IMG/VR virus record: IMGVR_UViG_3300045988_016154
Coordinates: 1 to 42,198 of that record
Origin: a virus
Reading direction: 5' to 3' (one strand)
DNA: 42,198 nucleotides
A program made the translations under genes and the position numbers. Below the pieces are notes generated by a model. The model did no database searches, was not told where the DNA came from, and worked only from the letters and a program-made list of their open reading frames with translations. Positions within the stretch are counted from its first letter, which is position 1. Each line of letters starts with the position of its first letter. Positions 1 through 42,198 of this stretch are shown here, piece by piece.

Positions 1-55
1 AGGTCTTCCCGGCCGGGACAAAGCGGTAGCCCTCGATATAGGCGGCGCACTTGCC
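1..55. repeat. Terminal overlap copy 1 (identical to 42144-42198)
   Basis: AGGTCTTCCCGGCCGGGACAAAGCGGTAGCCCTCGATATAGGCGGCGCACTTGCC is present at both window ends. Confidence 0.95.
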
Positions 56-139
56 ATCAAAAAAGGCTGTTTCGACGGTTGCAAGCCCCTCCTTCGGGGC
101 GGTATAGCACTTAAAATCAGCATCAATATAAATTTGCAT
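1..139 (-). CDS. 5' part of a junction-spanning 113-aa hypothetical fibre-module protein (continues at 42143 down to 41941)
   Basis: ATG at 139 with GGAG 5 nt upstream. Translation MQIYIDADFKCYTAPKEGLATVETAFFDGKCAAYIEGYRFVPAGKT continues in frame as WTAADGTVYSGEMITPWKPW... on the other side of the 55-nt overlap. Confidence 0.7.
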   Translation of the reverse strand, partial: MQIYIDADFKCYTAPKEGLATVETAFFDGKCAAYIEGYRFVPAGKT

Positions 140-153
140 ATCGCTCCGCCCCC

Positions 154-858
154 TCACGTCATCCAGACTTTGCTTACTTCAAAATTGTAGGTAAAACTGG
201 AAGTGCCGATACCGGTGTACAGCACAACATATCCATCGGATATTGCGCTTACGTCCAGCTCACCGCTTCCACCGCTAGAGTAGGACAGAGTCTTCGACGC
301 CAACACGCCCGAAACCTTTCCTGCCGCAGGCGGCTCGGAGGTTACATAGGCCATATAGCCGCCACCGCCGGTTTTGCCGTTTATATGCAGGGCGGTGAAG
401 CCGTCAATAAGCACTTTGTTCTTCGTGTAAAGGATACCAACGCCACCGACGGCCCTGGTGATACCTTTCAGCGTGGGGCTCCTCGATGTCTCCGCGCCCA
501 CCGACGCATCGGCAGTCCACTCGTCGTATCGGTCCCCGGCATCATACAAAATCCCGTCGAATTTGCTGCTGACCGTCACCCACTTCCCGCCAATGTACAT
601 ACTGGCCTCCACCGATTTCCACGCGCCGGATATAAAAACATACGTACTGTAAGCAATGGATTTCGCTTTCGACAAAAATACGATGGTCCCATCAGCCGGG
701 GCTTCGGGAAAAACCTCCGCAAAGACGTACTTCTTCCCGGCCTTGTCGGATTTTACCCAGATCATATTCTCCTTCGGCTTCACCGGTTCCGTCAGTCCGG
801 AGACAATGGTCAGTCCGGTGCCCGCACTGCCGTTCCCATACAAAAAGCACTGTCCCAT
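154..858 (-). CDS. Hypothetical tail/fibre-associated protein (234 aa)
   Basis: ORF 154-915 trimmed to the ATG at 858, which overlaps the upstream stop (TAATG). Gly/Ser/Thr-rich. Sits in the fibre cluster. No motif recognised. Confidence 0.7.
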   Translation of the reverse strand: MGQCFLYGNGSAGTGLTIVSGLTEPVKPKENMIWVKSDKAGKKYVFAEVFPEAPADGTIVFLSKAKSIAYSTYVFISGAWKSVEASMYIGGKWVTVSSKFDGILYDAGDRYDEWTADASVGAETSRSPTLKGITRAVGGVGILYTKNKVLIDGFTALHINGKTGGGGYMAYVTSEPPAAGKVSGVLASKTLSYSSGGSGELDVSAISDGYVVLYTGIGTSSFTYNFEVSKVWMT

Positions 859-1760
859 TACCGCATCACCTCGATCTGAATGGGGATCGCCGCCTCCGGC
901 TTGTCCTCGAAGCACGTAAACTGAATGCCGCCCGCCACAGCCACGCCCCGGCTCACGCAGCCCCAGGCTTCCCGCTGGGCCTGGGCCGTGGTGTTGTCCG
1001 CGTCATACACCGGCGTCACATGGGGCATGTCCGATGCCAGAATGCCGCTTACCGCCACCGTCTGGGTGTAAGGCCCGGAACCGGTCCAGCCGGTACCGAC
1101 GGTTGCCGTGAAGGTCTTCCGCTTTCCGTCCACATAGTCCTTCGTGGCCGCGTCCGCCCCGTCAGCAGGGGCTTTCAATCCCTGCACGGTGTTCCCACCC
1201 ATGCTGATGTTTCCGGTCATAGCCCCGCCCGCCCTGGGCAGGCTGGCGTTTTTCGCGTTCGTCTCCGCTTTCCCCGCCGCCGTGGAACTTTCCGTGTCCA
1301 CATAGCGTTTTCTTGCCGCGTCCCCATCCGCCACCGGGTCAACAAGACCGGTGATCTTCCGCCCGTCCATGTTGATGTCCCCCGCCATGGTTCCGCCGTT
1401 GGTAGACAGAAAGTTCAGCTCTCCAATCACGTCTTCCAGGTCGTCATAGCTGATAATCGCCCCGTCCTTCGTGGCCACATACCCCGGAGGAATAGGCCGC
1501 TCTACCACCGGGATTTCCAGCCGTCTGTCCGTGGTGGTGCCGATTTCCGTCGACATGATCAGCGCGTCCACGATTCCGGCCTTCTGGATCAGCAGATTCG
1601 GGATGTAGCATTTGCCGTCCTTGGCAAACACGCCATAAACCGTCTCCGGGTCTACCCGGAAACAGAAGTCCACCCGGGTCACGTCGTCGCTTACTTCCAG
1701 ATATTGCTTCGTGTCCCACTGGAAAAGGCTTTCTTTCCCGTCAGGAAGTCTTGCGTACAT
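858..1760 (-). CDS. Tail fibre protein with two tandem fibre-type repeats (300 aa)
   Basis: ORF 858-1799 trimmed to ATG 1760, preceded by GGAGGGAAAGAGG. Repeats NGGTMAGDINMDGRKITGLVDPVADGDAARKRYVD and AGGAMTGNISMGGNTVQGLKAPADGADAATKDYVD are typical of phage fibre shafts. Confidence 0.8.
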   Translation of the reverse strand: MYARLPDGKESLFQWDTKQYLEVSDDVTRVDFCFRVDPETVYGVFAKDGKCYIPNLLIQKAGIVDALIMSTEIGTTTDRRLEIPVVERPIPPGYVATKDGAIISYDDLEDVIGELNFLSTNGGTMAGDINMDGRKITGLVDPVADGDAARKRYVDTESSTAAGKAETNAKNASLPRAGGAMTGNISMGGNTVQGLKAPADGADAATKDYVDGKRKTFTATVGTGWTGSGPYTQTVAVSGILASDMPHVTPVYDADNTTAQAQREAWGCVSRGVAVAGGIQFTCFEDKPEAAIPIQIEVMR

Positions 1761-1881
1761 CCTCTTTCCCTCCGCTCTTGTTGATGATCTCCGCCACACG
1801 GAACAGGTAGCTCCACATTTGCTTCAGCTGGTCCTCTGTGCTGCCTGTAGGCATAGGCGGCGTTGGAATCTTAATACCCAC
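1741..1881 (-). CDS. Small ORF (46 aa from GTG 1881, or 37 aa from ATG 1854)
   Basis: (V)GIKIPTPPMPTGSTEDQLKQMWSYLFRVAEIINKSGGKEDVRKTS fills the gap between two structural genes and overlaps both slightly. No strong RBS. Confidence 0.35.
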   Translation of the reverse strand: MGIKIPTPPMPTGSTEDQLKQMWSYLFRVAEIINKSGGKEDVRKTS

Positions 1882-3622
1882 AAACGTCACTGCCTTTCTC
1901 GTAGATTTTGGAAATGCTGTAGATTTGCATGGTCCCGAATCCTGTGATTCGAATCCGGAAGTGGTCACACCGTCGGGGCTTCACCGGCAGAATCTCGCTT
2001 TTGATTCGGTTCCCGGTGATGCTGCCGCAGGGCAGCCACTCCCCGTTGGAATCGTATTCGATGGAGAACTGTGCCGTGGCCCCGTCATCCAGTCTCAGCC
2101 GCACGGCAAACCGGCTCACATATTTTTGCCCTGCGTCTGAGTACCCGATGATATTGGTCGTCGCGCTCCATTGCACCCGCTTTTCTTTCGGCCCCGCTGC
2201 CTTTCCGGTAGCCCCCAGAAATTGCTTGGTGTCTGCGTCCAGAATGTAAAGCTCATCTAAAAGAGTAGCCATAGCCAGGGCGTGGGTGCTGTCCTCCTTC
2301 ACCCAAATGCCGTTCTTTGTGTCGTATACAAACAGGTTCCATCCAGTCTCCCCGTGCATGGATAGGTAGTATTTTCCCCGCAGGCTCCCGCCTACGGCCT
2401 CAGAGAATAGTTCATTCCCCAGGGAGTACCCCGTGTTCTCCGGCAGACTGCCGTCATACACGCATACACCGCTCCTGGACTTGAAATACAGCCTGTCGTT
2501 CACCACCTGTAAACTTCTGCTGCACCCTTCCTGCACGCCCTGGCAGGCCGTGTCCTGGATCTGGTGCGCCCCGCCCTCGTCCACATAGACCTTGTGCAGG
2601 TGGTTTTCTTTCCAGAAAAGGGGGTACCCGAGATAGGTGATAGCCCCCGTCCACCTGCCGTCCGTGCCCACGCTGGCCCGGTAACTGTCCGTGGAGATTC
2701 CGGCGTAGCGCTCCCAGTTCTTGAAGTCGCCCAGGGCGCAGCAGTAGATTTCATTGATTGTCTTCCCGTCAACCTGACCGTACTTGCAGCCCCATATCCG
2801 GTTCTGGCACTCGCACACGTAGTCCATATCCGGCATTTTCCGCTGCATCCGCAGTTTCCCAGCCGCCACCGTCACCGTCTGGGGTACAAGCCCAATGACC
2901 ACAACGCTGTCGGCGCTGACCCCATATAGAATCTTGCTGCCGTCCAGCTCTTCCTTCCCGGTGCCGGACAGGGTCACGCCGTCGTTCTCCGCGAACTGCT
3001 TCCCAATGCCTGTGCAGGCGATCTTACAGTAGACGGTTTCCACCGCCGCCCAGCTCCCAGTGCTCTCCGCCCAGACCTTCATAGCCTCCTTTTCCCCGGA
3101 GGTGTCCAGCCAGTATTGTCCGGCCTTTGGGTTCTCCGGAGCTGTGGCGGAGGCCGTGTAGTCATAGGCGGCCCCATCTGCCATGCACAGGCTTATGGTT
3201 GCCTCGCTGCCGCTTGTCCAGTCAGCTTCGATCTTCCCGCAGTCCGTATAGTCCTGGGTATTGATATAGGCCTTGTCCGGCAGAATCAGGATGTAAGCAC
3301 CCATGCTCACCAGCGTCTTCTCGCTGTCCGTCAGGTGTACCCCAGCATCGATCAGATGGTCCGTCAGGTCCTCGCCGCCATAGAACAGGTTTCGGTTGTC
3401 CACCCATACTAGCTTGTCCTTTGCCATCAGCCCATTGGGCTTTACCAGCACATCCAGCAGCGTCCGCTTTTCCCGGGAAGCCAGCAGGGGATAGTGGTCA
3501 GAAGTGAGATTCAGCATATCGGACATGGAGCCGTCTGTCCCTCTCAGATTTCTGTCCAGCCCCGGGAACTGCTGCGTCAGCTCCTCGCTGCGGCTTATTT
3601 CCGCCATTGTCGGCAGTCTCAT
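1871..3622 (-). CDS. Large virion structural protein (583 aa), possibly tail/nozzle-associated
   Basis: ORF 1871-3631 trimmed to ATG 3622, with AGGAGG 8 nt upstream. Follows the small head-completion-size genes. No catalytic motif recognised. Confidence 0.75.
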   Translation of the reverse strand: MRLPTMAEISRSEELTQQFPGLDRNLRGTDGSMSDMLNLTSDHYPLLASREKRTLLDVLVKPNGLMAKDKLVWVDNRNLFYGGEDLTDHLIDAGVHLTDSEKTLVSMGAYILILPDKAYINTQDYTDCGKIEADWTSGSEATISLCMADGAAYDYTASATAPENPKAGQYWLDTSGEKEAMKVWAESTGSWAAVETVYCKIACTGIGKQFAENDGVTLSGTGKEELDGSKILYGVSADSVVVIGLVPQTVTVAAGKLRMQRKMPDMDYVCECQNRIWGCKYGQVDGKTINEIYCCALGDFKNWERYAGISTDSYRASVGTDGRWTGAITYLGYPLFWKENHLHKVYVDEGGAHQIQDTACQGVQEGCSRSLQVVNDRLYFKSRSGVCVYDGSLPENTGYSLGNELFSEAVGGSLRGKYYLSMHGETGWNLFVYDTKNGIWVKEDSTHALAMATLLDELYILDADTKQFLGATGKAAGPKEKRVQWSATTNIIGYSDAGQKYVSRFAVRLRLDDGATAQFSIEYDSNGEWLPCGSITGNRIKSEILPVKPRRCDHFRIRITGFGTMQIYSISKIYEKGSDVCGY

Positions 3623-3634
3623 GCCTACCACCTC

Positions 3635-4003
3635 CTAAAAGTACCGGATTCTCGTCCCCTTGGGCTTGTGCGTCCGGTTGTACCAGTTTGCAAACGCATC
3701 ATACTCCGCCTGGAACATGGCGGCGGAATTGTTATACTTCCCGAATTCTGCGTTGGCATAGTCGATCTGGCATTCCAGCCAGCTGAGATACATTCTGTCC
3801 CAGGGCTCGGGAACCATCAGCACAGTGTCCTGGTCGTCCAGCCCGTATGGGAGGAATAGAATGTTCTCCCACCCTTCGTGGGTGTCGATGATTTCCGCCT
3901 TGATCCTGCCGTCCAGCGCGTTCAGCCATCCCAGCTTATCCGATACGCTGTAGGCGTTGGGCTTCCGGCTGTCCACGGAAGCAATGGCCTCCCGGACCGT
4001 CAT
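3635..4003 (-). CDS. Hypothetical head-completion/neck protein (122 aa)
   Basis: ORF 3635-4114 trimmed to ATG 4003 (TAATATG junction with the upstream stop at 4005). Function assigned from position downstream of the capsid gene only. Confidence 0.65.
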   Translation of the reverse strand: MTVREAIASVDSRKPNAYSVSDKLGWLNALDGRIKAEIIDTHEGWENILFLPYGLDDQDTVLMVPEPWDRMYLSWLECQIDYANAEFGKYNNSAAMFQAEYDAFANWYNRTHKPKGTRIRYF

Positions 4004-4004
4004 A

Positions 4005-4247
4005 TTACGCCTCGCCGGGATGGGATGCCTTGGACACGCTGGATTCATATTCCAGCGCCTGGGCCAGCATCTCCTCGCTGCGCTGGATGATCTCCGCCAC
4101 GCCCGCCGGGACATCCACTTCCTGTCCCCTCTTGATCAGGTAGCCCACGCCGTTCAGACCAACGTACATGTCTTCCTTCTGTTCTCTGCTCAGGGGCAGC
4201 CGAATTCGCACATAGCCTTCCTTCACATCGTCTTTCTTGGTTGCCAT
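4005..4247 (-). CDS. Hypothetical small head-associated protein (80 aa)
   Basis: ORF 4005-4289 trimmed to ATG 4247, preceded by AAAGGAGCATAT. Begins MATKKDDVKEGYVRIRLPL. Lies immediately after the capsid gene. Confidence 0.65.
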   Translation of the reverse strand: MATKKDDVKEGYVRIRLPLSREQKEDMYVGLNGVGYLIKRGQEVDVPAGVAEIIQRSEEMLAQALEYESSVSKASHPGEA

Positions 4248-4269
4248 ACATATGCTCCTTTCATGGTCA

Positions 4270-4287
4270 GGGGCGGTTTCCCGCCCC
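4270..4287 (-). promoter_or_regulatory. GC-rich stem-loop with GAAA tetraloop just downstream of the capsid gene
   Basis: Minus strand reads GGGGCGG-GAAA-CCGCCCC, 10 nt after the capsid stop. No U-tract follows, so it is more likely an mRNA-stabilising or partial-termination hairpin than a full terminator. Confidence 0.5.
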
Positions 4288-4297
4288 ATGTGTCAAA

Positions 4298-5320
4298 TCA
4301 GTTTGCCTTCGCCGTGCCGGAGAAAGCGCCGCCGCTCTCGATGCGGATCATGTAGTTCTGCTGCAGGATCTCCGCGGTCTGCATAGCCTTCCAGCCCACG
4401 GTGCTGCGCTGGTCCAGAGGGTCAGCCGTACCTGCAGAACCCAGCTGCTTGATGATGGTCTTCAGACCGCCGCCGGTTACCTCGGTGATGCCATAGGCGT
4501 TCTCGCCCAGCACCAGCGTGCAGAACACGGCGGGATTGGTGGAGGTCTTGACAATCAGCGCTTCGCTGCTCTCCACGAACCGCACACCGGCAATTCTGCC
4601 GATCTCGCCTTCGTACATATCCTCGGCGCTGGTGTACTTGTGCATCTCCTCCCATTTTGGGTCAGACATCAGGTCATAGGCCGCGTAGGGGTGGATGATG
4701 GCCACATAGCTGCCGCTGATCTTGGGCACGTTGTTGGCCTTCAGGGTGGCCACGGCCTTCTTGATCTCGTCCACGGTCAGCTTGCAGGTGGCGTCAATGT
4801 CCGCCCGGGAGGTCACGGCGGTGGTACCGCTTGCGCCTACCTTGGGGCAGTACTGCACGTTGGTGCCCGCCTGCAGGATGTTCCGGGTAATGGTGTCCAG
4901 GGTCAGGCCCGCCTGGTTGCCGATGGCCTTGGTGGCCTCCAGCACGTTGTTGTCGATGGCGGTCAGGTCCAGCACATCGGACAGCGCCACATAGTCGCCG
5001 TACTGATGCACCTCCGCCTCGACGGCGGTCACCGTCAGCTTCCGGCCATCGGGGGTCACGCCTTCGGTCAGAGGGGTCAGGGCCTTGGGCAGTGCGCCGT
5101 ACCGCCGGAACTCGATCTTCTTGCCGCCGTTCTTGGGGATAGGCCGCTTCTGGCCAAACTGGCTGTGGATCAGGTTGGGCTTTGCGCTTTCCAGCAGCGT
5201 CCGGTCGTAGAAGGTCTTGTTCTCGGCGGACAGGCCGGAATCGGTGGTTACGTTGGTGTTCAGGTCGCCCGCAAACAGCTGCAGGCTGCCCATAAAAATA
5301 AGGTTTCTGATGATTTCCAT
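4298..5320 (-). CDS. Major capsid protein (340 aa) with N-terminal LQLF|A propeptide motif
   Basis: Directly follows the scaffold gene. RBS AAAGGAG. The N-terminus MEIIRNLIFMGSLQLFAGD matches the scaffold N-terminus. The body (FYDRTLLESAKPNLIHSQFGQKRPIPKNGGKKIEFRRY...) resembles HK97-fold capsid proteins of Firmicutes phages as I recall them. Confidence 0.9.
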   Translation of the reverse strand: MEIIRNLIFMGSLQLFAGDLNTNVTTDSGLSAENKTFYDRTLLESAKPNLIHSQFGQKRPIPKNGGKKIEFRRYGALPKALTPLTEGVTPDGRKLTVTAVEAEVHQYGDYVALSDVLDLTAIDNNVLEATKAIGNQAGLTLDTITRNILQAGTNVQYCPKVGASGTTAVTSRADIDATCKLTVDEIKKAVATLKANNVPKISGSYVAIIHPYAAYDLMSDPKWEEMHKYTSAEDMYEGEIGRIAGVRFVESSEALIVKTSTNPAVFCTLVLGENAYGITEVTGGGLKTIIKQLGSAGTADPLDQRSTVGWKAMQTAEILQQNYMIRIESGGAFSGTAKAN

Positions 5321-5336
5321 GGTATCTCCTTTCGTT

Positions 5337-6203
5337 TTAGCCGAAGGAAATACGCTCGCCCCGCATAATGCGGTCCATATAGGCTGTAAATTCGCTTCGG
5401 CTCATGTTGCTTACATCTACTTTCTGGCTTACCGTGGGGCCGTTCCCCACACCGCTTTCGGTTGGTCTCCGGCTTCCGGATGCCACGCTGGCGGAGAGCT
5501 TTTTCTGGGCCTCCGTCGTGGCCTTCTCCATGCCGGCCTGCATGATGTCGTCGTGGTATCTGGCCCAATAGGCGCTCTCCACGTCAACGCCGCTCTGCAG
5601 CATGGACACAAACTGCGCGTCTTCCAGACAACTTTCCAGATCCAGCCCCGGAAATTTCTGTTTGGCCTGCTCTGCCTGGGTTGCCCACCTGGTGTAGGTC
5701 TCCCGTGCCGCGGCCTCCCGCTGGTTCAGCTCCTGCTGCCGCTTCAGCATGGCGTTCTCCCGCTCGGCAGTCCGCAGGGCCTTCAGATTCTCCACGGACA
5801 TTCCCCTGTCCGCCGCCTCGGCCTGCCACATCTGCTCGTCATTGTCCAGCGCCGCCATCAGGCCGTCCACGTCCCCGGCGTCCACGCCGTACTTCTGCCC
5901 CAGCATCTGCAGCAGCGGCTCGGTCTTGGCCAGCCGTTCCTCGTTGGCCTTGGCTCCCCGCATCCGCGCCTGGATGGTCTTCTGGACTCTCGCGTCGTAG
6001 TCCGCCTTGTACTTGCCCTTGATCAACTCATCGAAGGTAGGCTCCTGCGGTGCCGACTGCTCGCCATTGGCTTCCGTTTCCGGCTGCTGGCCCCCCTGGC
6101 TCCCGGCGTCGGAGCCCGCTGCGCCCGTTCCGTCCCCGCCTGCGCCGCCGTCGGCAAACAGCTGCAGGCCGAAATAGATCATTGTTTCCAGTAATTCGTT
6201 CAT
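5337..6203 (-). CDS. Scaffolding protein (288 aa) with N-terminal LQLF|A motif
   Basis: Ala/Glu/Gln-rich, coiled-coil-like. Lies between the protease and capsid genes. RBS GAGGAGG. N-terminus MNELLETMIYFGLQLFADGG. Confidence 0.8.
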   Translation of the reverse strand: MNELLETMIYFGLQLFADGGAGGDGTGAAGSDAGSQGGQQPETEANGEQSAPQEPTFDELIKGKYKADYDARVQKTIQARMRGAKANEERLAKTEPLLQMLGQKYGVDAGDVDGLMAALDNDEQMWQAEAADRGMSVENLKALRTAERENAMLKRQQELNQREAAARETYTRWATQAEQAKQKFPGLDLESCLEDAQFVSMLQSGVDVESAYWARYHDDIMQAGMEKATTEAQKKLSASVASGSRRPTESGVGNGPTVSQKVDVSNMSRSEFTAYMDRIMRGERISFG

Positions 6204-6221
6204 AGTGTCCTCCTCTGCTGG

Positions 6222-6617
6222 TTAGGCCAGCGGCTCCATATCTGCGGGTTCGGCCCGCGAATCCTCGGTTTTATCTTCTCGGCTTTCGCCGTTCCCGATG
6301 TAATAAATTTTGATGTTTTTGGGGTAGTTCCCGGCCAGCATCTCCATGCCCCGCCGAATTACCCCCCACTGTGCCCGGGCAACCTCCATATTTACCGGCT
6401 GAATCCGTACAGTGGCCTTCCCGGGTATCAGCTCCACCGTGGGTGAAGCTTCAAGCCCATAGTCATTGTCCAAATCCATAGCCAGCTGTGCCGCCGTATA
6501 GGTCAGCGCCGTGGCTGCTGCGCAGATCAGGTCCCTGCCGTATTCCGCACTGTTTGCGTGGCCGTACATATCCAGCCACAGCGCCCCGCCCATATCTCCA
6601 AAAGTCACGCGAATCAT
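6222..6617 (-). CDS. prp: Prp-type (YsxB/DUF464 family) cysteine protease, phage-encoded (131 aa)
   Basis: MIRVTF...LDMYGHANSAEYGRDLICAAATALTYTA shows the GHA...(D)(L/I)(V/I)CAA His/Cys pattern of ribosomal-processing protease Prp. It occupies the slot between portal and scaffold where a prohead protease normally sits. Confidence 0.75.
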   Translation of the reverse strand: MIRVTFGDMGGALWLDMYGHANSAEYGRDLICAAATALTYTAAQLAMDLDNDYGLEASPTVELIPGKATVRIQPVNMEVARAQWGVIRRGMEMLAGNYPKNIKIYYIGNGESREDKTEDSRAEPADMEPLA

Positions 6618-6634
6618 ACCGTGCCCCCCCTAGA

Positions 6635-8572
6635 TCAGCCAGGGGCCGTGGAGTTGGCCACCCGCTCCCGCGCGTTTTTCGTGATGCTGCTCTCTCCGCC
6701 GCCGCTTTCCGTGCTTCCGCCTCCCGCGGGCGCTTCCGCCGTATCCTGCACTGGCCCCATAGCCGCCATCATGGCCGCCTGCTGCATCTGATACATCATC
6801 TGATTCTGCTGTATCCGCTGTACGACCTTGGCCTTGCGGTCAAAGTCCATCATGTCCAAGCAGGCCAACGCCTGATCCGCCATAGCCGGATTGAAGAACC
6901 CCGCCGAATAGAAGCTCATGGCCATCTCGTTCTGGCTCAGCCGGGAGTAGGGACTTGCCTTTTCCGAGGACACGCTGATGTCAAACACCGGCAGCCGGTA
7001 CCCCATATCCACGCCGAATGCCGCCCCCTGCTGCTGGGGCTGAAGCCCCGCGTTGCTGTAGGCCACATACTCCGCCTCCCCCTGTGGCCCGGTGATCCGG
7101 AACTGCCGGGGCAGATCGTAAAACTGCCGGATCAACTCAATAACCATCAGACACACCTTGCGGAATACCCTGTGGCTGGACTTGTTGCTGTCCCGGCTCA
7201 GCTTGCTCCCCGCCTCCTGCATGGCCGCAATGGCGGAAGCCGCCGTCACGCCGGAGGAAGTGCCGCCGGTGGAGATGTCCCGGTTTCCCGTGACCTCCTT
7301 AAGCTCGTCAATTTTATTGTTCAGCACGGTCACGTAGATGCCATTCAGCACCTTGCCGTTCACGGGCTTGATGCTGTCTTCCCCCAGATTCCCGTCCACG
7401 TGAATGAAATCGTTGCGCATATCCGCGTATTCCGCCTCGTTCACGCTGCCGTCATTCCGGATAAAGTGTCTCGGTCGTGCGTTGGCCAGCATATTCTGTA
7501 ATACGGCCTGATTCCCCCGGTCAATGTACTCCTGGGCGCTCTTGCCCACATCGATGTACCCGAACCCGCAGGGACTTCCCGCCACCCGGAACAGGGAATC
7601 GATGTGGAAGGGATACAGCCCATGGTCGTACCATCCCCGCTCGGCATACTCCGGCTCGTTTTCCGAGGCGAACAGCACCGTGTCCCCGGTGAACTTGCAG
7701 TAGTGCAGCACGGTCTTCCCGTTCCTGCGCCGCTTGTAGTACCAGTCAATGACCGTGGTCTTGTCTCTAGTGTCCACGTTGTCCTCATAGCTGTACTCCG
7801 CCACCGTGAAACTCTTGTCGCCTACCCTGTCCCCCAGCTCCGGGTACTGCTCGGTCAGCGCGTCATTGTCCACCATGGTAACATAGAACAAATTCCGGCT
7901 GTCCTGTATGTCCGTCACGCCCGGCTCCCAGAACAAATTGAGAATGTCAATGCTGCGGATGCTGATATCCCCCAGCCCGTTCAGCTTCCCGGAATCCCAG
8001 AACACGCCGTAGCATCCGGCCCCAAACTTCAGCTTATAATCCTGCTCCGCGTCGTACACCGCCTCGAACTCACACTGGTCCAGGACCACCGGCAGGATGC
8101 TGCTAAGCCGCTTGGCCTCCTCCTCGTCGGTCTGCTCCCGGCCCTGCACCGTGCAGGTGGGATAGTTGTCCATGCTGTCCGCGTGCTTATTGGCCAGCGC
8201 GTTAAACAGCCACCCGGAAACCGGCTCCACGTCGCCCCCGGCCCGCCGCAGTGTCTCCCAGTGCCGCATACGATACCATTTCTCGTTATCCACAATCCGC
8301 TGGTCCAGCATGGCCTTGCCCTGCTTGTAGCGGTTCAGCTGCAAAAGGGCTTCCCGGATCTGGTCAACCCCCACGGCCTCCACCCGCCGGGCCTGCACCG
8401 TAGCCGCTCCCGCCATCTGGTTGCCCATGGCCTCCAGCATGGCGGTCTGGGCCCCCTGCTGCGCCGTGGCGAACTGCCCGCCCCGGCTCTCCGGCTGCTC
8501 CATGGTCTGCTCCTGCTCCATGGTCTGCCCGTCCGGCATCGCCGCCTGTTCCTCGTTCCTACGTCTCGCCAT
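6635..8572 (-). CDS. Portal protein (645 aa)
   Basis: Size and position immediately downstream of the large terminase, overlapping it by 14 nt. No catalytic motif. Assignment is positional. Confidence 0.75.
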   Translation of the reverse strand: MARRRNEEQAAMPDGQTMEQEQTMEQPESRGGQFATAQQGAQTAMLEAMGNQMAGAATVQARRVEAVGVDQIREALLQLNRYKQGKAMLDQRIVDNEKWYRMRHWETLRRAGGDVEPVSGWLFNALANKHADSMDNYPTCTVQGREQTDEEEAKRLSSILPVVLDQCEFEAVYDAEQDYKLKFGAGCYGVFWDSGKLNGLGDISIRSIDILNLFWEPGVTDIQDSRNLFYVTMVDNDALTEQYPELGDRVGDKSFTVAEYSYEDNVDTRDKTTVIDWYYKRRRNGKTVLHYCKFTGDTVLFASENEPEYAERGWYDHGLYPFHIDSLFRVAGSPCGFGYIDVGKSAQEYIDRGNQAVLQNMLANARPRHFIRNDGSVNEAEYADMRNDFIHVDGNLGEDSIKPVNGKVLNGIYVTVLNNKIDELKEVTGNRDISTGGTSSGVTAASAIAAMQEAGSKLSRDSNKSSHRVFRKVCLMVIELIRQFYDLPRQFRITGPQGEAEYVAYSNAGLQPQQQGAAFGVDMGYRLPVFDISVSSEKASPYSRLSQNEMAMSFYSAGFFNPAMADQALACLDMMDFDRKAKVVQRIQQNQMMYQMQQAAMMAAMGPVQDTAEAPAGGGSTESGGGESSITKNARERVANSTAPG

Positions 8573-10010
8573 CTTCCTTGCCTCCCGTCCTTACAATTTC
8601 CATTCGCGCCGCTCTGCTGGGCCTGTACAGGTCTCCCCTGGGCACATCCAGCGCCTGATATACCGCGGAGTGGGTGTACCCGTCGTCCACCTCGGGCACA
8701 ATAGGCTTGATTGGCCGCGCCATGCACATATACCGCACCTCGTCCGCCACATGGTCCTCCATGCTGGTGTCCAGGTCTTCTACCCGGTGGTCGTCATACA
8801 TCAGCATGGGGATTGTCCGGATAAAGGCCCCGCAGTTCTTAAAAATGTACATCTGCGGAAACCCGTTTTCGTCAAAATGCAGCCGGTAGTGTACCTGCAT
8901 CCAGCCGGGAATCCGTTTGTTGTCCCCCGGGGAGAAGTACACCCGGTGCTTCGCCGCCACGTCCGCAATGCTTTCGCCCCGCTCCGCGTCCCAGATAGCC
9001 GGGTCGGCAATGCCGATGATCTTCTTTCCCGCCAGCCACCGATGCTCCACCTCTATCCTGTGGATCTCCGCGAATACCTGCTCCGGCGGCCACTTGAAGC
9101 CCTCGTTGGGCGTGTCCGTGCAGCCGTACAGCTCCAAAATCCGGTACAGCACCCCGTCATAGTCCACCGCCCACCAGCCGCAGGAGAATGGCTTGTTGTA
9201 GCCCCAGTCAAAGCTGCGGTAAATCGTCCAGCCCTCCGGCACCTCGAACGCGTCAATGACGTGGGTATACGCCCGATCCTTGTAATGCTTGGGGTCGTCC
9301 CGGAATTCCTCAAAGAACTGCCCCTCGTATATATCCCAACTGCCGTTCAGCCACGCCTCCCGCAGCTTTGGCGGCAGCTTTTCCAGACTTCGCTTGTACT
9401 CCGGCTGCTTGTCCATCAGGGCCTGATTGTCCGTCACCAGGGCCTGGATGAATGCGTAGTCCTCCGGATGCTCGTCCGCTGTAAACCGCCCATCTATAAA
9501 CAAACGTTTGAAATAGGCGTGGCTAGGCCCGCCGGGGTTCAGTGTATAGTAGGTGCGCTTGGGAAAGGCGTTGGCCCCACGGACACAGGCGTCAATGTTG
9601 GTCAGCCATCCTTCCTGGAACTGCCCCGCCTCGTCCGCGAACCACACATCATATTCCGCGCCCTGGTATTGCCCCAGATCCGCGTCCGTTGCGCAGTACC
9701 CGAAGGAAATGGTGCTGCCGTTTGGAAACGTAAACCGCTTGTCGCTGCGGTTATAGGCCGCAACCCCATGCAATAGTTGCAGAAGCGGCTGGATGTGGTT
9801 GTTGTCCAGCTCTTTGTAGGTTCTTCTGGTAATGAGTATTTTGATTCCCGGATACCGCAGGCACAGCAGCACCGCTTTCCAGCGGACGAACCAGCTTTTC
9901 CCGCCGCCCCGTGCCCCTCCGTAGCCTACATACCGGTGCTTTTCCCGCAGGGCCAGCGCCTGCTTGGGATTTGGCCCCAGCGGCCCCATGTCCAGCACTA
10001 CTCTGCCCAC
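8559..10010 (-). CDS. terL: Terminase large subunit (483 aa)
   Basis: Walker A-like GYGGARGGGKSW near the N-terminus. Acidic nuclease-type C-terminal half. Sits between the small terminase and portal. Confidence 0.9.
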   Translation of the reverse strand: MGRVVLDMGPLGPNPKQALALREKHRYVGYGGARGGGKSWFVRWKAVLLCLRYPGIKILITRRTYKELDNNHIQPLLQLLHGVAAYNRSDKRFTFPNGSTISFGYCATDADLGQYQGAEYDVWFADEAGQFQEGWLTNIDACVRGANAFPKRTYYTLNPGGPSHAYFKRLFIDGRFTADEHPEDYAFIQALVTDNQALMDKQPEYKRSLEKLPPKLREAWLNGSWDIYEGQFFEEFRDDPKHYKDRAYTHVIDAFEVPEGWTIYRSFDWGYNKPFSCGWWAVDYDGVLYRILELYGCTDTPNEGFKWPPEQVFAEIHRIEVEHRWLAGKKIIGIADPAIWDAERGESIADVAAKHRVYFSPGDNKRIPGWMQVHYRLHFDENGFPQMYIFKNCGAFIRTIPMLMYDDHRVEDLDTSMEDHVADEVRYMCMARPIKPIVPEVDDGYTHSAVYQALDVPRGDLYRPSRAARMEIVRTGGKEDGET

Positions 10011-10465
10011 TCTTCCGCCCCTCCAAATGTAACGCTTACCTCTCTTGTCTTGTCCTCCCGGGCCTCCTGGGCCTCCCTGCGCAGCTTCTCAATCCGCGCC
10101 TCCTGCTCCTCCAGATCCAGCCTGGACCGCACGTCCAGCACATCTTTCAAATCCCGCAGCACCCCGGAGTAGGCTTTCAGGGCCTTGGCATTCTCCGCGT
10201 CAATGGCCTGTATCCCCTCCATGGCCTTCCCGATCAGCGCCACCGCCGCATTTTGTAATTGCACGCCAACATCCCCGTTGGCCTGTGCTACGATCTCGAT
10301 GGCCTTTGTCAACCCTTTGTCAGCGGCCTGTCCCCGCAGCGTCACCCAGTCCTCGGCTTTCGCCCGCCGCCCCAGCACCTGTGGGGACACCCCGTATTTC
10401 TTCGCCAAATCCCGGTAGGAGCCCTTCCCGGCAATATAATCCTTCCGGATTCTGTTCCAGTCCAC
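9998..10465 (-). CDS. terS: Terminase small subunit (155 aa)
   Basis: GTG start with AGGAGG 9 nt upstream. N-terminal HTH-like DWNRIRKDYIAGKGSYRDLAKKYGVSPQVLGRRAKAEDW followed by a coiled coil. First gene of the late unit; overlaps terL. Confidence 0.8.
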   Translation of the reverse strand: MDWNRIRKDYIAGKGSYRDLAKKYGVSPQVLGRRAKAEDWVTLRGQAADKGLTKAIEIVAQANGDVGVQLQNAAVALIGKAMEGIQAIDAENAKALKAYSGVLRDLKDVLDVRSRLDLEEQEARIEKLRREAQEAREDKTREVSVTFGGAEEWAE

Positions 10466-10573
10466 GCCCCCTCCCCTCCTTTTCTCCGCCCATCATATCA
10501 ATTTCCGCTCCTCTCCCGCTAACCCGAAATTTTTTCAAAAAAATCTTGCTTCCCCCCCCACCTCTAACCCCCC

Positions 10574-10605
10574 AAAAAGGCCGCCCCCACCACCGGGAGC
10601 GGCCT
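10574..10605 (-). terminator. Intrinsic terminator separating the early unit from the late unit
   Basis: Minus strand reads AGGCCGC-(13 nt loop)-GCGGCCT followed by TTTTTGGGG. The plus strand also has a T-rich trailer, so it may act in both directions. Confidence 0.7.
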
Positions 10606-10644
10606 TTCTTTATCCAATTCTCCCCACCTTTCTCGGCTTATATC

Positions 10645-11037
10645 TCACGCAATTGTCGTATGTGGAATTCCGTTTACGAAACCAATCGGCGTAGAAATTG
10701 CAAGCAGCTTTGTCAACGCAGCCATCCGCTTTACCGTATTCGCCTTGCTTGCTGCTTCATACAGTGCCGCAATGCATCCGTATCCCTCCATCTTGTCCTC
10801 GGCCAATACATAGGATGTTGCCTGTAATGCCTCCGAAAACCATCCGGGAACGCTGCCGCCCATATAGGTTGCCATAGTCCTGCGGATAATCTTTTCAGGG
10901 TCAACCCCATCGTCTTCCTCGGCATCTTCCCATACTCCGTCCTTGGCGACCTGCTTAATCGCTGCCGCCAAATCTTGCGTAATGTGCTCATTTACATTTT
11001 GGATGATTTGATCTTGATCGAGTGTAATTTCCGCCAT
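10645..11037 (-). CDS. Hypothetical acidic protein (130 aa)
   Basis: ORF 10645-11115 trimmed to ATG 11037, preceded by GTGAGGATATT. Begins MAEITLDQDQIIQNVNEHI. Last gene before the early/late terminator. Confidence 0.6.
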   Translation of the reverse strand: MAEITLDQDQIIQNVNEHITQDLAAAIKQVAKDGVWEDAEEDDGVDPEKIIRRTMATYMGGSVPGWFSEALQATSYVLAEDKMEGYGCIAALYEAASKANTVKRMAALTKLLAISTPIGFVNGIPHTTIA

Positions 11038-11044
11038 AATATCC

Positions 11045-11224
11045 TCACTTTCTTCCATTGGTGTTTCTGCGCCGACTGTTTGCGTACCGTTCCCGCAACA
11101 GCTGCTGTTCCGCACCTCTTATTGCCTTGGCGATCATATAGTCGATGCAGCGGTCAGAGCAGGCAGGGGAGCGGCGGGGGCAGTCCTTGCAGCAGCCGAG
11201 GAAGCTAATGTTGATCGGCATCAT
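11045..11224 (-). CDS. Small Cys-rich (putative zinc-binding) protein (59 aa)
   Basis: MMPINISFLGCCKDCPRRSPACSDRCIDYMIAKAIRG. RBS ACAGGAGG. ATGA-type overlap with the upstream gene. Confidence 0.6.
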   Translation of the reverse strand: MMPINISFLGCCKDCPRRSPACSDRCIDYMIAKAIRGAEQQLLRERYANSRRRNTNGRK

Positions 11225-11397
11225 TTGGGCCTCCTGTTTTGCCGCCCCCGGCAAATTGCTTCCCCCAGCTTCCGGCCGTTCCGCCGCCTCTTCTCCCGAT
11301 CATTCGTCACCCGGGTCACATCGGCCACATAGTTGGCCTCGTTCCGGGGCAGCATCAGGCGGCCCATCAGCAGTTTGATAAAGCGTTTACGTTTCAT
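11221..11397 (-). CDS. Small basic protein (58 aa)
   Basis: MKRKRFIKLLMGRLMLPRNEANYVADV..., Arg/Lys-rich C-terminus. RBS AAGAGG 7 nt upstream. Confidence 0.55.
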   Translation of the reverse strand: MKRKRFIKLLMGRLMLPRNEANYVADVTRVTNDREKRRRNGRKLGEAICRGRQNRRPK

Positions 11398-11767
11398 GCT
11401 TGGCCTCTTTTTTTTCCCCGTAGCTGCAAAACCCGTCCATTTCCACGCACACCGCCTCACCTTTATAGCCTCTGGCGTTGGCGTAAGGCTCGGTATGCAG
11501 CATACACATAGGGTTTTCGTCCCCCTGCCGGTGGATGCAGTCCCGGCAGCGGACGGTATGTAGTGTTTTTATGAACCCATCTGCGAAACCAGCATCATAC
11601 CCCGCCTTGTACTGTCCACGATCATATTTCAGAGCTTTCAAAAGTTCTTCACGGTTCACCTTGATACCAATTTTAACTATCGCCTGCACTATGGCATCAT
11701 CAATAGCATACTGAAAATCGTTCAAATTCAAGCTTGCTGGTGGGGCGTAGCCGTTAAGTTCTTCCAT
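11387..11767 (-). CDS. Cys-rich small-protein family member 1 (about 126 aa; start uncertain, 11767-11791)
   Basis: C-terminal module TVRCRDCIH...MDGFCSYGEKKE is shared with the ORFs at 11754 and 12412. Confidence 0.7.
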   Translation of the reverse strand: MEELNGYAPPASLNLNDFQYAIDDAIVQAIVKIGIKVNREELLKALKYDRGQYKAGYDAGFADGFIKTLHTVRCRDCIHRQGDENPMCMLHTEPYANARGYKGEAVCVEMDGFCSYGEKKEAKHET

Positions 11768-12059
11768 TTTCATCCTCATTTCTCTCCCCATAGCTGCAAA
11801 AATCGCCAGCTTTTACATACGGTAGCCCCCCGGCAAAATCACATCCACATTCGTATTCGTCCGGTTTGTAATACTTGCAATCTTTGCACCGCACCACCGG
11901 CACGGCATCCACGGTGGGACTAAGTGAACGAGCGATCATGCGAGCATCTTTCAACGACAAATGAATCCCAAAAGAATCTTTTCCTTTATCCTCCGCATCT
12001 GCCGCCATCCCCTCGATACAGTCAGCTAAAATCCGTGCTTTTGATAGTTCAATTTGCAT
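11754..12059 (-). CDS. Cys-rich small-protein family member 2 (101 aa)
   Basis: ...SPTVDAVPVVRCKDCKYYKPDEYECGCDF...GDFCSYGERNE. RBS TAGGAGGG. Confidence 0.75.
   Translation of the reverse strand: MQIELSKARILADCIEGMAADAEDKGKDSFGIHLSLKDARMIARSLSPTVDAVPVVRCKDCKYYKPDEYECGCDFAGGLPYVKAGDFCSYGERNEDENGRT
11886..11919. repeat. 34-bp perfect direct repeat, copy 1 (encodes PTVDAVPVVRC)
   Basis: GCACCGCACCACCGGCACGGCATCCACGGTGGGA is identical at 12577-12610. Confidence 0.9.
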
Positions 12060-12139
12060 TTTCTAACCCTCCTAACATCTCCATCTTCCAGGTCTTCGGT
12101 TAGTTCGTCCCATAGTGCATCCGCATCAATCAGCCGCAT
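12026..12139 (-). pseudogene. 37-aa ORF that looks like a detached N-terminal module (MRLIDAD...) of the Cys-rich family
   Basis: MRLIDADALWDELTEDLEDGDV... has the same first 7 residues as the 12412-12732 protein. It runs out of frame into the start of the 11754-12059 gene. It has its own TAGGAGGG RBS, so it may still be translated. Confidence 0.3.
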
Positions 12140-12242
12140 TTTCTCACCCTCCTATACATCGAATTGATAATGTTCAAAAAGCCATTGTAGGGCGTGTTGC
12201 AGTTCTCACAGCACTTGAAATATTGCAGCCTGTAGTCGTACA

Positions 12243-12422
12243 CTATGCCCACCCCCATAGGGTTGATTTTACCCAGCCCGGGAAGGGTAGGGAGCTTACA
12301 AAGCGTACCCACCCCAGGCGGTCGTAGTGGCTCCAGGCGGCGCAGAAGACCACCAGGAGCATGATTACGGCCAGCAGGATTAAAAGCCCGTCAGCAGGGT
12401 CACGGCGGCGGTCAGGGGGCAT
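12243..12422 (-). CDS. Possible small membrane protein (59 aa)
   Basis: MPPDRRRDPADGLLILLAVIMLLVVFCAAWSHY... has one hydrophobic helix. GGAGGTGGAG lies 3 nt upstream of the ATG at 12422. No homology recognised. Confidence 0.35.
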   Translation of the reverse strand: MPPDRRRDPADGLLILLAVIMLLVVFCAAWSHYDRLGWVRFVSSLPFPGWVKSTLWGWA

Positions 12423-12732
12423 CGGCTCCACCTCCATCCATATTGCGCACGTCCGCAGATTGGTCTCGGCGCTCTCCCCGGCTGCAATAGTCTGAATCTC
12501 TGGTAAACTTCATCCCATTTCGATGGATGCAGAAGGATATAGTTGCACCGGGCACGGCATAATACCTGCACTCCCGGCACCGCACCACCGGCACGGCATC
12601 CACGGTGGGAGCCTCGTCAAGCACTTTGCATATAAGTCTATGCGAATAACCATCTGGCTCATATGCGGGGCTGATATCGTACTCCGTATTTTCAAGCGCG
12701 TCCTCAAATTCGTCAGCATCAATCAGCCTCAT
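12412..12732 (-). CDS. Cys-rich small-protein family member 3 (106 aa)
   Basis: MRLIDADEFEDALEN...APTVDAVPVVRCRECRYY...DSDYCSRGERRD. Confidence 0.75.
   Translation of the reverse strand: MRLIDADEFEDALENTEYDISPAYEPDGYSHRLICKVLDEAPTVDAVPVVRCRECRYYAVPGATISFCIHRNGMKFTRDSDYCSRGERRDQSADVRNMDGGGADAP
12577..12610. repeat. 34-bp perfect direct repeat, copy 2
   Basis: Identical to 11886-11919. Confidence 0.9.
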
Positions 12733-12878
12733 AAAAATCCTCCTTTCTCTGCATCATCATCCAGCGGAGAGATTCACAGTGTTCCCGCAGGCCGGGAATA
12801 TCGGATTTTTGCCCGCCCATTTGCAAGAACGCCCACATGGTATCAAACGAATCGTTCAGCACCCGACTTCGTTGTTTG

Positions 12879-13244
12879 TCAATCGTCATTTTCGCCCTCC
12901 AAATCCATTTTAGCGCCGCAATGGCAATAAGGGTGTCTGCGGCAAGCCTCCCCGTATTCTCCGAATATCAGCAGACGGTGCAGGTTGAAGTTATCAACTT
13001 TGCGGCCACACACGGAGCATTCCAGGCATAAAGTACGTTCATCCGAAACCCGGATATTCCATTTCCCATGCCGCACCGGCTCCACGTCGGCGGCGGGAAT
13101 TCTGTGGAAATCCTCCGCCAAATCGTTATAGGCATCGGCATAGATTCCGCTTTCCCCGCCAAGCTCTTCAAACGCTTTTTGCAATTCTTCCGATTGCTCA
13201 CGGATATAAGCGATCGCCGCCTCCCGGCTTATGTAATCACTCAT
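12879..13244 (-). CDS. Hypothetical Cys/His-rich protein (121 aa)
   Basis: MSDYISREAAIAYIREQ...VEPVRHGKWNIRV...CLECSVCGRKV...HPYCHCGAKM. The start ATG is embedded in the last codons of the upstream Lar gene. Confidence 0.7.
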   Translation of the reverse strand: MSDYISREAAIAYIREQSEELQKAFEELGGESGIYADAYNDLAEDFHRIPAADVEPVRHGKWNIRVSDERTLCLECSVCGRKVDNFNLHRLLIFGEYGEACRRHPYCHCGAKMDLEGENDD

Positions 13245-13425
13245 GCTCAGCCCTCCGGTTCCAGGCTTTACGAGCTTCTTCTTTTGTGCGGCCTAGTTTT
13301 GCATTGGCTCCGCATTTCTGGCACTGCGCCATGTACCGATAGTATAAGTATTTGTTTTCGTCTTCAAGTATCTCTACACCTTTGCCCCCGCAAAACGGGC
13401 AGGGCTTTAATATGATTTTATCCAT
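13237..13425 (-). CDS. lar: Lar-family restriction alleviation protein (62 aa)
   Basis: MDKIILKPCPFCGGKGVEI...AQCQKCGANAKLGRTKEEARKAWNRRAEHE shows the canonical Lar pattern: CPFCG ... C..CG ... AWNRR. Confidence 0.8.
   Translation of the reverse strand: MDKIILKPCPFCGGKGVEILEDENKYLYYRYMAQCQKCGANAKLGRTKEEARKAWNRRAEHE
13239..13264. repeat. 26-bp perfect direct repeat at a Lar-gene 3' junction, copy 1
   Basis: ACTCATGCTCAGCCCTCCGGTTCCAG. Contains the Lar C-terminus plus the RBS and ATG of the next gene. Identical at 13949-13974. Confidence 0.9.
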
Positions 13426-13954
13426 TTCCTAATTCCTCCACATAGCACCAGCTCTGGGGCGGGCGTTTGATATGACCGCCATTTTCGCATAATGCACACC
13501 CAAATTCATCACACGTTTTGCCTATGCAGTTTTCAAACGGGCGTGAAAACTTGCTCAGCTCCTTCGGCGTATCGTAGATTTTCAGGTTGGAAATGTGCCA
13601 GCCGTAAAGCGTCTGCCCATTGCCGTAGGCCCACATGGCCCCATCTTCCAGGCACGTCTTTCGGACATAATCATCGTCTATGTCGTAGATTCCGTATAGA
13701 TCGTCTTCAATTGGTTTGATTTCATCGATACCCATACAGATAAATTCTGCAACAACCTTCCCGCGCCCACGGAATATCATGTGCCCGTCTTCGTCAATCC
13801 ATGGGATATCGCTCTTTCCTTGCGTCTCGTACATATAGCACTTAAACGGAGTTCCAAGATTCGGCCGGGTCTTTCGGATTTCCACCGTTTTCTCTCCTGC
13901 GATGATCTTATCCACCCACTCCGGACGGATGCTGATAAGTACCGCTCTACTCAT
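13418..13954 (-). CDS. ASCH (PUA-like) domain protein (178 aa)
   Basis: N-terminus AVLISIRPEWVDKIIAGEKTVEIRKTRP matches the ASCH signature (I.P.y...I..G.K..E.R). Confidence 0.75.
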   Translation of the reverse strand: MSRAVLISIRPEWVDKIIAGEKTVEIRKTRPNLGTPFKCYMYETQGKSDIPWIDEDGHMIFRGRGKVVAEFICMGIDEIKPIEDDLYGIYDIDDDYVRKTCLEDGAMWAYGNGQTLYGWHISNLKIYDTPKELSKFSRPFENCIGKTCDEFGCALCENGGHIKRPPQSWCYVEELGNG

Positions 13955-14183
13955 GCTCAGCCCTCCGGTTCCAGATTTTCACAGTCGGTGCGTAGTTCCC
14001 ACAAATCGTACAGGTCACGCCATGCCGGAACGTCTTTCGATACCACCGGATGATCTTCGGTGCCCCAACGGAACACGGCTTTCCGTAGGCAAGTATCCGT
14101 CTGCCGCATTTTGGACACGGCTTCACTGTGTAATTGCAAATGTCCGGGATTCCGATTGCAGCTGCGTAATTTTCAAGTTTCAT
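13947..14183 (-). CDS. Second, divergent Lar-like protein (78 aa)
   Basis: ORF 13947-14309 trimmed to ATG 14183 (GGAAGGAG RBS). ...VKPCPKCGRRILAYG...VTCTICGNYAPTVKIWNRRAEHE ends in the same WNRRAEHE as the Lar at 13237-13425. Confidence 0.65.
   Translation of the reverse strand: MKLENYAAAIGIPDICNYTVKPCPKCGRRILAYGKPCSVGAPKIIRWYRKTFRHGVTCTICGNYAPTVKIWNRRAEHE
13949..13974. repeat. 26-bp perfect direct repeat at a Lar-gene 3' junction, copy 2
   Basis: Identical to 13239-13264. Confidence 0.9.
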
Positions 14184-14343
14184 ATTATCTCCTTCCCGCC
14201 CGGGTTGCCCCGGGCTTTTAAATGCGTCGATTTCGAGGCGGTTAAACCATTTCCGTGACCTCACGAAAATGGTCATCCCCACTGTTCCGCCATTTCGACC
14301 GCCTTGCACACGGTTTGCGATTCCTCGCAGGCCATAAGCACTT

Positions 14344-15228
14344 TCATTCGCTCATCATCTCCAAATAGTCCTCTATGCTGGTCTGCCCCGGAAGAATATC
14401 GTACTCCATCCACCAGCGGAATACATCTTCTGCGCTGTCCCAGGTTGATTCCTTTCCACGCAGCTTGCGTTCTGCCAGCATCCGATCAAAGGTGTTCAGA
14501 TAAAGCTGCTTGTACTTTGGCCACCGGGCAAATTCCGCTTCACGGCCTTTTCTTTTTGCCAGCGGGCATCCGATGCAGCCAACACGGCATTGCCCCTCTG
14601 CGTAAAGCGGATTCATGGGGACTTTTGCATCCTTCAAAAAACCGTACACATCTTCATCTTTCCAGTCGATAATGGGGTTTACAACTCGCTTTGCCTTCAA
14701 ACGGCAGTTTTCAAAAAGCGTTCGTTTTTCATCATTATCGTTGGCAAGGATGATTTTTTTATCCTTAGTTGCACCCAGTTTTTCGTAGATTCCATGGTTG
14801 TTTTTCCGGGATGCGGATTCCGCCCACCGAACGCCGGTGCAAATAAACCGTCCTGTCCCACCTGGTTCTTTCAGGATGGAGCAGCAGTACCGCATTAGTC
14901 GCGTCGGCGGCATCAGCTTTTGTGGAATCAATCTCCACATAGATGTACGCTGCCCCTTGTAAGTGGGCATATTCACGGTGCATTTGTAGCCCTTTTCCTC
15001 CAACCGTTTGAATTCGCTCCGCACAAACCGCACCGTCTCCGGGGCATCCGCCGTGGTGTGGTTGTGCTGGAACTCGCAGGGGATTCCCGCCCGAATGGCA
15101 AGCTCCGTGATAACGCCACTGTCCTTGCCACCGGAAATGCAGATCACAAGGGGCTGCTGATACGCCATCAGAGACATTTCCGAGGCGGCTTTCAGGCGTT
15201 CGATGGCCATTTGCTCCAAATCATTCAT
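14344..15228 (-). CDS. PAPS-reductase-family (PP-loop ATP pyrophosphatase) protein (294 aa)
   Basis: ORF 14344-15324 trimmed to ATG 15228. PP-loop LVICISGGKDSGV. C-terminal Cys cluster CRVGCIGCP. Confidence 0.85.
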   Translation of the reverse strand: MNDLEQMAIERLKAASEMSLMAYQQPLVICISGGKDSGVITELAIRAGIPCEFQHNHTTADAPETVRFVRSEFKRLEEKGYKCTVNMPTYKGQRTSMWRLIPQKLMPPTRLMRYCCSILKEPGGTGRFICTGVRWAESASRKNNHGIYEKLGATKDKKIILANDNDEKRTLFENCRLKAKRVVNPIIDWKDEDVYGFLKDAKVPMNPLYAEGQCRVGCIGCPLAKRKGREAEFARWPKYKQLYLNTFDRMLAERKLRGKESTWDSAEDVFRWWMEYDILPGQTSIEDYLEMMSE

Positions 15229-15592
15229 GGCTTTCCTCCACCGGGGAGCGGAGCCATGCAAGCCACGCATCCCTGCACTGGTCCATGCCCAAAAAGGCGT
15301 CGCAGCCCGGAACCGGGCAAGCACCGCAAAAGGTCATCTTGCTCGCTTTCTCCGCCAGTTTCTCATCTGTCATTGTCCGGAAGCTGTCGCCGTTTGTTTT
15401 TGGCTTCACTTTTCGCTGAGATTCAAGCTTTTTAAGCGCATCCTGAAAGCAATTGGCCGCATCGTGGAGTCCGGCGGCCCATACCTGGTGCATCATCTCC
15501 ATTTCCCATGCCCTGGGGTCTGGGCAGCACCCATTTTCTCCATGCTCGTGGGTTACTGGGTTTGGCGTAAGCTGTTCTACAACGCGGTTCAT
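15221..15592 (-). CDS. Hypothetical Cys-rich protein (123 aa)
   Basis: ORF trimmed to ATG 15592 (ATGA overlap). C-terminus NGDSFRTMTDEKLAEKASKMTFCGACPVPGCDAFLGMDQCRDAWLAWL. Translationally coupled to the PAPS-reductase gene by an 8-nt overlap. Confidence 0.65.
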   Translation of the reverse strand: MNRVVEQLTPNPVTHEHGENGCCPDPRAWEMEMMHQVWAAGLHDAANCFQDALKKLESQRKVKPKTNGDSFRTMTDEKLAEKASKMTFCGACPVPGCDAFLGMDQCRDAWLAWLRSPVEESHE

Positions 15593-15810
15593 TTCTCCGC
15601 CTCCATTTCGTCCAGCATTCTGTAAACCTCGCAATATTCATATTTTTTGCAGCAGAATTCCCGGAATTGCAGCTCTCTGTGCTTTGCTGACCGATATTTC
15701 CATATCAGATCCGAGTACCCGTCAACCCCCTGGCAGGTGATTCGCTTTTCCCCATCCGTTCCCAGGAAGTAGGGGCATCCGGCTTCTTTGTCACTCCAGT
15801 TTGTTCCCAT
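15589..15810 (-). CDS. Hypothetical Cys-rich protein (73 aa)
   Basis: MGTNWSDKEAGCPYFLGTDGEKRITCQGV...FCCKKYEYCEVY. Lies 1 nt after the upstream stop. Confidence 0.6.
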   Translation of the reverse strand: MGTNWSDKEAGCPYFLGTDGEKRITCQGVDGYSDLIWKYRSAKHRELQFREFCCKKYEYCEVYRMLDEMEAEK

Positions 15811-15811
15811 G

Positions 15812-16537
15812 TCAGCCGTCCTCCTCCATCATTCGGCGGATCGCCGCCAGCTCGTCCGCGTCAAGCTCCCGCCTGCCCTGCTGCCATACTTCCGGCTTGG
15901 CGGGCTCCGGGGGGCATTCCCACAGCCGTTGGCTCAGCCACTTGGCAAGCCCAGGAACAAACCGTCCACCGTCGTCCTGCCATTGCTGGCTCAGCTTCCA
16001 TTTTTCAAGGCCATCCAGAGCCGCCTGTTCCTGCCCCTTCTTGACAAAGCGCTTGTATGCCTCTCTGGCCTCCTCGCTGTCTCCCTGTCTGTGTGCCGGG
16101 TACGCACGGCGCAGCGCCTCAAAGCCCCTGTCTGTTTCCTCGTTGCTTTTCCCGCTCGCTGCGCTTTCCCCTATACCTCTACCTCTTTCTCCTTCTCTTT
16201 CTCTTTCTCCCCCTCTTTCTAGCTTGTCCCACTCGGATAAGCACCCTTCTGTTTTGCTTGTACCACTGGGAGAAGCACTTTTCTTTTTGCTTGTTCCACT
16301 GGGCGAAGCACCGCCGCCCTGCTTCCCGGCAGCCGCTTTTTTTCTCGCAGAATCCAGCGTCGGTTTTATGAGGTTAAAGGCTATTTTCCCGGAAACAGGC
16401 AACATTTCCGGTGCTATCCCGTAGATGGCATATCGGATCACCGCCAGCAGCGTTTCCGCCTTTTCCTCGTCCGGCAGCTCGTCCAGCGCCTCGTAGTAGC
16501 TTCGGTAGAATGTAAATTGGTTCCGCACCATTGCCAT
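15812..16537 (-). CDS. Replication-organizer-like protein (241 aa)
   Basis: N-terminus MAMVRNQFTFYRSYYEALDELPDEEKAETLLAVIRYAIYG resembles N-terminal domains of Firmicutes phage replication initiators/organizers. The central low-complexity part carries DNA repeats. Confidence 0.6.
   Translation of the reverse strand: MAMVRNQFTFYRSYYEALDELPDEEKAETLLAVIRYAIYGIAPEMLPVSGKIAFNLIKPTLDSARKKAAAGKQGGGASPSGTSKKKSASPSGTSKTEGCLSEWDKLERGGEREREGERGRGIGESAASGKSNEETDRGFEALRRAYPAHRQGDSEEAREAYKRFVKKGQEQAALDGLEKWKLSQQWQDDGGRFVPGLAKWLSQRLWECPPEPAKPEVWQQGRRELDADELAAIRRMMEEDG
16222..16311. repeat. Three 23-bp iteron-like direct repeats (16222-16244, 16256-16278, 16289-16311) next to a 39-nt pure pyrimidine run (16182-16220)
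   Basis: GCTTGT(C/A/T)CCACT(C/G)GG(A/C)(T/G)AAGCAC occurs three times, spaced 34 and 33 bp apart. Copy 1 is read in a different frame from copies 2 and 3. Confidence 0.6.
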
Positions 16538-16563
16538 TTTTCTTCACTCCCTTCCTGATTTTT

Positions 16564-17295
16564 TCAGAAATTTTTCTTGAATTTCCCGTCTCGTGGGAAT
16601 GCTTCTGTCCGAATTCCGGTGGTTTTCCATACCCGCCAGCAGAAGCTTTCCTCGTCCCCAGAAGCGTCGCTCAGGTGGCATAGATAGATCTGCCTGCACC
16701 GCCCTAAGTCCATGCCTCGTAGACATTCCAGCAGCTTCTCAATCTCCATGTGGGTGTTCTCAATCCGGTGCTTCGTGCTCTCCGGCATCCGTCCGCACCG
16801 CTCCAACAGCCCCTTTTCGTAGTTGGCCTCCACCGCCAGAATGTTCACCCCCGGAAACGTGTACGGGAGGTTCACGGTGTCCGTGGCAAAGGCCAAAATG
16901 TCCCCGTCCTCCCGGCTCTGAATCAGAAACCCCAGCGGTTCCGCCGCGTCGTGGTAGGTCTCAAATGGCATCACGTCCAGCGTGCCCACCGTAAATTGTT
17001 CCCCGGCCCGTATCTCCTCCAAAAAGGAAAAAACCGTCTCCGGCAGCTCCAGCGCCTCAGCCGTCCCCCGGCTCATGTAAACCGGGATTCCGTTCTCCGC
17101 CACCCGCCGGACACTCAGGCTGTGGTCCTTGTGTTCGTGGCTGACAAGGCACCCCTGGAGCCGGGCCAGGTCAAACCCGGCCCTTTTTTGCAGCTCCCTG
17201 TAGCTCAGCCCGCACTCCAGCAGAATCCGGGTCTTCCTGTCCCCAATGAGATAGGCGTTTCCCTTGCTGCTGCTCCCCAGCGACGCAATTCTCAA
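16564..17295 (-). CDS. MBL-fold metallo-hydrolase (243 aa)
   Basis: HEHKDH (HxHxDH) motif. TTG start overlapping the upstream stop (TTGA). Confidence 0.85.
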   Translation of the reverse strand: MRIASLGSSSKGNAYLIGDRKTRILLECGLSYRELQKRAGFDLARLQGCLVSHEHKDHSLSVRRVAENGIPVYMSRGTAEALELPETVFSFLEEIRAGEQFTVGTLDVMPFETYHDAAEPLGFLIQSREDGDILAFATDTVNLPYTFPGVNILAVEANYEKGLLERCGRMPESTKHRIENTHMEIEKLLECLRGMDLGRCRQIYLCHLSDASGDEESFCWRVWKTTGIRTEAFPRDGKFKKNF

Positions 17296-17945
17296 AACGG
17301 TGCCCTCCCGGTTCCCTGGGCTGCGTCAGGGGCCGTGTCCGGCAGGGCAGGGGAGAGCACTTCCCCCGTCCCGGCATCCACCTTCACTTCCGTCTTCGGT
17401 GCAAATTCCTTCTGCCATTGGGTGCTTTTCTTGATTTTCTCCTGTGCCCATTCCGGCAGCTTTTCAAAAGCCGCCTGGTCGAATCCGTCATCCAGGTCAA
17501 ACCAGTAGGGCGTGGTCGTGGCCTCCGGCACCGGCATTCCCACCGGCAGCCCCATAATGCTGTCAATATTGGCATATTCCCCCGTGTCGTTCAGCACCAC
17601 ATTCAGCATGGCCGCCTTGCCCAGCAGGCTGTTCGTGTCGAACCCCATGTATTCATCGTCCGTCAGGCTCTTCCCCAGCCAGCTTCCCAGGAACTTCCGC
17701 AGGCCGGAATTCTGGCTCTTGGCAATGTTGAATGTCCGGCCCAGCACTCGCGGCTGCTGTACCCCGTCAATCTCCACCGTCTGGCCCACCAGCTCAAAGC
17801 CGATCATTACCTGGTTGTTGTACCGGGTCGTGTCCTTGTACTTGCACAGCTGCTCCCCGATGCCCAGGGAGTAAATGCATACCGCCATATAGGTTCCGCC
17901 CGGTACCGGGGGAATGCTGGGCTTCACGTTCTTTCCGATTTTCAT
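17292..17945 (-). CDS. DUF669-like phage protein, putative ssDNA-binding/recombination accessory (217 aa)
   Basis: Sits between an SMC-like ATPase and an MBL hydrolase, as in many Firmicutes phage recombination modules. N-terminus PPVPGGTYMAVCIYSLGIGEQ. The family call is from memory only. Confidence 0.5.
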   Translation of the reverse strand: MKIGKNVKPSIPPVPGGTYMAVCIYSLGIGEQLCKYKDTTRYNNQVMIGFELVGQTVEIDGVQQPRVLGRTFNIAKSQNSGLRKFLGSWLGKSLTDDEYMGFDTNSLLGKAAMLNVVLNDTGEYANIDSIMGLPVGMPVPEATTTPYWFDLDDGFDQAAFEKLPEWAQEKIKKSTQWQKEFAPKTEVKVDAGTGEVLSPALPDTAPDAAQGTGRAPF

Positions 17946-19870
17946 ACGATTCTCAGCTCCTTATCTTCCTCGCTCACCACCAGGCGGATCACCTGGCTCT
18001 GCATTTCTTCCAGTTTGGTAACGCTCTCCGCGTTGTCCACAAACAGCGGCACCCGCACCCCGTAAAACTCGCTCAGGGCGTTGATAATGTCCATGCCAAC
18101 ATTGATCTGCATGGCGCTGTTCAGCCCGTTGTAGGGAACGCCGTCCACCGTCACGTCGCACCGCTCTTCCACGCCGCCGTTGGCCTGTTCCCGGAACAGC
18201 CGGATCTTTGCCAGCCGGAAGGGTGCGTTCACGGCGTTTTCCAGAAAGCTCGCCTTGAACCTGGTGAATTCCTCCATCTGGTACAGCGTCCGCTCCACCG
18301 CCTCCAGCGCCGCGCACGTGTCCCGGGCCTCCTGCCGCAGCTGTTCCAGCCGTGCCTGGGCATACCGCAGGCTGCCTTCTCCAGCCGCCTCCTGCTGGAC
18401 TGCTTTCAGCTCCGCCGTGACCGCCGCCAGCTGCCCATCCAGAGCCGCCCACTTCGTCTGGTACCCGTTTACCGCTTCCAACTTGTCCTGCTCAAGGCTC
18501 CTGATTTCCCCTTCCAGGGCTGCCCGCCGGGCTTCATATTCCGGCATATCCGTAATGGTTTCCGCCGGCGCTTCCCGGATTTCCGCTTCCGCCGCCGCCA
18601 GGGCGCTTTCCGCTTCCGCCTTTTCCTGTTCCAGCCGTTCCAGGTCCGCCCGGTAGCCGTCGCACAGCGCCTTAGCGTGGTTCGCCATGCCCTCTATCCG
18701 TTCCAGCCGTGCCTTCTTCTTGGCCTCGAAGGCATCGGTCTGGGCTTTCAGCTGCTCAAAAGGCAGGCTCTGCCCGCAGGTGGGACACTTTCCGCCGGAA
18801 AAGCTCTCTCCGTTGGTATCTACCCATTCCGCCCGGTAGCTTCCCAGGCTCTTCTCCGTCCGTTCCAGGGCCATGTCCGTGTTGCTGATCTGGGCATTGG
18901 TGTAGGTCAGCGTCTTTTCCGCCGCCGTTTTCCGGCGCTTGGCCTCCACCGCCTTGTCCGCGCCCCGCTGCTGCTCCCGGTAGGCCCCGTTCTGGGCTTC
19001 CAGTGCCCGCAGCTCCGCCGTTTTTGCGCTCAGGGCGTATCCGATTTCCGAAGCCTTGCTTCCGGCTTTCAGCTTCGCCATCTGCTCCCGCAGGGCGTTT
19101 CCAATTCCGTCCAGTTCCAGTGCCTTGGCCTTGGCCGCCGCAAAGTCCTGCCCGCTCAGCTGGTCGATGAGCTTCTGGCATTCGCTCATTCTGGCCGGGC
19201 CGTCGTTCTTGGCCCCCACCAGCCGCTTTCGATCCGCTGTCAGCTTCTTTTTCAGGCTTTCCAGCCCCACCCCGGCGCAGCTGTCCTTCAGCTCCCAGAA
19301 CGCCTCGTTCTGCATCATGATCTGCTCATCCGTCAGGTTCCCCACCATGTCGAAAAGCACCGCCCGCCGCTCCTGCCATTTCAGGTCCGCGCTAAAGTAT
19401 TTTACGGAGGTCAGCATCCGGAACAGCCCCTCCCCCACCAGCTCCTTCACGGCAGCATCAAAGCCGTTCTTCTTCATGGGTACCCCGTCCACGGCATACT
19501 CACTGATGTTGCCGCTGTATTCCGGCGTGGGGCATCCCCGCTTACTGGCCCAGACCTCTTTCAGCGTCCGCCGCAGCACCGTCACCTCGCTGACTTCTCC
19601 CAGATCAACCAGGAACTCCGCCGCTACCGCCGTTACCGCCTGATGGTCCGCCACCTGCCCGTCAGCCCCCAATGGCTTGATGGCCTCCGCATCCGCGCTG
19701 CCCCGGCTGTCCTTGCCGAACAGCAGCCAGGTCAAGCCGTCGTAAATGCTGCTCTTCCCCGTGGCGTTGTCTCCGTAAATGCTGGTCTCCCGCCCGCCGA
19801 AATCAATGGTCAGGCTTTTGTGACACTTGAAATTTTCCAACGTCAGCTTCTGAATTCGGATATCCTTCAT
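17942..19870 (-). CDS. Rad50/SbcC-like SMC-type ATPase with zinc hook (642 aa)
   Basis: N-terminal Walker A GDNATGKSS. Long central coiled coil with a CxxC hook (GGKCPTCGQSL). C-terminal Walker B-like PLFVDNAES. Confidence 0.85.
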   Translation of the reverse strand: MKDIRIQKLTLENFKCHKSLTIDFGGRETSIYGDNATGKSSIYDGLTWLLFGKDSRGSADAEAIKPLGADGQVADHQAVTAVAAEFLVDLGEVSEVTVLRRTLKEVWASKRGCPTPEYSGNISEYAVDGVPMKKNGFDAAVKELVGEGLFRMLTSVKYFSADLKWQERRAVLFDMVGNLTDEQIMMQNEAFWELKDSCAGVGLESLKKKLTADRKRLVGAKNDGPARMSECQKLIDQLSGQDFAAAKAKALELDGIGNALREQMAKLKAGSKASEIGYALSAKTAELRALEAQNGAYREQQRGADKAVEAKRRKTAAEKTLTYTNAQISNTDMALERTEKSLGSYRAEWVDTNGESFSGGKCPTCGQSLPFEQLKAQTDAFEAKKKARLERIEGMANHAKALCDGYRADLERLEQEKAEAESALAAAEAEIREAPAETITDMPEYEARRAALEGEIRSLEQDKLEAVNGYQTKWAALDGQLAAVTAELKAVQQEAAGEGSLRYAQARLEQLRQEARDTCAALEAVERTLYQMEEFTRFKASFLENAVNAPFRLAKIRLFREQANGGVEERCDVTVDGVPYNGLNSAMQINVGMDIINALSEFYGVRVPLFVDNAESVTKLEEMQSQVIRLVVSEEDKELRIV

Positions 19871-19899
19871 TTGACATTTCCTTTCTTTTCGGCTATAAT
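19871..19899 (+). promoter_or_regulatory. Perfect consensus sigma-70-type promoter, antisense to the early genes
   Basis: TTGACA (19871-19876), 17-nt spacer, TATAAT (19894-19899) on the plus strand. The -10 lies inside the palindrome GGCTATAATAGCC (19891-19903). Confidence 0.6.
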
Positions 19900-19956
19900 A
19901 GCCCTGTTCTCATTTTCTATGCCGTGTCCGGAGTTGCAGCTCTGGCCGCGGCCTTT

Positions 19957-20166
19957 TTAGTTCCCAAAGTAAAACGTTTCCGTCTGCGTGGCCTTGTCCG
20001 CATGGTTCCGGCTGATGATGGCGAACATCCCCCGGTTTTCCTCGTCAAAGGCACGGCTCTCCTCCGTCTCCCGCCCCAGCATCCCCCGCAGCCGGTCCAC
20101 CTCCCGCCGCAGCCGCCGGTTCTGCTCCGCCAGCACCCGGTACTTGGCCAATTCCTCCTGGTTCAT
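19957..20166 (-). CDS. Hypothetical coiled-coil protein (69 aa)
   Basis: ORF trimmed to ATG 20166 (ATGA overlap). Begins MNQEELAKYRVLAEQNRRLRREVDRLRGML. Confidence 0.6.
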   Translation of the reverse strand: MNQEELAKYRVLAEQNRRLRREVDRLRGMLGRETEESRAFDEENRGMFAIISRNHADKATQTETFYFGN

Positions 20167-20375
20167 ACCTCTGCCCCCTTCTCTCTGAGCCAATTCATCA
20201 GGTCCACCCGGAAAATCTCCGTGTCCCGTCTGCCGCTCCGGCCTACCCTTTTGATACGCCCAAAGGGATAGGCCCCGCTCTCGATTCCTTCAGCGATCCC
20301 GGCGGCACTGCACCGGATTCCATAGGACCGCAAAATGTCCTCGCATTCGTGGAGTGTCACCGTCAGCTTATTCAT
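20163..20375 (-). CDS. Small putative DNA-binding protein (Xis/Cro-like) (70 aa)
   Basis: MNKLTVTLHECEDILRSYGIRCSAAGIAEGIESGAYPFGRIK...EIFRVDLMNWLREKG resembles excisionase/MerR-type winged-helix proteins. The call is tentative. Confidence 0.45.
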   Translation of the reverse strand: MNKLTVTLHECEDILRSYGIRCSAAGIAEGIESGAYPFGRIKRVGRSGRRDTEIFRVDLMNWLREKGAEV

Positions 20376-20532
20376 CCTGTTTCGCCTCCTTCTTTGCCAC
20401 CAGGGCCACCCCTGCCGCCAGCCCCTGGGCGTAGGCCTCCACCATGTTCACGGCGTGGCTTCTTGCCTCCTTGGGGATCTCGTTCAGCCCCTGGGCCGTT
20501 TCCTCTACGCTTTTCTTGACTTCTTCGCTCAT
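20368..20532 (-). CDS. Hypothetical small protein (54 aa), first ORF of the early unit
   Basis: ORF 20368-20679 trimmed to ATG 20532, preceded by GAAAGGAG. The longer version would run through the tRNA-like element. Confidence 0.55.
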   Translation of the reverse strand: MSEEVKKSVEETAQGLNEIPKEARSHAVNMVEAYAQGLAAGVALVAKKEAKQDE

Positions 20533-20575
20533 TATGTCAATGCTCCTTTCGTTTATCGTCTGCCCGCCTGGTTTA

Positions 20576-20594
20576 CCGCCCCGGGGCGGCTTTT
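20576..20594 (+). terminator. Plus-strand-oriented hairpin plus T-run
   Basis: CCGCC-CCGG-GGCGG followed by CTTTT on the plus strand only. Lies just beyond the start codon of the first early gene, where an antisense RNA from 19871-19899 would end. Confidence 0.4.
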
Positions 20595-20626
20595 CATGGA
20601 GGTTCGGCAGGTCCGTCTCCTGCCTA

Positions 20627-20693
20627 TGGTGGAGAGCGGCGGAATCGAACCGCCGCATATTACAGCTGCATTGATGCATCCCAGATGCTCCCC
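20627..20693 (-). ncRNA. 67-nt tRNA-like mini element resembling the tRNA-like domain of tmRNA
   Basis: Minus strand reads GGGGAGC AUCUGGGAU GCAU (15 nt) AUGC GGCGG UUCGAUU CCGCC GCUCUCC A CCA. It has a 7-bp acceptor stem with G3:U70, discriminator A and an encoded CCA. The T arm is canonical. There is no anticodon arm or D stem. Confidence 0.4.
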
Positions 20694-20707
20694 ATATACC
20701 TTTTTTC

Positions 20708-20736
20708 TTGCTTCACCCGCAAATCTGTGCTATCCT
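20708..20736 (+). promoter_or_regulatory. Candidate promoter of the YHYH gene
   Basis: TTGCTT, 17 nt, TATCCT, about 20 nt upstream of the AAGGAG RBS. Confidence 0.3.
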
Positions 20737-20754
20737 TGCATAAGGAGTGATTTT

Positions 20755-21822
20755 ATGCGAAGATTTATTCTTTTTCTGATTTTGCTTGTCCTCTGTGTCA
20801 CCCCCGCTTCTGCCCATTCCGGCCGTACCGATTCCCAGGGCGGCCACTATGATAGGAGCACCGGGGAATATCATTGGCACCATGGCATGAGCGCCCATCA
20901 GCACTACGACATGGACGGCGACGGCATTCTTGATTGCCCCTACACCTTCAAAGGAACCACCGCCACAACCACGTCTCCGGACATCTATACCACAACCATA
21001 ACCACCGCCCCGGCTACCTTCTCAACCTGGGAAACCACCGCCTGGACATCCCCGTCCACGTCAGCTCCGGCCACCGCTGCCAAGAAAGGAGGAAACGGCC
21101 CCATGATCGGTTGGATTGTCAGCGCCGCCCTAGTGATTGCCTTGTATGGCTCCTCAAAAAGCCACGAGAAGGAAAGCAATCTGGATTTTGAACGCATCCG
21201 CAAGCAGAATCAGGAGATTAACGCCCTAAAAAAGGAGCTGGAAGCCAAATCCCAGCAGCTCACCGACTTGGATGAGGAAACCCAGCGGAAACTCGCCGAG
21301 CTTTTTGAAAACTCAACGGATCGGGAAACTCAGTACCGGGCGGAAATAGACAACCTCAAAGAAGAATCTGCCCGACGCATCTTAGAATACGATTCCGTCT
21401 CTCAAAAGCTGGAATCCATTCTCACCGCCGCTGAGCCAGAAGAGGGCCAGTCGCCCCAGCAGCACGCCGTTGCTCTGGTTTCCAAGATTTCTGCTCTGGA
21501 AGATACTGTCTCAGAGAAGAACGAGAAGATACAGGAGCTTTGCTATGAGCTGGACAAGCACATACGCCGGGAGGCGGCTCCATCAGAAGTCTTTTTCGCC
21601 TCTGACGGGCTCCCCATCCTCTGCAAGTCCCTTGCAAAGAAGTACGGGGACTATACCGCCTATCTCAATCAGAAATCCGAAATCTATCACCTCGATCCAT
21701 CCTGTGCCCCAGCCGGTTCCCCGGTCGTGCATCTGTTCAATGTGCCCCGCAATTACCGCGCCTGTTCCAGATGCGCCCTGGGCATTTCCAGGAGCATCCC
21801 GGACTGGTATGAGCGAAAGTGA
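20755..21822 (+). CDS. Secreted/membrane YHYH-domain protein with cytoplasmic coiled coil and C-terminal Cys motif (355 aa)
   Basis: ORF 20335-21822 trimmed to ATG 20755 (AAGGAG RBS). Signal peptide MRRFILFLILLVLCVTPASA. HSGRTDSQGGHYDRSTGEYHWHH (YHYH motif). Thr-rich linker. TM helix MIGWIVSAALVIALYG. About 150 aa of coiled coil. C-terminus EIYHLDPSCAP...YRACSRC. Confidence 0.8.
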   Translation: MRRFILFLILLVLCVTPASAHSGRTDSQGGHYDRSTGEYHWHHGMSAHQHYDMDGDGILDCPYTFKGTTATTTSPDIYTTTITTAPATFSTWETTAWTSPSTSAPATAAKKGGNGPMIGWIVSAALVIALYGSSKSHEKESNLDFERIRKQNQEINALKKELEAKSQQLTDLDEETQRKLAELFENSTDRETQYRAEIDNLKEESARRILEYDSVSQKLESILTAAEPEEGQSPQQHAVALVSKISALEDTVSEKNEKIQELCYELDKHIRREAAPSEVFFASDGLPILCKSLAKKYGDYTAYLNQKSEIYHLDPSCAPAGSPVVHLFNVPRNYRACSRCALGISRSIPDWYERK

Positions 21823-21826
21823 GCTT

Positions 21827-21860
21827 GTTAAGCACTTGCTTAACTTGGCTATATGATAGC
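21827..21860. promoter_or_regulatory. Operator-like palindromes
   Basis: GTTAAGCA-CT-TGCTTAAC (21827-21844) and GCTAT-ATG-ATAGC (21848-21860). The second overlaps the -10 of the leftward promoter. Confidence 0.5.
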
Positions 21861-21881
21861 ATAACTTTGCTATATTGTCAA
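21853..21881 (-). promoter_or_regulatory. Strong leftward promoter of the genetic switch
   Basis: Minus strand reads TTGACA (21881-21876), 17-nt spacer, TATCAT (21858-21853). It is back-to-back with the repressor promoter. Confidence 0.6.
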
Positions 21882-21912
21882 TACATTTCTCATAACTCAG
21901 TTAAATTTTCTG

Positions 21913-21941
21913 TTGACAGTAGCCCGTGCACGTGCTATACT
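21913..21941 (+). promoter_or_regulatory. Repressor-gene promoter
   Basis: TTGACA (21913-21918), 17-nt spacer containing the palindrome GCACGTGC (21928-21935), TATACT (21936-21941). Confidence 0.65.
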
Positions 21942-21952
21942 CCGTTTAGGAG

Positions 21953-22327
21953 GTGATAGATTTGAAGGAAAGAATTCTGGAAATCATTTCGGCGAAAAAA
22001 TTGACAAAAACAGAATTCGCCAAGCGTCTAAACGTGTCCCAGGCATTCGTTTCCCAGCTGTGCGCAGGAGCAAGAGAGCCAAGTGATCGAACTATTTCTG
22101 ACATATGTGAGAAGTTCGGCATCAACGAGATTTGGCTCCGTACCGGGGTGGGGGAGATGAAGCTCCCCCTGTCCCAGAATGAGCAGCTGGCAAAGATTTT
22201 TGCCGATGTTCAGGTCTCCGATGATGAGCGGGCAAGACTGGTAAAGGCCTTTGCCTCCCTGCCCCCGGAAGCCTACCCCCAGATTTACAAATGGTTCCAG
22301 GCCTTTACGGCAAACCTCAACCCCTGA
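21953..22327 (+). CDS. XRE-family HTH repressor (CI-like), 124 aa from GTG 21953 or 121 aa from TTG 21962
   Basis: KKLTKTEFAKRLNVSQAFVSQLCAGAREPS is a classic XRE HTH. AGGAGG at 21948-21953 favours the TTG start at 21962. Confidence 0.85.
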   Translation: MIDLKERILEIISAKKLTKTEFAKRLNVSQAFVSQLCAGAREPSDRTISDICEKFGINEIWLRTGVGEMKLPLSQNEQLAKIFADVQVSDDERARLVKAFASLPPEAYPQIYKWFQAFTANLNP

Positions 22328-22332
22328 AAAAA

Positions 22333-22356
22333 CCCCCTGCCGTTTTCAGCAGGGGG
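22333..22356. terminator. Bidirectional intrinsic terminator
   Basis: CCCCCTGC-(8 nt)-GCAGGGGG, flanked by AAAAAA upstream and TTCTTCTTATTT downstream. It serves the repressor gene on the plus strand and the convergent small ORF on the minus strand. Confidence 0.8.
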
Positions 22357-22362
22357 TTCTTC

Positions 22363-22467
22363 TTATTTCCATTGTAATGCCGTTATCAGCAGCATCCGCA
22401 GCCGCTCCAGGCTCATGCCCTCCATCACCCGTAAGATTTCCCTCAAAATCTTCTGCCGTTCTTCCAC
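22363..22467 (-). CDS. Possible 34-aa ORF convergent with the repressor gene
   Basis: GTG start preceded by GGAGGAAAGAGGAC. Translation (M)EERQKILREILRVMEGMSLERLRMLLITALQWK. Ends 7 nt before the bidirectional terminator. Confidence 0.3.
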   Translation of the reverse strand: MEERQKILREILRVMEGMSLERLRMLLITALQWK

Positions 22468-22518
22468 GTCCTCTTTCCTCCAAAAAATGATTTGATAAAA
22501 ATTTGTTGCTTTTTCCTA

Positions 22519-22547
22519 TTTACTACTTTCTTTGTACACTGTAATAT
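22519..22547 (+). promoter_or_regulatory. Candidate promoter for the HTH-TM / membrane protein / integrase genes
   Basis: TTTACT, 17 nt, TAATAT. Confidence 0.35.
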
Positions 22548-22734
22548 ATAAGCATACAACATAAAAGCCCAGGCCCCCGTGCCACTGGAAGCCTGGGCCG
22601 CCGCCGGAAGTGGTGTCCCTTGCCGGTGCCCCTTCACCCTACCATATCCCCCCGCGTTTCGTAAATCCCCAGATGTGCATTTCCCGTTTCATTTCGTTTC
22701 GTTTCCGAACCATTTTGTATCAGGAGGTAAAATC

Positions 22735-23172
22735 ATGGAAATTCCGGAGTTGATCGCCCAGTTGGATGCCAGGCGTATGGAGCGTGGCATGTCCTATCAG
22801 ACCGTGGCCGATGCCTGCGGGGTATCCAAAGCCACCATCTACCGGGCCCTCACCGGGGTCACGGAACCCACCGCCCAGCTGATAAACAACATTGAAGCCG
22901 CCGTCCAGTACGTCCCACCCGTCCAGGACCAGCTGCCCCCCGTGGAGTGTTCCGAGGCCTATATCAGCTACCTCCGTGCCGCCCTCCACCAGCAGACAGA
23001 GGACTATAACCGCCACATTGCCCAGCTGCAAACCCACTATAGTATGCTCCACCGCCAGGATCGCCGCACCATCACCTTCCTGTCCGTCTGTGTCACCGTC
23101 CTGGTGGTCTTCCTGATTCTCTGGTTGGCCCTGGACCTATTCCGCCCCGGCCTGGGCTGGATACAGCGTTAA
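22735..23172 (+). CDS. Membrane-tethered XRE-type HTH protein (145 aa)
   Basis: ORF 22579-23172 trimmed to ATG 22735 (CAGGAGG RBS). HTH MSYQTVADACGVSKATIYRALTG. C-terminal TM helix ITFLSVCVTVLVVFLILWLAL. Confidence 0.8.
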   Translation: MEIPELIAQLDARRMERGMSYQTVADACGVSKATIYRALTGVTEPTAQLINNIEAAVQYVPPVQDQLPPVECSEAYISYLRAALHQQTEDYNRHIAQLQTHYSMLHRQDRRTITFLSVCVTVLVVFLILWLALDLFRPGLGWIQR

Positions 23173-23212
23173 ATTGCGTACCTTATAAAAACAAATCAAA
23201 GGAGAACCCACT

Positions 23213-23500
23213 ATGAAAGAGAAACTCATGTCCACCCTCGGTGTCTTCGGCCTCATCCTCTACTATGTCTACAGCCTGTTCACCGCCTTTTTCCCCCTCT
23301 GGTTCCTGAATCTGCCAACCTGGGCCTTTTTCCTCCTGGTCATTCTTTTCCAATTTGTGCCTATGCTTTGCCCAATCGCCTGGGTTGTCGGCCTCTTTTT
23401 CGTTATCAAGGCCCCGCAAACAACCTTGTCCCTGGTCTATTACGTTCTGTTCGCATTGATCGTGCTGAAAACCTTTATCGGCGTTTTTAAGAGTAGGTGA
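23213..23500 (+). CDS. Small polytopic membrane protein (95 aa)
   Basis: Three hydrophobic segments. RBS AAAGGAG. The stop overlaps the integrase start (GTGA). Confidence 0.7.
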   Translation: MKEKLMSTLGVFGLILYYVYSLFTAFFPLWFLNLPTWAFFLLVILFQFVPMLCPIAWVVGLFFVIKAPQTTLSLVYYVLFALIVLKTFIGVFKSR

Positions 23501-24660
23501 ACATTTTGCAGTGCATCAAATGTAAAAAGGACATCCCCCAGGATGCCCTTTTTTGCCCTTATTGCGGAAAGAAGCAGCAAGCCCAGCGCAAACGCCGCAA
23601 GCGTGCCAATGGCATGGGCACCGTCTACAAGCACCCCGGTTCCCGTACCAAGCCCTGGGAAGCCCAGAAAGCCGGAATGCACATCGGCTACTACGCCACC
23701 CGCTACGAAGCCGAACAGGCCCTTGCCCGTCTGGCCGATACCGCCGTCTCTGAGAGCCTGAACATGACGTTCCGCCAGGTCTACGAAAAGTGGCTCCCAA
23801 CCCATAGCCGCAGCCTCACCGATAGCGGCGTAGCCGGTTATGCCTTTGCCTATGCCCACTGTGAACCCCTCTACGATTTGGTATTCCGGAAACTCCGTGC
23901 CAGTGACTTTCAATCTGTAATCAACTCTATGGAATCAGAGGGACTTTCCAAGTCCTCATGTGAAAAGGTGGTCCAACTGTTCAGCCAGCTCTCCCAGTGG
24001 GCCATCCAGGAGGAGATCGCCCATACCAACTACGCAAAATTCGTCACAGTCGCCGCCCCCCAGAAGTCCACCAAGGAAACCTTTACCGAAGCACAGATCC
24101 AGTCCATCCAAACCGCCGCAGCTCCCGCCGCCGACTTAGCCCTCATCCTCATCTCCACCGGCTGCCGCCCTAACGAACTGTTTTCAGCCCTGATTGAAAA
24201 CTGCCACGAAAACTATTTTATCTCCGGCTCCAAAACCAAAGCCGGTAAAAACCGTGTCATCCCCCTAAGCCCCCTCGGCCTCCCTGCCTACCAGAATCTC
24301 CTGGCCGAAGCCCAAAAAACCGGAAGCCCCCGCCTCATAGACGGCTACCCCGGCAACCGAGAATACCGAAACTTTGCAAAGCGGGACTGGAAGCAGCTCA
24401 TGGAGGAAATCGGCACCGACCTCTCCCCCTATTCCTGCCGCCATACCTTCGCCACCCTGGCCATCAAATCCGGCATAAAACCCGAACAGCTTAAACAAAT
24501 CATCGGCCACGCCAGCTACGCAACCACCGTAGATTTCTACAACCACACCAACGCCCAAGAGCTGGTAGCCGCCGCCCAAAAAATCACGGTTACAGTCACG
24601 TTACAGTCACAGAAAACCGCAGATAAAAAATCTACCTCAAAAAGTTCGGAAAACAAATAA
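23497..24660 (+). CDS. int: Tyrosine integrase with N-terminal zinc ribbon and arm-binding region (387 aa)
   Basis: CIKCKKDIPQDALFCPYCGKK. Catalytic-domain pattern ...GCRPNELF..., SCRHTFATLA, IIGHASYATTVDFYNH. Confidence 0.9.
   Translation: MNILQCIKCKKDIPQDALFCPYCGKKQQAQRKRRKRANGMGTVYKHPGSRTKPWEAQKAGMHIGYYATRYEAEQALARLADTAVSESLNMTFRQVYEKWLPTHSRSLTDSGVAGYAFAYAHCEPLYDLVFRKLRASDFQSVINSMESEGLSKSSCEKVVQLFSQLSQWAIQEEIAHTNYAKFVTVAAPQKSTKETFTEAQIQSIQTAAAPAADLALILISTGCRPNELFSALIENCHENYFISGSKTKAGKNRVIPLSPLGLPAYQNLLAEAQKTGSPRLIDGYPGNREYRNFAKRDWKQLMEEIGTDLSPYSCRHTFATLAIKSGIKPEQLKQIIGHASYATTVDFYNHTNAQELVAAAQKITVTVTLQSQKTADKKSTSKSSENK
24589..24610. repeat. Arm-type direct repeats, left (two tandem GTTACAGTCAC)
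   Basis: Tandem 11-mers at 24589-24599 and 24600-24610, inside the integrase 3' end. Confidence 0.6.
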
Positions 24661-24664
24661 AAAC

Positions 24665-24696
24665 GCCCCAGAATCATCAGATTCCAGGGCATTTTT
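24665..24696 (+). terminator. Integrase terminator (imperfect hairpin plus T5)
   Basis: GAATC-ATCA-GATTC with a flanking CCC/GGG extension, then ATTTTT. Confidence 0.5.
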
Positions 24697-24746
24697 GGTG
24701 ACCCGCCGGGGATTCGAACCCCGGACCCACTGCTTAAAAGGCAGTT
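24696..24746 (-). other. attP core: 3' 51 nt of a tRNA-Lys(UUU) (anticodon arm to CCA), not a complete tRNA gene
   Basis: Minus strand reads ACUGC CUUUUAA GCAGU GGGUC CGGGG UUCGAAU CCCCG GCGGGUC A CCA. No matching 5' acceptor strand or D arm is present; AT-rich DNA follows. Confidence 0.8.
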
Positions 24747-24853
24747 CAATGTATATTTTTATATGTATTTATCTATATAATAATTCATTTATTCGGTATT
24801 TTCCATATTTTAAACAGAAAAATATAATCGTATTTAATGAAGTATAAAGCAAA

Positions 24854-24874
24854 TAACAGTCACGGTTACAGTCA
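24854..24874. repeat. Arm-type direct repeats, right (TAACAGTCAC GGTTACAGTCA)
   Basis: Same ACAGTCA(C) motif and same orientation as 24589-24610, on the other side of the core. Confidence 0.6.
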
Positions 24875-24876
24875 AA

Positions 24877-24900
24877 GGCCGGGAGCTATAGCCCCCGGCC
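24877..24900 (-). terminator. Hairpin ending the late/accessory unit
   Basis: GGCCGGG-(10 nt)-CCCGGCC, 8 nt after the last stop codon, followed by TTTGAC on the minus strand. Confidence 0.5.
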
Positions 24901-24907
24901 CCAGGTA

Positions 24908-25267
24908 TTACCGCATACCCTTCTGCTGCTCCATCCGGGTCAGAATCCTGTGCAGGTCGTTCTTGGTGTCCAGGTCGATGCCCTGGGAATCAACCAGTTC
25001 CCGCAGCCGGTCCACGGCGCTCCCGTAAGAGTAGCCGTCGTCTCTGGCATATCTGCCCATGGAATCCCGCCGGTTGGAATACCCGTCCTCCCGGCTGTAC
25101 CTCCGGGAATAATCCCGGCTGTAGCCCTGGTCCGTAATGCAGTCCAGCTTGCAGATCAGAGATGCAAGGTTCTTTGCCACCTCGACGCTTCCGCGGTCCA
25201 GGCGGTCCCCCATGCCCTCCAGCTCCTGCATAGCCGCGTCCCGCAGCTTGTATAACTTCTCGTGCAT
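24908..25267 (-). CDS. Accessory island gene F: hypothetical protein with a Tyr/Ser/Arg/Asp-rich centre (119 aa)
   Basis: RBS AGGAGGTGA. Contains ...GYSRDYSRRYSREDGYSNRRDSMGRYARDDGYSYG... between two helical ends. Confidence 0.7.
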   Translation of the reverse strand: MHEKLYKLRDAAMQELEGMGDRLDRGSVEVAKNLASLICKLDCITDQGYSRDYSRRYSREDGYSNRRDSMGRYARDDGYSYGSAVDRLRELVDSQGIDLDTKNDLHRILTRMEQQKGMR

Positions 25268-25278
25268 ATCGTCACCTC

Positions 25279-25713
25279 CTACGCTACGCGCTCAATCATC
25301 AGATTGGCGTTCGCCACACTGATGGCCTGAGCGGAAATGTTTCTGACTGCAAGGCTGGCGCAGCAGTCTCTGGGAACGTCCACAAACGCAGCCGTTGCCA
25401 CGTTAAAAGCGTTCTCAACCGCCGCCGGTGTCGCCGTGGCCGTGGTCTGCTGGATAGCCTCGCCACCCAGCGACAGCGCCACGCTGATGGCCTCAGCCGT
25501 TCCCCCTGCCGGTACGCTGATGTTGCCGATAAACAGAACCTTGTACCGTGCAAAATTGGAACAGCCGTTGCAAGCGCCACGCAGCGTCACCAGCCCGGCT
25601 CCTTTCCGGTGAACAACATACCCGCGATTGCACCCCACAGGGGTGTCGGTAAACAGCACGTTCTGTCCAGCCGCTACGTTCTGGGCAGCGTTCGCAGTAA
25701 GTTCAACCGCCAT
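25279..25713 (-). CDS. Accessory island gene E: BclA-C / BxpB-like (C1q/TNF-like jelly-roll) protein (144 aa)
   Basis: RBS GAGGGGG. Alternating beta-strand pattern ...GQNVLFTDTPVG...GLVTLRGA...YKVLFIGNISVPAGGTAEAISVALSLGGEAIQ...ASLAVRNIS...ANLMIERVA, like exosporium BclA C-terminal/BxpB proteins. The similarity is judged by eye. Confidence 0.65.
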   Translation of the reverse strand: MAVELTANAAQNVAAGQNVLFTDTPVGCNRGYVVHRKGAGLVTLRGACNGCSNFARYKVLFIGNISVPAGGTAEAISVALSLGGEAIQQTTATATPAAVENAFNVATAAFVDVPRDCCASLAVRNISAQAISVANANLMIERVA

Positions 25714-25724
25714 AAGCTACCCCC

Positions 25725-26438
25725 TCAGAAGCTGCCGCAGCTGCAAACGTTGTTGCAGCAGTACGGGTTCTGCACCTGATAGGAAGGCACAGGCGTGGGC
25801 CGAAGCGTGCTCACCAGATAATTGTTCTGTGCCTGCTGGGAAGCCGCCAGCCGCAGTGCCTGATTCTCCGCCTGGAGGTCCTGCATTCTGGTGCTGTTCA
25901 GGTAGTCGATGACCCGGTCGCCCACCTTGTCGATGGCGATCATGGTCGCGTTGTGCTGGGCCTGCATGTTGTAGTTTGTGTCGCAGAAACCGCGTTCAAT
26001 GGCCCGTCCCAGGCCGTTGTTGACCCCGGCGATCTCCTGCTTGATGTCGCAGCAGCAGTCAGAGAGTTTCTGGCCCACGCCGTTGACGGCGATCCGGGTC
26101 TCATACCCCTGCTGCATCTGGCCCACCTGCACGCCGTTGATCAGCTGCGCCTGGGTGTAGCCCAGGTCACACAGCCCGTTCTGGGTGTTGTCCAGTCTCC
26201 GCTCCAGCGAGTTGGTCGCGTCGGAGATCATCCGCTGCACCGTCGCAAAGTCGCTGGCCAGCACATAGTTGTCAGCAGCGCCGGAATTTCCGTTGCCGCC
26301 CCAACCGTTGCCGCCCCAGCCAACAAACGCGAACAGGAACAGGATAATGATCCACCATGCGCCGTTCCCGCCGAACATACCGTCGTTGTTTCTGTTGGTC
26401 AGCGCCACAACATCGGCAGGGCTCATCATATCGTTCAT
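25725..26438 (-). CDS. Accessory island gene D: single-pass membrane protein with Gly/Trp-rich juxtamembrane segment and Cys clusters (237 aa)
   Basis: RBS TAGGAGG. GAWWIIILFLFAFVGWGGNGWGGNGNSG. Internal CCC (SDCCCDIKQ). C-terminus QVQNPYCCNNVCSCGSF. Confidence 0.75.
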   Translation of the reverse strand: MNDMMSPADVVALTNRNNDGMFGGNGAWWIIILFLFAFVGWGGNGWGGNGNSGAADNYVLASDFATVQRMISDATNSLERRLDNTQNGLCDLGYTQAQLINGVQVGQMQQGYETRIAVNGVGQKLSDCCCDIKQEIAGVNNGLGRAIERGFCDTNYNMQAQHNATMIAIDKVGDRVIDYLNSTRMQDLQAENQALRLAASQQAQNNYLVSTLRPTPVPSYQVQNPYCCNNVCSCGSF

Positions 26439-26482
26439 ACTTTTTCCTCCTAAATAATATTATAAACCGTTGCGCACCCGGC

Positions 26483-26692
26483 TTATTTCAGAAGCCTCTG
26501 GAACTGCGTTGCCAGCCCCTGCAGCTGATTGAACTGCTGCTGCGTCATCTTTCCGGAGTTCAGCAGCTGCTGCACCTGCTGCTGCGGGTCTCCCTGGAAG
26601 TTCGCCCGGAACTGGTTGAACTGCTGGATCATGTTCCCGATGCCCCCCGGGGTAGGCGTGTTCCCGCCAAACTGCCGAAAAAGATCATTCAT
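26483..26692 (-). CDS. Accessory island gene C: small Gln-rich protein (69 aa)
   Basis: RBS CAGGAGGG. ATGAATGA overlap with gene B. MNDLFRQFGGNTPTPGGIGNMIQQFNQFRANFQGDPQQQVQQLLNSGKMTQQQFNQLQGLATQF. Confidence 0.7.
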   Translation of the reverse strand: MNDLFRQFGGNTPTPGGIGNMIQQFNQFRANFQGDPQQQVQQLLNSGKMTQQQFNQLQGLATQFQRLLK

Positions 26693-27029
26693 TGCTGTTC
26701 CCTCCTGTCAGCTCCGCCAGCCGCTTTTCGAATTCTTCTCTTGTCACAAAGTCCCCAGTCGGTGCTTCCGGCTGCTTTGCCTCCCGCATTTCCTCGTACC
26801 GGAATACCCGCAGCGGATTCGGGATGCCGCTGCCGTCCACGCTTTTGACGTAGAACTGCTTCTCCTCGCTGTCCATCATCCACACGGCGGCCCCAGGGGC
26901 CACAGGATAGGCTTTCGCCCCGGCCATGCCCTGCACCCAGACGATGTTGTTTCCCGCCCCCTGGGTCTGCTGGCTCTGCTGCGGCTGCCCGTATAGGAAC
27001 TGGTTCCCGCCCATACCGTAATTGAACAT
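26685..27029 (-). CDS. Accessory island gene B: protein with Gln-rich N-terminus and compact beta domain (114 aa)
   Basis: RBS AAGGTGA. YGQPQQSQQTQGAGNNIVWVQGMAGAKAYPVAPGAAVWMMDSEEKQFYVKSVDGSGIPNPLRVFRYEE. Confidence 0.7.
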   Translation of the reverse strand: MFNYGMGGNQFLYGQPQQSQQTQGAGNNIVWVQGMAGAKAYPVAPGAAVWMMDSEEKQFYVKSVDGSGIPNPLRVFRYEEMREAKQPEAPTGDFVTREEFEKRLAELTGGNSNE

Positions 27030-27031
27030 TT

Positions 27032-27412
27032 TCAGTCACCTTTCCTTTTCCAGAAATAAAGTGGTATCTCTCCGGAGCAGTCCCATGTGTCGTAGATGTC
27101 TCCGTCCTCCACCGCCACAACGTGATTCTTGAGCGTCAGCACGTACAGCCCCTTGGGATAGTCCCGGCAAAAGTCCGCCACGCTGTAGCAGTCCGGGCAG
27201 CTGTTGGGGATCATAAACCGCTCAAAGCCGTTCTTCCGCAGTATCGCGCCCCACACATTGTTGCTGGATGGCATGTCACACATATCCATTCCCGCGCATA
27301 CCAGCTGCAAATAGGCGTTCTCCCAGTCTGCACCGATGGCCTTGCACACAGCCCGCACCGCACAGTCGCCCACTCTGGCCGCCAAGGGGTTCGGGTTGAA
27401 CATCTTCCACAT
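27032..27412 (-). CDS. Accessory island gene A: predicted papain-fold Cys-His-Asp protein (126 aa)
   Basis: ORF 27032-27532 trimmed to ATG 27412 (AGGAGG 7 nt upstream). VGDCAVRAV near the N-terminus, and NHVVAVEDGDIYDTWD near the C-terminus. Confidence 0.7.
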   Translation of the reverse strand: MWKMFNPNPLAARVGDCAVRAVCKAIGADWENAYLQLVCAGMDMCDMPSSNNVWGAILRKNGFERFMIPNSCPDCYSVADFCRDYPKGLYVLTLKNHVVAVEDGDIYDTWDCSGEIPLYFWKRKGD

Positions 27413-27447
27413 GGCTTTCCCTCCTATGGCTCTATAATAACAGGAAA

Positions 27448-27479
27448 GCCGACAGGCAACCTCTCGATTACCTGTCGGC
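27448..27479. terminator. Strong hairpin insulating the lysis genes from the accessory island
   Basis: GCCGACAGG-(14 nt)-CCTGTCGGC. Followed by TTTTT on the plus strand and TTTCCTGTTATTAT on the minus strand. The stop codon of the sigma-like gene lies in the loop. Confidence 0.7.
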
Positions 27480-27722
27480 TTTTTCGCGTATTTTTCGCAC
27501 TGGCAGCTTGTCGCTGTAGGGCTGAACGGCATCGTACTTGCTTTTCAGCCTTGCGACAATCCTGTCAATTGCGGCAAGGGACATATTGTATTCGTGGCAC
27601 ATCTTCACGCGGCTCCATCCGGCGGCCCGTGCCCTGATGACGCGCTCCTCGTCTTCCGAAAGAGAAGCCAGGTCTATGAATTCGTCAAGCAGCACACGGT
27701 TCCACAGAACCGTCCGCGCCAT
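27468..27722 (-). CDS. Sigma-70 region-4 / LuxR-type HTH-only protein (84 aa)
   Basis: LSEDEERVIRARAAGWSRVKMCHEYNMSLAAIDRIVARLKSKY matches the region 4.2 HTH pattern. No region 2 is present. Confidence 0.7.
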   Translation of the reverse strand: MARTVLWNRVLLDEFIDLASLSEDEERVIRARAAGWSRVKMCHEYNMSLAAIDRIVARLKSKYDAVQPYSDKLPVRKIREKADR

Positions 27723-27725
27723 ATA

Positions 27726-27977
27726 TTATTCCGGTTTCTTATAATTCATTGCTCGGTTGCTGTCCGACATTCCCGCCGTCGTGGGGTCGACCACCACGCC
27801 CAGCACCACCAGCACGCTGAATGCCGCGTTTACCACGGCAATCAGCCGATTGCCGATGTCGCCCAGGTCCAGGGTGTAACCAAACACCGCCGCCACGGTT
27901 TGCGCCAACAGCAGCACAGCGGGGATCACCGCCAGCCAAAAGTTCTTGTTCTTGATACGTACAGTCCAGTTGATCAT
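27726..27977 (-). CDS. Holin, phi-LC3/Phage_holin_1-like (83 aa)
   Basis: ORF trimmed to ATG 27977 (AAGGAGG RBS). MINWTVRIKNKNFWLAVIPAVLLLAQTV...VVDPTTAGMSDSNRAMNYKKPE matches this holin family as I recall it. Confidence 0.8.
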   Translation of the reverse strand: MINWTVRIKNKNFWLAVIPAVLLLAQTVAAVFGYTLDLGDIGNRLIAVVNAAFSVLVVLGVVVDPTTAGMSDSNRAMNYKKPE

Positions 27978-27990
27978 AAAAAATTCCTCC

Positions 27991-28290
27991 TTAATTATGC
28001 AGCGGAAGCTTCCGCACTTCCTCCATGACACGCTTCGCGGACCCGTTCCCGCCCGCAGCGGCATAGGGTTCATAAAGATATACTTCCAGATTTTCAAACT
28101 CGTCCTGCGTGATGTAGCCCCGCTCCACGTACTTCATGCCGAGGTACACAATGCGGTCGTGGGCAATACCCACCAGCAGCCGGGTATTTGCGCTTTTCTT
28201 CGTCCGGCGGGCCTCCAGATACCCCCAGAAGCCCGCCGAACCCAGCAGCGTTACCAGAATGGTAACGGCTGTTTTCAGCCATTCGTTCAA
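27991..28290 (-). CDS. Membrane-anchored lysis-cassette protein (99 aa from TTG 28290; ATG 28338 is an alternative start)
   Basis: N-terminal TM helix WLKTAVTILVTLLGSAGFWGYL, then ...HDRIVYLGMKYVERGYITQDEFENLEVYLYEPYAAAGGNGSAKRVMEEVRKLP. GGGGGAAG lies 6 nt upstream of the TTG. Confidence 0.6.
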   Translation of the reverse strand: MNEWLKTAVTILVTLLGSAGFWGYLEARRTKKSANTRLLVGIAHDRIVYLGMKYVERGYITQDEFENLEVYLYEPYAAAGGNGSAKRVMEEVRKLPLHN

Positions 28291-28303
28291 TTTCTTCTTC
28301 CCC

Positions 28304-28900
28304 CTAATTCCCGATATCCATATGCACATGCTGCGCATCGATGGCGTAGCAGTACACCACGTTTTTCTGCTGCCGCACGATGCTCAGCACCTCAGCCGCC
28401 GACAGCCCCGGGATGCGAAAATCCATAGCGTGCCCCAGCAGGTGCCGGGAGTTCCACACGCCCCCAACCTCTGCGTTGTGGGTCTTGCACCGCACCGTGC
28501 TCGTGGGAATCATGGGCTTTCCCGCCGCCTCCCGCACAGCGTCCGCCAGACGCATCAGCTTTTCCGCAGGCTCCACCGGGAACCCCCCGCACCGCCCGCA
28601 GGGACAGGCTATGTAGGGTTCGTCCCGGGTGAAGTATTTAATGCTGTCCCAAAACGTCCCCGTCTTGTCGGGTGGCTGACCGCTGCTAGGGACAGTATTG
28701 TCCTTTGCAAACCGTTCCTGCCACACAGCATCTTTCAGCGCCGCCTGGGTCTGCTCCCCGGCAATCCCGTCCACGCCCAGCCCCTCGGCCTGCTGAAAAC
28801 GCCGTACCGCCGCCTGGGTGTTGGCCCCGTCTGCCCCGTCCACGGCCCCGGGATTATACCCCAGGTACGTCAACAGGCTCTGTATTTGTTTGATTGTCAC
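28304..28900 (-). CDS. Endolysin: PG_binding_1 domain plus LAS/M15-type zinc peptidase (198 aa)
   Basis: GTG 28900 preceded by [54 protein letters not shown] (peptidoglycan-binding repeat). [10 protein letters not shown] ... HVHMD (zinc ligands). Confidence 0.85.
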
Positions 28901-31355
28901 TGTCGTCAACCTCCTCCAGTCCAATATCTTCCAAATCCTGTTGATAGATATAGTCCACAGTCATTGCTGTGGTATCTATCATATCCTGCTGCGTCTCGGC
29001 AAGCTGCTGCGTGGCCGCGCTCTGGGCCGCCTGAAGCTGCTGGATAATGCGGATGGGATAGGCCCGGCCTATCACAGCCACGCTGTCCGCATCCGTCATG
29101 ATGGTGTTGGTCTCGCCTTCCAGCGGCATGATGGGCCCGTTCCCCGTAGCCTGGAACGCCACCGGCTCGGCAAGCTTGTAAGCAATTTGCACCGGGGTTC
29201 CGGCTGCGGCCTGGGCGGCGAGGTAGGATTTCCAGGCATCTGTGTTCTCGGGGATTATATCGCCCCATCTCACCCGGAAGGCACTCCATACCAATGCGCA
29301 GCCCTTGCCTGTATTGTTGTTCGCCACATCATAATGTGGGTAATGGCTGCATATTTCGTTCCCAGATTTCGGCGAATCGTTGATTGCATCGACAATTTTC
29401 GGGGATACGTAATACCAGTCTCCTTTGTCGGCAGCAAGTCCGCCAATAGTCCACGCCTCGCTCCCGTCAAAGGTTGCCAGTCCCCATTTCTGTTCCCCCG
29501 CTCCCGTCACCGCATCCAAGCTGCCGCCGTAGATGGTAGACGGCAGCGCCAGAGCCAGCGTGTCGCCACGGTAGGGGGTGTAGGTGGTAGGCGGGGTGGT
29601 GCCGGGGACAAGTGCAAAGTTTTTTAAATCAGCCGATGTTTCATCCGGAGAGATACCCGCAGCAAGGCCCACCTGGAAATAAGCCGCGCCCTGTATCGTA
29701 AATGTTGTCACCTTGTGCGTACCGGACGGTTTGTACGGATATAGTAGTGTAGATTTATAGTAAGCATTGTAGGCTGTATCATAGCCAACCGTGTAGGGCA
29801 AAATAGATGCATCCACAATATTGCCGTTGGCATCATAGCCGCGCAGAAGAAAGCGTCCGTGATTTGCTGTATCAGCATCAATCTGAATAGTGTACGTTCC
29901 TGCGGGGTATTTTCTTGCGAGCAAAATATAACTAGCGCCCCAGCCAGATGTATCTACCACGTGGATGGTGCTACCATCTACCGTGCAGTCTTTGTTCTCG
30001 GCAACGCGGGATACATCCAGCAGGTTTACCCCGCACCGCTCTACGCTCACCGCATCCCGCCCGGAAATAGGCCGGATGTTCGCATAAGGCACAAACCCAA
30101 TATCAGTCGCGCCTTTTAGCAGGCACGGCTTTCCGGTGGTTTTGCTGTGCGTTCCGGAGCAAGCCAGAAAGCCCGAGACCTTTGTATCCTCTCTGAGCGT
30201 AAAGGTAGCAGAGCGGCAAACCTCGCTATGGGCAATGACTGTGCTGTCGTCGGCGCGGCTGACCGTCATCCTGTAGTTAGTCATCGCGCCGATGGTGTAG
30301 GTTCCGGCCGGGAGATCAAACGCGTCAAAATTAAAGTATCCGGTGCCGAGGCTCGTGCCGTCCGCAGTCACCGTGCCGTCCGCAGCCATAGTCCACGTGA
30401 TACCATTTGATACCTTTGTCGCCGGAAACAGGGCTGGGTTCAGCAAATTCGGCCCCCCGCCCGCCGGATACGGCTCGCCCTCTCCCGCCTGGGTCGGCTC
30501 CCACGATGCCACCACCCCCAGCGGATACCCCGCTACAGGCTCGCAGGTCACCGGGTTCCCGGTAACTTCCAGCGGCGGGCACAGCGTCTCGATGATCTTT
30601 CGGCTGCTCCACGGGTTCTCGGCACTGATAACAGCATCGTCAATCTGCGGCGCGTCCAGCCCGTCCTTGCCCGCAGGCCCGGGGTCGCCCTTCGCACCCT
30701 GTTCGCCGGGGTCTCCTTTGGGGCCGGTGGGGCCCGGCGCACCCTGGGGTCCGGTCTCACCTCTCAGCCCCCGCTCTCCTTGGGGCCCTTGAGGACCAAT
30801 CGGACCAGTCAAGCCCGTCTTCCCGGGGTCTCCCTTATCGCCCTTTTCTCCCGGAGCGCCTTTGTCTCCCTTTTCACCCCGTGGCCCCTGCGGACCGGCA
30901 GGCCCGATAAAGCTTCCGTCCTCCAGCCCATGCTTCACGTAGCGGTAGATTTTTTCCGCGTCCTCCGCAGCCCGTTTCGCCGACGCGGCATCCGCTGCCA
31001 CAGCGTCCCCAAAGGCCTTCTCCGCAGCCGGTACACTTCCAGGCTTGCCCAGCGATTTCCTCACCGTTACCGTGTATGGCCTGCTGTGCTTGGTCTGTCC
31101 TTCCGCGCTGCCCACCAGCTGCGCAAAGCCCGCTCCGGGCTTCTCCGTGTCTGCCAGGGAGACGGTCCAGATCAGGTCCCCGTCAGCCTCTTCAAGCGGC
31201 ACGTTGTAAGGCCGTTTGTCGCCCCGCCGCAGGTAGTGCAGCGCCCACTTGAAGTCCGAATCCGGATTTTCAAAATAGACCTGGGTAACGTTCTCGTCGC
31301 CCTCGTAAAAAATATCAATATTTCCGTTTGCATCCGGTTTCACCGGAATGATCAT
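28854..31355 (-). CDS. Collagen-like tail fibre / receptor-binding protein (833 aa)
   Basis: 27 uninterrupted G-X-Y triplets (aa 151-232) between an N-terminal anchor domain and a ~600-aa beta-rich C-terminal part. Confidence 0.85.
30660..30905 (-). repeat. Collagen-type G-X-Y coding repeat (27 triplets)
   Basis: [82 protein letters not shown]. Confidence 0.9.
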
Positions 31356-31416
31356 AGTCCCACCGCCTTTCTCCCCTCTATCTTACCCTACTTTCAGCCG
31401 TTCCTCTAACCCCAAA

Positions 31417-31434
31417 CCCCGGGTTTCCCCGGGG
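31417..31434. terminator. GC hairpin with GAAA tetraloop after the giant gene
   Basis: Minus strand reads CCCCGGG-GAAA-CCCGGGG followed by TTTGGGG. The plus strand has TTTTT after the hairpin. Confidence 0.55.
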
Positions 31435-31442
31435 TTTTTCGT

Positions 31443-34400
31443 TTACCTCCAGGGCAGCTTCCGCAGCACGCTCTTTCTCGCCTTGGGGTATTCCGCCTGG
31501 AACAGGGCATCCTTCTGTTCCGCGCTGATGGGCATCGAATCAATGTACTCAATAACCTGTTCCTGCTTCGTGATATCCTCTTTCCCGTCGCCGTCCTCGT
31601 CAATGCTGGACAACTTCGAAACAGCCCGGATATAGCTGTCGTAGGTGTCCGCGGAGATTCCCGCCGGGTGGATGGTTTCGGCGTAGTCCAGATATCTCGC
31701 ATTGCTCCAGCTGATTTCGTCCCCCAGCTCCATCTCCGTATCCCACTGCAGAATCAGGTCGTCCAGCTCCTCATCCTCGGCAATGTCCGCCGCGGTAAGC
31801 ACCTTCCGCACCTGTGCCTCCGTCAGCTCTCCTGCAGCGTAGCCATCCTTGGCGTCGCTCTTGACATTGCTCTGGAAGGTCTTCAGCGCGTCCGATTCCG
31901 CCTCCTGTCGGGTCAGCTTCCCGTCCGCCTCCTGATTCCGGTCCGCCTGATAGCGGATCAGCTCCTTTTGCACGTCCCCGGCATATCCCAGACCGTTGGC
32001 GGCGGCGTTGACGTATTCGGAATAGTCGTACAGCTTTTCCGGAGGGCTTTCCTTGCCGCTCTGGGTCTTCTCCTTCATGCTGTTGGCCTTCTGGTTGATG
32101 GCCTTGATTACCTGATCCTGGGTGTAGTGCCCATCGGCCACGATTTCCCGGATGATAGCCACCCGCTTCGGCGTGTTCCCGTCGATGGCGTACTGTGCCG
32201 CCGTCTTGATTCTGGGGTCATTCTCCCGCAGACCCTTTAAGAGGGCGCTTTCGTACTTCTTCTCGTCCCCGAACAGGGCCTTCAGCCGTCTGGCAAGCAC
32301 ATCCTTCCCCTGGGTGATGGCCTTGTACAGCTGGTCGCTGCTGCTCTCGTCAGCCTTCCAGCTGAGGATCGGGAAGTTCTTCCGTGCGCTGTCCTTCATG
32401 GCCTTCAGCACGGTGTCGGCGTTCATCTCCGCCCCGTTGCTGGGGTTTCTTGCCGTATTGATAACTGCCTCCACGTCCCGCACAACGTTCTTCAGCGGCA
32501 GGCCCATAACCGTTCCAACCATCCACGCGTTGTCCAGCCATGCGGTACGCACCTTCTTTTTCCACGCATCCTTCTTCTCATCGCTCCACTCATCGTCATA
32601 CTTTCCGTACAGTGTCGTGATTTTCTTCAGCGCCGTTATCAGGTCAGAGGCAAGGCTCATGTCCGTCCGCTCGATGCTGTAGCCCAGAAGCAGGTTGTTG
32701 ATGTCCGACAGAACCGGGATGTAGGTCAGCGGATTGAGGGAATCCACGGTCTCCCCCGCAAGACTTGCCATGTATTTCTCCCAGTAAGTCTTGTCGTCGT
32801 CGTCATCTCTGGCCGCGTATACCACCGATGCCAGCGCCGCGTTCAGCACTGTCGCCACGGCCACACTGCTCAGAACCTTTCCCGCCATGCGCTTGTCGCC
32901 TCTGGCGAACTTCCGCACCGCGTCCTCCACCATGTTGGCCGTGGTGGTAGGCTCCGCCATGAAGGCCGTGGCCATGCTCATAAGCCCGCTCTTGGAACGC
33001 ATATTGGCGCTTCTTGAGAACACGGAATCATAAACCTGTGTCCGCGTAATGGTGTCCGTGAACAGCTCTCCGGCCTTTTGCAGAAGGGCCTCGCCCCTCA
33101 GCCCCGGGTTCTGGGCCGCCGTCTTCCGCTTCGCCGCCTCCCAGATGCCGCACCATGTCACCTGATCCGCCATCTCCGGCAGCCACCCGGAAAATTTATC
33201 CACCTTGTCCGTGATCTTCCCCCAGGTGCTGAGCCCGTTTCGCCCGATGATGTATTCCAGGGTGCTTCTGCCCATGTCCACGTCAAACCGGCCCATTTCC
33301 TTCAGGCCCGCCACAGCCGCGTATTTTTTTAGCTGCTTCCAGGTTTCGGCAAACTTCTTGCCCTCTACCTTGCTGCCGATAAAATACTTTGGTTCAATGT
33401 AGGCCAGTGCTCTGCCGACGGCGCTGGGCTGCTGAATGGCCACGGACAGGGAAGCGGAAACCGCCGCCTTCTTGAAGCCGCTCAGCATGGCTTTGCTCAC
33501 CGTCTCCCTGGGGTCTGCCCGCAGGCCGCCGTTCAGGTCTTTCAGGAACTGGTCGATGTAGTTCACCGCTCCCTTTCCCGCCGTCTTCTGGATCAGCTGC
33601 CGCACGCCCATGGTGCTCCTCACCGTGCCGTCGCCCTTCTGGTTCCAGTTGTACACCCGGTAGAAGTCCTCCATAGGCAGCGTGAAGGAATGGTACATGC
33701 TCATGTCGCTCACGTGCTCTGCCCAGGTCTCCGTCAGGGTGCTCAGCTCAATGGCGTTGTTTGCCTTCGGGGTCAGGGCCTTGGTGAATCCCTTGGTTTT
33801 CAGCTTGTTCCCGGGGTTGTCCTGCTGCGCCCGCACCCGCTCGGAGAAAACGTCGCTGGATTTCAGCGGCCAGTAGGTTTCCTCTCCGAACTTCTTAATG
33901 CCGTACAGCGCCATGTTCACCTCGTCGCCCTTGGCGCCCATGATCTTCGCCAGATACTGCTGCATCTCAAAGGCGAATTGCCGCTGCTCCTTGGTCAGGC
34001 TTCCTGCAATGGCATCAATGGTTTCATCCGTCAGCGTATAGGCGTTGGCATCGTTGTAGGTGGTCTCTCTGGTAACCCCCAGCGGTCCCTTGGTGAATCG
34101 TTTGGTGTTCTCTCCCAGCACAATGCCGCCCTTCGTCAGGTGCTCCCGTGCCTGGGGCCGCAGGCTGTAGGCGTACAGGCTCATAAGCTCGTCCAGGCTC
34201 AGCTGGAATTTCTGCCCGTTCGCCGCCGTGAACTCCTTCAGCTCGTTCAGATCCCACTTGCTGAAGCCGTTCTTTTCCGCAGATTCCAGGAAAAAGTTCC
34301 GCGCTTCCGACACATCCCGATAGAACGTATCCTCGCCCTTGCGCAGATTGTCGTACAGCTCGCTCATCACCGCGCTGCCGATTCGCTCAAAGGCGTATAC

Positions 34401-37400
34401 CGGCTTCTCATTGTTCCAGAAGAATTGGTCAATGTTTCTGCCTATTGCCGTCTGATTGGGGTTTTTCTTCTTCATCAGGCTCAGCTCAGTGGTTGCCCGC
34501 TTCACCATTTCATCGATCCGCGCATTCTTCCCCGCCACAAATGCCTTGTTGGCATTCCTTATGGTGGTCAGCAGCGCCGTGTAGCTGTCTCTCACGGCCT
34601 TGAGCTGCTGCAAGGAAAGATTCCGGTATTCCGTGTCGCCGATCTGCTCCATGGTGTTCTGGATCAGAGCCTCAATGTTGCTGTCGTACAGGCTGTCCCC
34701 CTGGGTTTCCAGCTTGTGGTATTGCTCTTGCAGTTCAGCCAGCGCCGCCTTCATGCTGCTGTCCTTGCCGGTCAGGTTCTGGATCTTGCGGTTCAGGTCT
34801 GCGATCTTGTCCCCGTTGGCGGAAGGATTCTTTTCCAGCTCCCGCAGCCGGTAGGCGTATTCCGCCAGCCTGTCCGCGTTCTGCGCCGCCTTGCTGTCTC
34901 CAATCACGCCGTTAATGGCCCGCAGAGCCATGGCAACGCTGCTCTGCAATCCCTGGGGCACATGGGCCGTGTTGGTGGGCTGCAAGAGGTACTTGTTCAG
35001 CGTGTCGATGGTGTTTTGCAGCTTGTGCCGTTCCTCGGTCTTCTTCCGGCTCTCCACCTTCTGCGCCGCCGCTTCCCGCTGCTGCTTCACCTTGGCTTCC
35101 AATTTCCCAATGTCCTTTTCCAGCTCATACTGCTGCCGGAGGTTTTCATAAACCTGCTTTCGGGAAGTCTCCGCGTCCTTGTTGCCATCCGATTTTTCAT
35201 TGGCAAGCTCCTTTAGCATTCTGCGGAGCGTCGGGCTTTTTGCGTCCTTGTATTCCTCGCTTTTCAGAGCTTCAAAAAATTCATTTTGGTAGGCTGCTGT
35301 GTCGGTGCTGTAGGTAGTACGCAGTTTCGCCATCTGGCGGTCATAGCTCAATTTTATTTCGTTTCTTTCCACCTCCCAGAGTGCCGCGTTGGCCTTATCG
35401 ATAGCCGCCTGGGCAGCCTTCATAGCATCAATTGCCGCGGCGCCTCTTTTCTTCTCGGCTTCCAGATCATAGGCGTGGCTCTTCTCCATGGCCGCCGCTT
35501 CCGCGTCCCACTCCTTGCGCAGCTGCTTGATTTCCCTCTTGTGCTGCTCCTTCAGCGTTTCCAGCTCCTTTTTCATGTTGTCGGAAACGCTTTCCATAGG
35601 CTTTGCTTCCAGATACCCCATAAGGATCTTCTGCATCAGGTCTGCTTTCTGCTCTGCCCGGTAGTATTGGAACTCTGCCTCGCTGCTGCTCTCGGTGCTG
35701 TTCGCCCAGCTCACAATTTGGGCCAGCCCGTCCGGCATATTGCTCTCCGTCACATCCGCCCCGAACCTGTCCGGGAACTGTGCTGCCGCTTCCTGCCACA
35801 GCTGGTCAAGGCTGGTTTCCGCGTTCTGGTCAAGAATAATGCTGCCCTTGATTGCCCGCTTGAAGTCGTTCAGGCTGCCGTATGTGTATTCAATGTCCCC
35901 GATCTGGCCGTCGCTCAGGCTCACCCGCCGTTTTTTCAGGAAGTCGAGAATATCCTGGGCGTAGCCGTCCCGCTCTGCCTGATGGTGTTCCAGCAGCCAA
36001 TCCGCCAGCTCTCCGGCCCTGTCCTGCATGGTTTCGTAGCTCATGTCCTCCGTGCCCAGCGCCCGATAGAAGTCGTTCAGCAGCTTGCCAAACTCGCCTC
36101 CCTTGGCGTTCACGCTTTCCATAAGCCCCTTGCCGATGGCGTTCACGGAGCTCCTGTCCAGAATGTGCGCCTTGTTCCCGCTTTTCTGAACATTTACCAC
36201 CTGTTTCAGGTACTCCGTCTCCGCCTTGAGTTCCGCGTTCTTCTTCTCCAACCGCTCCACCTGCCGGGATTGGCTGTTGCGGTCAGAATACCGCACATTT
36301 CCCTTGACTTCTGTGCCCTGCTGTGGTAGAGTGTCCTCAGAGGAATTCCCATGTATGACGTCAGGCGATTTATTCGTAGTAACGTCGGTTGGGGATTCCT
36401 CCTTTTGCATTTGAAAATGTGCTGGTTGGATATCCACTACGTCATAAAATACCGCAGTACCTTTGTCTGTAATTCCAACAACAACCTCTGCGGAATACTG
36501 GTTTTCTCCCGCTTTAATAAGAACTCTCCCATGGTCAAAATCCACAAAATTGTCCGTCCTGGGGTGCTTCAGTTTTCCGTCCCGCGCCCAATCCGTTGTG
36601 GCAATAACAACGTCATCAATTGCACTCGCTGTGCGCATCTTGTCTGCGAACAACTGTGGTGCTTTCTTAGAAAGCATTTCGGAATAATCCGAAGCTGCAA
36701 ATTCGCGGCGACTAACCCTGTTGACGTTTCTGGTAACGCCGTCCACCACAATTCCGTCACTGAATTTTTTCAGAGCTTCCTTTGCCGCAGCCTGAACCTT
36801 CTTTTTGGTCTGGTTGTTCCACTGCGTCAAATCAATATTGCTCAGAATGTCTTCATCAACCACAGCCACAGTTTTGCCGTCTGTAGTCCCCCGCAGCGAA
36901 TACCTCACGCCCTCCCGGGCGTTCTTTTTTTGCCCGTCCTGCAGCTGGTAGTTCTCCCCAGCCTCCGCTACCGCCTCGGCCCAGGCCTGGGCAATTTCCG
37001 TGTTGTCCTGCACCGCCCGCTTGAGCATCCGGCCAATGTCACTGTCCGGGTCACTGTCCTTATAGGCGTTTCGCAGCTTCTCCACAAGCCCTGTGAAAAA
37101 GTCCTTGATCTTCTGCCACAGCGTCCTGTCCTGCTCATAGATTTGCTGGGATAGCCGGTTGGCCGCGTCCGTGTCCGTCAGGATCGTCTCGCTCATCTCG
37201 GCAATGGTCTCGTCGTAGGCGATTTCCTGCAATTCCGTCTCGGAAAGCCCCTTGTATTCCTCCATCTCCGAAAGCCGCGCCATCTGCCGTGCAATCAGAG
37301 AATCATAACTGATGCCCTTGTTCTCCGCTGCCGCAATAATCATCTGCGCATAGGCTTCGTATTTGGCAGGGGAGTAGTCCTTGATAAAGTGTGTCGTCTC

Positions 37401-40400
37401 GTGGGCCAGCGCGTAGGCCACAGCACCCTGCCCGTTGTCGCCCGCGTTCAGGTCAATGGCAATGCTGCCGTCTGCCTTTCGGTAAACGCCATTTGGCTTC
37501 CCGGCCTTCCGCTCTGCCTCTGTGCTGGCGTATACCTCTACGTGCAGCCCAGCCGCCGCCAGCGCCTTGGCCGCTGCCATGCCGGTCTGCTGCTGCTTGT
37601 TCAGGCTTCGGATGCTCTTGGCGCTCTCCTGCATGGTAACGCCGCTCTCCCGCGTCCCGGCCTTTCCACTGTCGATCAGCGCTTCCTGCGCCTGCACCTT
37701 TGCCGCCCGCCGCTGCTTTCCGGCCTCCCAGGCGGCTCTCCGCTGGGTCTCCGGCAGCTTTGCAGCGTCCGAATATCCCGGGGTATCCTCAAATTTCACC
37801 CCGTTCATGCCCCGGTAATAGGCGTTCCGGATAGCCCGTGCATACGCCGCGCTGCTCAGCCCGCTGTCGTCAATGCCGCTCAGCAGGCTTCTGGCCGTCT
37901 CCGTGTCCGTCTGCATATTGCTGATGGCCGCGTAAACCGCAGCCTCTCCGCTGTTGCCGTAGGAAACGTCACTGGCCGCGATTTCCTGCCCGTCGTCCGT
38001 ATTCAGGTACAGAACCCCGTTCTCCACCTTGGCAATGGGTTCACTGGCAAGGATGTTAATGGGCTCGCTGTCGCTCTTTCTGAATGCCTGCCCGGAGTTG
38101 TCGCTGTCAAATTCCGCCTTTGTCTCCGGCGCAATGCCCAGCACACTGCCCTGCACATTTCCGATGGTTCGCATGGAGGCCTCCACACTTGGCTTTGCGT
38201 TCTCCTGCAAGGTCTCCTTGCCGCCCACGCTGTTCAGGATTTCCTGGGTCAGCTTCTCCCCGCCGATCATGCGCATATAGGCCTTGTCTCCCGGCAGCAT
38301 AGCCGTGCCGTCGTAGACCCTTGTCAGCACATTCAGCGCGTGCTTCTTGTTCTGAATGCCCCGCTGCCCTTCCAGGTACTTTTCGGCCGCCTTTCGGAAT
38401 TCTGCCGTCTCCGCGCCTCTGGCTTCCCGCCCTGCCTGCTGAGCGATCTGAGTTGCCACCTTGCCGGTCCGGTAGGTGTTCCGGAAGGACTTGTCCCCGG
38501 CGCTTGCCTTGTTTGCCACCTCGGCCGCCGCCTTTTGCAGCTTGGCCCGCTTCTTCTCGTTGGTCAGGCTCTCCGCCTGCTCCTGCAGGTCCACAGCCCG
38601 CCCGTTTTCCAGTAACTGGCTTCCGACGGCGTAATTGCCCACGGTACTGTGAACACGATTCACGCCGCTGCTGAGCGCCTGTCCTCCTGCTGCCATAGCC
38701 CCCGCAGAGATTGCGCCGCCATATCCTGCCCAGAGAATATCCACGGCGTTGTCCTTCCATACCTGCTGCCTGGCTTTCTCCTCGGTCATGCCCTGGGCCA
38801 TATATTCCCGCACCGCCATGGAGTTTTCGCTGTTCTTGCCCATGTTGATGGCGTCCAGAATGATGTTGCCCATCTCCGTGAACATCTCTTCAGAACCTTC
38901 CACGCCCATCTGAATGGCAAGTTTCTTCACAAACTCCCCGGCAGTCTTGGCAGGGTTATCCAGAATATTCGTAAAAAACACTTCCATGGAAACGTCCTCA
39001 AACAGCGCTTCCAGGATGCCGGAGCCAATGGAGCCGATTGCAATCTGCGTCGGTGTCGCGCCCTTCAGTTCAAGCTCCTGCGCTCTCTGGGCAAAGGCTC
39101 CCATGCCCATGACGGTGGTATATCCGCCCACATGGAAATTAAACGGCCCCGCGGGGAGTGCCAATCCCTGCCCGAAGGTCATAGCCCCCGCCATGCTGTC
39201 CACGCCGGACATCAGTGCCTGGAATGTCTGGTTTGCCAGGTTTCCGGCCTTCGCCGCGAACTGCTCCCCGAATTTGTCCGCCAGTTTGCTTTCCGTCCAG
39301 TCTCCGATATCCTGCCCAACGCTGCCCCGGATGTAAGAGGCGTACCGCTGGAAGAACTGCATGGAGCTGTAGGGGTTCGTCCGTCCCGTGACCATATCCG
39401 TGGTCTTTCCCAGCGCCGCCGGAATGGCCCCCACAAGGTTTGCGCCAACGCTCACCGCGGTCAGCCCGGCTTTCTCCCAGCTGTTTGCGTTCTCAATGGA
39501 CTGTACTGTCTTCAACTCATTCCGCCGGGAAAGCTCAATGTACATATCGTCCAGGTACTGGTTGGCGGCCTCCTGTCCCCGTTGTCCCTTGATATAGTAG
39601 TAGGTCTCTATCTCGTTGTCCGTCAGGAGGTCCCAGTACCCGTCATTCCCCGCCATGACGATGTTATTCAGCTGTACGTTGGAACTGCTCACGGCATCCT
39701 GTTTCTGCTCCGGTGTCAGACTCCGCCACAGGCCCAGCCGGTCCTCCGCCGTAGGCTCTGTGTCTCTGGTATACTGGATCGTTCCGGGAACATAGTCCGC
39801 CCGCTGTGCCTGGGCATCCTGCGCCGCCTGTTCCTCATTCTTCTTGTTCTCCCAGTCTACAATACTTTCATATCCTGGCCCCGTATAGCTAGTGTCCGTC
39901 CCCTTGGCCGCCGCAGCGTCCCCGGCATACTGGTCGATCTTCCCCCAGGTAGCGTTGTAGGCATCCATTCGGTTCCTTGCCCCAAGGAGGCTGTTCTCCG
40001 CATCGGTCATTCGCTTTTTTGCAGCCTGCCATTTTTCGGTGAGGTCCTTGTCATATTCGTCAATGGTGAAACTCCTGTAGCGGTCATCCATAGTCCGCCA
40101 CTCGGAATCAACCCGCTCGAATTCCTTTTTCGCCGCCGTATACTCCGCCAGCGCCCTTTGACTTTCCTGCGCATCCTTCTGGCTCTGCTGCTTCCGGATC
40201 TCCCGGGCCTCACTGTCGCTCAGCCCCCAGCTGCCCGCAGAGTACCCAACGCCGAAGTTCCCGTACCCGCTTCTCTGCCGGTCATAGTCGTCGCTGTCCC
40301 GGAATTTGGAATAGTACCCGTTCAGCTCCTGCATTTGCTTGTTGTAGCCCAGAAGCATATTCCGGTAGTCCGTCATGCCGCTTTTGTCGCCCTCATAGGC

Positions 40401-40706
40401 ATCGTATTCCCGCAGCAGCGCATTGATTTCCAGGCCGTTCCCACCGGTCACGTCCGCACTCCAACCGCCGTTTCGGCTTGCGTTGGCGCTGTCTACCCTT
40501 TGCAGCACATCCCATACTCTCTGATTGTAGTCCTGGGCAGGGGAGACCGCCTGTGTCCCGCCCTGCTTCTTGCTCATGAACTGCTGGTATGTGCTCATCA
40601 GGCCGCTGCCGGAGCTCTCCTTTTGAGTCTCCTGCTTCTGCGGTTCGCTCTGGACGCCCTGGGCGTTTTTCTCTTTGAACTTCTGATATGTCGAAAGCAG
40701 TGCCAT
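31443..40706 (-). CDS. Giant multi-domain virion protein (3087 aa), candidate ejected/polyvalent protein
   Basis: Single uninterrupted ORF. Gly/Ala-rich hydrophobic region (aa ~410-690). HETTH zinc-peptidase motif (aa 1102-1106). ~570-aa coiled-coil region. Hydrophobic helices at aa ~2405-2435 and 2608-2632. Lies in the late unit between a 308-aa structural gene and the collagen fibre. Confidence 0.85.
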   Translation of the reverse strand: MALLSTYQKFKEKNAQGVQSEPQKQETQKESSGSGLMSTYQQFMSKKQGGTQAVSPAQDYNQRVWDVLQRVDSANASRNGGWSADVTGGNGLEINALLREYDAYEGDKSGMTDYRNMLLGYNKQMQELNGYYSKFRDSDDYDRQRSGYGNFGVGYSAGSWGLSDSEAREIRKQQSQKDAQESQRALAEYTAAKKEFERVDSEWRTMDDRYRSFTIDEYDKDLTEKWQAAKKRMTDAENSLLGARNRMDAYNATWGKIDQYAGDAAAAKGTDTSYTGPGYESIVDWENKKNEEQAAQDAQAQRADYVPGTIQYTRDTEPTAEDRLGLWRSLTPEQKQDAVSSSNVQLNNIVMAGNDGYWDLLTDNEIETYYYIKGQRGQEAANQYLDDMYIELSRRNELKTVQSIENANSWEKAGLTAVSVGANLVGAIPAALGKTTDMVTGRTNPYSSMQFFQRYASYIRGSVGQDIGDWTESKLADKFGEQFAAKAGNLANQTFQALMSGVDSMAGAMTFGQGLALPAGPFNFHVGGYTTVMGMGAFAQRAQELELKGATPTQIAIGSIGSGILEALFEDVSMEVFFTNILDNPAKTAGEFVKKLAIQMGVEGSEEMFTEMGNIILDAINMGKNSENSMAVREYMAQGMTEEKARQQVWKDNAVDILWAGYGGAISAGAMAAGGQALSSGVNRVHSTVGNYAVGSQLLENGRAVDLQEQAESLTNEKKRAKLQKAAAEVANKASAGDKSFRNTYRTGKVATQIAQQAGREARGAETAEFRKAAEKYLEGQRGIQNKKHALNVLTRVYDGTAMLPGDKAYMRMIGGEKLTQEILNSVGGKETLQENAKPSVEASMRTIGNVQGSVLGIAPETKAEFDSDNSGQAFRKSDSEPINILASEPIAKVENGVLYLNTDDGQEIAASDVSYGNSGEAAVYAAISNMQTDTETARSLLSGIDDSGLSSAAYARAIRNAYYRGMNGVKFEDTPGYSDAAKLPETQRRAAWEAGKQRRAAKVQAQEALIDSGKAGTRESGVTMQESAKSIRSLNKQQQTGMAAAKALAAAGLHVEVYASTEAERKAGKPNGVYRKADGSIAIDLNAGDNGQGAVAYALAHETTHFIKDYSPAKYEAYAQMIIAAAENKGISYDSLIARQMARLSEMEEYKGLSETELQEIAYDETIAEMSETILTDTDAANRLSQQIYEQDRTLWQKIKDFFTGLVEKLRNAYKDSDPDSDIGRMLKRAVQDNTEIAQAWAEAVAEAGENYQLQDGQKKNAREGVRYSLRGTTDGKTVAVVDEDILSNIDLTQWNNQTKKKVQAAAKEALKKFSDGIVVDGVTRNVNRVSRREFAASDYSEMLSKKAPQLFADKMRTASAIDDVVIATTDWARDGKLKHPRTDNFVDFDHGRVLIKAGENQYSAEVVVGITDKGTAVFYDVVDIQPAHFQMQKEESPTDVTTNKSPDVIHGNSSEDTLPQQGTEVKGNVRYSDRNSQSRQVERLEKKNAELKAETEYLKQVVNVQKSGNKAHILDRSSVNAIGKGLMESVNAKGGEFGKLLNDFYRALGTEDMSYETMQDRAGELADWLLEHHQAERDGYAQDILDFLKKRRVSLSDGQIGDIEYTYGSLNDFKRAIKGSIILDQNAETSLDQLWQEAAAQFPDRFGADVTESNMPDGLAQIVSWANSTESSSEAEFQYYRAEQKADLMQKILMGYLEAKPMESVSDNMKKELETLKEQHKREIKQLRKEWDAEAAAMEKSHAYDLEAEKKRGAAAIDAMKAAQAAIDKANAALWEVERNEIKLSYDRQMAKLRTTYSTDTAAYQNEFFEALKSEEYKDAKSPTLRRMLKELANEKSDGNKDAETSRKQVYENLRQQYELEKDIGKLEAKVKQQREAAAQKVESRKKTEERHKLQNTIDTLNKYLLQPTNTAHVPQGLQSSVAMALRAINGVIGDSKAAQNADRLAEYAYRLRELEKNPSANGDKIADLNRKIQNLTGKDSSMKAALAELQEQYHKLETQGDSLYDSNIEALIQNTMEQIGDTEYRNLSLQQLKAVRDSYTALLTTIRNANKAFVAGKNARIDEMVKRATTELSLMKKKNPNQTAIGRNIDQFFWNNEKPVYAFERIGSAVMSELYDNLRKGEDTFYRDVSEARNFFLESAEKNGFSKWDLNELKEFTAANGQKFQLSLDELMSLYAYSLRPQAREHLTKGGIVLGENTKRFTKGPLGVTRETTYNDANAYTLTDETIDAIAGSLTKEQRQFAFEMQQYLAKIMGAKGDEVNMALYGIKKFGEETYWPLKSSDVFSERVRAQQDNPGNKLKTKGFTKALTPKANNAIELSTLTETWAEHVSDMSMYHSFTLPMEDFYRVYNWNQKGDGTVRSTMGVRQLIQKTAGKGAVNYIDQFLKDLNGGLRADPRETVSKAMLSGFKKAAVSASLSVAIQQPSAVGRALAYIEPKYFIGSKVEGKKFAETWKQLKKYAAVAGLKEMGRFDVDMGRSTLEYIIGRNGLSTWGKITDKVDKFSGWLPEMADQVTWCGIWEAAKRKTAAQNPGLRGEALLQKAGELFTDTITRTQVYDSVFSRSANMRSKSGLMSMATAFMAEPTTTANMVEDAVRKFARGDKRMAGKVLSSVAVATVLNAALASVVYAARDDDDDKTYWEKYMASLAGETVDSLNPLTYIPVLSDINNLLLGYSIERTDMSLASDLITALKKITTLYGKYDDEWSDEKKDAWKKKVRTAWLDNAWMVGTVMGLPLKNVVRDVEAVINTARNPSNGAEMNADTVLKAMKDSARKNFPILSWKADESSSDQLYKAITQGKDVLARRLKALFGDEKKYESALLKGLRENDPRIKTAAQYAIDGNTPKRVAIIREIVADGHYTQDQVIKAINQKANSMKEKTQSGKESPPEKLYDYSEYVNAAANGLGYAGDVQKELIRYQADRNQEADGKLTRQEAESDALKTFQSNVKSDAKDGYAAGELTEAQVRKVLTAADIAEDEELDDLILQWDTEMELGDEISWSNARYLDYAETIHPAGISADTYDSYIRAVSKLSSIDEDGDGKEDITKQEQVIEYIDSMPISAEQKDALFQAEYPKARKSVLRKLPWR

Positions 40707-40721
40707 ATTGTCCTCTCCTTA

Positions 40722-41648
40722 TCACTTGCCGGAACTGGCATGCATATATTTTGTGCTCCATTTGCGGATGTCCGCCGCCGTCGCGCCGTTCTGCTTGGCC
40801 TCCTGGGCAAAGTAGTACAGTTCCTTCTGCGTTGCTCCGTTTTTGGCCATATCCGCATACTGCTCTTCCAGTGTCTTCGGACCGCCTGTGCCGCCGGAGG
40901 AACCGCCGGAGCCTCTTCCGCTTCCGCCTCCACCGCTGCTCGGTGCCGCCGCCATCGGCGCATAGCTGGGCACATACGCCGGATGCAGCTTGTCCCACTG
41001 GTCCCGGGTCATACCCGCCCCCCGCAGCTCGTCATCCGTGGGGGTGTAGCCCTTCGCCGCCAGCTCCGCCAGCCTTGCATACATGGTATTGCTGATGCTC
41101 ATAGCCTGGCTCAGTTCTGTGTCGGCCCGCCCGGAAAGGTAGCTCCTGTCCGTATTCCACTGGTTCACCCGGTCAGCCCAGCGGCTATAATCCGTGGAAT
41201 CCGCATCCTTGTACAGGCTGTATTTCTCCTTCTCCGCCGCCGCGTCCCGGTCGTACTTGTCCAGCGCCAGCTGATACAGTTCCGGAATTTTGTCCGTCAG
41301 CCCCTGCATATACTGCCCATAGGCCTGCTGCCCCACGTTCTGGGCGTAGGTGTTCCCGTAGCCGCCGGTCAGCGCCGCCGCCTGCCCCATGGTGTCCCGC
41401 ATGGCTTGCTTGCCCATCTGGGTATATCTGTCCTTGTACTGCTGATAAAGCGCATCCTCGTTTACGTTGTATGCAAAGGGCTTCCGGCTGGCAATGTTTT
41501 TCATTGTCTCCTCGATCTGCCCTTGATATTTGCTCTGGTATTCTCCAGGCTTTGTGCTCAGGTGATTGTCCAAGGCCGCTTGACTCTGCTTTAGCCTGTC
41601 CAGATAGCTGCTGTCGTACAGCTCCTTCTTCTTTGTGGTATCTGCCAT
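40722..41648 (-). CDS. Hypothetical virion protein (308 aa)
   Basis: RBS AAGGAGGGG. Tyr/Gln/Asp-rich with a Gly/Ser linker (SSGGGGSGRGSGGSSGGTGG). Lies directly upstream of the giant gene. Confidence 0.7.
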   Translation of the reverse strand: MADTTKKKELYDSSYLDRLKQSQAALDNHLSTKPGEYQSKYQGQIEETMKNIASRKPFAYNVNEDALYQQYKDRYTQMGKQAMRDTMGQAAALTGGYGNTYAQNVGQQAYGQYMQGLTDKIPELYQLALDKYDRDAAAEKEKYSLYKDADSTDYSRWADRVNQWNTDRSYLSGRADTELSQAMSISNTMYARLAELAAKGYTPTDDELRGAGMTRDQWDKLHPAYVPSYAPMAAAPSSGGGGSGRGSGGSSGGTGGPKTLEEQYADMAKNGATQKELYYFAQEAKQNGATAADIRKWSTKYMHASSGK

Positions 41649-41665
41649 GTGTTCCCCTCCTTAGT

Positions 41666-41692
41666 CAAAAGGCCGCAGCTTTCGCCGCGGCC
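41666..41692 (-). terminator. Intrinsic terminator/attenuator inside the late unit
   Basis: Minus strand reads GGCCGCGGC-GAAA-GCTGCGGCC (9 bp, one G:U) followed by TTTTGAC. Confidence 0.65.
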
Positions 41693-41700
41693 CTGTTCCC

Positions 41701-41892
41701 TTATTCGCTCACATCTTCGGTGGGCGCATCGGCCTCGTTCACACCGTAAACCTCCACCACCAGGGCCGTCAGGTCCTGATATTCCTCGTCCTTCATCCTG
41801 TTCACGGCGTAGAACACATCCAGCTTTTTCTGGGCCGCCTCTGCCGTCTTATAAAACTTCCGGGTAATCAGGGTTTTCATAGATTTGTACAT
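41701..41892 (-). CDS. Small hypothetical fibre-module protein (63 aa)
   Basis: ORF trimmed to ATG 41892 (GGAGG 9 nt upstream). Begins MYKSMKTLITRKFYKTAEAAQKKLDVFYAVNRMKDEEYQDL. Confidence 0.6.
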   Translation of the reverse strand: MYKSMKTLITRKFYKTAEAAQKKLDVFYAVNRMKDEEYQDLTALVVEVYGVNEADAPTEDVSE

Positions 41893-41940
41893 GTTTTTCT
41901 TCCTCCAAAAGTAAAAATTTATGGATACGGCAATCACCGT

Positions 41941-42198
41941 TTATCCCTCCTCAATTGCAGCCAGGTCCTGGTTGTAAACGTCCTCCACCATACTGGCCAT
42001 GGCATCCACAAGCTCGTCATTCTGGGCCTCCAGCGCGGCGGCGCGCTCCCGCTCATAGGCCCGTTGGGCGGCGTCCAGCTCCGCCCAGGGCTTCCAGGGA
42101 GTAATCATTTCGCCGGAATACACCGTGCCGTCCGCTGCCGTCCAGGTCTTCCCGGCCGGGACAAAGCGGTAGCCCTCGATATAGGCGGCGCACTTGCC
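41941..42198 (-). CDS. 3' part of the junction-spanning 113-aa ORF (same gene as 1-139; nt 42144-42198 duplicate nt 1-55)
   Basis: Open to the window edge in the frame that matches the ATG at 139 once the 55-nt overlap is collapsed. Ends ...VEDVYNQDLAAIEEG*. Confidence 0.7.
   Translation of the reverse strand, partial: GKCAAYIEGYRFVPAGKTWTAADGTVYSGEMITPWKPWAELDAAQRAYERERAAALEAQNDELVDAMASMVEDVYNQDLAAIEEG
42144..42198. repeat. Terminal overlap copy 2 (identical to 1-55)
   Basis: Exact 55-nt match to the window start. Confidence 0.95.

What the first reader, a model, noticed from the sequence alone, without database searches (positions are those of the whole stretch)
20627..20693. 67-nt tRNA-like element with alanine identity that looks like a stand-alone tmRNA tRNA-like domain
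On the minus strand a 7-bp acceptor stem (GGGGAGC/GCUCUCC) containing G3:U70 is followed by discriminator A and an encoded CCA. A canonical T arm is present (GGCGG UUCGAUU CCGCC). Only 32 nt lie between acceptor and T stem, so no anticodon arm or D stem can form. Instead there is a 4-bp helix (GCAU/AUGC) closing a 15-nt loop. G3:U70 with A73 is the AlaRS identity set shared by tRNA-Ala and tmRNA. The segment after the acceptor (AUCUGGGAU) resembles the D-loop analogue of tmRNAs (AUUCUGGAU in E. coli). The topology (acceptor, D-analogue loop, short helix, T arm) matches a tmRNA tRNA-like domain with the mRNA/pseudoknot body deleted. It sits in the leader of the early unit, between the switch and the first early ORF. 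Speculative functions are an alanylatable decoy for SmpB, AlaRS or EF-Tu that perturbs trans-translation, or a relic of an ssrA-derived att site.
Basis: partly seen in the sequence, partly recalled or inferred. Interest (0 to 1): 0.65.

Follow-up and report, generated by a model that had tools for sequence, protein, structure and literature searches.

The report
Phage mini-tmRNA: tRNA-like domain only
A temperate gut-bacterial phage carries, at the very start of its early operon, a 67-base alanine-type tRNA look-alike with no anticodon arm. It matches the tRNA-like end of the ribosome-rescue RNA tmRNA, a kind of "decoy" gene reported once before in a mycobacteriophage, so it is a new variant of a rare known kind.

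Summary
Window 20693..20627 (−) encodes GGGGAGC/GCUCUCC (G3·U70), A73, CCA and a canonical T arm, with only 32 nt in between.

- **tmRNA match.** ARAGORN and Rfam at gathering thresholds miss it. On a small slice, Rfam's tmRNA model aligns it end to end at exactly these coordinates (24.5 bits, E≈1e-8), skipping the whole mRNA/pseudoknot body.
- **Positive control.** The published "TLD-only" tmRNA of mycobacteriophage DS6A behaves the same way (34.7 bits).
- **Other examples.** About ten similar minis turned up in IMG/VR viral contigs.
- **Not an att site.** A tRNA-Lys 3′ fragment next to the integrase fills that role.
- **Relatives.** In related Oscillospiraceae phages the same leader position holds interchangeable tRNA-like acceptor/T-arm modules of at least six sequence types. 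Their stems covary, but most lack G3·U70 and do not match tmRNA.
- **Missing motifs.** The window's element lacks the tmRNA-specific UUCGAC and GGAC motifs.

Best reading: a divergent TLD-only, alanine-accepting mini-tmRNA-like RNA, cut out of the early leader and acting in trans on SmpB, AlaRS or EF-Tu. The main rival is a generic tRNA-like processing module. Function is untested.

The parts
20627..20693 (-). Whole 67-nt anticodon-less tRNA-like element (type 'T4'): a TLD-only mini-tmRNA-like RNA gene
   Evidence: Sequence. RF00023 end-to-end match at exactly these coordinates, 24.5 bits, E=1.1e-8. Viral TLD-only model R1, 38.5 bits, E=5.4e-6.
20687..20693 (-). 5' acceptor strand GGGGAGC (G1-C7), preceded by UAUAU (U at -1, A at -4)
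   Evidence: AUAU or AU precedes the 5' end in module types T1-T5.
20678..20686 (-). D-loop analogue AUCUGGGAU: unpaired, with a GGG that could contact the T loop
   Evidence: Aligned to 'Au.cuGGaU' of the tmRNA model. A GG at this place is kept in all module types.
20655..20677 (-). Variable core. Either helix GCAU(20677-20674)/AUGC(20658-20655), or hairpin UGCA-UCAA-UGCA (20678-20667) plus a 12-nt linker
   Evidence: -22.1 vs -23.3 kcal/mol. The core GGGAUGCAUCAAUGCAGC is homologous to the core of T2 modules.
20638..20654 (-). T arm GGCGG UUCGAUU CCGCC
20627..20637 (-). 3' acceptor strand GCUCUCC (U70 at 20633), discriminator A (20630), encoded CCA (20629-20627)
20606..20624 (-). Leader hairpin 2 (GGCAGG-AGACGGA-CCUGCC), starting two bases after the CCA. 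It is conserved with covariation in relatives (CGGCGG...CCGCCG)
20598..20603 (-). ACCUCC motif, resembling an anti-Shine-Dalgarno sequence. It is conserved after hairpin 2 in the T4, T5, T6 and H-type leaders
20562..20590 (-). Leader hairpin 3 with loop GGCGGUAAA. Relatives have a perfect 10-bp covarying stem. In the window the two strands come from different lineages (a recombinant), so the stem is imperfect
20368..20549 (-). RBS AAAGGAG (20549-20543) and the first early ORF (54 aa, ATG at 20532). The 103-aa ORF starting inside the element is an over-extended call

Best explanation
The element is a phage-encoded RNA gene of the 'TLD-only tmRNA' kind. It consists of an alanine-identity acceptor stem stacked on a T arm, a stemless D-loop analogue and a short variable core. 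It has no anticodon arm and no tag-coding region. It is transcribed as the first module of the early (lytic) operon leader.

Inferred mechanism:
1. RNase P cuts at G1, where the leader reads AUAU|G.
2. 3' trimming back to the encoded CCA releases a ~67-nt RNA and leaves a hairpin-capped mRNA for the early genes.
3. AlaRS can charge the RNA, because G3:U70, A73, G2:C71 and G4:C69 are all present.
4. The RNA cannot supply a resume codon. It would therefore act in trans as a competitor for tmRNA/tRNA-Ala partners (SmpB, AlaRS, EF-Tu) and dampen trans-translation early after induction or infection.

Shown here: the sequence and structure class, the leader position, and the conservation of an acceptor/T-arm module at this position in relatives.
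Inferred, not shown: processing, charging, SmpB binding, and any effect on trans-translation.
For: - RF00023 aligns 5' and 3' ends at exactly 20627-20693 (-), skipping 328 model positions. The hit is E=1.1e-8 and the best in clan CL00001.
- The positive control behaves the same: DS6A 'TLD only', 34.7 bits.
- Literature: DS6A is listed as TLD-only, and a similar molecule strongly inhibits tmRNA whether or not it is chargeable. About 65-bp CDS-less plastid tmRNAs also exist.
- G3:U70 plus A73 is the AlaRS key and is conserved in all ssrA genes.
- About ten further anticodon-less G3:U70 minis occur in IMG/VR with the same topology. L104 (62 nt) has a 4-bp helix between the D-analogue and the T arm.
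- ARAGORN finds no cloverleaf.
- The element is not the att site: a tRNA-Lys fragment lies next to int.
- Relatives keep an acceptor/T-arm minihelix at the same leader position. Cells are 94% paired and 7 of 12 pairs show compensatory changes.
- There is no terminator between the element and the ORF on the minus strand.
Against: - The score is below Rfam's gathering threshold (24.5 vs 47).
- The tmRNA-specific 5' UUCGAC and 3' (G/A)GAC motifs, present in full tmRNAs, DS6A and most of the IMG/VR minis, are missing. SmpB binding is therefore doubtful.
- Sister modules (T1-T3, T5, T6) at the same position mostly have G3:C70 and some lack CCA. They do not match tmRNA, and many relatives have only a plain hairpin there. 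Alanine or SmpB mimicry therefore cannot be the function shared by the whole family.
- My TLD-only model is not specific: ordinary tRNAs score 27-42 bits.
- No promoter was identified, and there are no expression data.
- Only identical copies of the T4 type were found, so there is no covariation within the type.
Confidence: 0.45

Rival explanations
1. It is a generic cis-acting tRNA-like 'punctuation' module. The acceptor/T-arm/elbow minihelix serves only as an RNase P (and 3'-processing) signal that sets the 5' end, and so the stability or translation, of the early mRNA. The alanine identity of the window's copy is incidental, inherited from whatever tRNA-Ala or ssrA sequence it derives from.
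For: - The features shared by all six module types are a ~12-bp acceptor/T coaxial stack, a consensus T loop, a GG-containing linker, and mostly an ACCA tail. From established knowledge, these are the features RNase P measures.
- G3:U70 is not conserved, and some modules lack CCA.
- Tandem copies sit between upstream ORFs and the early ORF (L027, L043, L068).
- A conserved hairpin follows the CCA almost immediately.
- A similar minihelix lies in the leader of an unrelated phage ORF (L196).
Against: - Many close relatives do without any T-arm module (type H), so processing there is dispensable.
- The window's copy carries the complete AlaRS acceptor identity set plus an encoded CCA, and it is best matched by tmRNA. 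That is more than a processing signal needs.
Confidence: 0.3
2. It is a trans-acting decoy for a host defence or toxin that attacks tRNA acceptor ends or CCA tails, for example nucleotidyltransferase toxins of the MenT/AbiE type. It would be produced first after induction, and the interchangeable module types would reflect an arms race.
For: - It is the first element of the early transcript.
- This one locus shows extreme mosaicism, with at least six sequence types that keep only the acceptor/T-arm/ACCA features.
- Toxins that inactivate tRNA acceptor stems exist (PMC7450476, listed).
Against: There is no direct evidence. No linked anti-defence gene was identified, and some modules lack CCA.
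Confidence: 0.1
3. It is a non-functional relic: a degenerate tRNA-Ala or ssrA pseudogene, or the remnant of an old att site or recombination scar.
For: - Phages often carry tRNA or tmRNA fragments: 44 of 120 IMG/VR hits were 3' fragments.
- The leader region is highly recombinogenic; hairpin 3 in the window is a recombinant.
- Only identical copies of this type were found.
Against: - Both acceptor strands, a perfect 7+5-bp stack, a consensus T loop and ACCA are all intact, although about 300 nt of tmRNA (or about 10 nt of tRNA) are missing.
- Sister modules keep the same stems through compensatory changes.
- The real att-type fragment (tRNA-Lys) lies elsewhere, next to int.
- att relics carry only the 3' part.
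Confidence: 0.12

Closest known systems
TLD-only tmRNA of mycobacteriophage DS6A (tmRNA Website tmID 11587; Hudson et al. 2014, PMC4131195; Mao et al. 2009)
   Same: - Both are phage-encoded, with a 7-bp acceptor carrying G3:U70 and A73, a 5-bp T arm with loop UUCGAUU, a stemless D-loop analogue, and no tag ORF or pseudoknots.
- RF00023 aligns both end to end with the body skipped, and both score below the gathering threshold.
- Both lie in an intergenic gap at the head of a gene block and are missed by ARAGORN.
   Different: - DS6A keeps the tmRNA motifs GGUCGAC, a 5-6-bp P2a helix and GCAC before the T stem, has a 48-nt core, and does not encode CCA.
- The window element has a 32-nt core, lacks UCGAC and GAC, and encodes CCA.
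- The window element belongs to a set of interchangeable tRNA-like leader modules in Oscillospiraceae phages.
CDS-less (~65 bp) organellar tmRNAs (Mallomonadaceae plastids per PMC11915505; jakobid mitochondria from my own knowledge)
   Same: Reduced to about the size of the tRNA-like domain, with no tag reading frame.
   Different: They are cellular or organellar genes that work with a resident SmpB, not a phage leader element. They were not compared at sequence level here.
tRNA-Ala acceptor/TΨC minihelix (AlaRS substrate; Hou & Schimmel 1988 cited in PMC3968760; minihelix work listed)
   Same: A coaxial acceptor/T-arm helix with G3:U70 and A73-CCA is sufficient for alanylation in vitro (established knowledge).
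   Different: Minihelices are laboratory constructs. The window element is a natural gene with an extra 32-nt core.
Sister tRNA-like leader modules T1-T3, T5 and T6 in related phages
   Same: They occupy the same position upstream of the same 54/55-aa early ORF, with the same 12-13-bp acceptor/T stack, a consensus T loop, a GG linker and mostly an ACCA tail. T2 shares the core GGGAUGCR(U)CAAUGCRGC.
   Different: The acceptor sequences differ (UGGCGGC, GGGGGAA, GGGGGG). G3:U70 is absent or polymorphic and some lack CCA. There is no end-to-end tmRNA match.
mascRNA/MALAT1-type tRNA-like structures cut from longer transcripts (own knowledge)
   Same: This is a 'works-like' analogy for the processing step: a tRNA-like fold inside a longer transcript, recognised by RNase P, yields a small CCA-ended RNA and a processed long RNA.
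   Different: That system is eukaryotic, is not aminoacylated and is unrelated in sequence.

Membership tests
tmRNA tRNA-like domain (TLD-only / CDS-less tmRNA) | Acceptor stem formed by the 5' and 3' ends, with a G3·U70 wobble (conserved in all ssrA genes) | tested here: met
   GGGGAGC/GCUCUCC, 7 bp, G3·U70. The feature definition is from PMC3968760.
tmRNA tRNA-like domain (TLD-only / CDS-less tmRNA) | Discriminator A followed by a 3' CCA | tested here: met
   A at 20630 and an encoded CCA at 20629-20627.
tmRNA tRNA-like domain (TLD-only / CDS-less tmRNA) | tRNA-like T stem-loop (5 bp, loop UUCGAnU) | tested here: met
   GGCGG UUCGAUU CCGCC, aligned with posterior probability ~1 to the model's T arm.
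tmRNA tRNA-like domain (TLD-only / CDS-less tmRNA) | Reduced D-loop without a stem, carrying the GG that contacts the T loop | tested here: met
   AUcUGGGAU aligns to 'Au.cuGGaU', and no D stem is possible. The tertiary contact itself was not tested.
tmRNA tRNA-like domain (TLD-only / CDS-less tmRNA) | Conserved 5' (U)UYGAY after the GG, and (G/A)GAC immediately before the T stem (the base of helix 2) | tested here: not met
   Most of the 12 ARAGORN-called full tmRNAs, plus DS6A and most of the IMG/VR minis, carry these motifs. The window has GCAUC and AUGC instead.
tmRNA tRNA-like domain (TLD-only / CDS-less tmRNA) | A helix (H2/P2a) leaving the junction between the D-analogue and the T arm | tested here: inconclusive
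   A 4-bp GCAU/AUGC helix is possible (-22.1 kcal/mol), but a rival hairpin is slightly better (-23.3) and is the one supported by T2 homology.
tmRNA tRNA-like domain (TLD-only / CDS-less tmRNA) | Significant match to the curated tmRNA covariance model | tested here: inconclusive
   RF00023 gives 24.5 bits, E=1.1e-8, full-length, and is best in its clan, but falls below the gathering score of 47. The accepted DS6A TLD-only gene is also below it (34.7).
tmRNA tRNA-like domain (TLD-only / CDS-less tmRNA) | Alanylation by AlaRS, and binding of SmpB and EF-Tu | not testable with these tools
   Needs biochemistry.
Canonical tRNA (tRNA-Ala) | Cloverleaf with a D arm and an anticodon arm | tested here: not met
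   ARAGORN finds 0 genes. Only 32 nt lie between the acceptor and the T stem. The tRNA model is outscored by tmRNA within the clan.
attP-type tRNA/tmRNA 3' fragment | Only the 3' portion of the gene, adjacent to the integrase gene | tested here: not met
   Both acceptor strands are present and the element is 2.8 kb from int. A separate tRNA-Lys(UUU) 3' fragment (~24696-24746, minus strand) lies 36 nt after int.
Bacterial/phage Y RNA-like tRNA mimics (YrlA) | tRNA-like module attached to a Ro-binding helix, with a match to an Rfam model | tested here: not met
   Rfam gives no such match at any threshold. The acceptor ends in a free ACCA.

The most novel reading that the evidence does not exclude
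Temperate Oscillospiraceae phages carry, at the 5' end of their early operon, a swappable cassette of anticodon-less tRNA/tmRNA mimics. There are at least six sequence types, sometimes in tandem. They would be cut out by tRNA-processing enzymes and act in trans on host translation quality control or on acceptor-end-targeting immunity. The window's copy would be the alanine-accepting, tmRNA-TLD-like version. TLD-only mini-tmRNAs would then be a widespread and overlooked class of phage small RNAs rather than a DS6A curiosity.
Probability: 0.3. Interest if true: 0.8.

Novelty: new variant of a known kind. Interest (0 to 1): 0.6.

Why it matters
The papers read here name only one phage with a TLD-only tmRNA (DS6A), plus a few organellar cases. 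This element extends the kind to gut Clostridia (Oscillospiraceae) phages. A simple IMG/VR pattern scan also returned about ten more examples, so phage interference with trans-translation, or with alanine-tRNA partners, may be common. Standard annotators (ARAGORN, Rfam at gathering thresholds) miss all of these.

The element's place as the first module of the early leader, inside a family of interchangeable tRNA-like modules, gives a clean natural experiment. Swapping modules or mutating G3:U70 would test what such mimics do during the lysis-lysogeny decision.

Tried and rejected
- **Default detectors.** ARAGORN and Rfam at gathering scores found nothing on the window. A 701-nt permissive Rfam scan found only the T arm, because the filters dropped the full hit.
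- **Searches for relatives.** BLAST of the region against GenBank phages gave no match. The exact 28-mer of the 3' half is absent from IMG/VR. A search with the neighbouring 70-aa protein gave no relatives.
- **ATPase-based loci L002-L011.** None holds an acceptor/T-arm element. L001 was cut 82 nt upstream of the ORF. Its other contig end (L195) later showed a T3 module.
- **Promoter scan.** No sigma-70 consensus lies in the 61-nt spacer. The AUAU before G1 is too close to be a -10 box for a transcript that includes the acceptor strand.
- **att-relic hypothesis.** Rejected.
- **Protein-coding reading.** The 103-aa ORF that starts at 20679 inside the element is an over-extension. Relatives with the same 54-aa protein have unrelated upstream sequence and a conserved RBS.
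- **TLD-only covariance model R1.** It proved non-specific: tRNAs score 27-42 bits. I use it only as evidence of a well-formed acceptor/T-arm/ACCA molecule.
- **The ~480-nt insert of relatives.** Rfam finds nothing.
- **Host ssrA.** Recent capture from the host tmRNA gene is therefore untested.

Full report
**1. What is in the sequence**

On the minus strand, 20693..20627 reads GGGGAGC AUCUGGGAU GCAU CAAUGCAGCUGUAAU AUGC GGCGG UUCGAUU CCGCC GCUCUCC A CCA.
- The 7-bp acceptor stem (with G3·U70), A73, an encoded CCA and a canonical T arm are all as described. Only 32 nt separate the acceptor and T stems, so no cloverleaf can form.
- ARAGORN and Rfam at curated thresholds report nothing in the whole window.
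- Thermodynamic stability alone is unremarkable (z = -1.71).
- The proposed 4-bp GCAU/AUGC helix (-22.1 kcal/mol) competes with a hairpin UGCA-UCAA-UGCA (-23.3 kcal/mol).

**2. Context**

- The window is a circularly assembled 42.1-kb genome with 55-nt identical ends.
- The element lies in the 222-nt divergent intergenic region. On one side is a plus-strand lysogeny block: a secreted protein, two HTH repressor-like proteins, a small membrane protein and a tyrosine integrase at 23497-24660.
- On the other side is the minus-strand early operon: a 54-aa ORF starting at 20532, small ORFs, an SMC/AAA ATPase and an MBL-fold protein.
- A typical att-type fragment, the anticodon arm to CCA of a tRNA-Lys(UUU), sits 36 nt downstream of int (about 24696-24746, minus strand). 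The finding's element is therefore not the attachment site. It also has both acceptor strands, which att relics lack.
- No terminator separates the element from the ORF on the minus strand, and no sigma-70 consensus promoter was found in the 61-nt spacer.
- A related prophage occurs in an Oscillospiraceae MAG.

**3. Relatives**

GenBank phages and IMG/VR hold no near-identical copy. Contigs encoding the same or a homologous first early ORF gave about 60 loci.
- One independent assembly has the identical element (L024).
- In the others, homology to the window begins only 3' of the element, at about 20611. The leader is modular.
- Many phages carry other acceptor/T-arm modules at the same place:
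  - T1: 47 nt, with a 10-nt linker.
  - T2: a 39-nt linker containing a hairpin.
  - T3.
  - T5.
  - T6: has an anticodon-like arm and no CCA.
- Some phages carry these modules in tandem (L027, L043, L068). Others have a plain GGGG...CCCC hairpin instead (type H).
- T2 and the window's T4 share a homologous core, GGGAUGC(A/G)(U)CAAUGC(A/G)GC.
- I counted pairs across module types on stems that I spliced together myself. 94.4 % of cells pair and 7 of 12 pairs show changes on both sides. 0 of 500 shuffles reach the observed values, and the slid controls are far lower.
- G3:U70 is present in the window and in a few T1/T2 alleles. Most sister modules have G3:C70. A few modules lack CCA.

**4. Comparison with tmRNA**

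The literature already lists a phage 'TLD only' tmRNA, in mycobacteriophage DS6A. It reports that such a molecule strongly inhibits tmRNA in E. coli, chargeable or not, perhaps by titrating SmpB. About 65-bp CDS-less plastid tmRNAs are also reported.
- I located the DS6A gene at JN698994 28478-28560 and used it as a positive control. On a 161-nt slice, RF00023 aligns it full-length with 312 positions skipped (34.7 bits, E = 7e-13).
- The same test on window 20600-20720 gives an RF00023 hit at exactly 20627-20693 (-). It scores 24.5 bits, E = 1.1e-8, spans model positions 1-374 with 328 skipped, and is the best family in the tRNA/tmRNA clan. AUcUGGGAU aligns to the D-loop analogue.
- Both hits are below the gathering score of 47, as expected for genes that lack the body.
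- Sister modules do not behave this way. T3 gives only a weak tRNA-Sec-like hit, and T2 only a T-arm hit; T5 and T6 produced no tRNA-clan hit at all.

**5. How common are such minis?**

- ARAGORN classed 33 as tRNA-Ala, 11 as tmRNA and 19 as other tRNAs. Of the 57 uncalled hits, 44 had no nearby 5' acceptor strand (3'-fragment type) and 13 did, of which about ten look like real minis. These have a 7-bp G3:U70 acceptor, GG(N)UUCGAC, one short helix, GGAC, a T arm and ACCA. Examples are L104 (62 nt) and L113 (78 nt).
- They sit in intergenic gaps of varied modules, for example between the prohead protease and major capsid genes, and not next to integrases.
- A covariance model built from nine of them, without the window, ranks the window element first among 96 kb (38.5 bits, E = 5.4e-6).
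- That model is not specific, since ordinary tRNAs score 27-42 bits. It shows only that the element is a well-formed acceptor/T-arm/ACCA molecule.
- Full tmRNAs and most of the minis keep a 5' (U)UYGAY and a 3' (G/A)GAC motif that the window element lacks.

**6. Interpretation**

The structural reading is well supported. This is an anticodon-less, alanine-identity tRNA-like RNA whose nearest curated family is tmRNA, with the topology of a TLD-only tmRNA. I file it as a divergent variant of that known kind, not as a proven member, because one defining motif pair was tested and not met. SmpB and AlaRS interactions cannot be tested here.

The mechanism is inferred, not shown. The RNA would be excised from the early leader by RNase P; U at -1 and A at -4 fit known leader preferences (own knowledge). 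3' trimming would stop at the encoded CCA. AlaRS would charge it, since G3:U70, A73, G2:C71 and G4:C69 are present; the identity rules are from PMC3968760. It would then compete for tmRNA/tRNA-Ala partners.

The strongest rival is that all the leader modules, this one included, are simply tRNA-like processing signals and that the alanine identity is incidental. A decoy against acceptor-end-targeting toxins, and a non-functional relic, are less likely but not excluded.

**7. Verdict**

- Novelty: a new variant of a known but rare kind, embedded in a previously undescribed family of interchangeable tRNA-like leader modules.

Noticed in passing
window ~24696-24746 (-), 36 nt downstream of int (23497-24660): The 3' part of a tRNA-Lys(UUU) gene, from the anticodon arm ACUGC-CUUUUAA-GCAGU through the T arm to ACCA. 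This is the likely attP core, so the phage probably integrates into a host tRNA-Lys gene.
   Followed up: partly
window 1-55 and 42144-42198: An identical 55-nt direct repeat at both ends. It is an assembly overlap of a circular (or terminally redundant) 42,143-bp genome.
   Followed up: no
L013 ~2465-2945 (also L012-L016, L018-L020, L026, L028-L030, L042, L046-L049): A conserved, GC-rich insert of about 480 nt, bounded by a 26-nt inverted repeat (TTGCCTGCAAACCTGAGTTGCCCGGG ... CCCGGGCAATTCAAGTTTACAGGCAA). It lies just upstream of the early leader in many relatives and is absent from the window. It could be a MITE or a large structured RNA. Rfam finds no match, and gene callers place a doubtful 153-aa ORF in it.
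   Followed up: partly
window 20562-20590 (-); relatives e.g. L013, L051, L042, L061: A 10-bp hairpin with the conserved loop GGCGGUAAA lies about 12-15 nt before the RBS. Its stem covaries among relatives (GCCGCCCCGG, GCCCGCCUGG, GCCCGCCCGG, GCCUGCCCGG). It resembles a protein-binding (boxB-like) hairpin. In the window the 5' and 3' strands come from different lineages, so the stem is imperfect.
   Followed up: partly
window 20598-20624 (-): Hairpin GGCAGG/CCUGCC (CGGCGG/CCGCCG in relatives, loop containing GAGAC) is followed by a conserved (A/G/U)ACCUCC that resembles an anti-Shine-Dalgarno sequence. It could sequester the RBS.
   Followed up: no
L027 ~1405-1470, L029, L068, L195/L025: An insertion of about 60 nt (two hairpins) follows the 3' acceptor strand of T2/T3 modules directly and is flanked by a duplicated GCCG(C/U)CAA. 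It looks like a target-site duplication. It moves the ACCA tail 60 nt away.
   Followed up: no
IMG/VR loci L081, L085, L095, L104, L113, L133, L157, L165, L178: Anticodon-less G3:U70 'TLD-only' tmRNA-like minis of 62-88 nt in unrelated viral contigs. ARAGORN misses them or, for L113, over-calls a 303-nt tmRNA. L085 and L095 lie between the prohead protease and major capsid genes.
   Followed up: partly
L193 ~40-120 (contig end): A T arm, 3' acceptor strand and A, then AUUUAU, then a 5' acceptor strand and AUCUGGGAU. This is the gene order of a permuted (two-piece) tmRNA.
   Followed up: no
L196 ~2960-3040 (-); L191/L192/L194: Other short acceptor/T-arm minihelices without CCA, in leaders of unrelated phage ORFs. 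L191, L192 and L194 share the same AUCUGGGAU linker.
   Followed up: no
window 20368-20679 (-): The automatic gene call on the source contig (103 aa) starts at an AUG inside the tRNA-like element. The conserved RBS and the relatives indicate the true start is at 20532 (54 aa).
   Followed up: yes
window 31443-40706 (-): A single 3087-aa ORF, unusually large for a 42-kb phage genome. It was not examined.
   Followed up: no
L045 ~1230-1265: A near-consensus promoter, TTGACA-17-TATATT, lies about 270 nt upstream of the early ORF and upstream of the conserved 'CAGTTTACAGGCAAGAGAAGGAAAAAGCAA...ACATTTGA' block. That block may therefore be transcribed leader rather than promoter.
   Followed up: no

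Follow-up and report, generated by a model that had tools for sequence, protein, structure and literature searches.

A cassette of six collinear genes beside phage lysis genes: a candidate widespread module with a putative control region of its own

Introduction

Several described systems share parts of their layout with the locus analyzed here. In the late-gene switch of phage lambda (Q / PR' / tR'), a gene for a small DNA-binding regulator, repeated boxes and an intrinsic terminator precede the target genes, and the same likeness can be named for the small late activators of Firmicutes phages, that is, RinA/ArpU and Alt of TP901-1. Superinfection-exclusion proteins (HK97 gp15, T4 Imm/Sp, Sie2009, TP-J34 Ltp) and other morons lie where two modules meet, close to the attachment site, and exclusion proteins such as the lactococcal Sie2009 are membrane proteins with one transmembrane segment, flanked by terminator and promoter-like signals. 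The two-component spanins Rz/Rz1 combine an N-terminal anchor and a helical Cys domain with a location beside lysis genes. In the exosporium of the Bacillus cereus group, jelly-roll proteins form the BxpB/ExsFA-BclA system (PDB 8d02, 7r1m, 9h3d, 1wck), in which BclA joins BxpB only once about 20 N-terminal residues have been removed proteolytically (bioRxiv 10.1101/2023.10.23.563578). All of these likenesses meet in a cassette of six minus-strand genes, g1 to g6, in a phage genome of 42,198 nt, the whole of which is called the window below.

Results

The cassette spans 24908-27412, with the lysis genes (a Phage_holin_1 holin and an endolysin with M15 and PG_binding domains) on one side, the attachment site and a tyrosine integrase on the other, and a stable hairpin at each flank:

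27032..27412, minus strand: g1, 126 aa, predicted papain-fold cysteine peptidase / amidase / transglutaminase-type protein (phrog_3754, E 7e-30)
26685..27029, minus strand: g2, 114 aa (phrog_21718, E 6e-22)
26483..26692, minus strand: g3, 69 aa, Gln-rich, helical (phrog_22984, E 3e-19)
25725..26438, minus strand: g4, 237 aa, one transmembrane segment (phrog_16490, E 6e-26)
25279..25713, minus strand: g5, 144 aa, predicted stand-alone TNF/C1q-type jelly roll (phrog_20016, E 2e-47)
24908..25267, minus strand: g6, 119 aa, helical ends, homologues 3' of g5 elsewhere
24877-24900, minus strand: terminal hairpin 3' of g6, about -24 kcal/mol, z = -4.2
24700..24747, minus strand: attachment-site core, resembling a tmRNA or tRNA 3' end
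23497-24660, plus strand: tyrosine integrase, adjoining the attachment-site core

All six reading frames were recovered where the original prediction had placed them, on the stretch that separates the lysis genes from the attachment site; each has a ribosome-binding site of the GGAGG type 6-10 nt upstream, and the successive junctions are +2, -8, +44, +11 and +11 nt. Five of the six genes match PHROG families (E 3e-19 to 2e-47), and homologues in the same order elsewhere were found for all six. The genes match no described system, as originally stated: searches of Pfam, NCBIfam, PADLOC, PDB and the literature yielded no assignment for the cassette, and the PHROG searches pointed to none. As read from the sequences, g1, g2, g3, g5 and g6 have no visible signal peptide. 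The terminal hairpin, with a tail of only UUU, closes the cassette before the A+T-rich attachment region. The attachment-site core matches positions 346-363 of the Rfam tmRNA model with E 0.006, at a score under the gathering level, and ARAGORN found no complete gene there. The G+C content of the cassette is 0.60, compared with 0.55-0.63 in the structural genes of the same phage, which shows that its composition is native to the phage.

About 180 related loci share the collinear order g1-g2-g3-g4-g5-g6(-g7). Among 110 loci selected via different g4 or g5 proteins, 43 contain g1-g7 and 24 contain g1-g6, and about 70 further IMG/VR loci with the same order were found via the g5 of the window. 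Most relatives have g7, which the window lacks. The order is strict and the junctions overlap or measure 3-12 nt, although the proteins are only 30-60% identical and the flanking genes differ. By sequence comparison, g1-g6 represent one instance of a module that is found, with its strict order, in hundreds of genomes of gut and rumen phages; at its centre stand the cysteine-rich membrane protein g4 and g5, with its predicted TNF/C1q fold. The native composition and the recurrence in these roughly 70 and 110 loci contradict the original notion of an island or moron, in so far as it implies one that belongs to this prophage alone. Nor is the position next to the attachment site constant: Butyrivibrio phage Ceridwen, which was judged virulent by its authors (PMC7372960), carries the cassette and has no integrase, a 127-kb contig carries it together with ClpP and PhoH, and a SNF2 helicase gene lies 3' of it in 10 loci.

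In temperate phages, in the one reportedly virulent phage and in the 127-kb contig, the late/lysis operon has the cassette at its distal end. Holin and endolysin genes precede the cassette in the window, and the same holds for about 70 close loci, the rumen loci and the crAss-like cr116_1, where the g4 cassette lies between lysis and capsid genes. In Bacteroides phage C3_41T2LP and in C. perfringens phages, it is found among early recombination genes and not beside lysis genes. Subsets also exist, namely g4-g5-g6 without g1-g3 and, in C. perfringens phages, g2-g3-g4-...-g7 without g1 or g5, and homing-endonuclease genes are inserted between some cassette genes. The g1 gene occurs alone in Tsamsa-like Bacillus phages (beside a Ser/Thr kinase and an Ocr-like gene), in Geobacillus phage GBK2 (before a recombinase) and in Lak megaphages.

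Upstream of the cassette lie two further features:

27468..27722, minus strand: hth84, an 84-aa helix-turn-helix protein resembling sigma-70 region 4, directly 5' of the cassette
27445..27500, minus strand: direct repeats, G+C-rich 9-bp hairpin and U-poor tail, 5' of g1

The hth84 protein has weak matches to sigma70-ECF region 4 and to the PHROG annotation "late transcriptional activator", and it is encoded at the equivalent position in 59 of 73 close loci. At this position, 76 rumen or genome loci have a protein of about 70 aa that passes Pfam Sigma70_r4 (31.7 bits at a cut-off of 24.1); hhalign aligned the two families with a probability of 69% (E 4e-5). It is probably hth84 that regulates the cassette. 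Two direct repeats, GTGCGAAAAA and TACGCGAAAAA (27481-27500), are followed by the hairpin at 27448-27479, which overlaps the hth84 stop codon and has a folding energy of -30.5 kcal/mol (z = -7.2; none of 200 shuffles was equally stable). Thus, both flanking hairpins that had been proposed are stable by folding, although their U-tails are weak in the window. Relatives have a canonical terminator with a T-run at the position of the upstream hairpin, as expected for the separate unit originally proposed, and a hairpin plus T-run is present in 101 of 134 distinct regions 5' of g1 homologues. The segment 27445-27500 therefore reads as a putative terminator or read-through switch before g1. Exact 5-mer repeats with a spacing of 10-12 nt occur in 37% of the loci compared with 10% of shuffles, and a subset of loci contains TTGCAC-N17-TTCATY, the spacing of which is promoter-like. 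In contrast to Q, RinA and ArpU, the putative regulator is a sigma-region-4-like protein of 70-84 aa, without homology to them by the searches run, and, unlike the lambda switch, this one would come last in the late operon and serve an accessory cassette of six to seven genes rather than structural genes.

The only real gap in the cassette is that between g3 and g4, with a median of 54 nt versus -11 to +12 nt at the other junctions. It contains a conserved element:

26459..26482, minus strand: GTGCGCA core in a short inverted repeat, then TATAAT

A TGCGCA or TGCACA core with covarying arms of at least 4 bp was present in 32 of 42 distinct loci, compared with 16% with swapped flanks; in the window itself, the stem has 3 bp only. 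The TATAAT predicted before g4 is indeed present (26459-26464, minus strand), and in relatives the region is a conserved promoter-like element; a promoter scan found no -35 partner for this TATAAT, and the element had no match in Rfam.

The start of g1 was placed at 27412 and a longer reading frame to 27532 was rejected, because 946 homologues are about 126 aa long. Throughout this family, C17, H97, D108 and a C72-P-x-C75 motif are invariant. The AlphaFold2 model (pLDDT 94.5) has Josephin-2 as its top PDB match, which is weak (probability 0.77, E 0.07, TM 0.48), followed by tegument-like deubiquitinases, Tae4, TssM and PaTox. The structure prediction, these matches and the invariant residues bear out the original description as a papain-fold-like Cys/His/Asp protein. 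The invariant order Cys ... His ... Asp and the predicted alpha+beta fold resemble those of clan CA-like papain-fold enzymes (Josephin, herpesvirus-tegument-like DUBs, Tae4 amidase); unlike these, g1 has just 126 aa and the additional invariant C-P-x-C, and no Pfam or NCBIfam family was found for it. The g2 protein begins with a Gln/Pro/Tyr-rich segment, continues with a beta-domain of some 50 aa and ends in a short helix; it had no PDB or Pfam matches, and it has homologues in C. perfringens phages. Homologues of g3 are present in 64 of 73 loci found via the g5 of the window, in 19 of 30 genome loci and in 63 of 80 rumen loci. The features originally described for g2, g3, g4 and g6 can be read directly in the sequences.

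On sequence evidence, no part of the cassette is more widespread than g4, which is its shared core. The anchor of g4 is rich in Gly and Trp, its helical domain is rich in Asn, Gln, Ala and Gly and carries an invariant CCC, and its C-terminus is Pro-rich with a Cys cluster; W29, W41-G42, C90, C128-130, S200-Q201, Q204, P216, P225 and C232 are invariant. At 50% identity, the family comprises 1461 representatives, each of 200-330 aa, and none of the 150 listed was fused to a further domain. K+R counts come to 0.46 ahead of the membrane segment and 0.27 behind it, which leaves the topology ambiguous. Homologues are found in crAss-like phages (profile match E 2e-59), where they are labelled "spike protein/glycoprotein" in GenBank, in C. 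perfringens phages (E 2e-48), in a Bacteroides uniformis phage, and also in predicted archaeal viruses assigned to Methanomassiliicoccales. In every lineage examined, a small beta-rich, Cys-containing protein is encoded beside g4. The crAss-type partners have no profile similarity to g2, g5, g6 or g7, and therefore the idea of a common complex relies on gene position and composition only.

By sequence identity, g5 is the most conserved cassette gene, with about 81-83% where g4 has about 51%, g2 about 38% and the lysin about 50%; identities are 78-97% across the 120 listed of 936 clusters (at 90% identity). Foldseek comparison of the AlphaFold2 model (pLDDT 81.5) to the PDB retrieved the F-BclA CTD (E 6e-8, TM 0.71), BxpB (TM 0.73) and ExsFA as well as EDA, 4-1BBL and C1q, consistent with the BclA-C/BxpB-like jelly roll originally proposed. 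In BFVD, stand-alone gut-phage proteins of 130-145 aa matched with TM 0.8-0.9, labelled Sipho-, Myo- and Podoviridae. The likeness to the exosporium system comprises the stand-alone jelly roll of about 145 aa (TM 0.71-0.73) and neighbouring Cys-rich, low-complexity proteins and a small peptidase. However, sequence identity is just 13-18%, without a Pfam family match, there is no collagen-like partner, no exosporium leader motif was identified, the partner g4 is a membrane protein without an exosporium counterpart, and the system is phage-encoded, also in phages of non-spore-forming and Gram-negative hosts. Without a signal peptide, g5 would therefore assemble in the cytoplasm. The centre of g6 is Tyr/Ser/Arg/Asp/Gly-rich with a conserved RRDSMGRY motif; g6 had no PHROG, Pfam or PDB match, and its homologues come after g5 in most loci, including those of Ceridwen and Dulem virus 33.

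Discussion

We tentatively regard the region as the version, in this phage, of a module that is widespread among phages and vertically conserved, composed of a sigma-70-region-4-like regulator, repeats and a terminator, g1-g2-g3, an internal control element and g4-g5-g6. With similar caution, we suggest that the products of the cassette, under regulation of their own, form an assembly at the membrane in which g4 and trimeric g5 are joined by helper proteins and a small peptidase, and that this assembly acts in lytic growth. The terminator before g1 and the element before g4 would gate transcription apart from the late operon, and the products would assemble at the cytoplasmic side of the cell membrane. 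There, g4 may be a membrane-anchored, Cys-rich helical scaffold, and g5, encoded directly 3' of it, a very stable TNF/C1q-type trimer that docks on g4, possibly on its invariant Pro-rich/Cys C-terminus, comparable to the BxpB/ExsFA trimers that grip partner peptides. The low-complexity proteins g2, g3 and g6 (Gln-rich or Tyr/Arg/Gly-rich) may be matrix or linker components, and g1 may be a small papain-fold enzyme that matures or cross-links a cassette protein. As g1 is also found alone, it may not act on other cassette proteins. The most likely class of output is a modification of the infected-cell membrane or envelope during lytic growth, for example, exclusion of other phages or conditioning of the cell or debris at release. 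No sequence similarity to HK97 gp15, T4 Imm/Sp, Sie2009 or TP-J34 Ltp was found, and, whereas morons and exclusion proteins are single, fast-evolving, sporadic genes, the cassette has six to seven collinear genes including the very conserved g5 and also occurs in a reportedly virulent phage and the 127-kb contig.

A virion accessory set, in which g5 trimers, possibly with g2, g3 and g6, decorate capsid or tail, or in which the particle carries these proteins as cargo and g4 acts on the membrane as an ejection protein that is delivered upon infection, appears unlikely, both variants taken together. It would agree with the lack of signal peptides, the position after the late operon, the occurrence of TNF/C1q folds at the tips of phage and giant-virus fibres, the collagen-like tail fibre of this phage (28854-31355) and the location between lysis and capsid genes in cr116_1; small peptidases (g1, or in the Bacteroides phage a PolyVal-type metallopeptidase) would fit a need to mature packaged proteins, and the membrane segment of g4 is compatible with a virion protein. 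However, in the loci examined the cassette is never within head or tail gene blocks, a terminator cuts it off, and in C3_41T2LP and C. perfringens phages its neighbors are early recombination genes; the occurrence in genomes of 35-127 kb and in crAss-like phages, and the Sipho-, Myo- and Podoviridae labels of g5 relatives, do not readily fit a specific docking site on the virion. Decidedly unlikely is a lysis or release accessory, with g4 as a membrane-disrupting or fusion-type protein (spanin / class I fusion) that acts with holin and endolysin while the others modulate timing or release. The location after these genes in the window, about 70 close loci, rumen loci and cr116_1, the fusion-protein-like i-spanin layout of g4 (an N-terminal Gly-rich hydrophobic segment, then a long helical Cys domain) and the GenBank label of the crAss homologues favor it, but the terminator separates cassette and lysis genes, which are not neighbors in C3_41T2LP or C. 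perfringens phages. Unlike Rz/Rz1, there is no lipoprotein-signal gene as o-spanin candidate; most carriers have single-membrane Firmicutes hosts, without an outer membrane for fusion, and g4 is kept, with 30% identity, across phages whose hosts have very different, unrelated envelopes.

In the original reading, the prophage expresses a lysogenic-conversion island by which the host cell, its spore coat or its exosporium is remodeled. This is highly improbable; the separate unit with its own promoter-like element stands, whereas the island is not borne out and a spore role is unlikely. Proteins rich in Gln, Tyr or Cys, next to a small HTH regulator that is GerE-like, are reminiscent of spore-coat biology, g5 resembles BxpB, ExsFA and BclA-CTD, and in the window and many relatives the attachment site and integrase follow the cassette as the next block. 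Against this, the composition is native, the genes keep a conserved, non-sporadic order, none of the spore-coat or exosporium families in Pfam matched, and integrase-less Ceridwen and the 127-kb contig carry the cassette. Butyrivibrio fibrisolvens, the host of Ceridwen, is a non-spore-former. Because of this host and of the g4 homologues in crAss-like, Bacteroides and archaeal-assigned viruses, a spore-surface conversion factor is unlikely as the general function. It is also quite improbable, although less so than the conversion island, that the genes are not one system but independent small accessory genes (e.g., for anti-defence or host takeover) kept together through shared ancestry only. 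Solitary g1 in Tsamsa-like phages and GBK2, the subsets g4-g5-g6 and g2-g3-g4-...-g7, and the homing-endonuclease insertions would fit independent genes, but PADLOC gave no match, and the strict order and tight junctions, despite the divergence of proteins and flanks, argue for one system, as does the regulator and terminator architecture shared 5' of the cassette.

A compact gene cassette between the lysis genes and the attachment site

The original prediction described six tightly packed minus-strand genes, each preceded by a ribosome-binding site, between two hairpins. The ORFs, the ribosome-binding sites and the folding energies of the hairpins all agree with this description. A GGAGG-type site precedes every one of the six genes (g1 to g6), and the successive junctions are +2, −8, +44, +11 and +11 nt. 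The start codon of g1 that yields a 126-aa product is backed by 946 homologues of the same length.

Genes and control elements of the cassette in the window (g1 to g6 from the ORF list and the sequence)
27445-27722, minus: arrangement of helix-turn-helix (HTH) gene, repeats and terminator, also found in L007, L014, L068, L209, L219 and other related loci
27468-27722, minus: HTH gene, 84 aa, directly upstream of g1
27448-27479, minus: upstream hairpin, −30.5 kcal/mol, z = −7.2, U-tail poor in the window
27032-27412, minus: g1, papain-fold-like Cys/His/Asp protein
26685-27029, minus: g2, Gln-rich N-terminus and compact beta domain
26483-26692, minus: g3, Gln-rich protein
25725-26438, minus: g4, single-pass membrane protein with Cys clusters
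25279-25713, minus: g5, BclA-C/BxpB-like jelly-roll protein
24908-25267, minus: g6, protein with a Tyr/Ser/Arg/Asp-rich centre
24877-24900, minus: terminal hairpin, about −24 kcal/mol, z = −4.2, U-tail poor in the window

These six product descriptions had been proposed beforehand and are correct, since the features of g1 to g6 agree with them: for g1 and g5 in structure models and PDB matches, for g4 in the sequence, and for g2, g3 and g6 in alignments.

The cassette is flanked by a Phage_holin_1 holin, an endolysin with M15 and PG_binding domains, a collagen-like tail fibre and a tyrosine integrase. The core of the attachment site (24700-24747, minus strand) looks like a tmRNA or tRNA 3′ end, aligning below the gathering score with positions 346-363 of the Rfam tmRNA model (E 0.006), and ARAGORN found no complete gene of either kind there. 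The integration target of the phage is probably ssrA or a tRNA gene. A gene for a 115-aa protein with one membrane segment (27991-28338, minus strand; phrog_4105) sits between the endolysin and holin genes and overlaps the end of each; many relatives have kept it, and it is probably a further part of the lysis cassette. The tail-fibre protein (833 aa, 28854-31355, minus strand) contains a long collagen-like Gly-X-Y region, and a single ORF of 3087 aa (31443-40706, minus strand) is located upstream of it.

None of the searches linked the cassette to a described system, as had been anticipated. Pfam, NCBIfam and PADLOC yielded nothing above noise for g1 to g6, for g7 (a seventh cassette gene that is present in most relatives) or for the neighbours in crAss-type and Clostridium perfringens phages, and the PADLOC defence models did not match g1 to g6 or g7 at E ≤ 0.1. 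Five of the six cassette proteins matched PHROGs, every one of them labelled "unknown function". Searches of the PDB by sequence (g1, g4, g5) and by profile (g2, g6) gave nothing significant, and we found no description of the cassette in the literature searched, including that on cultured carriers and on BclA-, BxpB- or TNF-like phage proteins.

The cassette recurs as an ordered module

In Butyrivibrio phage Ceridwen and in Dulem virus 33, g1 to g6 are collinear with the window, with g7 in addition. A scan of IMG/VR with g5 retrieved 73 loci, nearly all with the order lysin-(TM protein)-holin-HTH-g1-g2-g3-g4-g5-g6-g7, and scans with Ceridwen g4 together with a genome scan with g5 added 110 further loci, of which 43 contained g1 to g7 and 24 contained g1 to g6, with very few departures. 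Altogether, about 180 loci share this gene order. The gene g7 is missing from the window and its two closest relatives. Sub-sets were also observed, namely g4-g5-g6 alone and, in C. perfringens phages, g2-g3-g4-[Cys-rich beta protein]-...-g7. The matches from the genome scan with g5 were confined to metagenome bins with mutually inconsistent taxa.

Downstream of the cassette, the gene content varies: an integrase is present in some loci, and XRE regulators or a SNF2 helicase in others. In the window the integrase and the tmRNA-like core follow directly, and the same layout was found in L014 and 15 other loci. Ceridwen lacks an integrase and was concluded by its authors to be virulent (PMC7372960). 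The cassette was also found on a contig of 127 kb that encodes ClpP and PhoH. In the contigs of this 127-kb lineage (L271-L273, with P0324), the called genes differ from the recorded proteins under code 11, and one contains stops; stop-codon recoding or a coordinate offset could be responsible.

The cassette had been interpreted as an accessory island, or moron, and its position next to the attachment site suits this view. However, its distribution and base composition do not: the G+C content of 0.60 equals that of the structural genes, about 180 loci are collinear, and the carriers include a phage reported as virulent and the 127-kb contig. Across phages, g1-g6(-g7) co-occur as a strictly ordered set and not as a sporadic island. 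Thus, the cassette is a conserved, ordered, compositionally native and separately punctuated module. It can be described as an accessory cassette of phages that combines known folds and sits at the border of a module.

g5 adopts a TNF/C1q-like jelly roll and g1 resembles papain-fold proteins

The AlphaFold2 model of g5 (pLDDT 81.5, pTM 0.78) is a ten-strand jelly roll of the TNF/C1q-like type. Foldseek searches against the PDB with this model gave E-values from 6e-8 to 4e-6 and TM-scores of 0.64-0.73 to 9h38, 7r1m, 8d02 and 1wck, the best structural matches being the F-BclA CTD (E 6e-8, TM 0.71) and BxpB (TM 0.73), followed by ExsFA, BclA, EDA, 4-1BBL and C1q. Structure prediction and Foldseek thus concur with the proposed BclA-C/BxpB-like fold. 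Judged from the fold class of the model, g5 would form stable homotrimers. The identity to the structural matches is 13-18% in structural alignments; by sequence there was no match in the PDB at E ≤ 10, and no Pfam or NCBIfam match to a curated BclA, ExsF or C1q family at E ≤ 1 beyond noise. The likeness of g5 to the BclA/BxpB/ExsFA group is one of fold; sequence family, collagen partner and host context differ. Collagen repeats are absent from g5; in the window the tail fibre alone is collagen-like, and in the related locus L075 the cassette accompanies a tail fibre devoid of such repeats. The nearest relatives in a viral structure library are stand-alone proteins of 130-145 aa from uncultured gut phages. 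Clustered at 90% identity, g5-type proteins form 936 clusters in the clade of the window and 5477 in a second clade.

The residues C17, H97 and D108 of g1 do not vary among 36 sequences (mean column identity 60%), and neither does the motif C72-P-x-C75. The model is of high confidence (pLDDT 94.5), and its best PDB neighbours have papain folds (Josephin-2, tegument-like deubiquitinases, Tae4, TssM and PaTox), with weak scores (E 0.07-1, TM up to 0.48). The ordered invariant triad and these neighbours agree with the assignment of g1 as a papain-fold-like Cys/His/Asp protein. The triad is of the papain type, yet g1 fits no defined family of papain-fold peptidases. We also considered that g1 might be a C39-like peptidase, of the type acting on bacteriocin leaders, that cuts after the glycines of [FM]GGN in g2, g3 and g4. 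This candidate was rejected: there was no match to a C39 model, and the [FM]GGN motifs present in g2, g3 and g4 of the window are missing from g2 and g3 of Ceridwen.

Homologues of g1 also occur apart from the rest of the cassette, in Tsamsa-like Bacillus phages and Geobacillus phage GBK2 (35-42% identity) and in Lak megaphages (about 31%); examples are L109 (GBK2) and L110 (Bacillus phage Izhevsk). In the Tsamsa-like phages the solo gene adjoins a Ser/Thr kinase gene and an Ocr-like anti-restriction gene, and in GBK2 it is located ahead of a recombinase gene. This occurrence beside such genes suggests an independent, possibly early, role of this papain-fold-like family.

g4 is the widest-ranging part of the cassette

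The g4 protein has a single hydrophobic segment between Gly/Trp-rich stretches, followed by an Asn/Gln/Ala/Gly-rich, Lys-poor helical domain. Its cysteines include an invariant CCC and a cluster at the C-terminus, and a SQxxQ ... P ... P motif is conserved. Its profile reaches homologues in crAss-like Steigviridae at E 2e-59, with more than 588 matching crAss-type stretches in IMG/VR, and further carriers of g4 are C3_41T2LP, a cultured phage of Bacteroides uniformis, and viruses assigned to Methanomassiliicoccales. An exhaustive search retrieved 1461 representatives at 50% identity. Most of the 150 representatives listed are about 200-330 aa long, the shorter ones aligning over a portion of the query, and no fusion to another domain occurs among these 150. 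In L006, the closest relative, whose g4 is 99% identical to that of the window, the conserved Trp-Trp that opens the membrane segment is interrupted (about 6360-6370): its second TGG codon reads TGA, so that this copy is either a pseudogene or affected by a sequencing error.

Downstream of g4, the crAss-type loci have a conserved set of their own: beta-rich proteins (136-149 aa), a beta-plus-coiled-coil protein (168-179 aa), an Arg/Asp/Glu/Tyr-rich protein (74-82 aa) and one or two small proteins with HExxH, among them a C3_41T2LP product with the annotation PolyVal metallopeptidase. Such sets were seen in L004 (cr116_1, 4432-7407), in L275 (C3_41T2LP, 4989-8234) and in L111-L190. Profile-profile comparisons of these neighbours with g2, g5, g6 and g7 revealed no similarity (probabilities below 10%). 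The crAss-type set therefore parallels the cassette by gene position and composition only.

Putative control elements upstream of g1 and between g3 and g4

The 84-aa product of the HTH gene has a putative helix-turn-helix resembling sigma-70 region 4, with sub-threshold matches in the window protein (TIGR02937, E 0.008). At the same position, rumen and genome loci encode a protein of about 70 aa that matches Pfam Sigma70_r4 with 31.7 bits, against a cut-off of 24.1, and hhalign relates the family of the window protein to the family in these loci with a probability of 69% (E 4e-5). In 101 of 134 distinct sequences, the HTH gene is followed by a G+C-rich hairpin and a T-run. The stems of these hairpins differ completely between lineages, and the loops are conserved within them. 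Two to four direct repeats with a spacing of about 11 nt precede the hairpin, the last of which overlaps its 5′ arm, and only 5-50 nt remain between the hairpin and the start codon of g1. In a subset, the repeated boxes have the sequence TTGCAC-N17-TTCATY, whose second hexamer falls within the loop of the hairpin. The predicted insulation of the cassette by a terminator is thus supported by the upstream hairpin of the window and by the hairpin with T-run at the same spot in relatives. As far as can be read from the sequences, the element in front of g1 resembles a switch based on read-through, antitermination or an activator, acting at the DNA or RNA level, and the HTH gene, repeats and terminator may together represent an undescribed late transcription switch.

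The junction between g3 and g4 is the sole real gap within the cassette (median 54 nt). Compared over about 42 distinct loci (26459-26482, minus strand, in the window), it contains a conserved TGCGCA/TGCACA core in covarying inverted arms, which were scored per sequence with swapped-flank controls, and then a TATAAT/TATAAA-like box. A TATAAT in front of g4 had been noted in the window; it is indeed present (26459-26464), and the conserved core and box in relatives make it part of a conserved element. A promoter scan found no −35 partner for it. RNAalifold detected no structure in an ungapped alignment, which puts the stems out of register, and a symmetric palindrome about the GCGC centre fails beyond the 6-bp core. 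Neither this element nor the one upstream of g1 matches an Rfam family. An operator combined with a promoter is one possible reading of the g3-g4 element, an RNA hairpin another.

Possible functions of the cassette

The module comprises one membrane protein (g4), one TNF-fold protein (g5), one papain-fold-like protein (g1) and three low-complexity proteins, and among g1 to g6 only g4 has an export signal. In the IMG/VR loci from the g5 scan, the identity of g5 is about 81-83% where that of g4 is about 51% and that of the lysin about 50%; such strong conservation is more in keeping with a tightly constrained assembly than with an arms-race effector. We tentatively favour a modification of the envelope or membrane during lytic growth, although we would not call it probable. 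The products would assemble at the inner face of the membrane, with g4 as a scaffold on which trimers of g5 would dock. In BxpB/ExsFA, partner peptides are held after a proteolytic cut (bioRxiv 10.1101/2023.10.23.563578), and this precedent makes it plausible that g1 matures a cassette protein. A more speculative extension, to which we give a modest chance, is that the cassette encodes a previously undescribed phage-built assembly, a coat- or exosporium-like layer or a spike array. It would consist of a Cys-rich membrane scaffold (g4), g5 trimers and Gln-rich and Tyr/Arg-rich low-complexity proteins, with processing or cross-linking by the papain-fold protein, and would have its own sigma-region-4-type switch and a g4 core common to phages of Firmicutes, of Bacteroidota and possibly of gut methanogenic archaea.

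The same proteins might instead be accessory components or cargo of the virion, which we regard as unlikely. Rather improbable is a role as an accessory of lysis or release: the location beside the lysis genes and the spanin-like outline of g4, with its N-terminal membrane segment and helical domain, would suit it, but the hosts of g4 carriers are mostly single-membrane, unlike the context of spanins, and no ORF in or beside the cassette has the lipoprotein signal of an o-spanin partner. We are more doubtful still that the genes are a run of independent accessory genes, as the solo copies of g1 might suggest, given the strict gene order across the collinear loci. Lysogenic conversion of the cell or spore surface, the function originally envisaged, appears very unlikely. 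The spore-surface part of this idea draws partly on the fold of g5, and it is weakened by the cassette in Ceridwen and by g4 in a Bacteroides phage, crAss-like viruses and predicted archaeal viruses, a range of hosts that speaks against a function tied to Firmicutes spores. Butyrivibrio is non-spore-forming. Relatives of g5 are found in a phage of this genus (PMC7372960).

The families of the cassette rank among the more common proteins of unknown function in gut and rumen phages, and through their organization as one ordered and apparently separately regulated module, seven orphan families become a unit that can be tested as a whole. If the membrane-anchored TNF-like array is real, it would be a new structure for tailed phages to build in their hosts and would put the exosporium BxpB fold to a new use. 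Likewise, the arrangement of regulator, repeats and terminator could represent a new late-stage transcription switch. Cultured carriers are Ceridwen, several C. perfringens phages (g2-g4 and g7) and C3_41T2LP (g4). In several relatives, HNH or I-HmuI-type homing-endonuclease genes lie inside or beside the cassette (L003, 4413-4964; L002, 6449-7243; L075, 3604-4185; L275, 4270-4890; and L007, L008 and L013, near 8700-8900). They occupy the g3/g4 gap in Dulem virus 33, the g5/g6 junction in Ceridwen and the position just upstream of g4 in C3_41T2LP.
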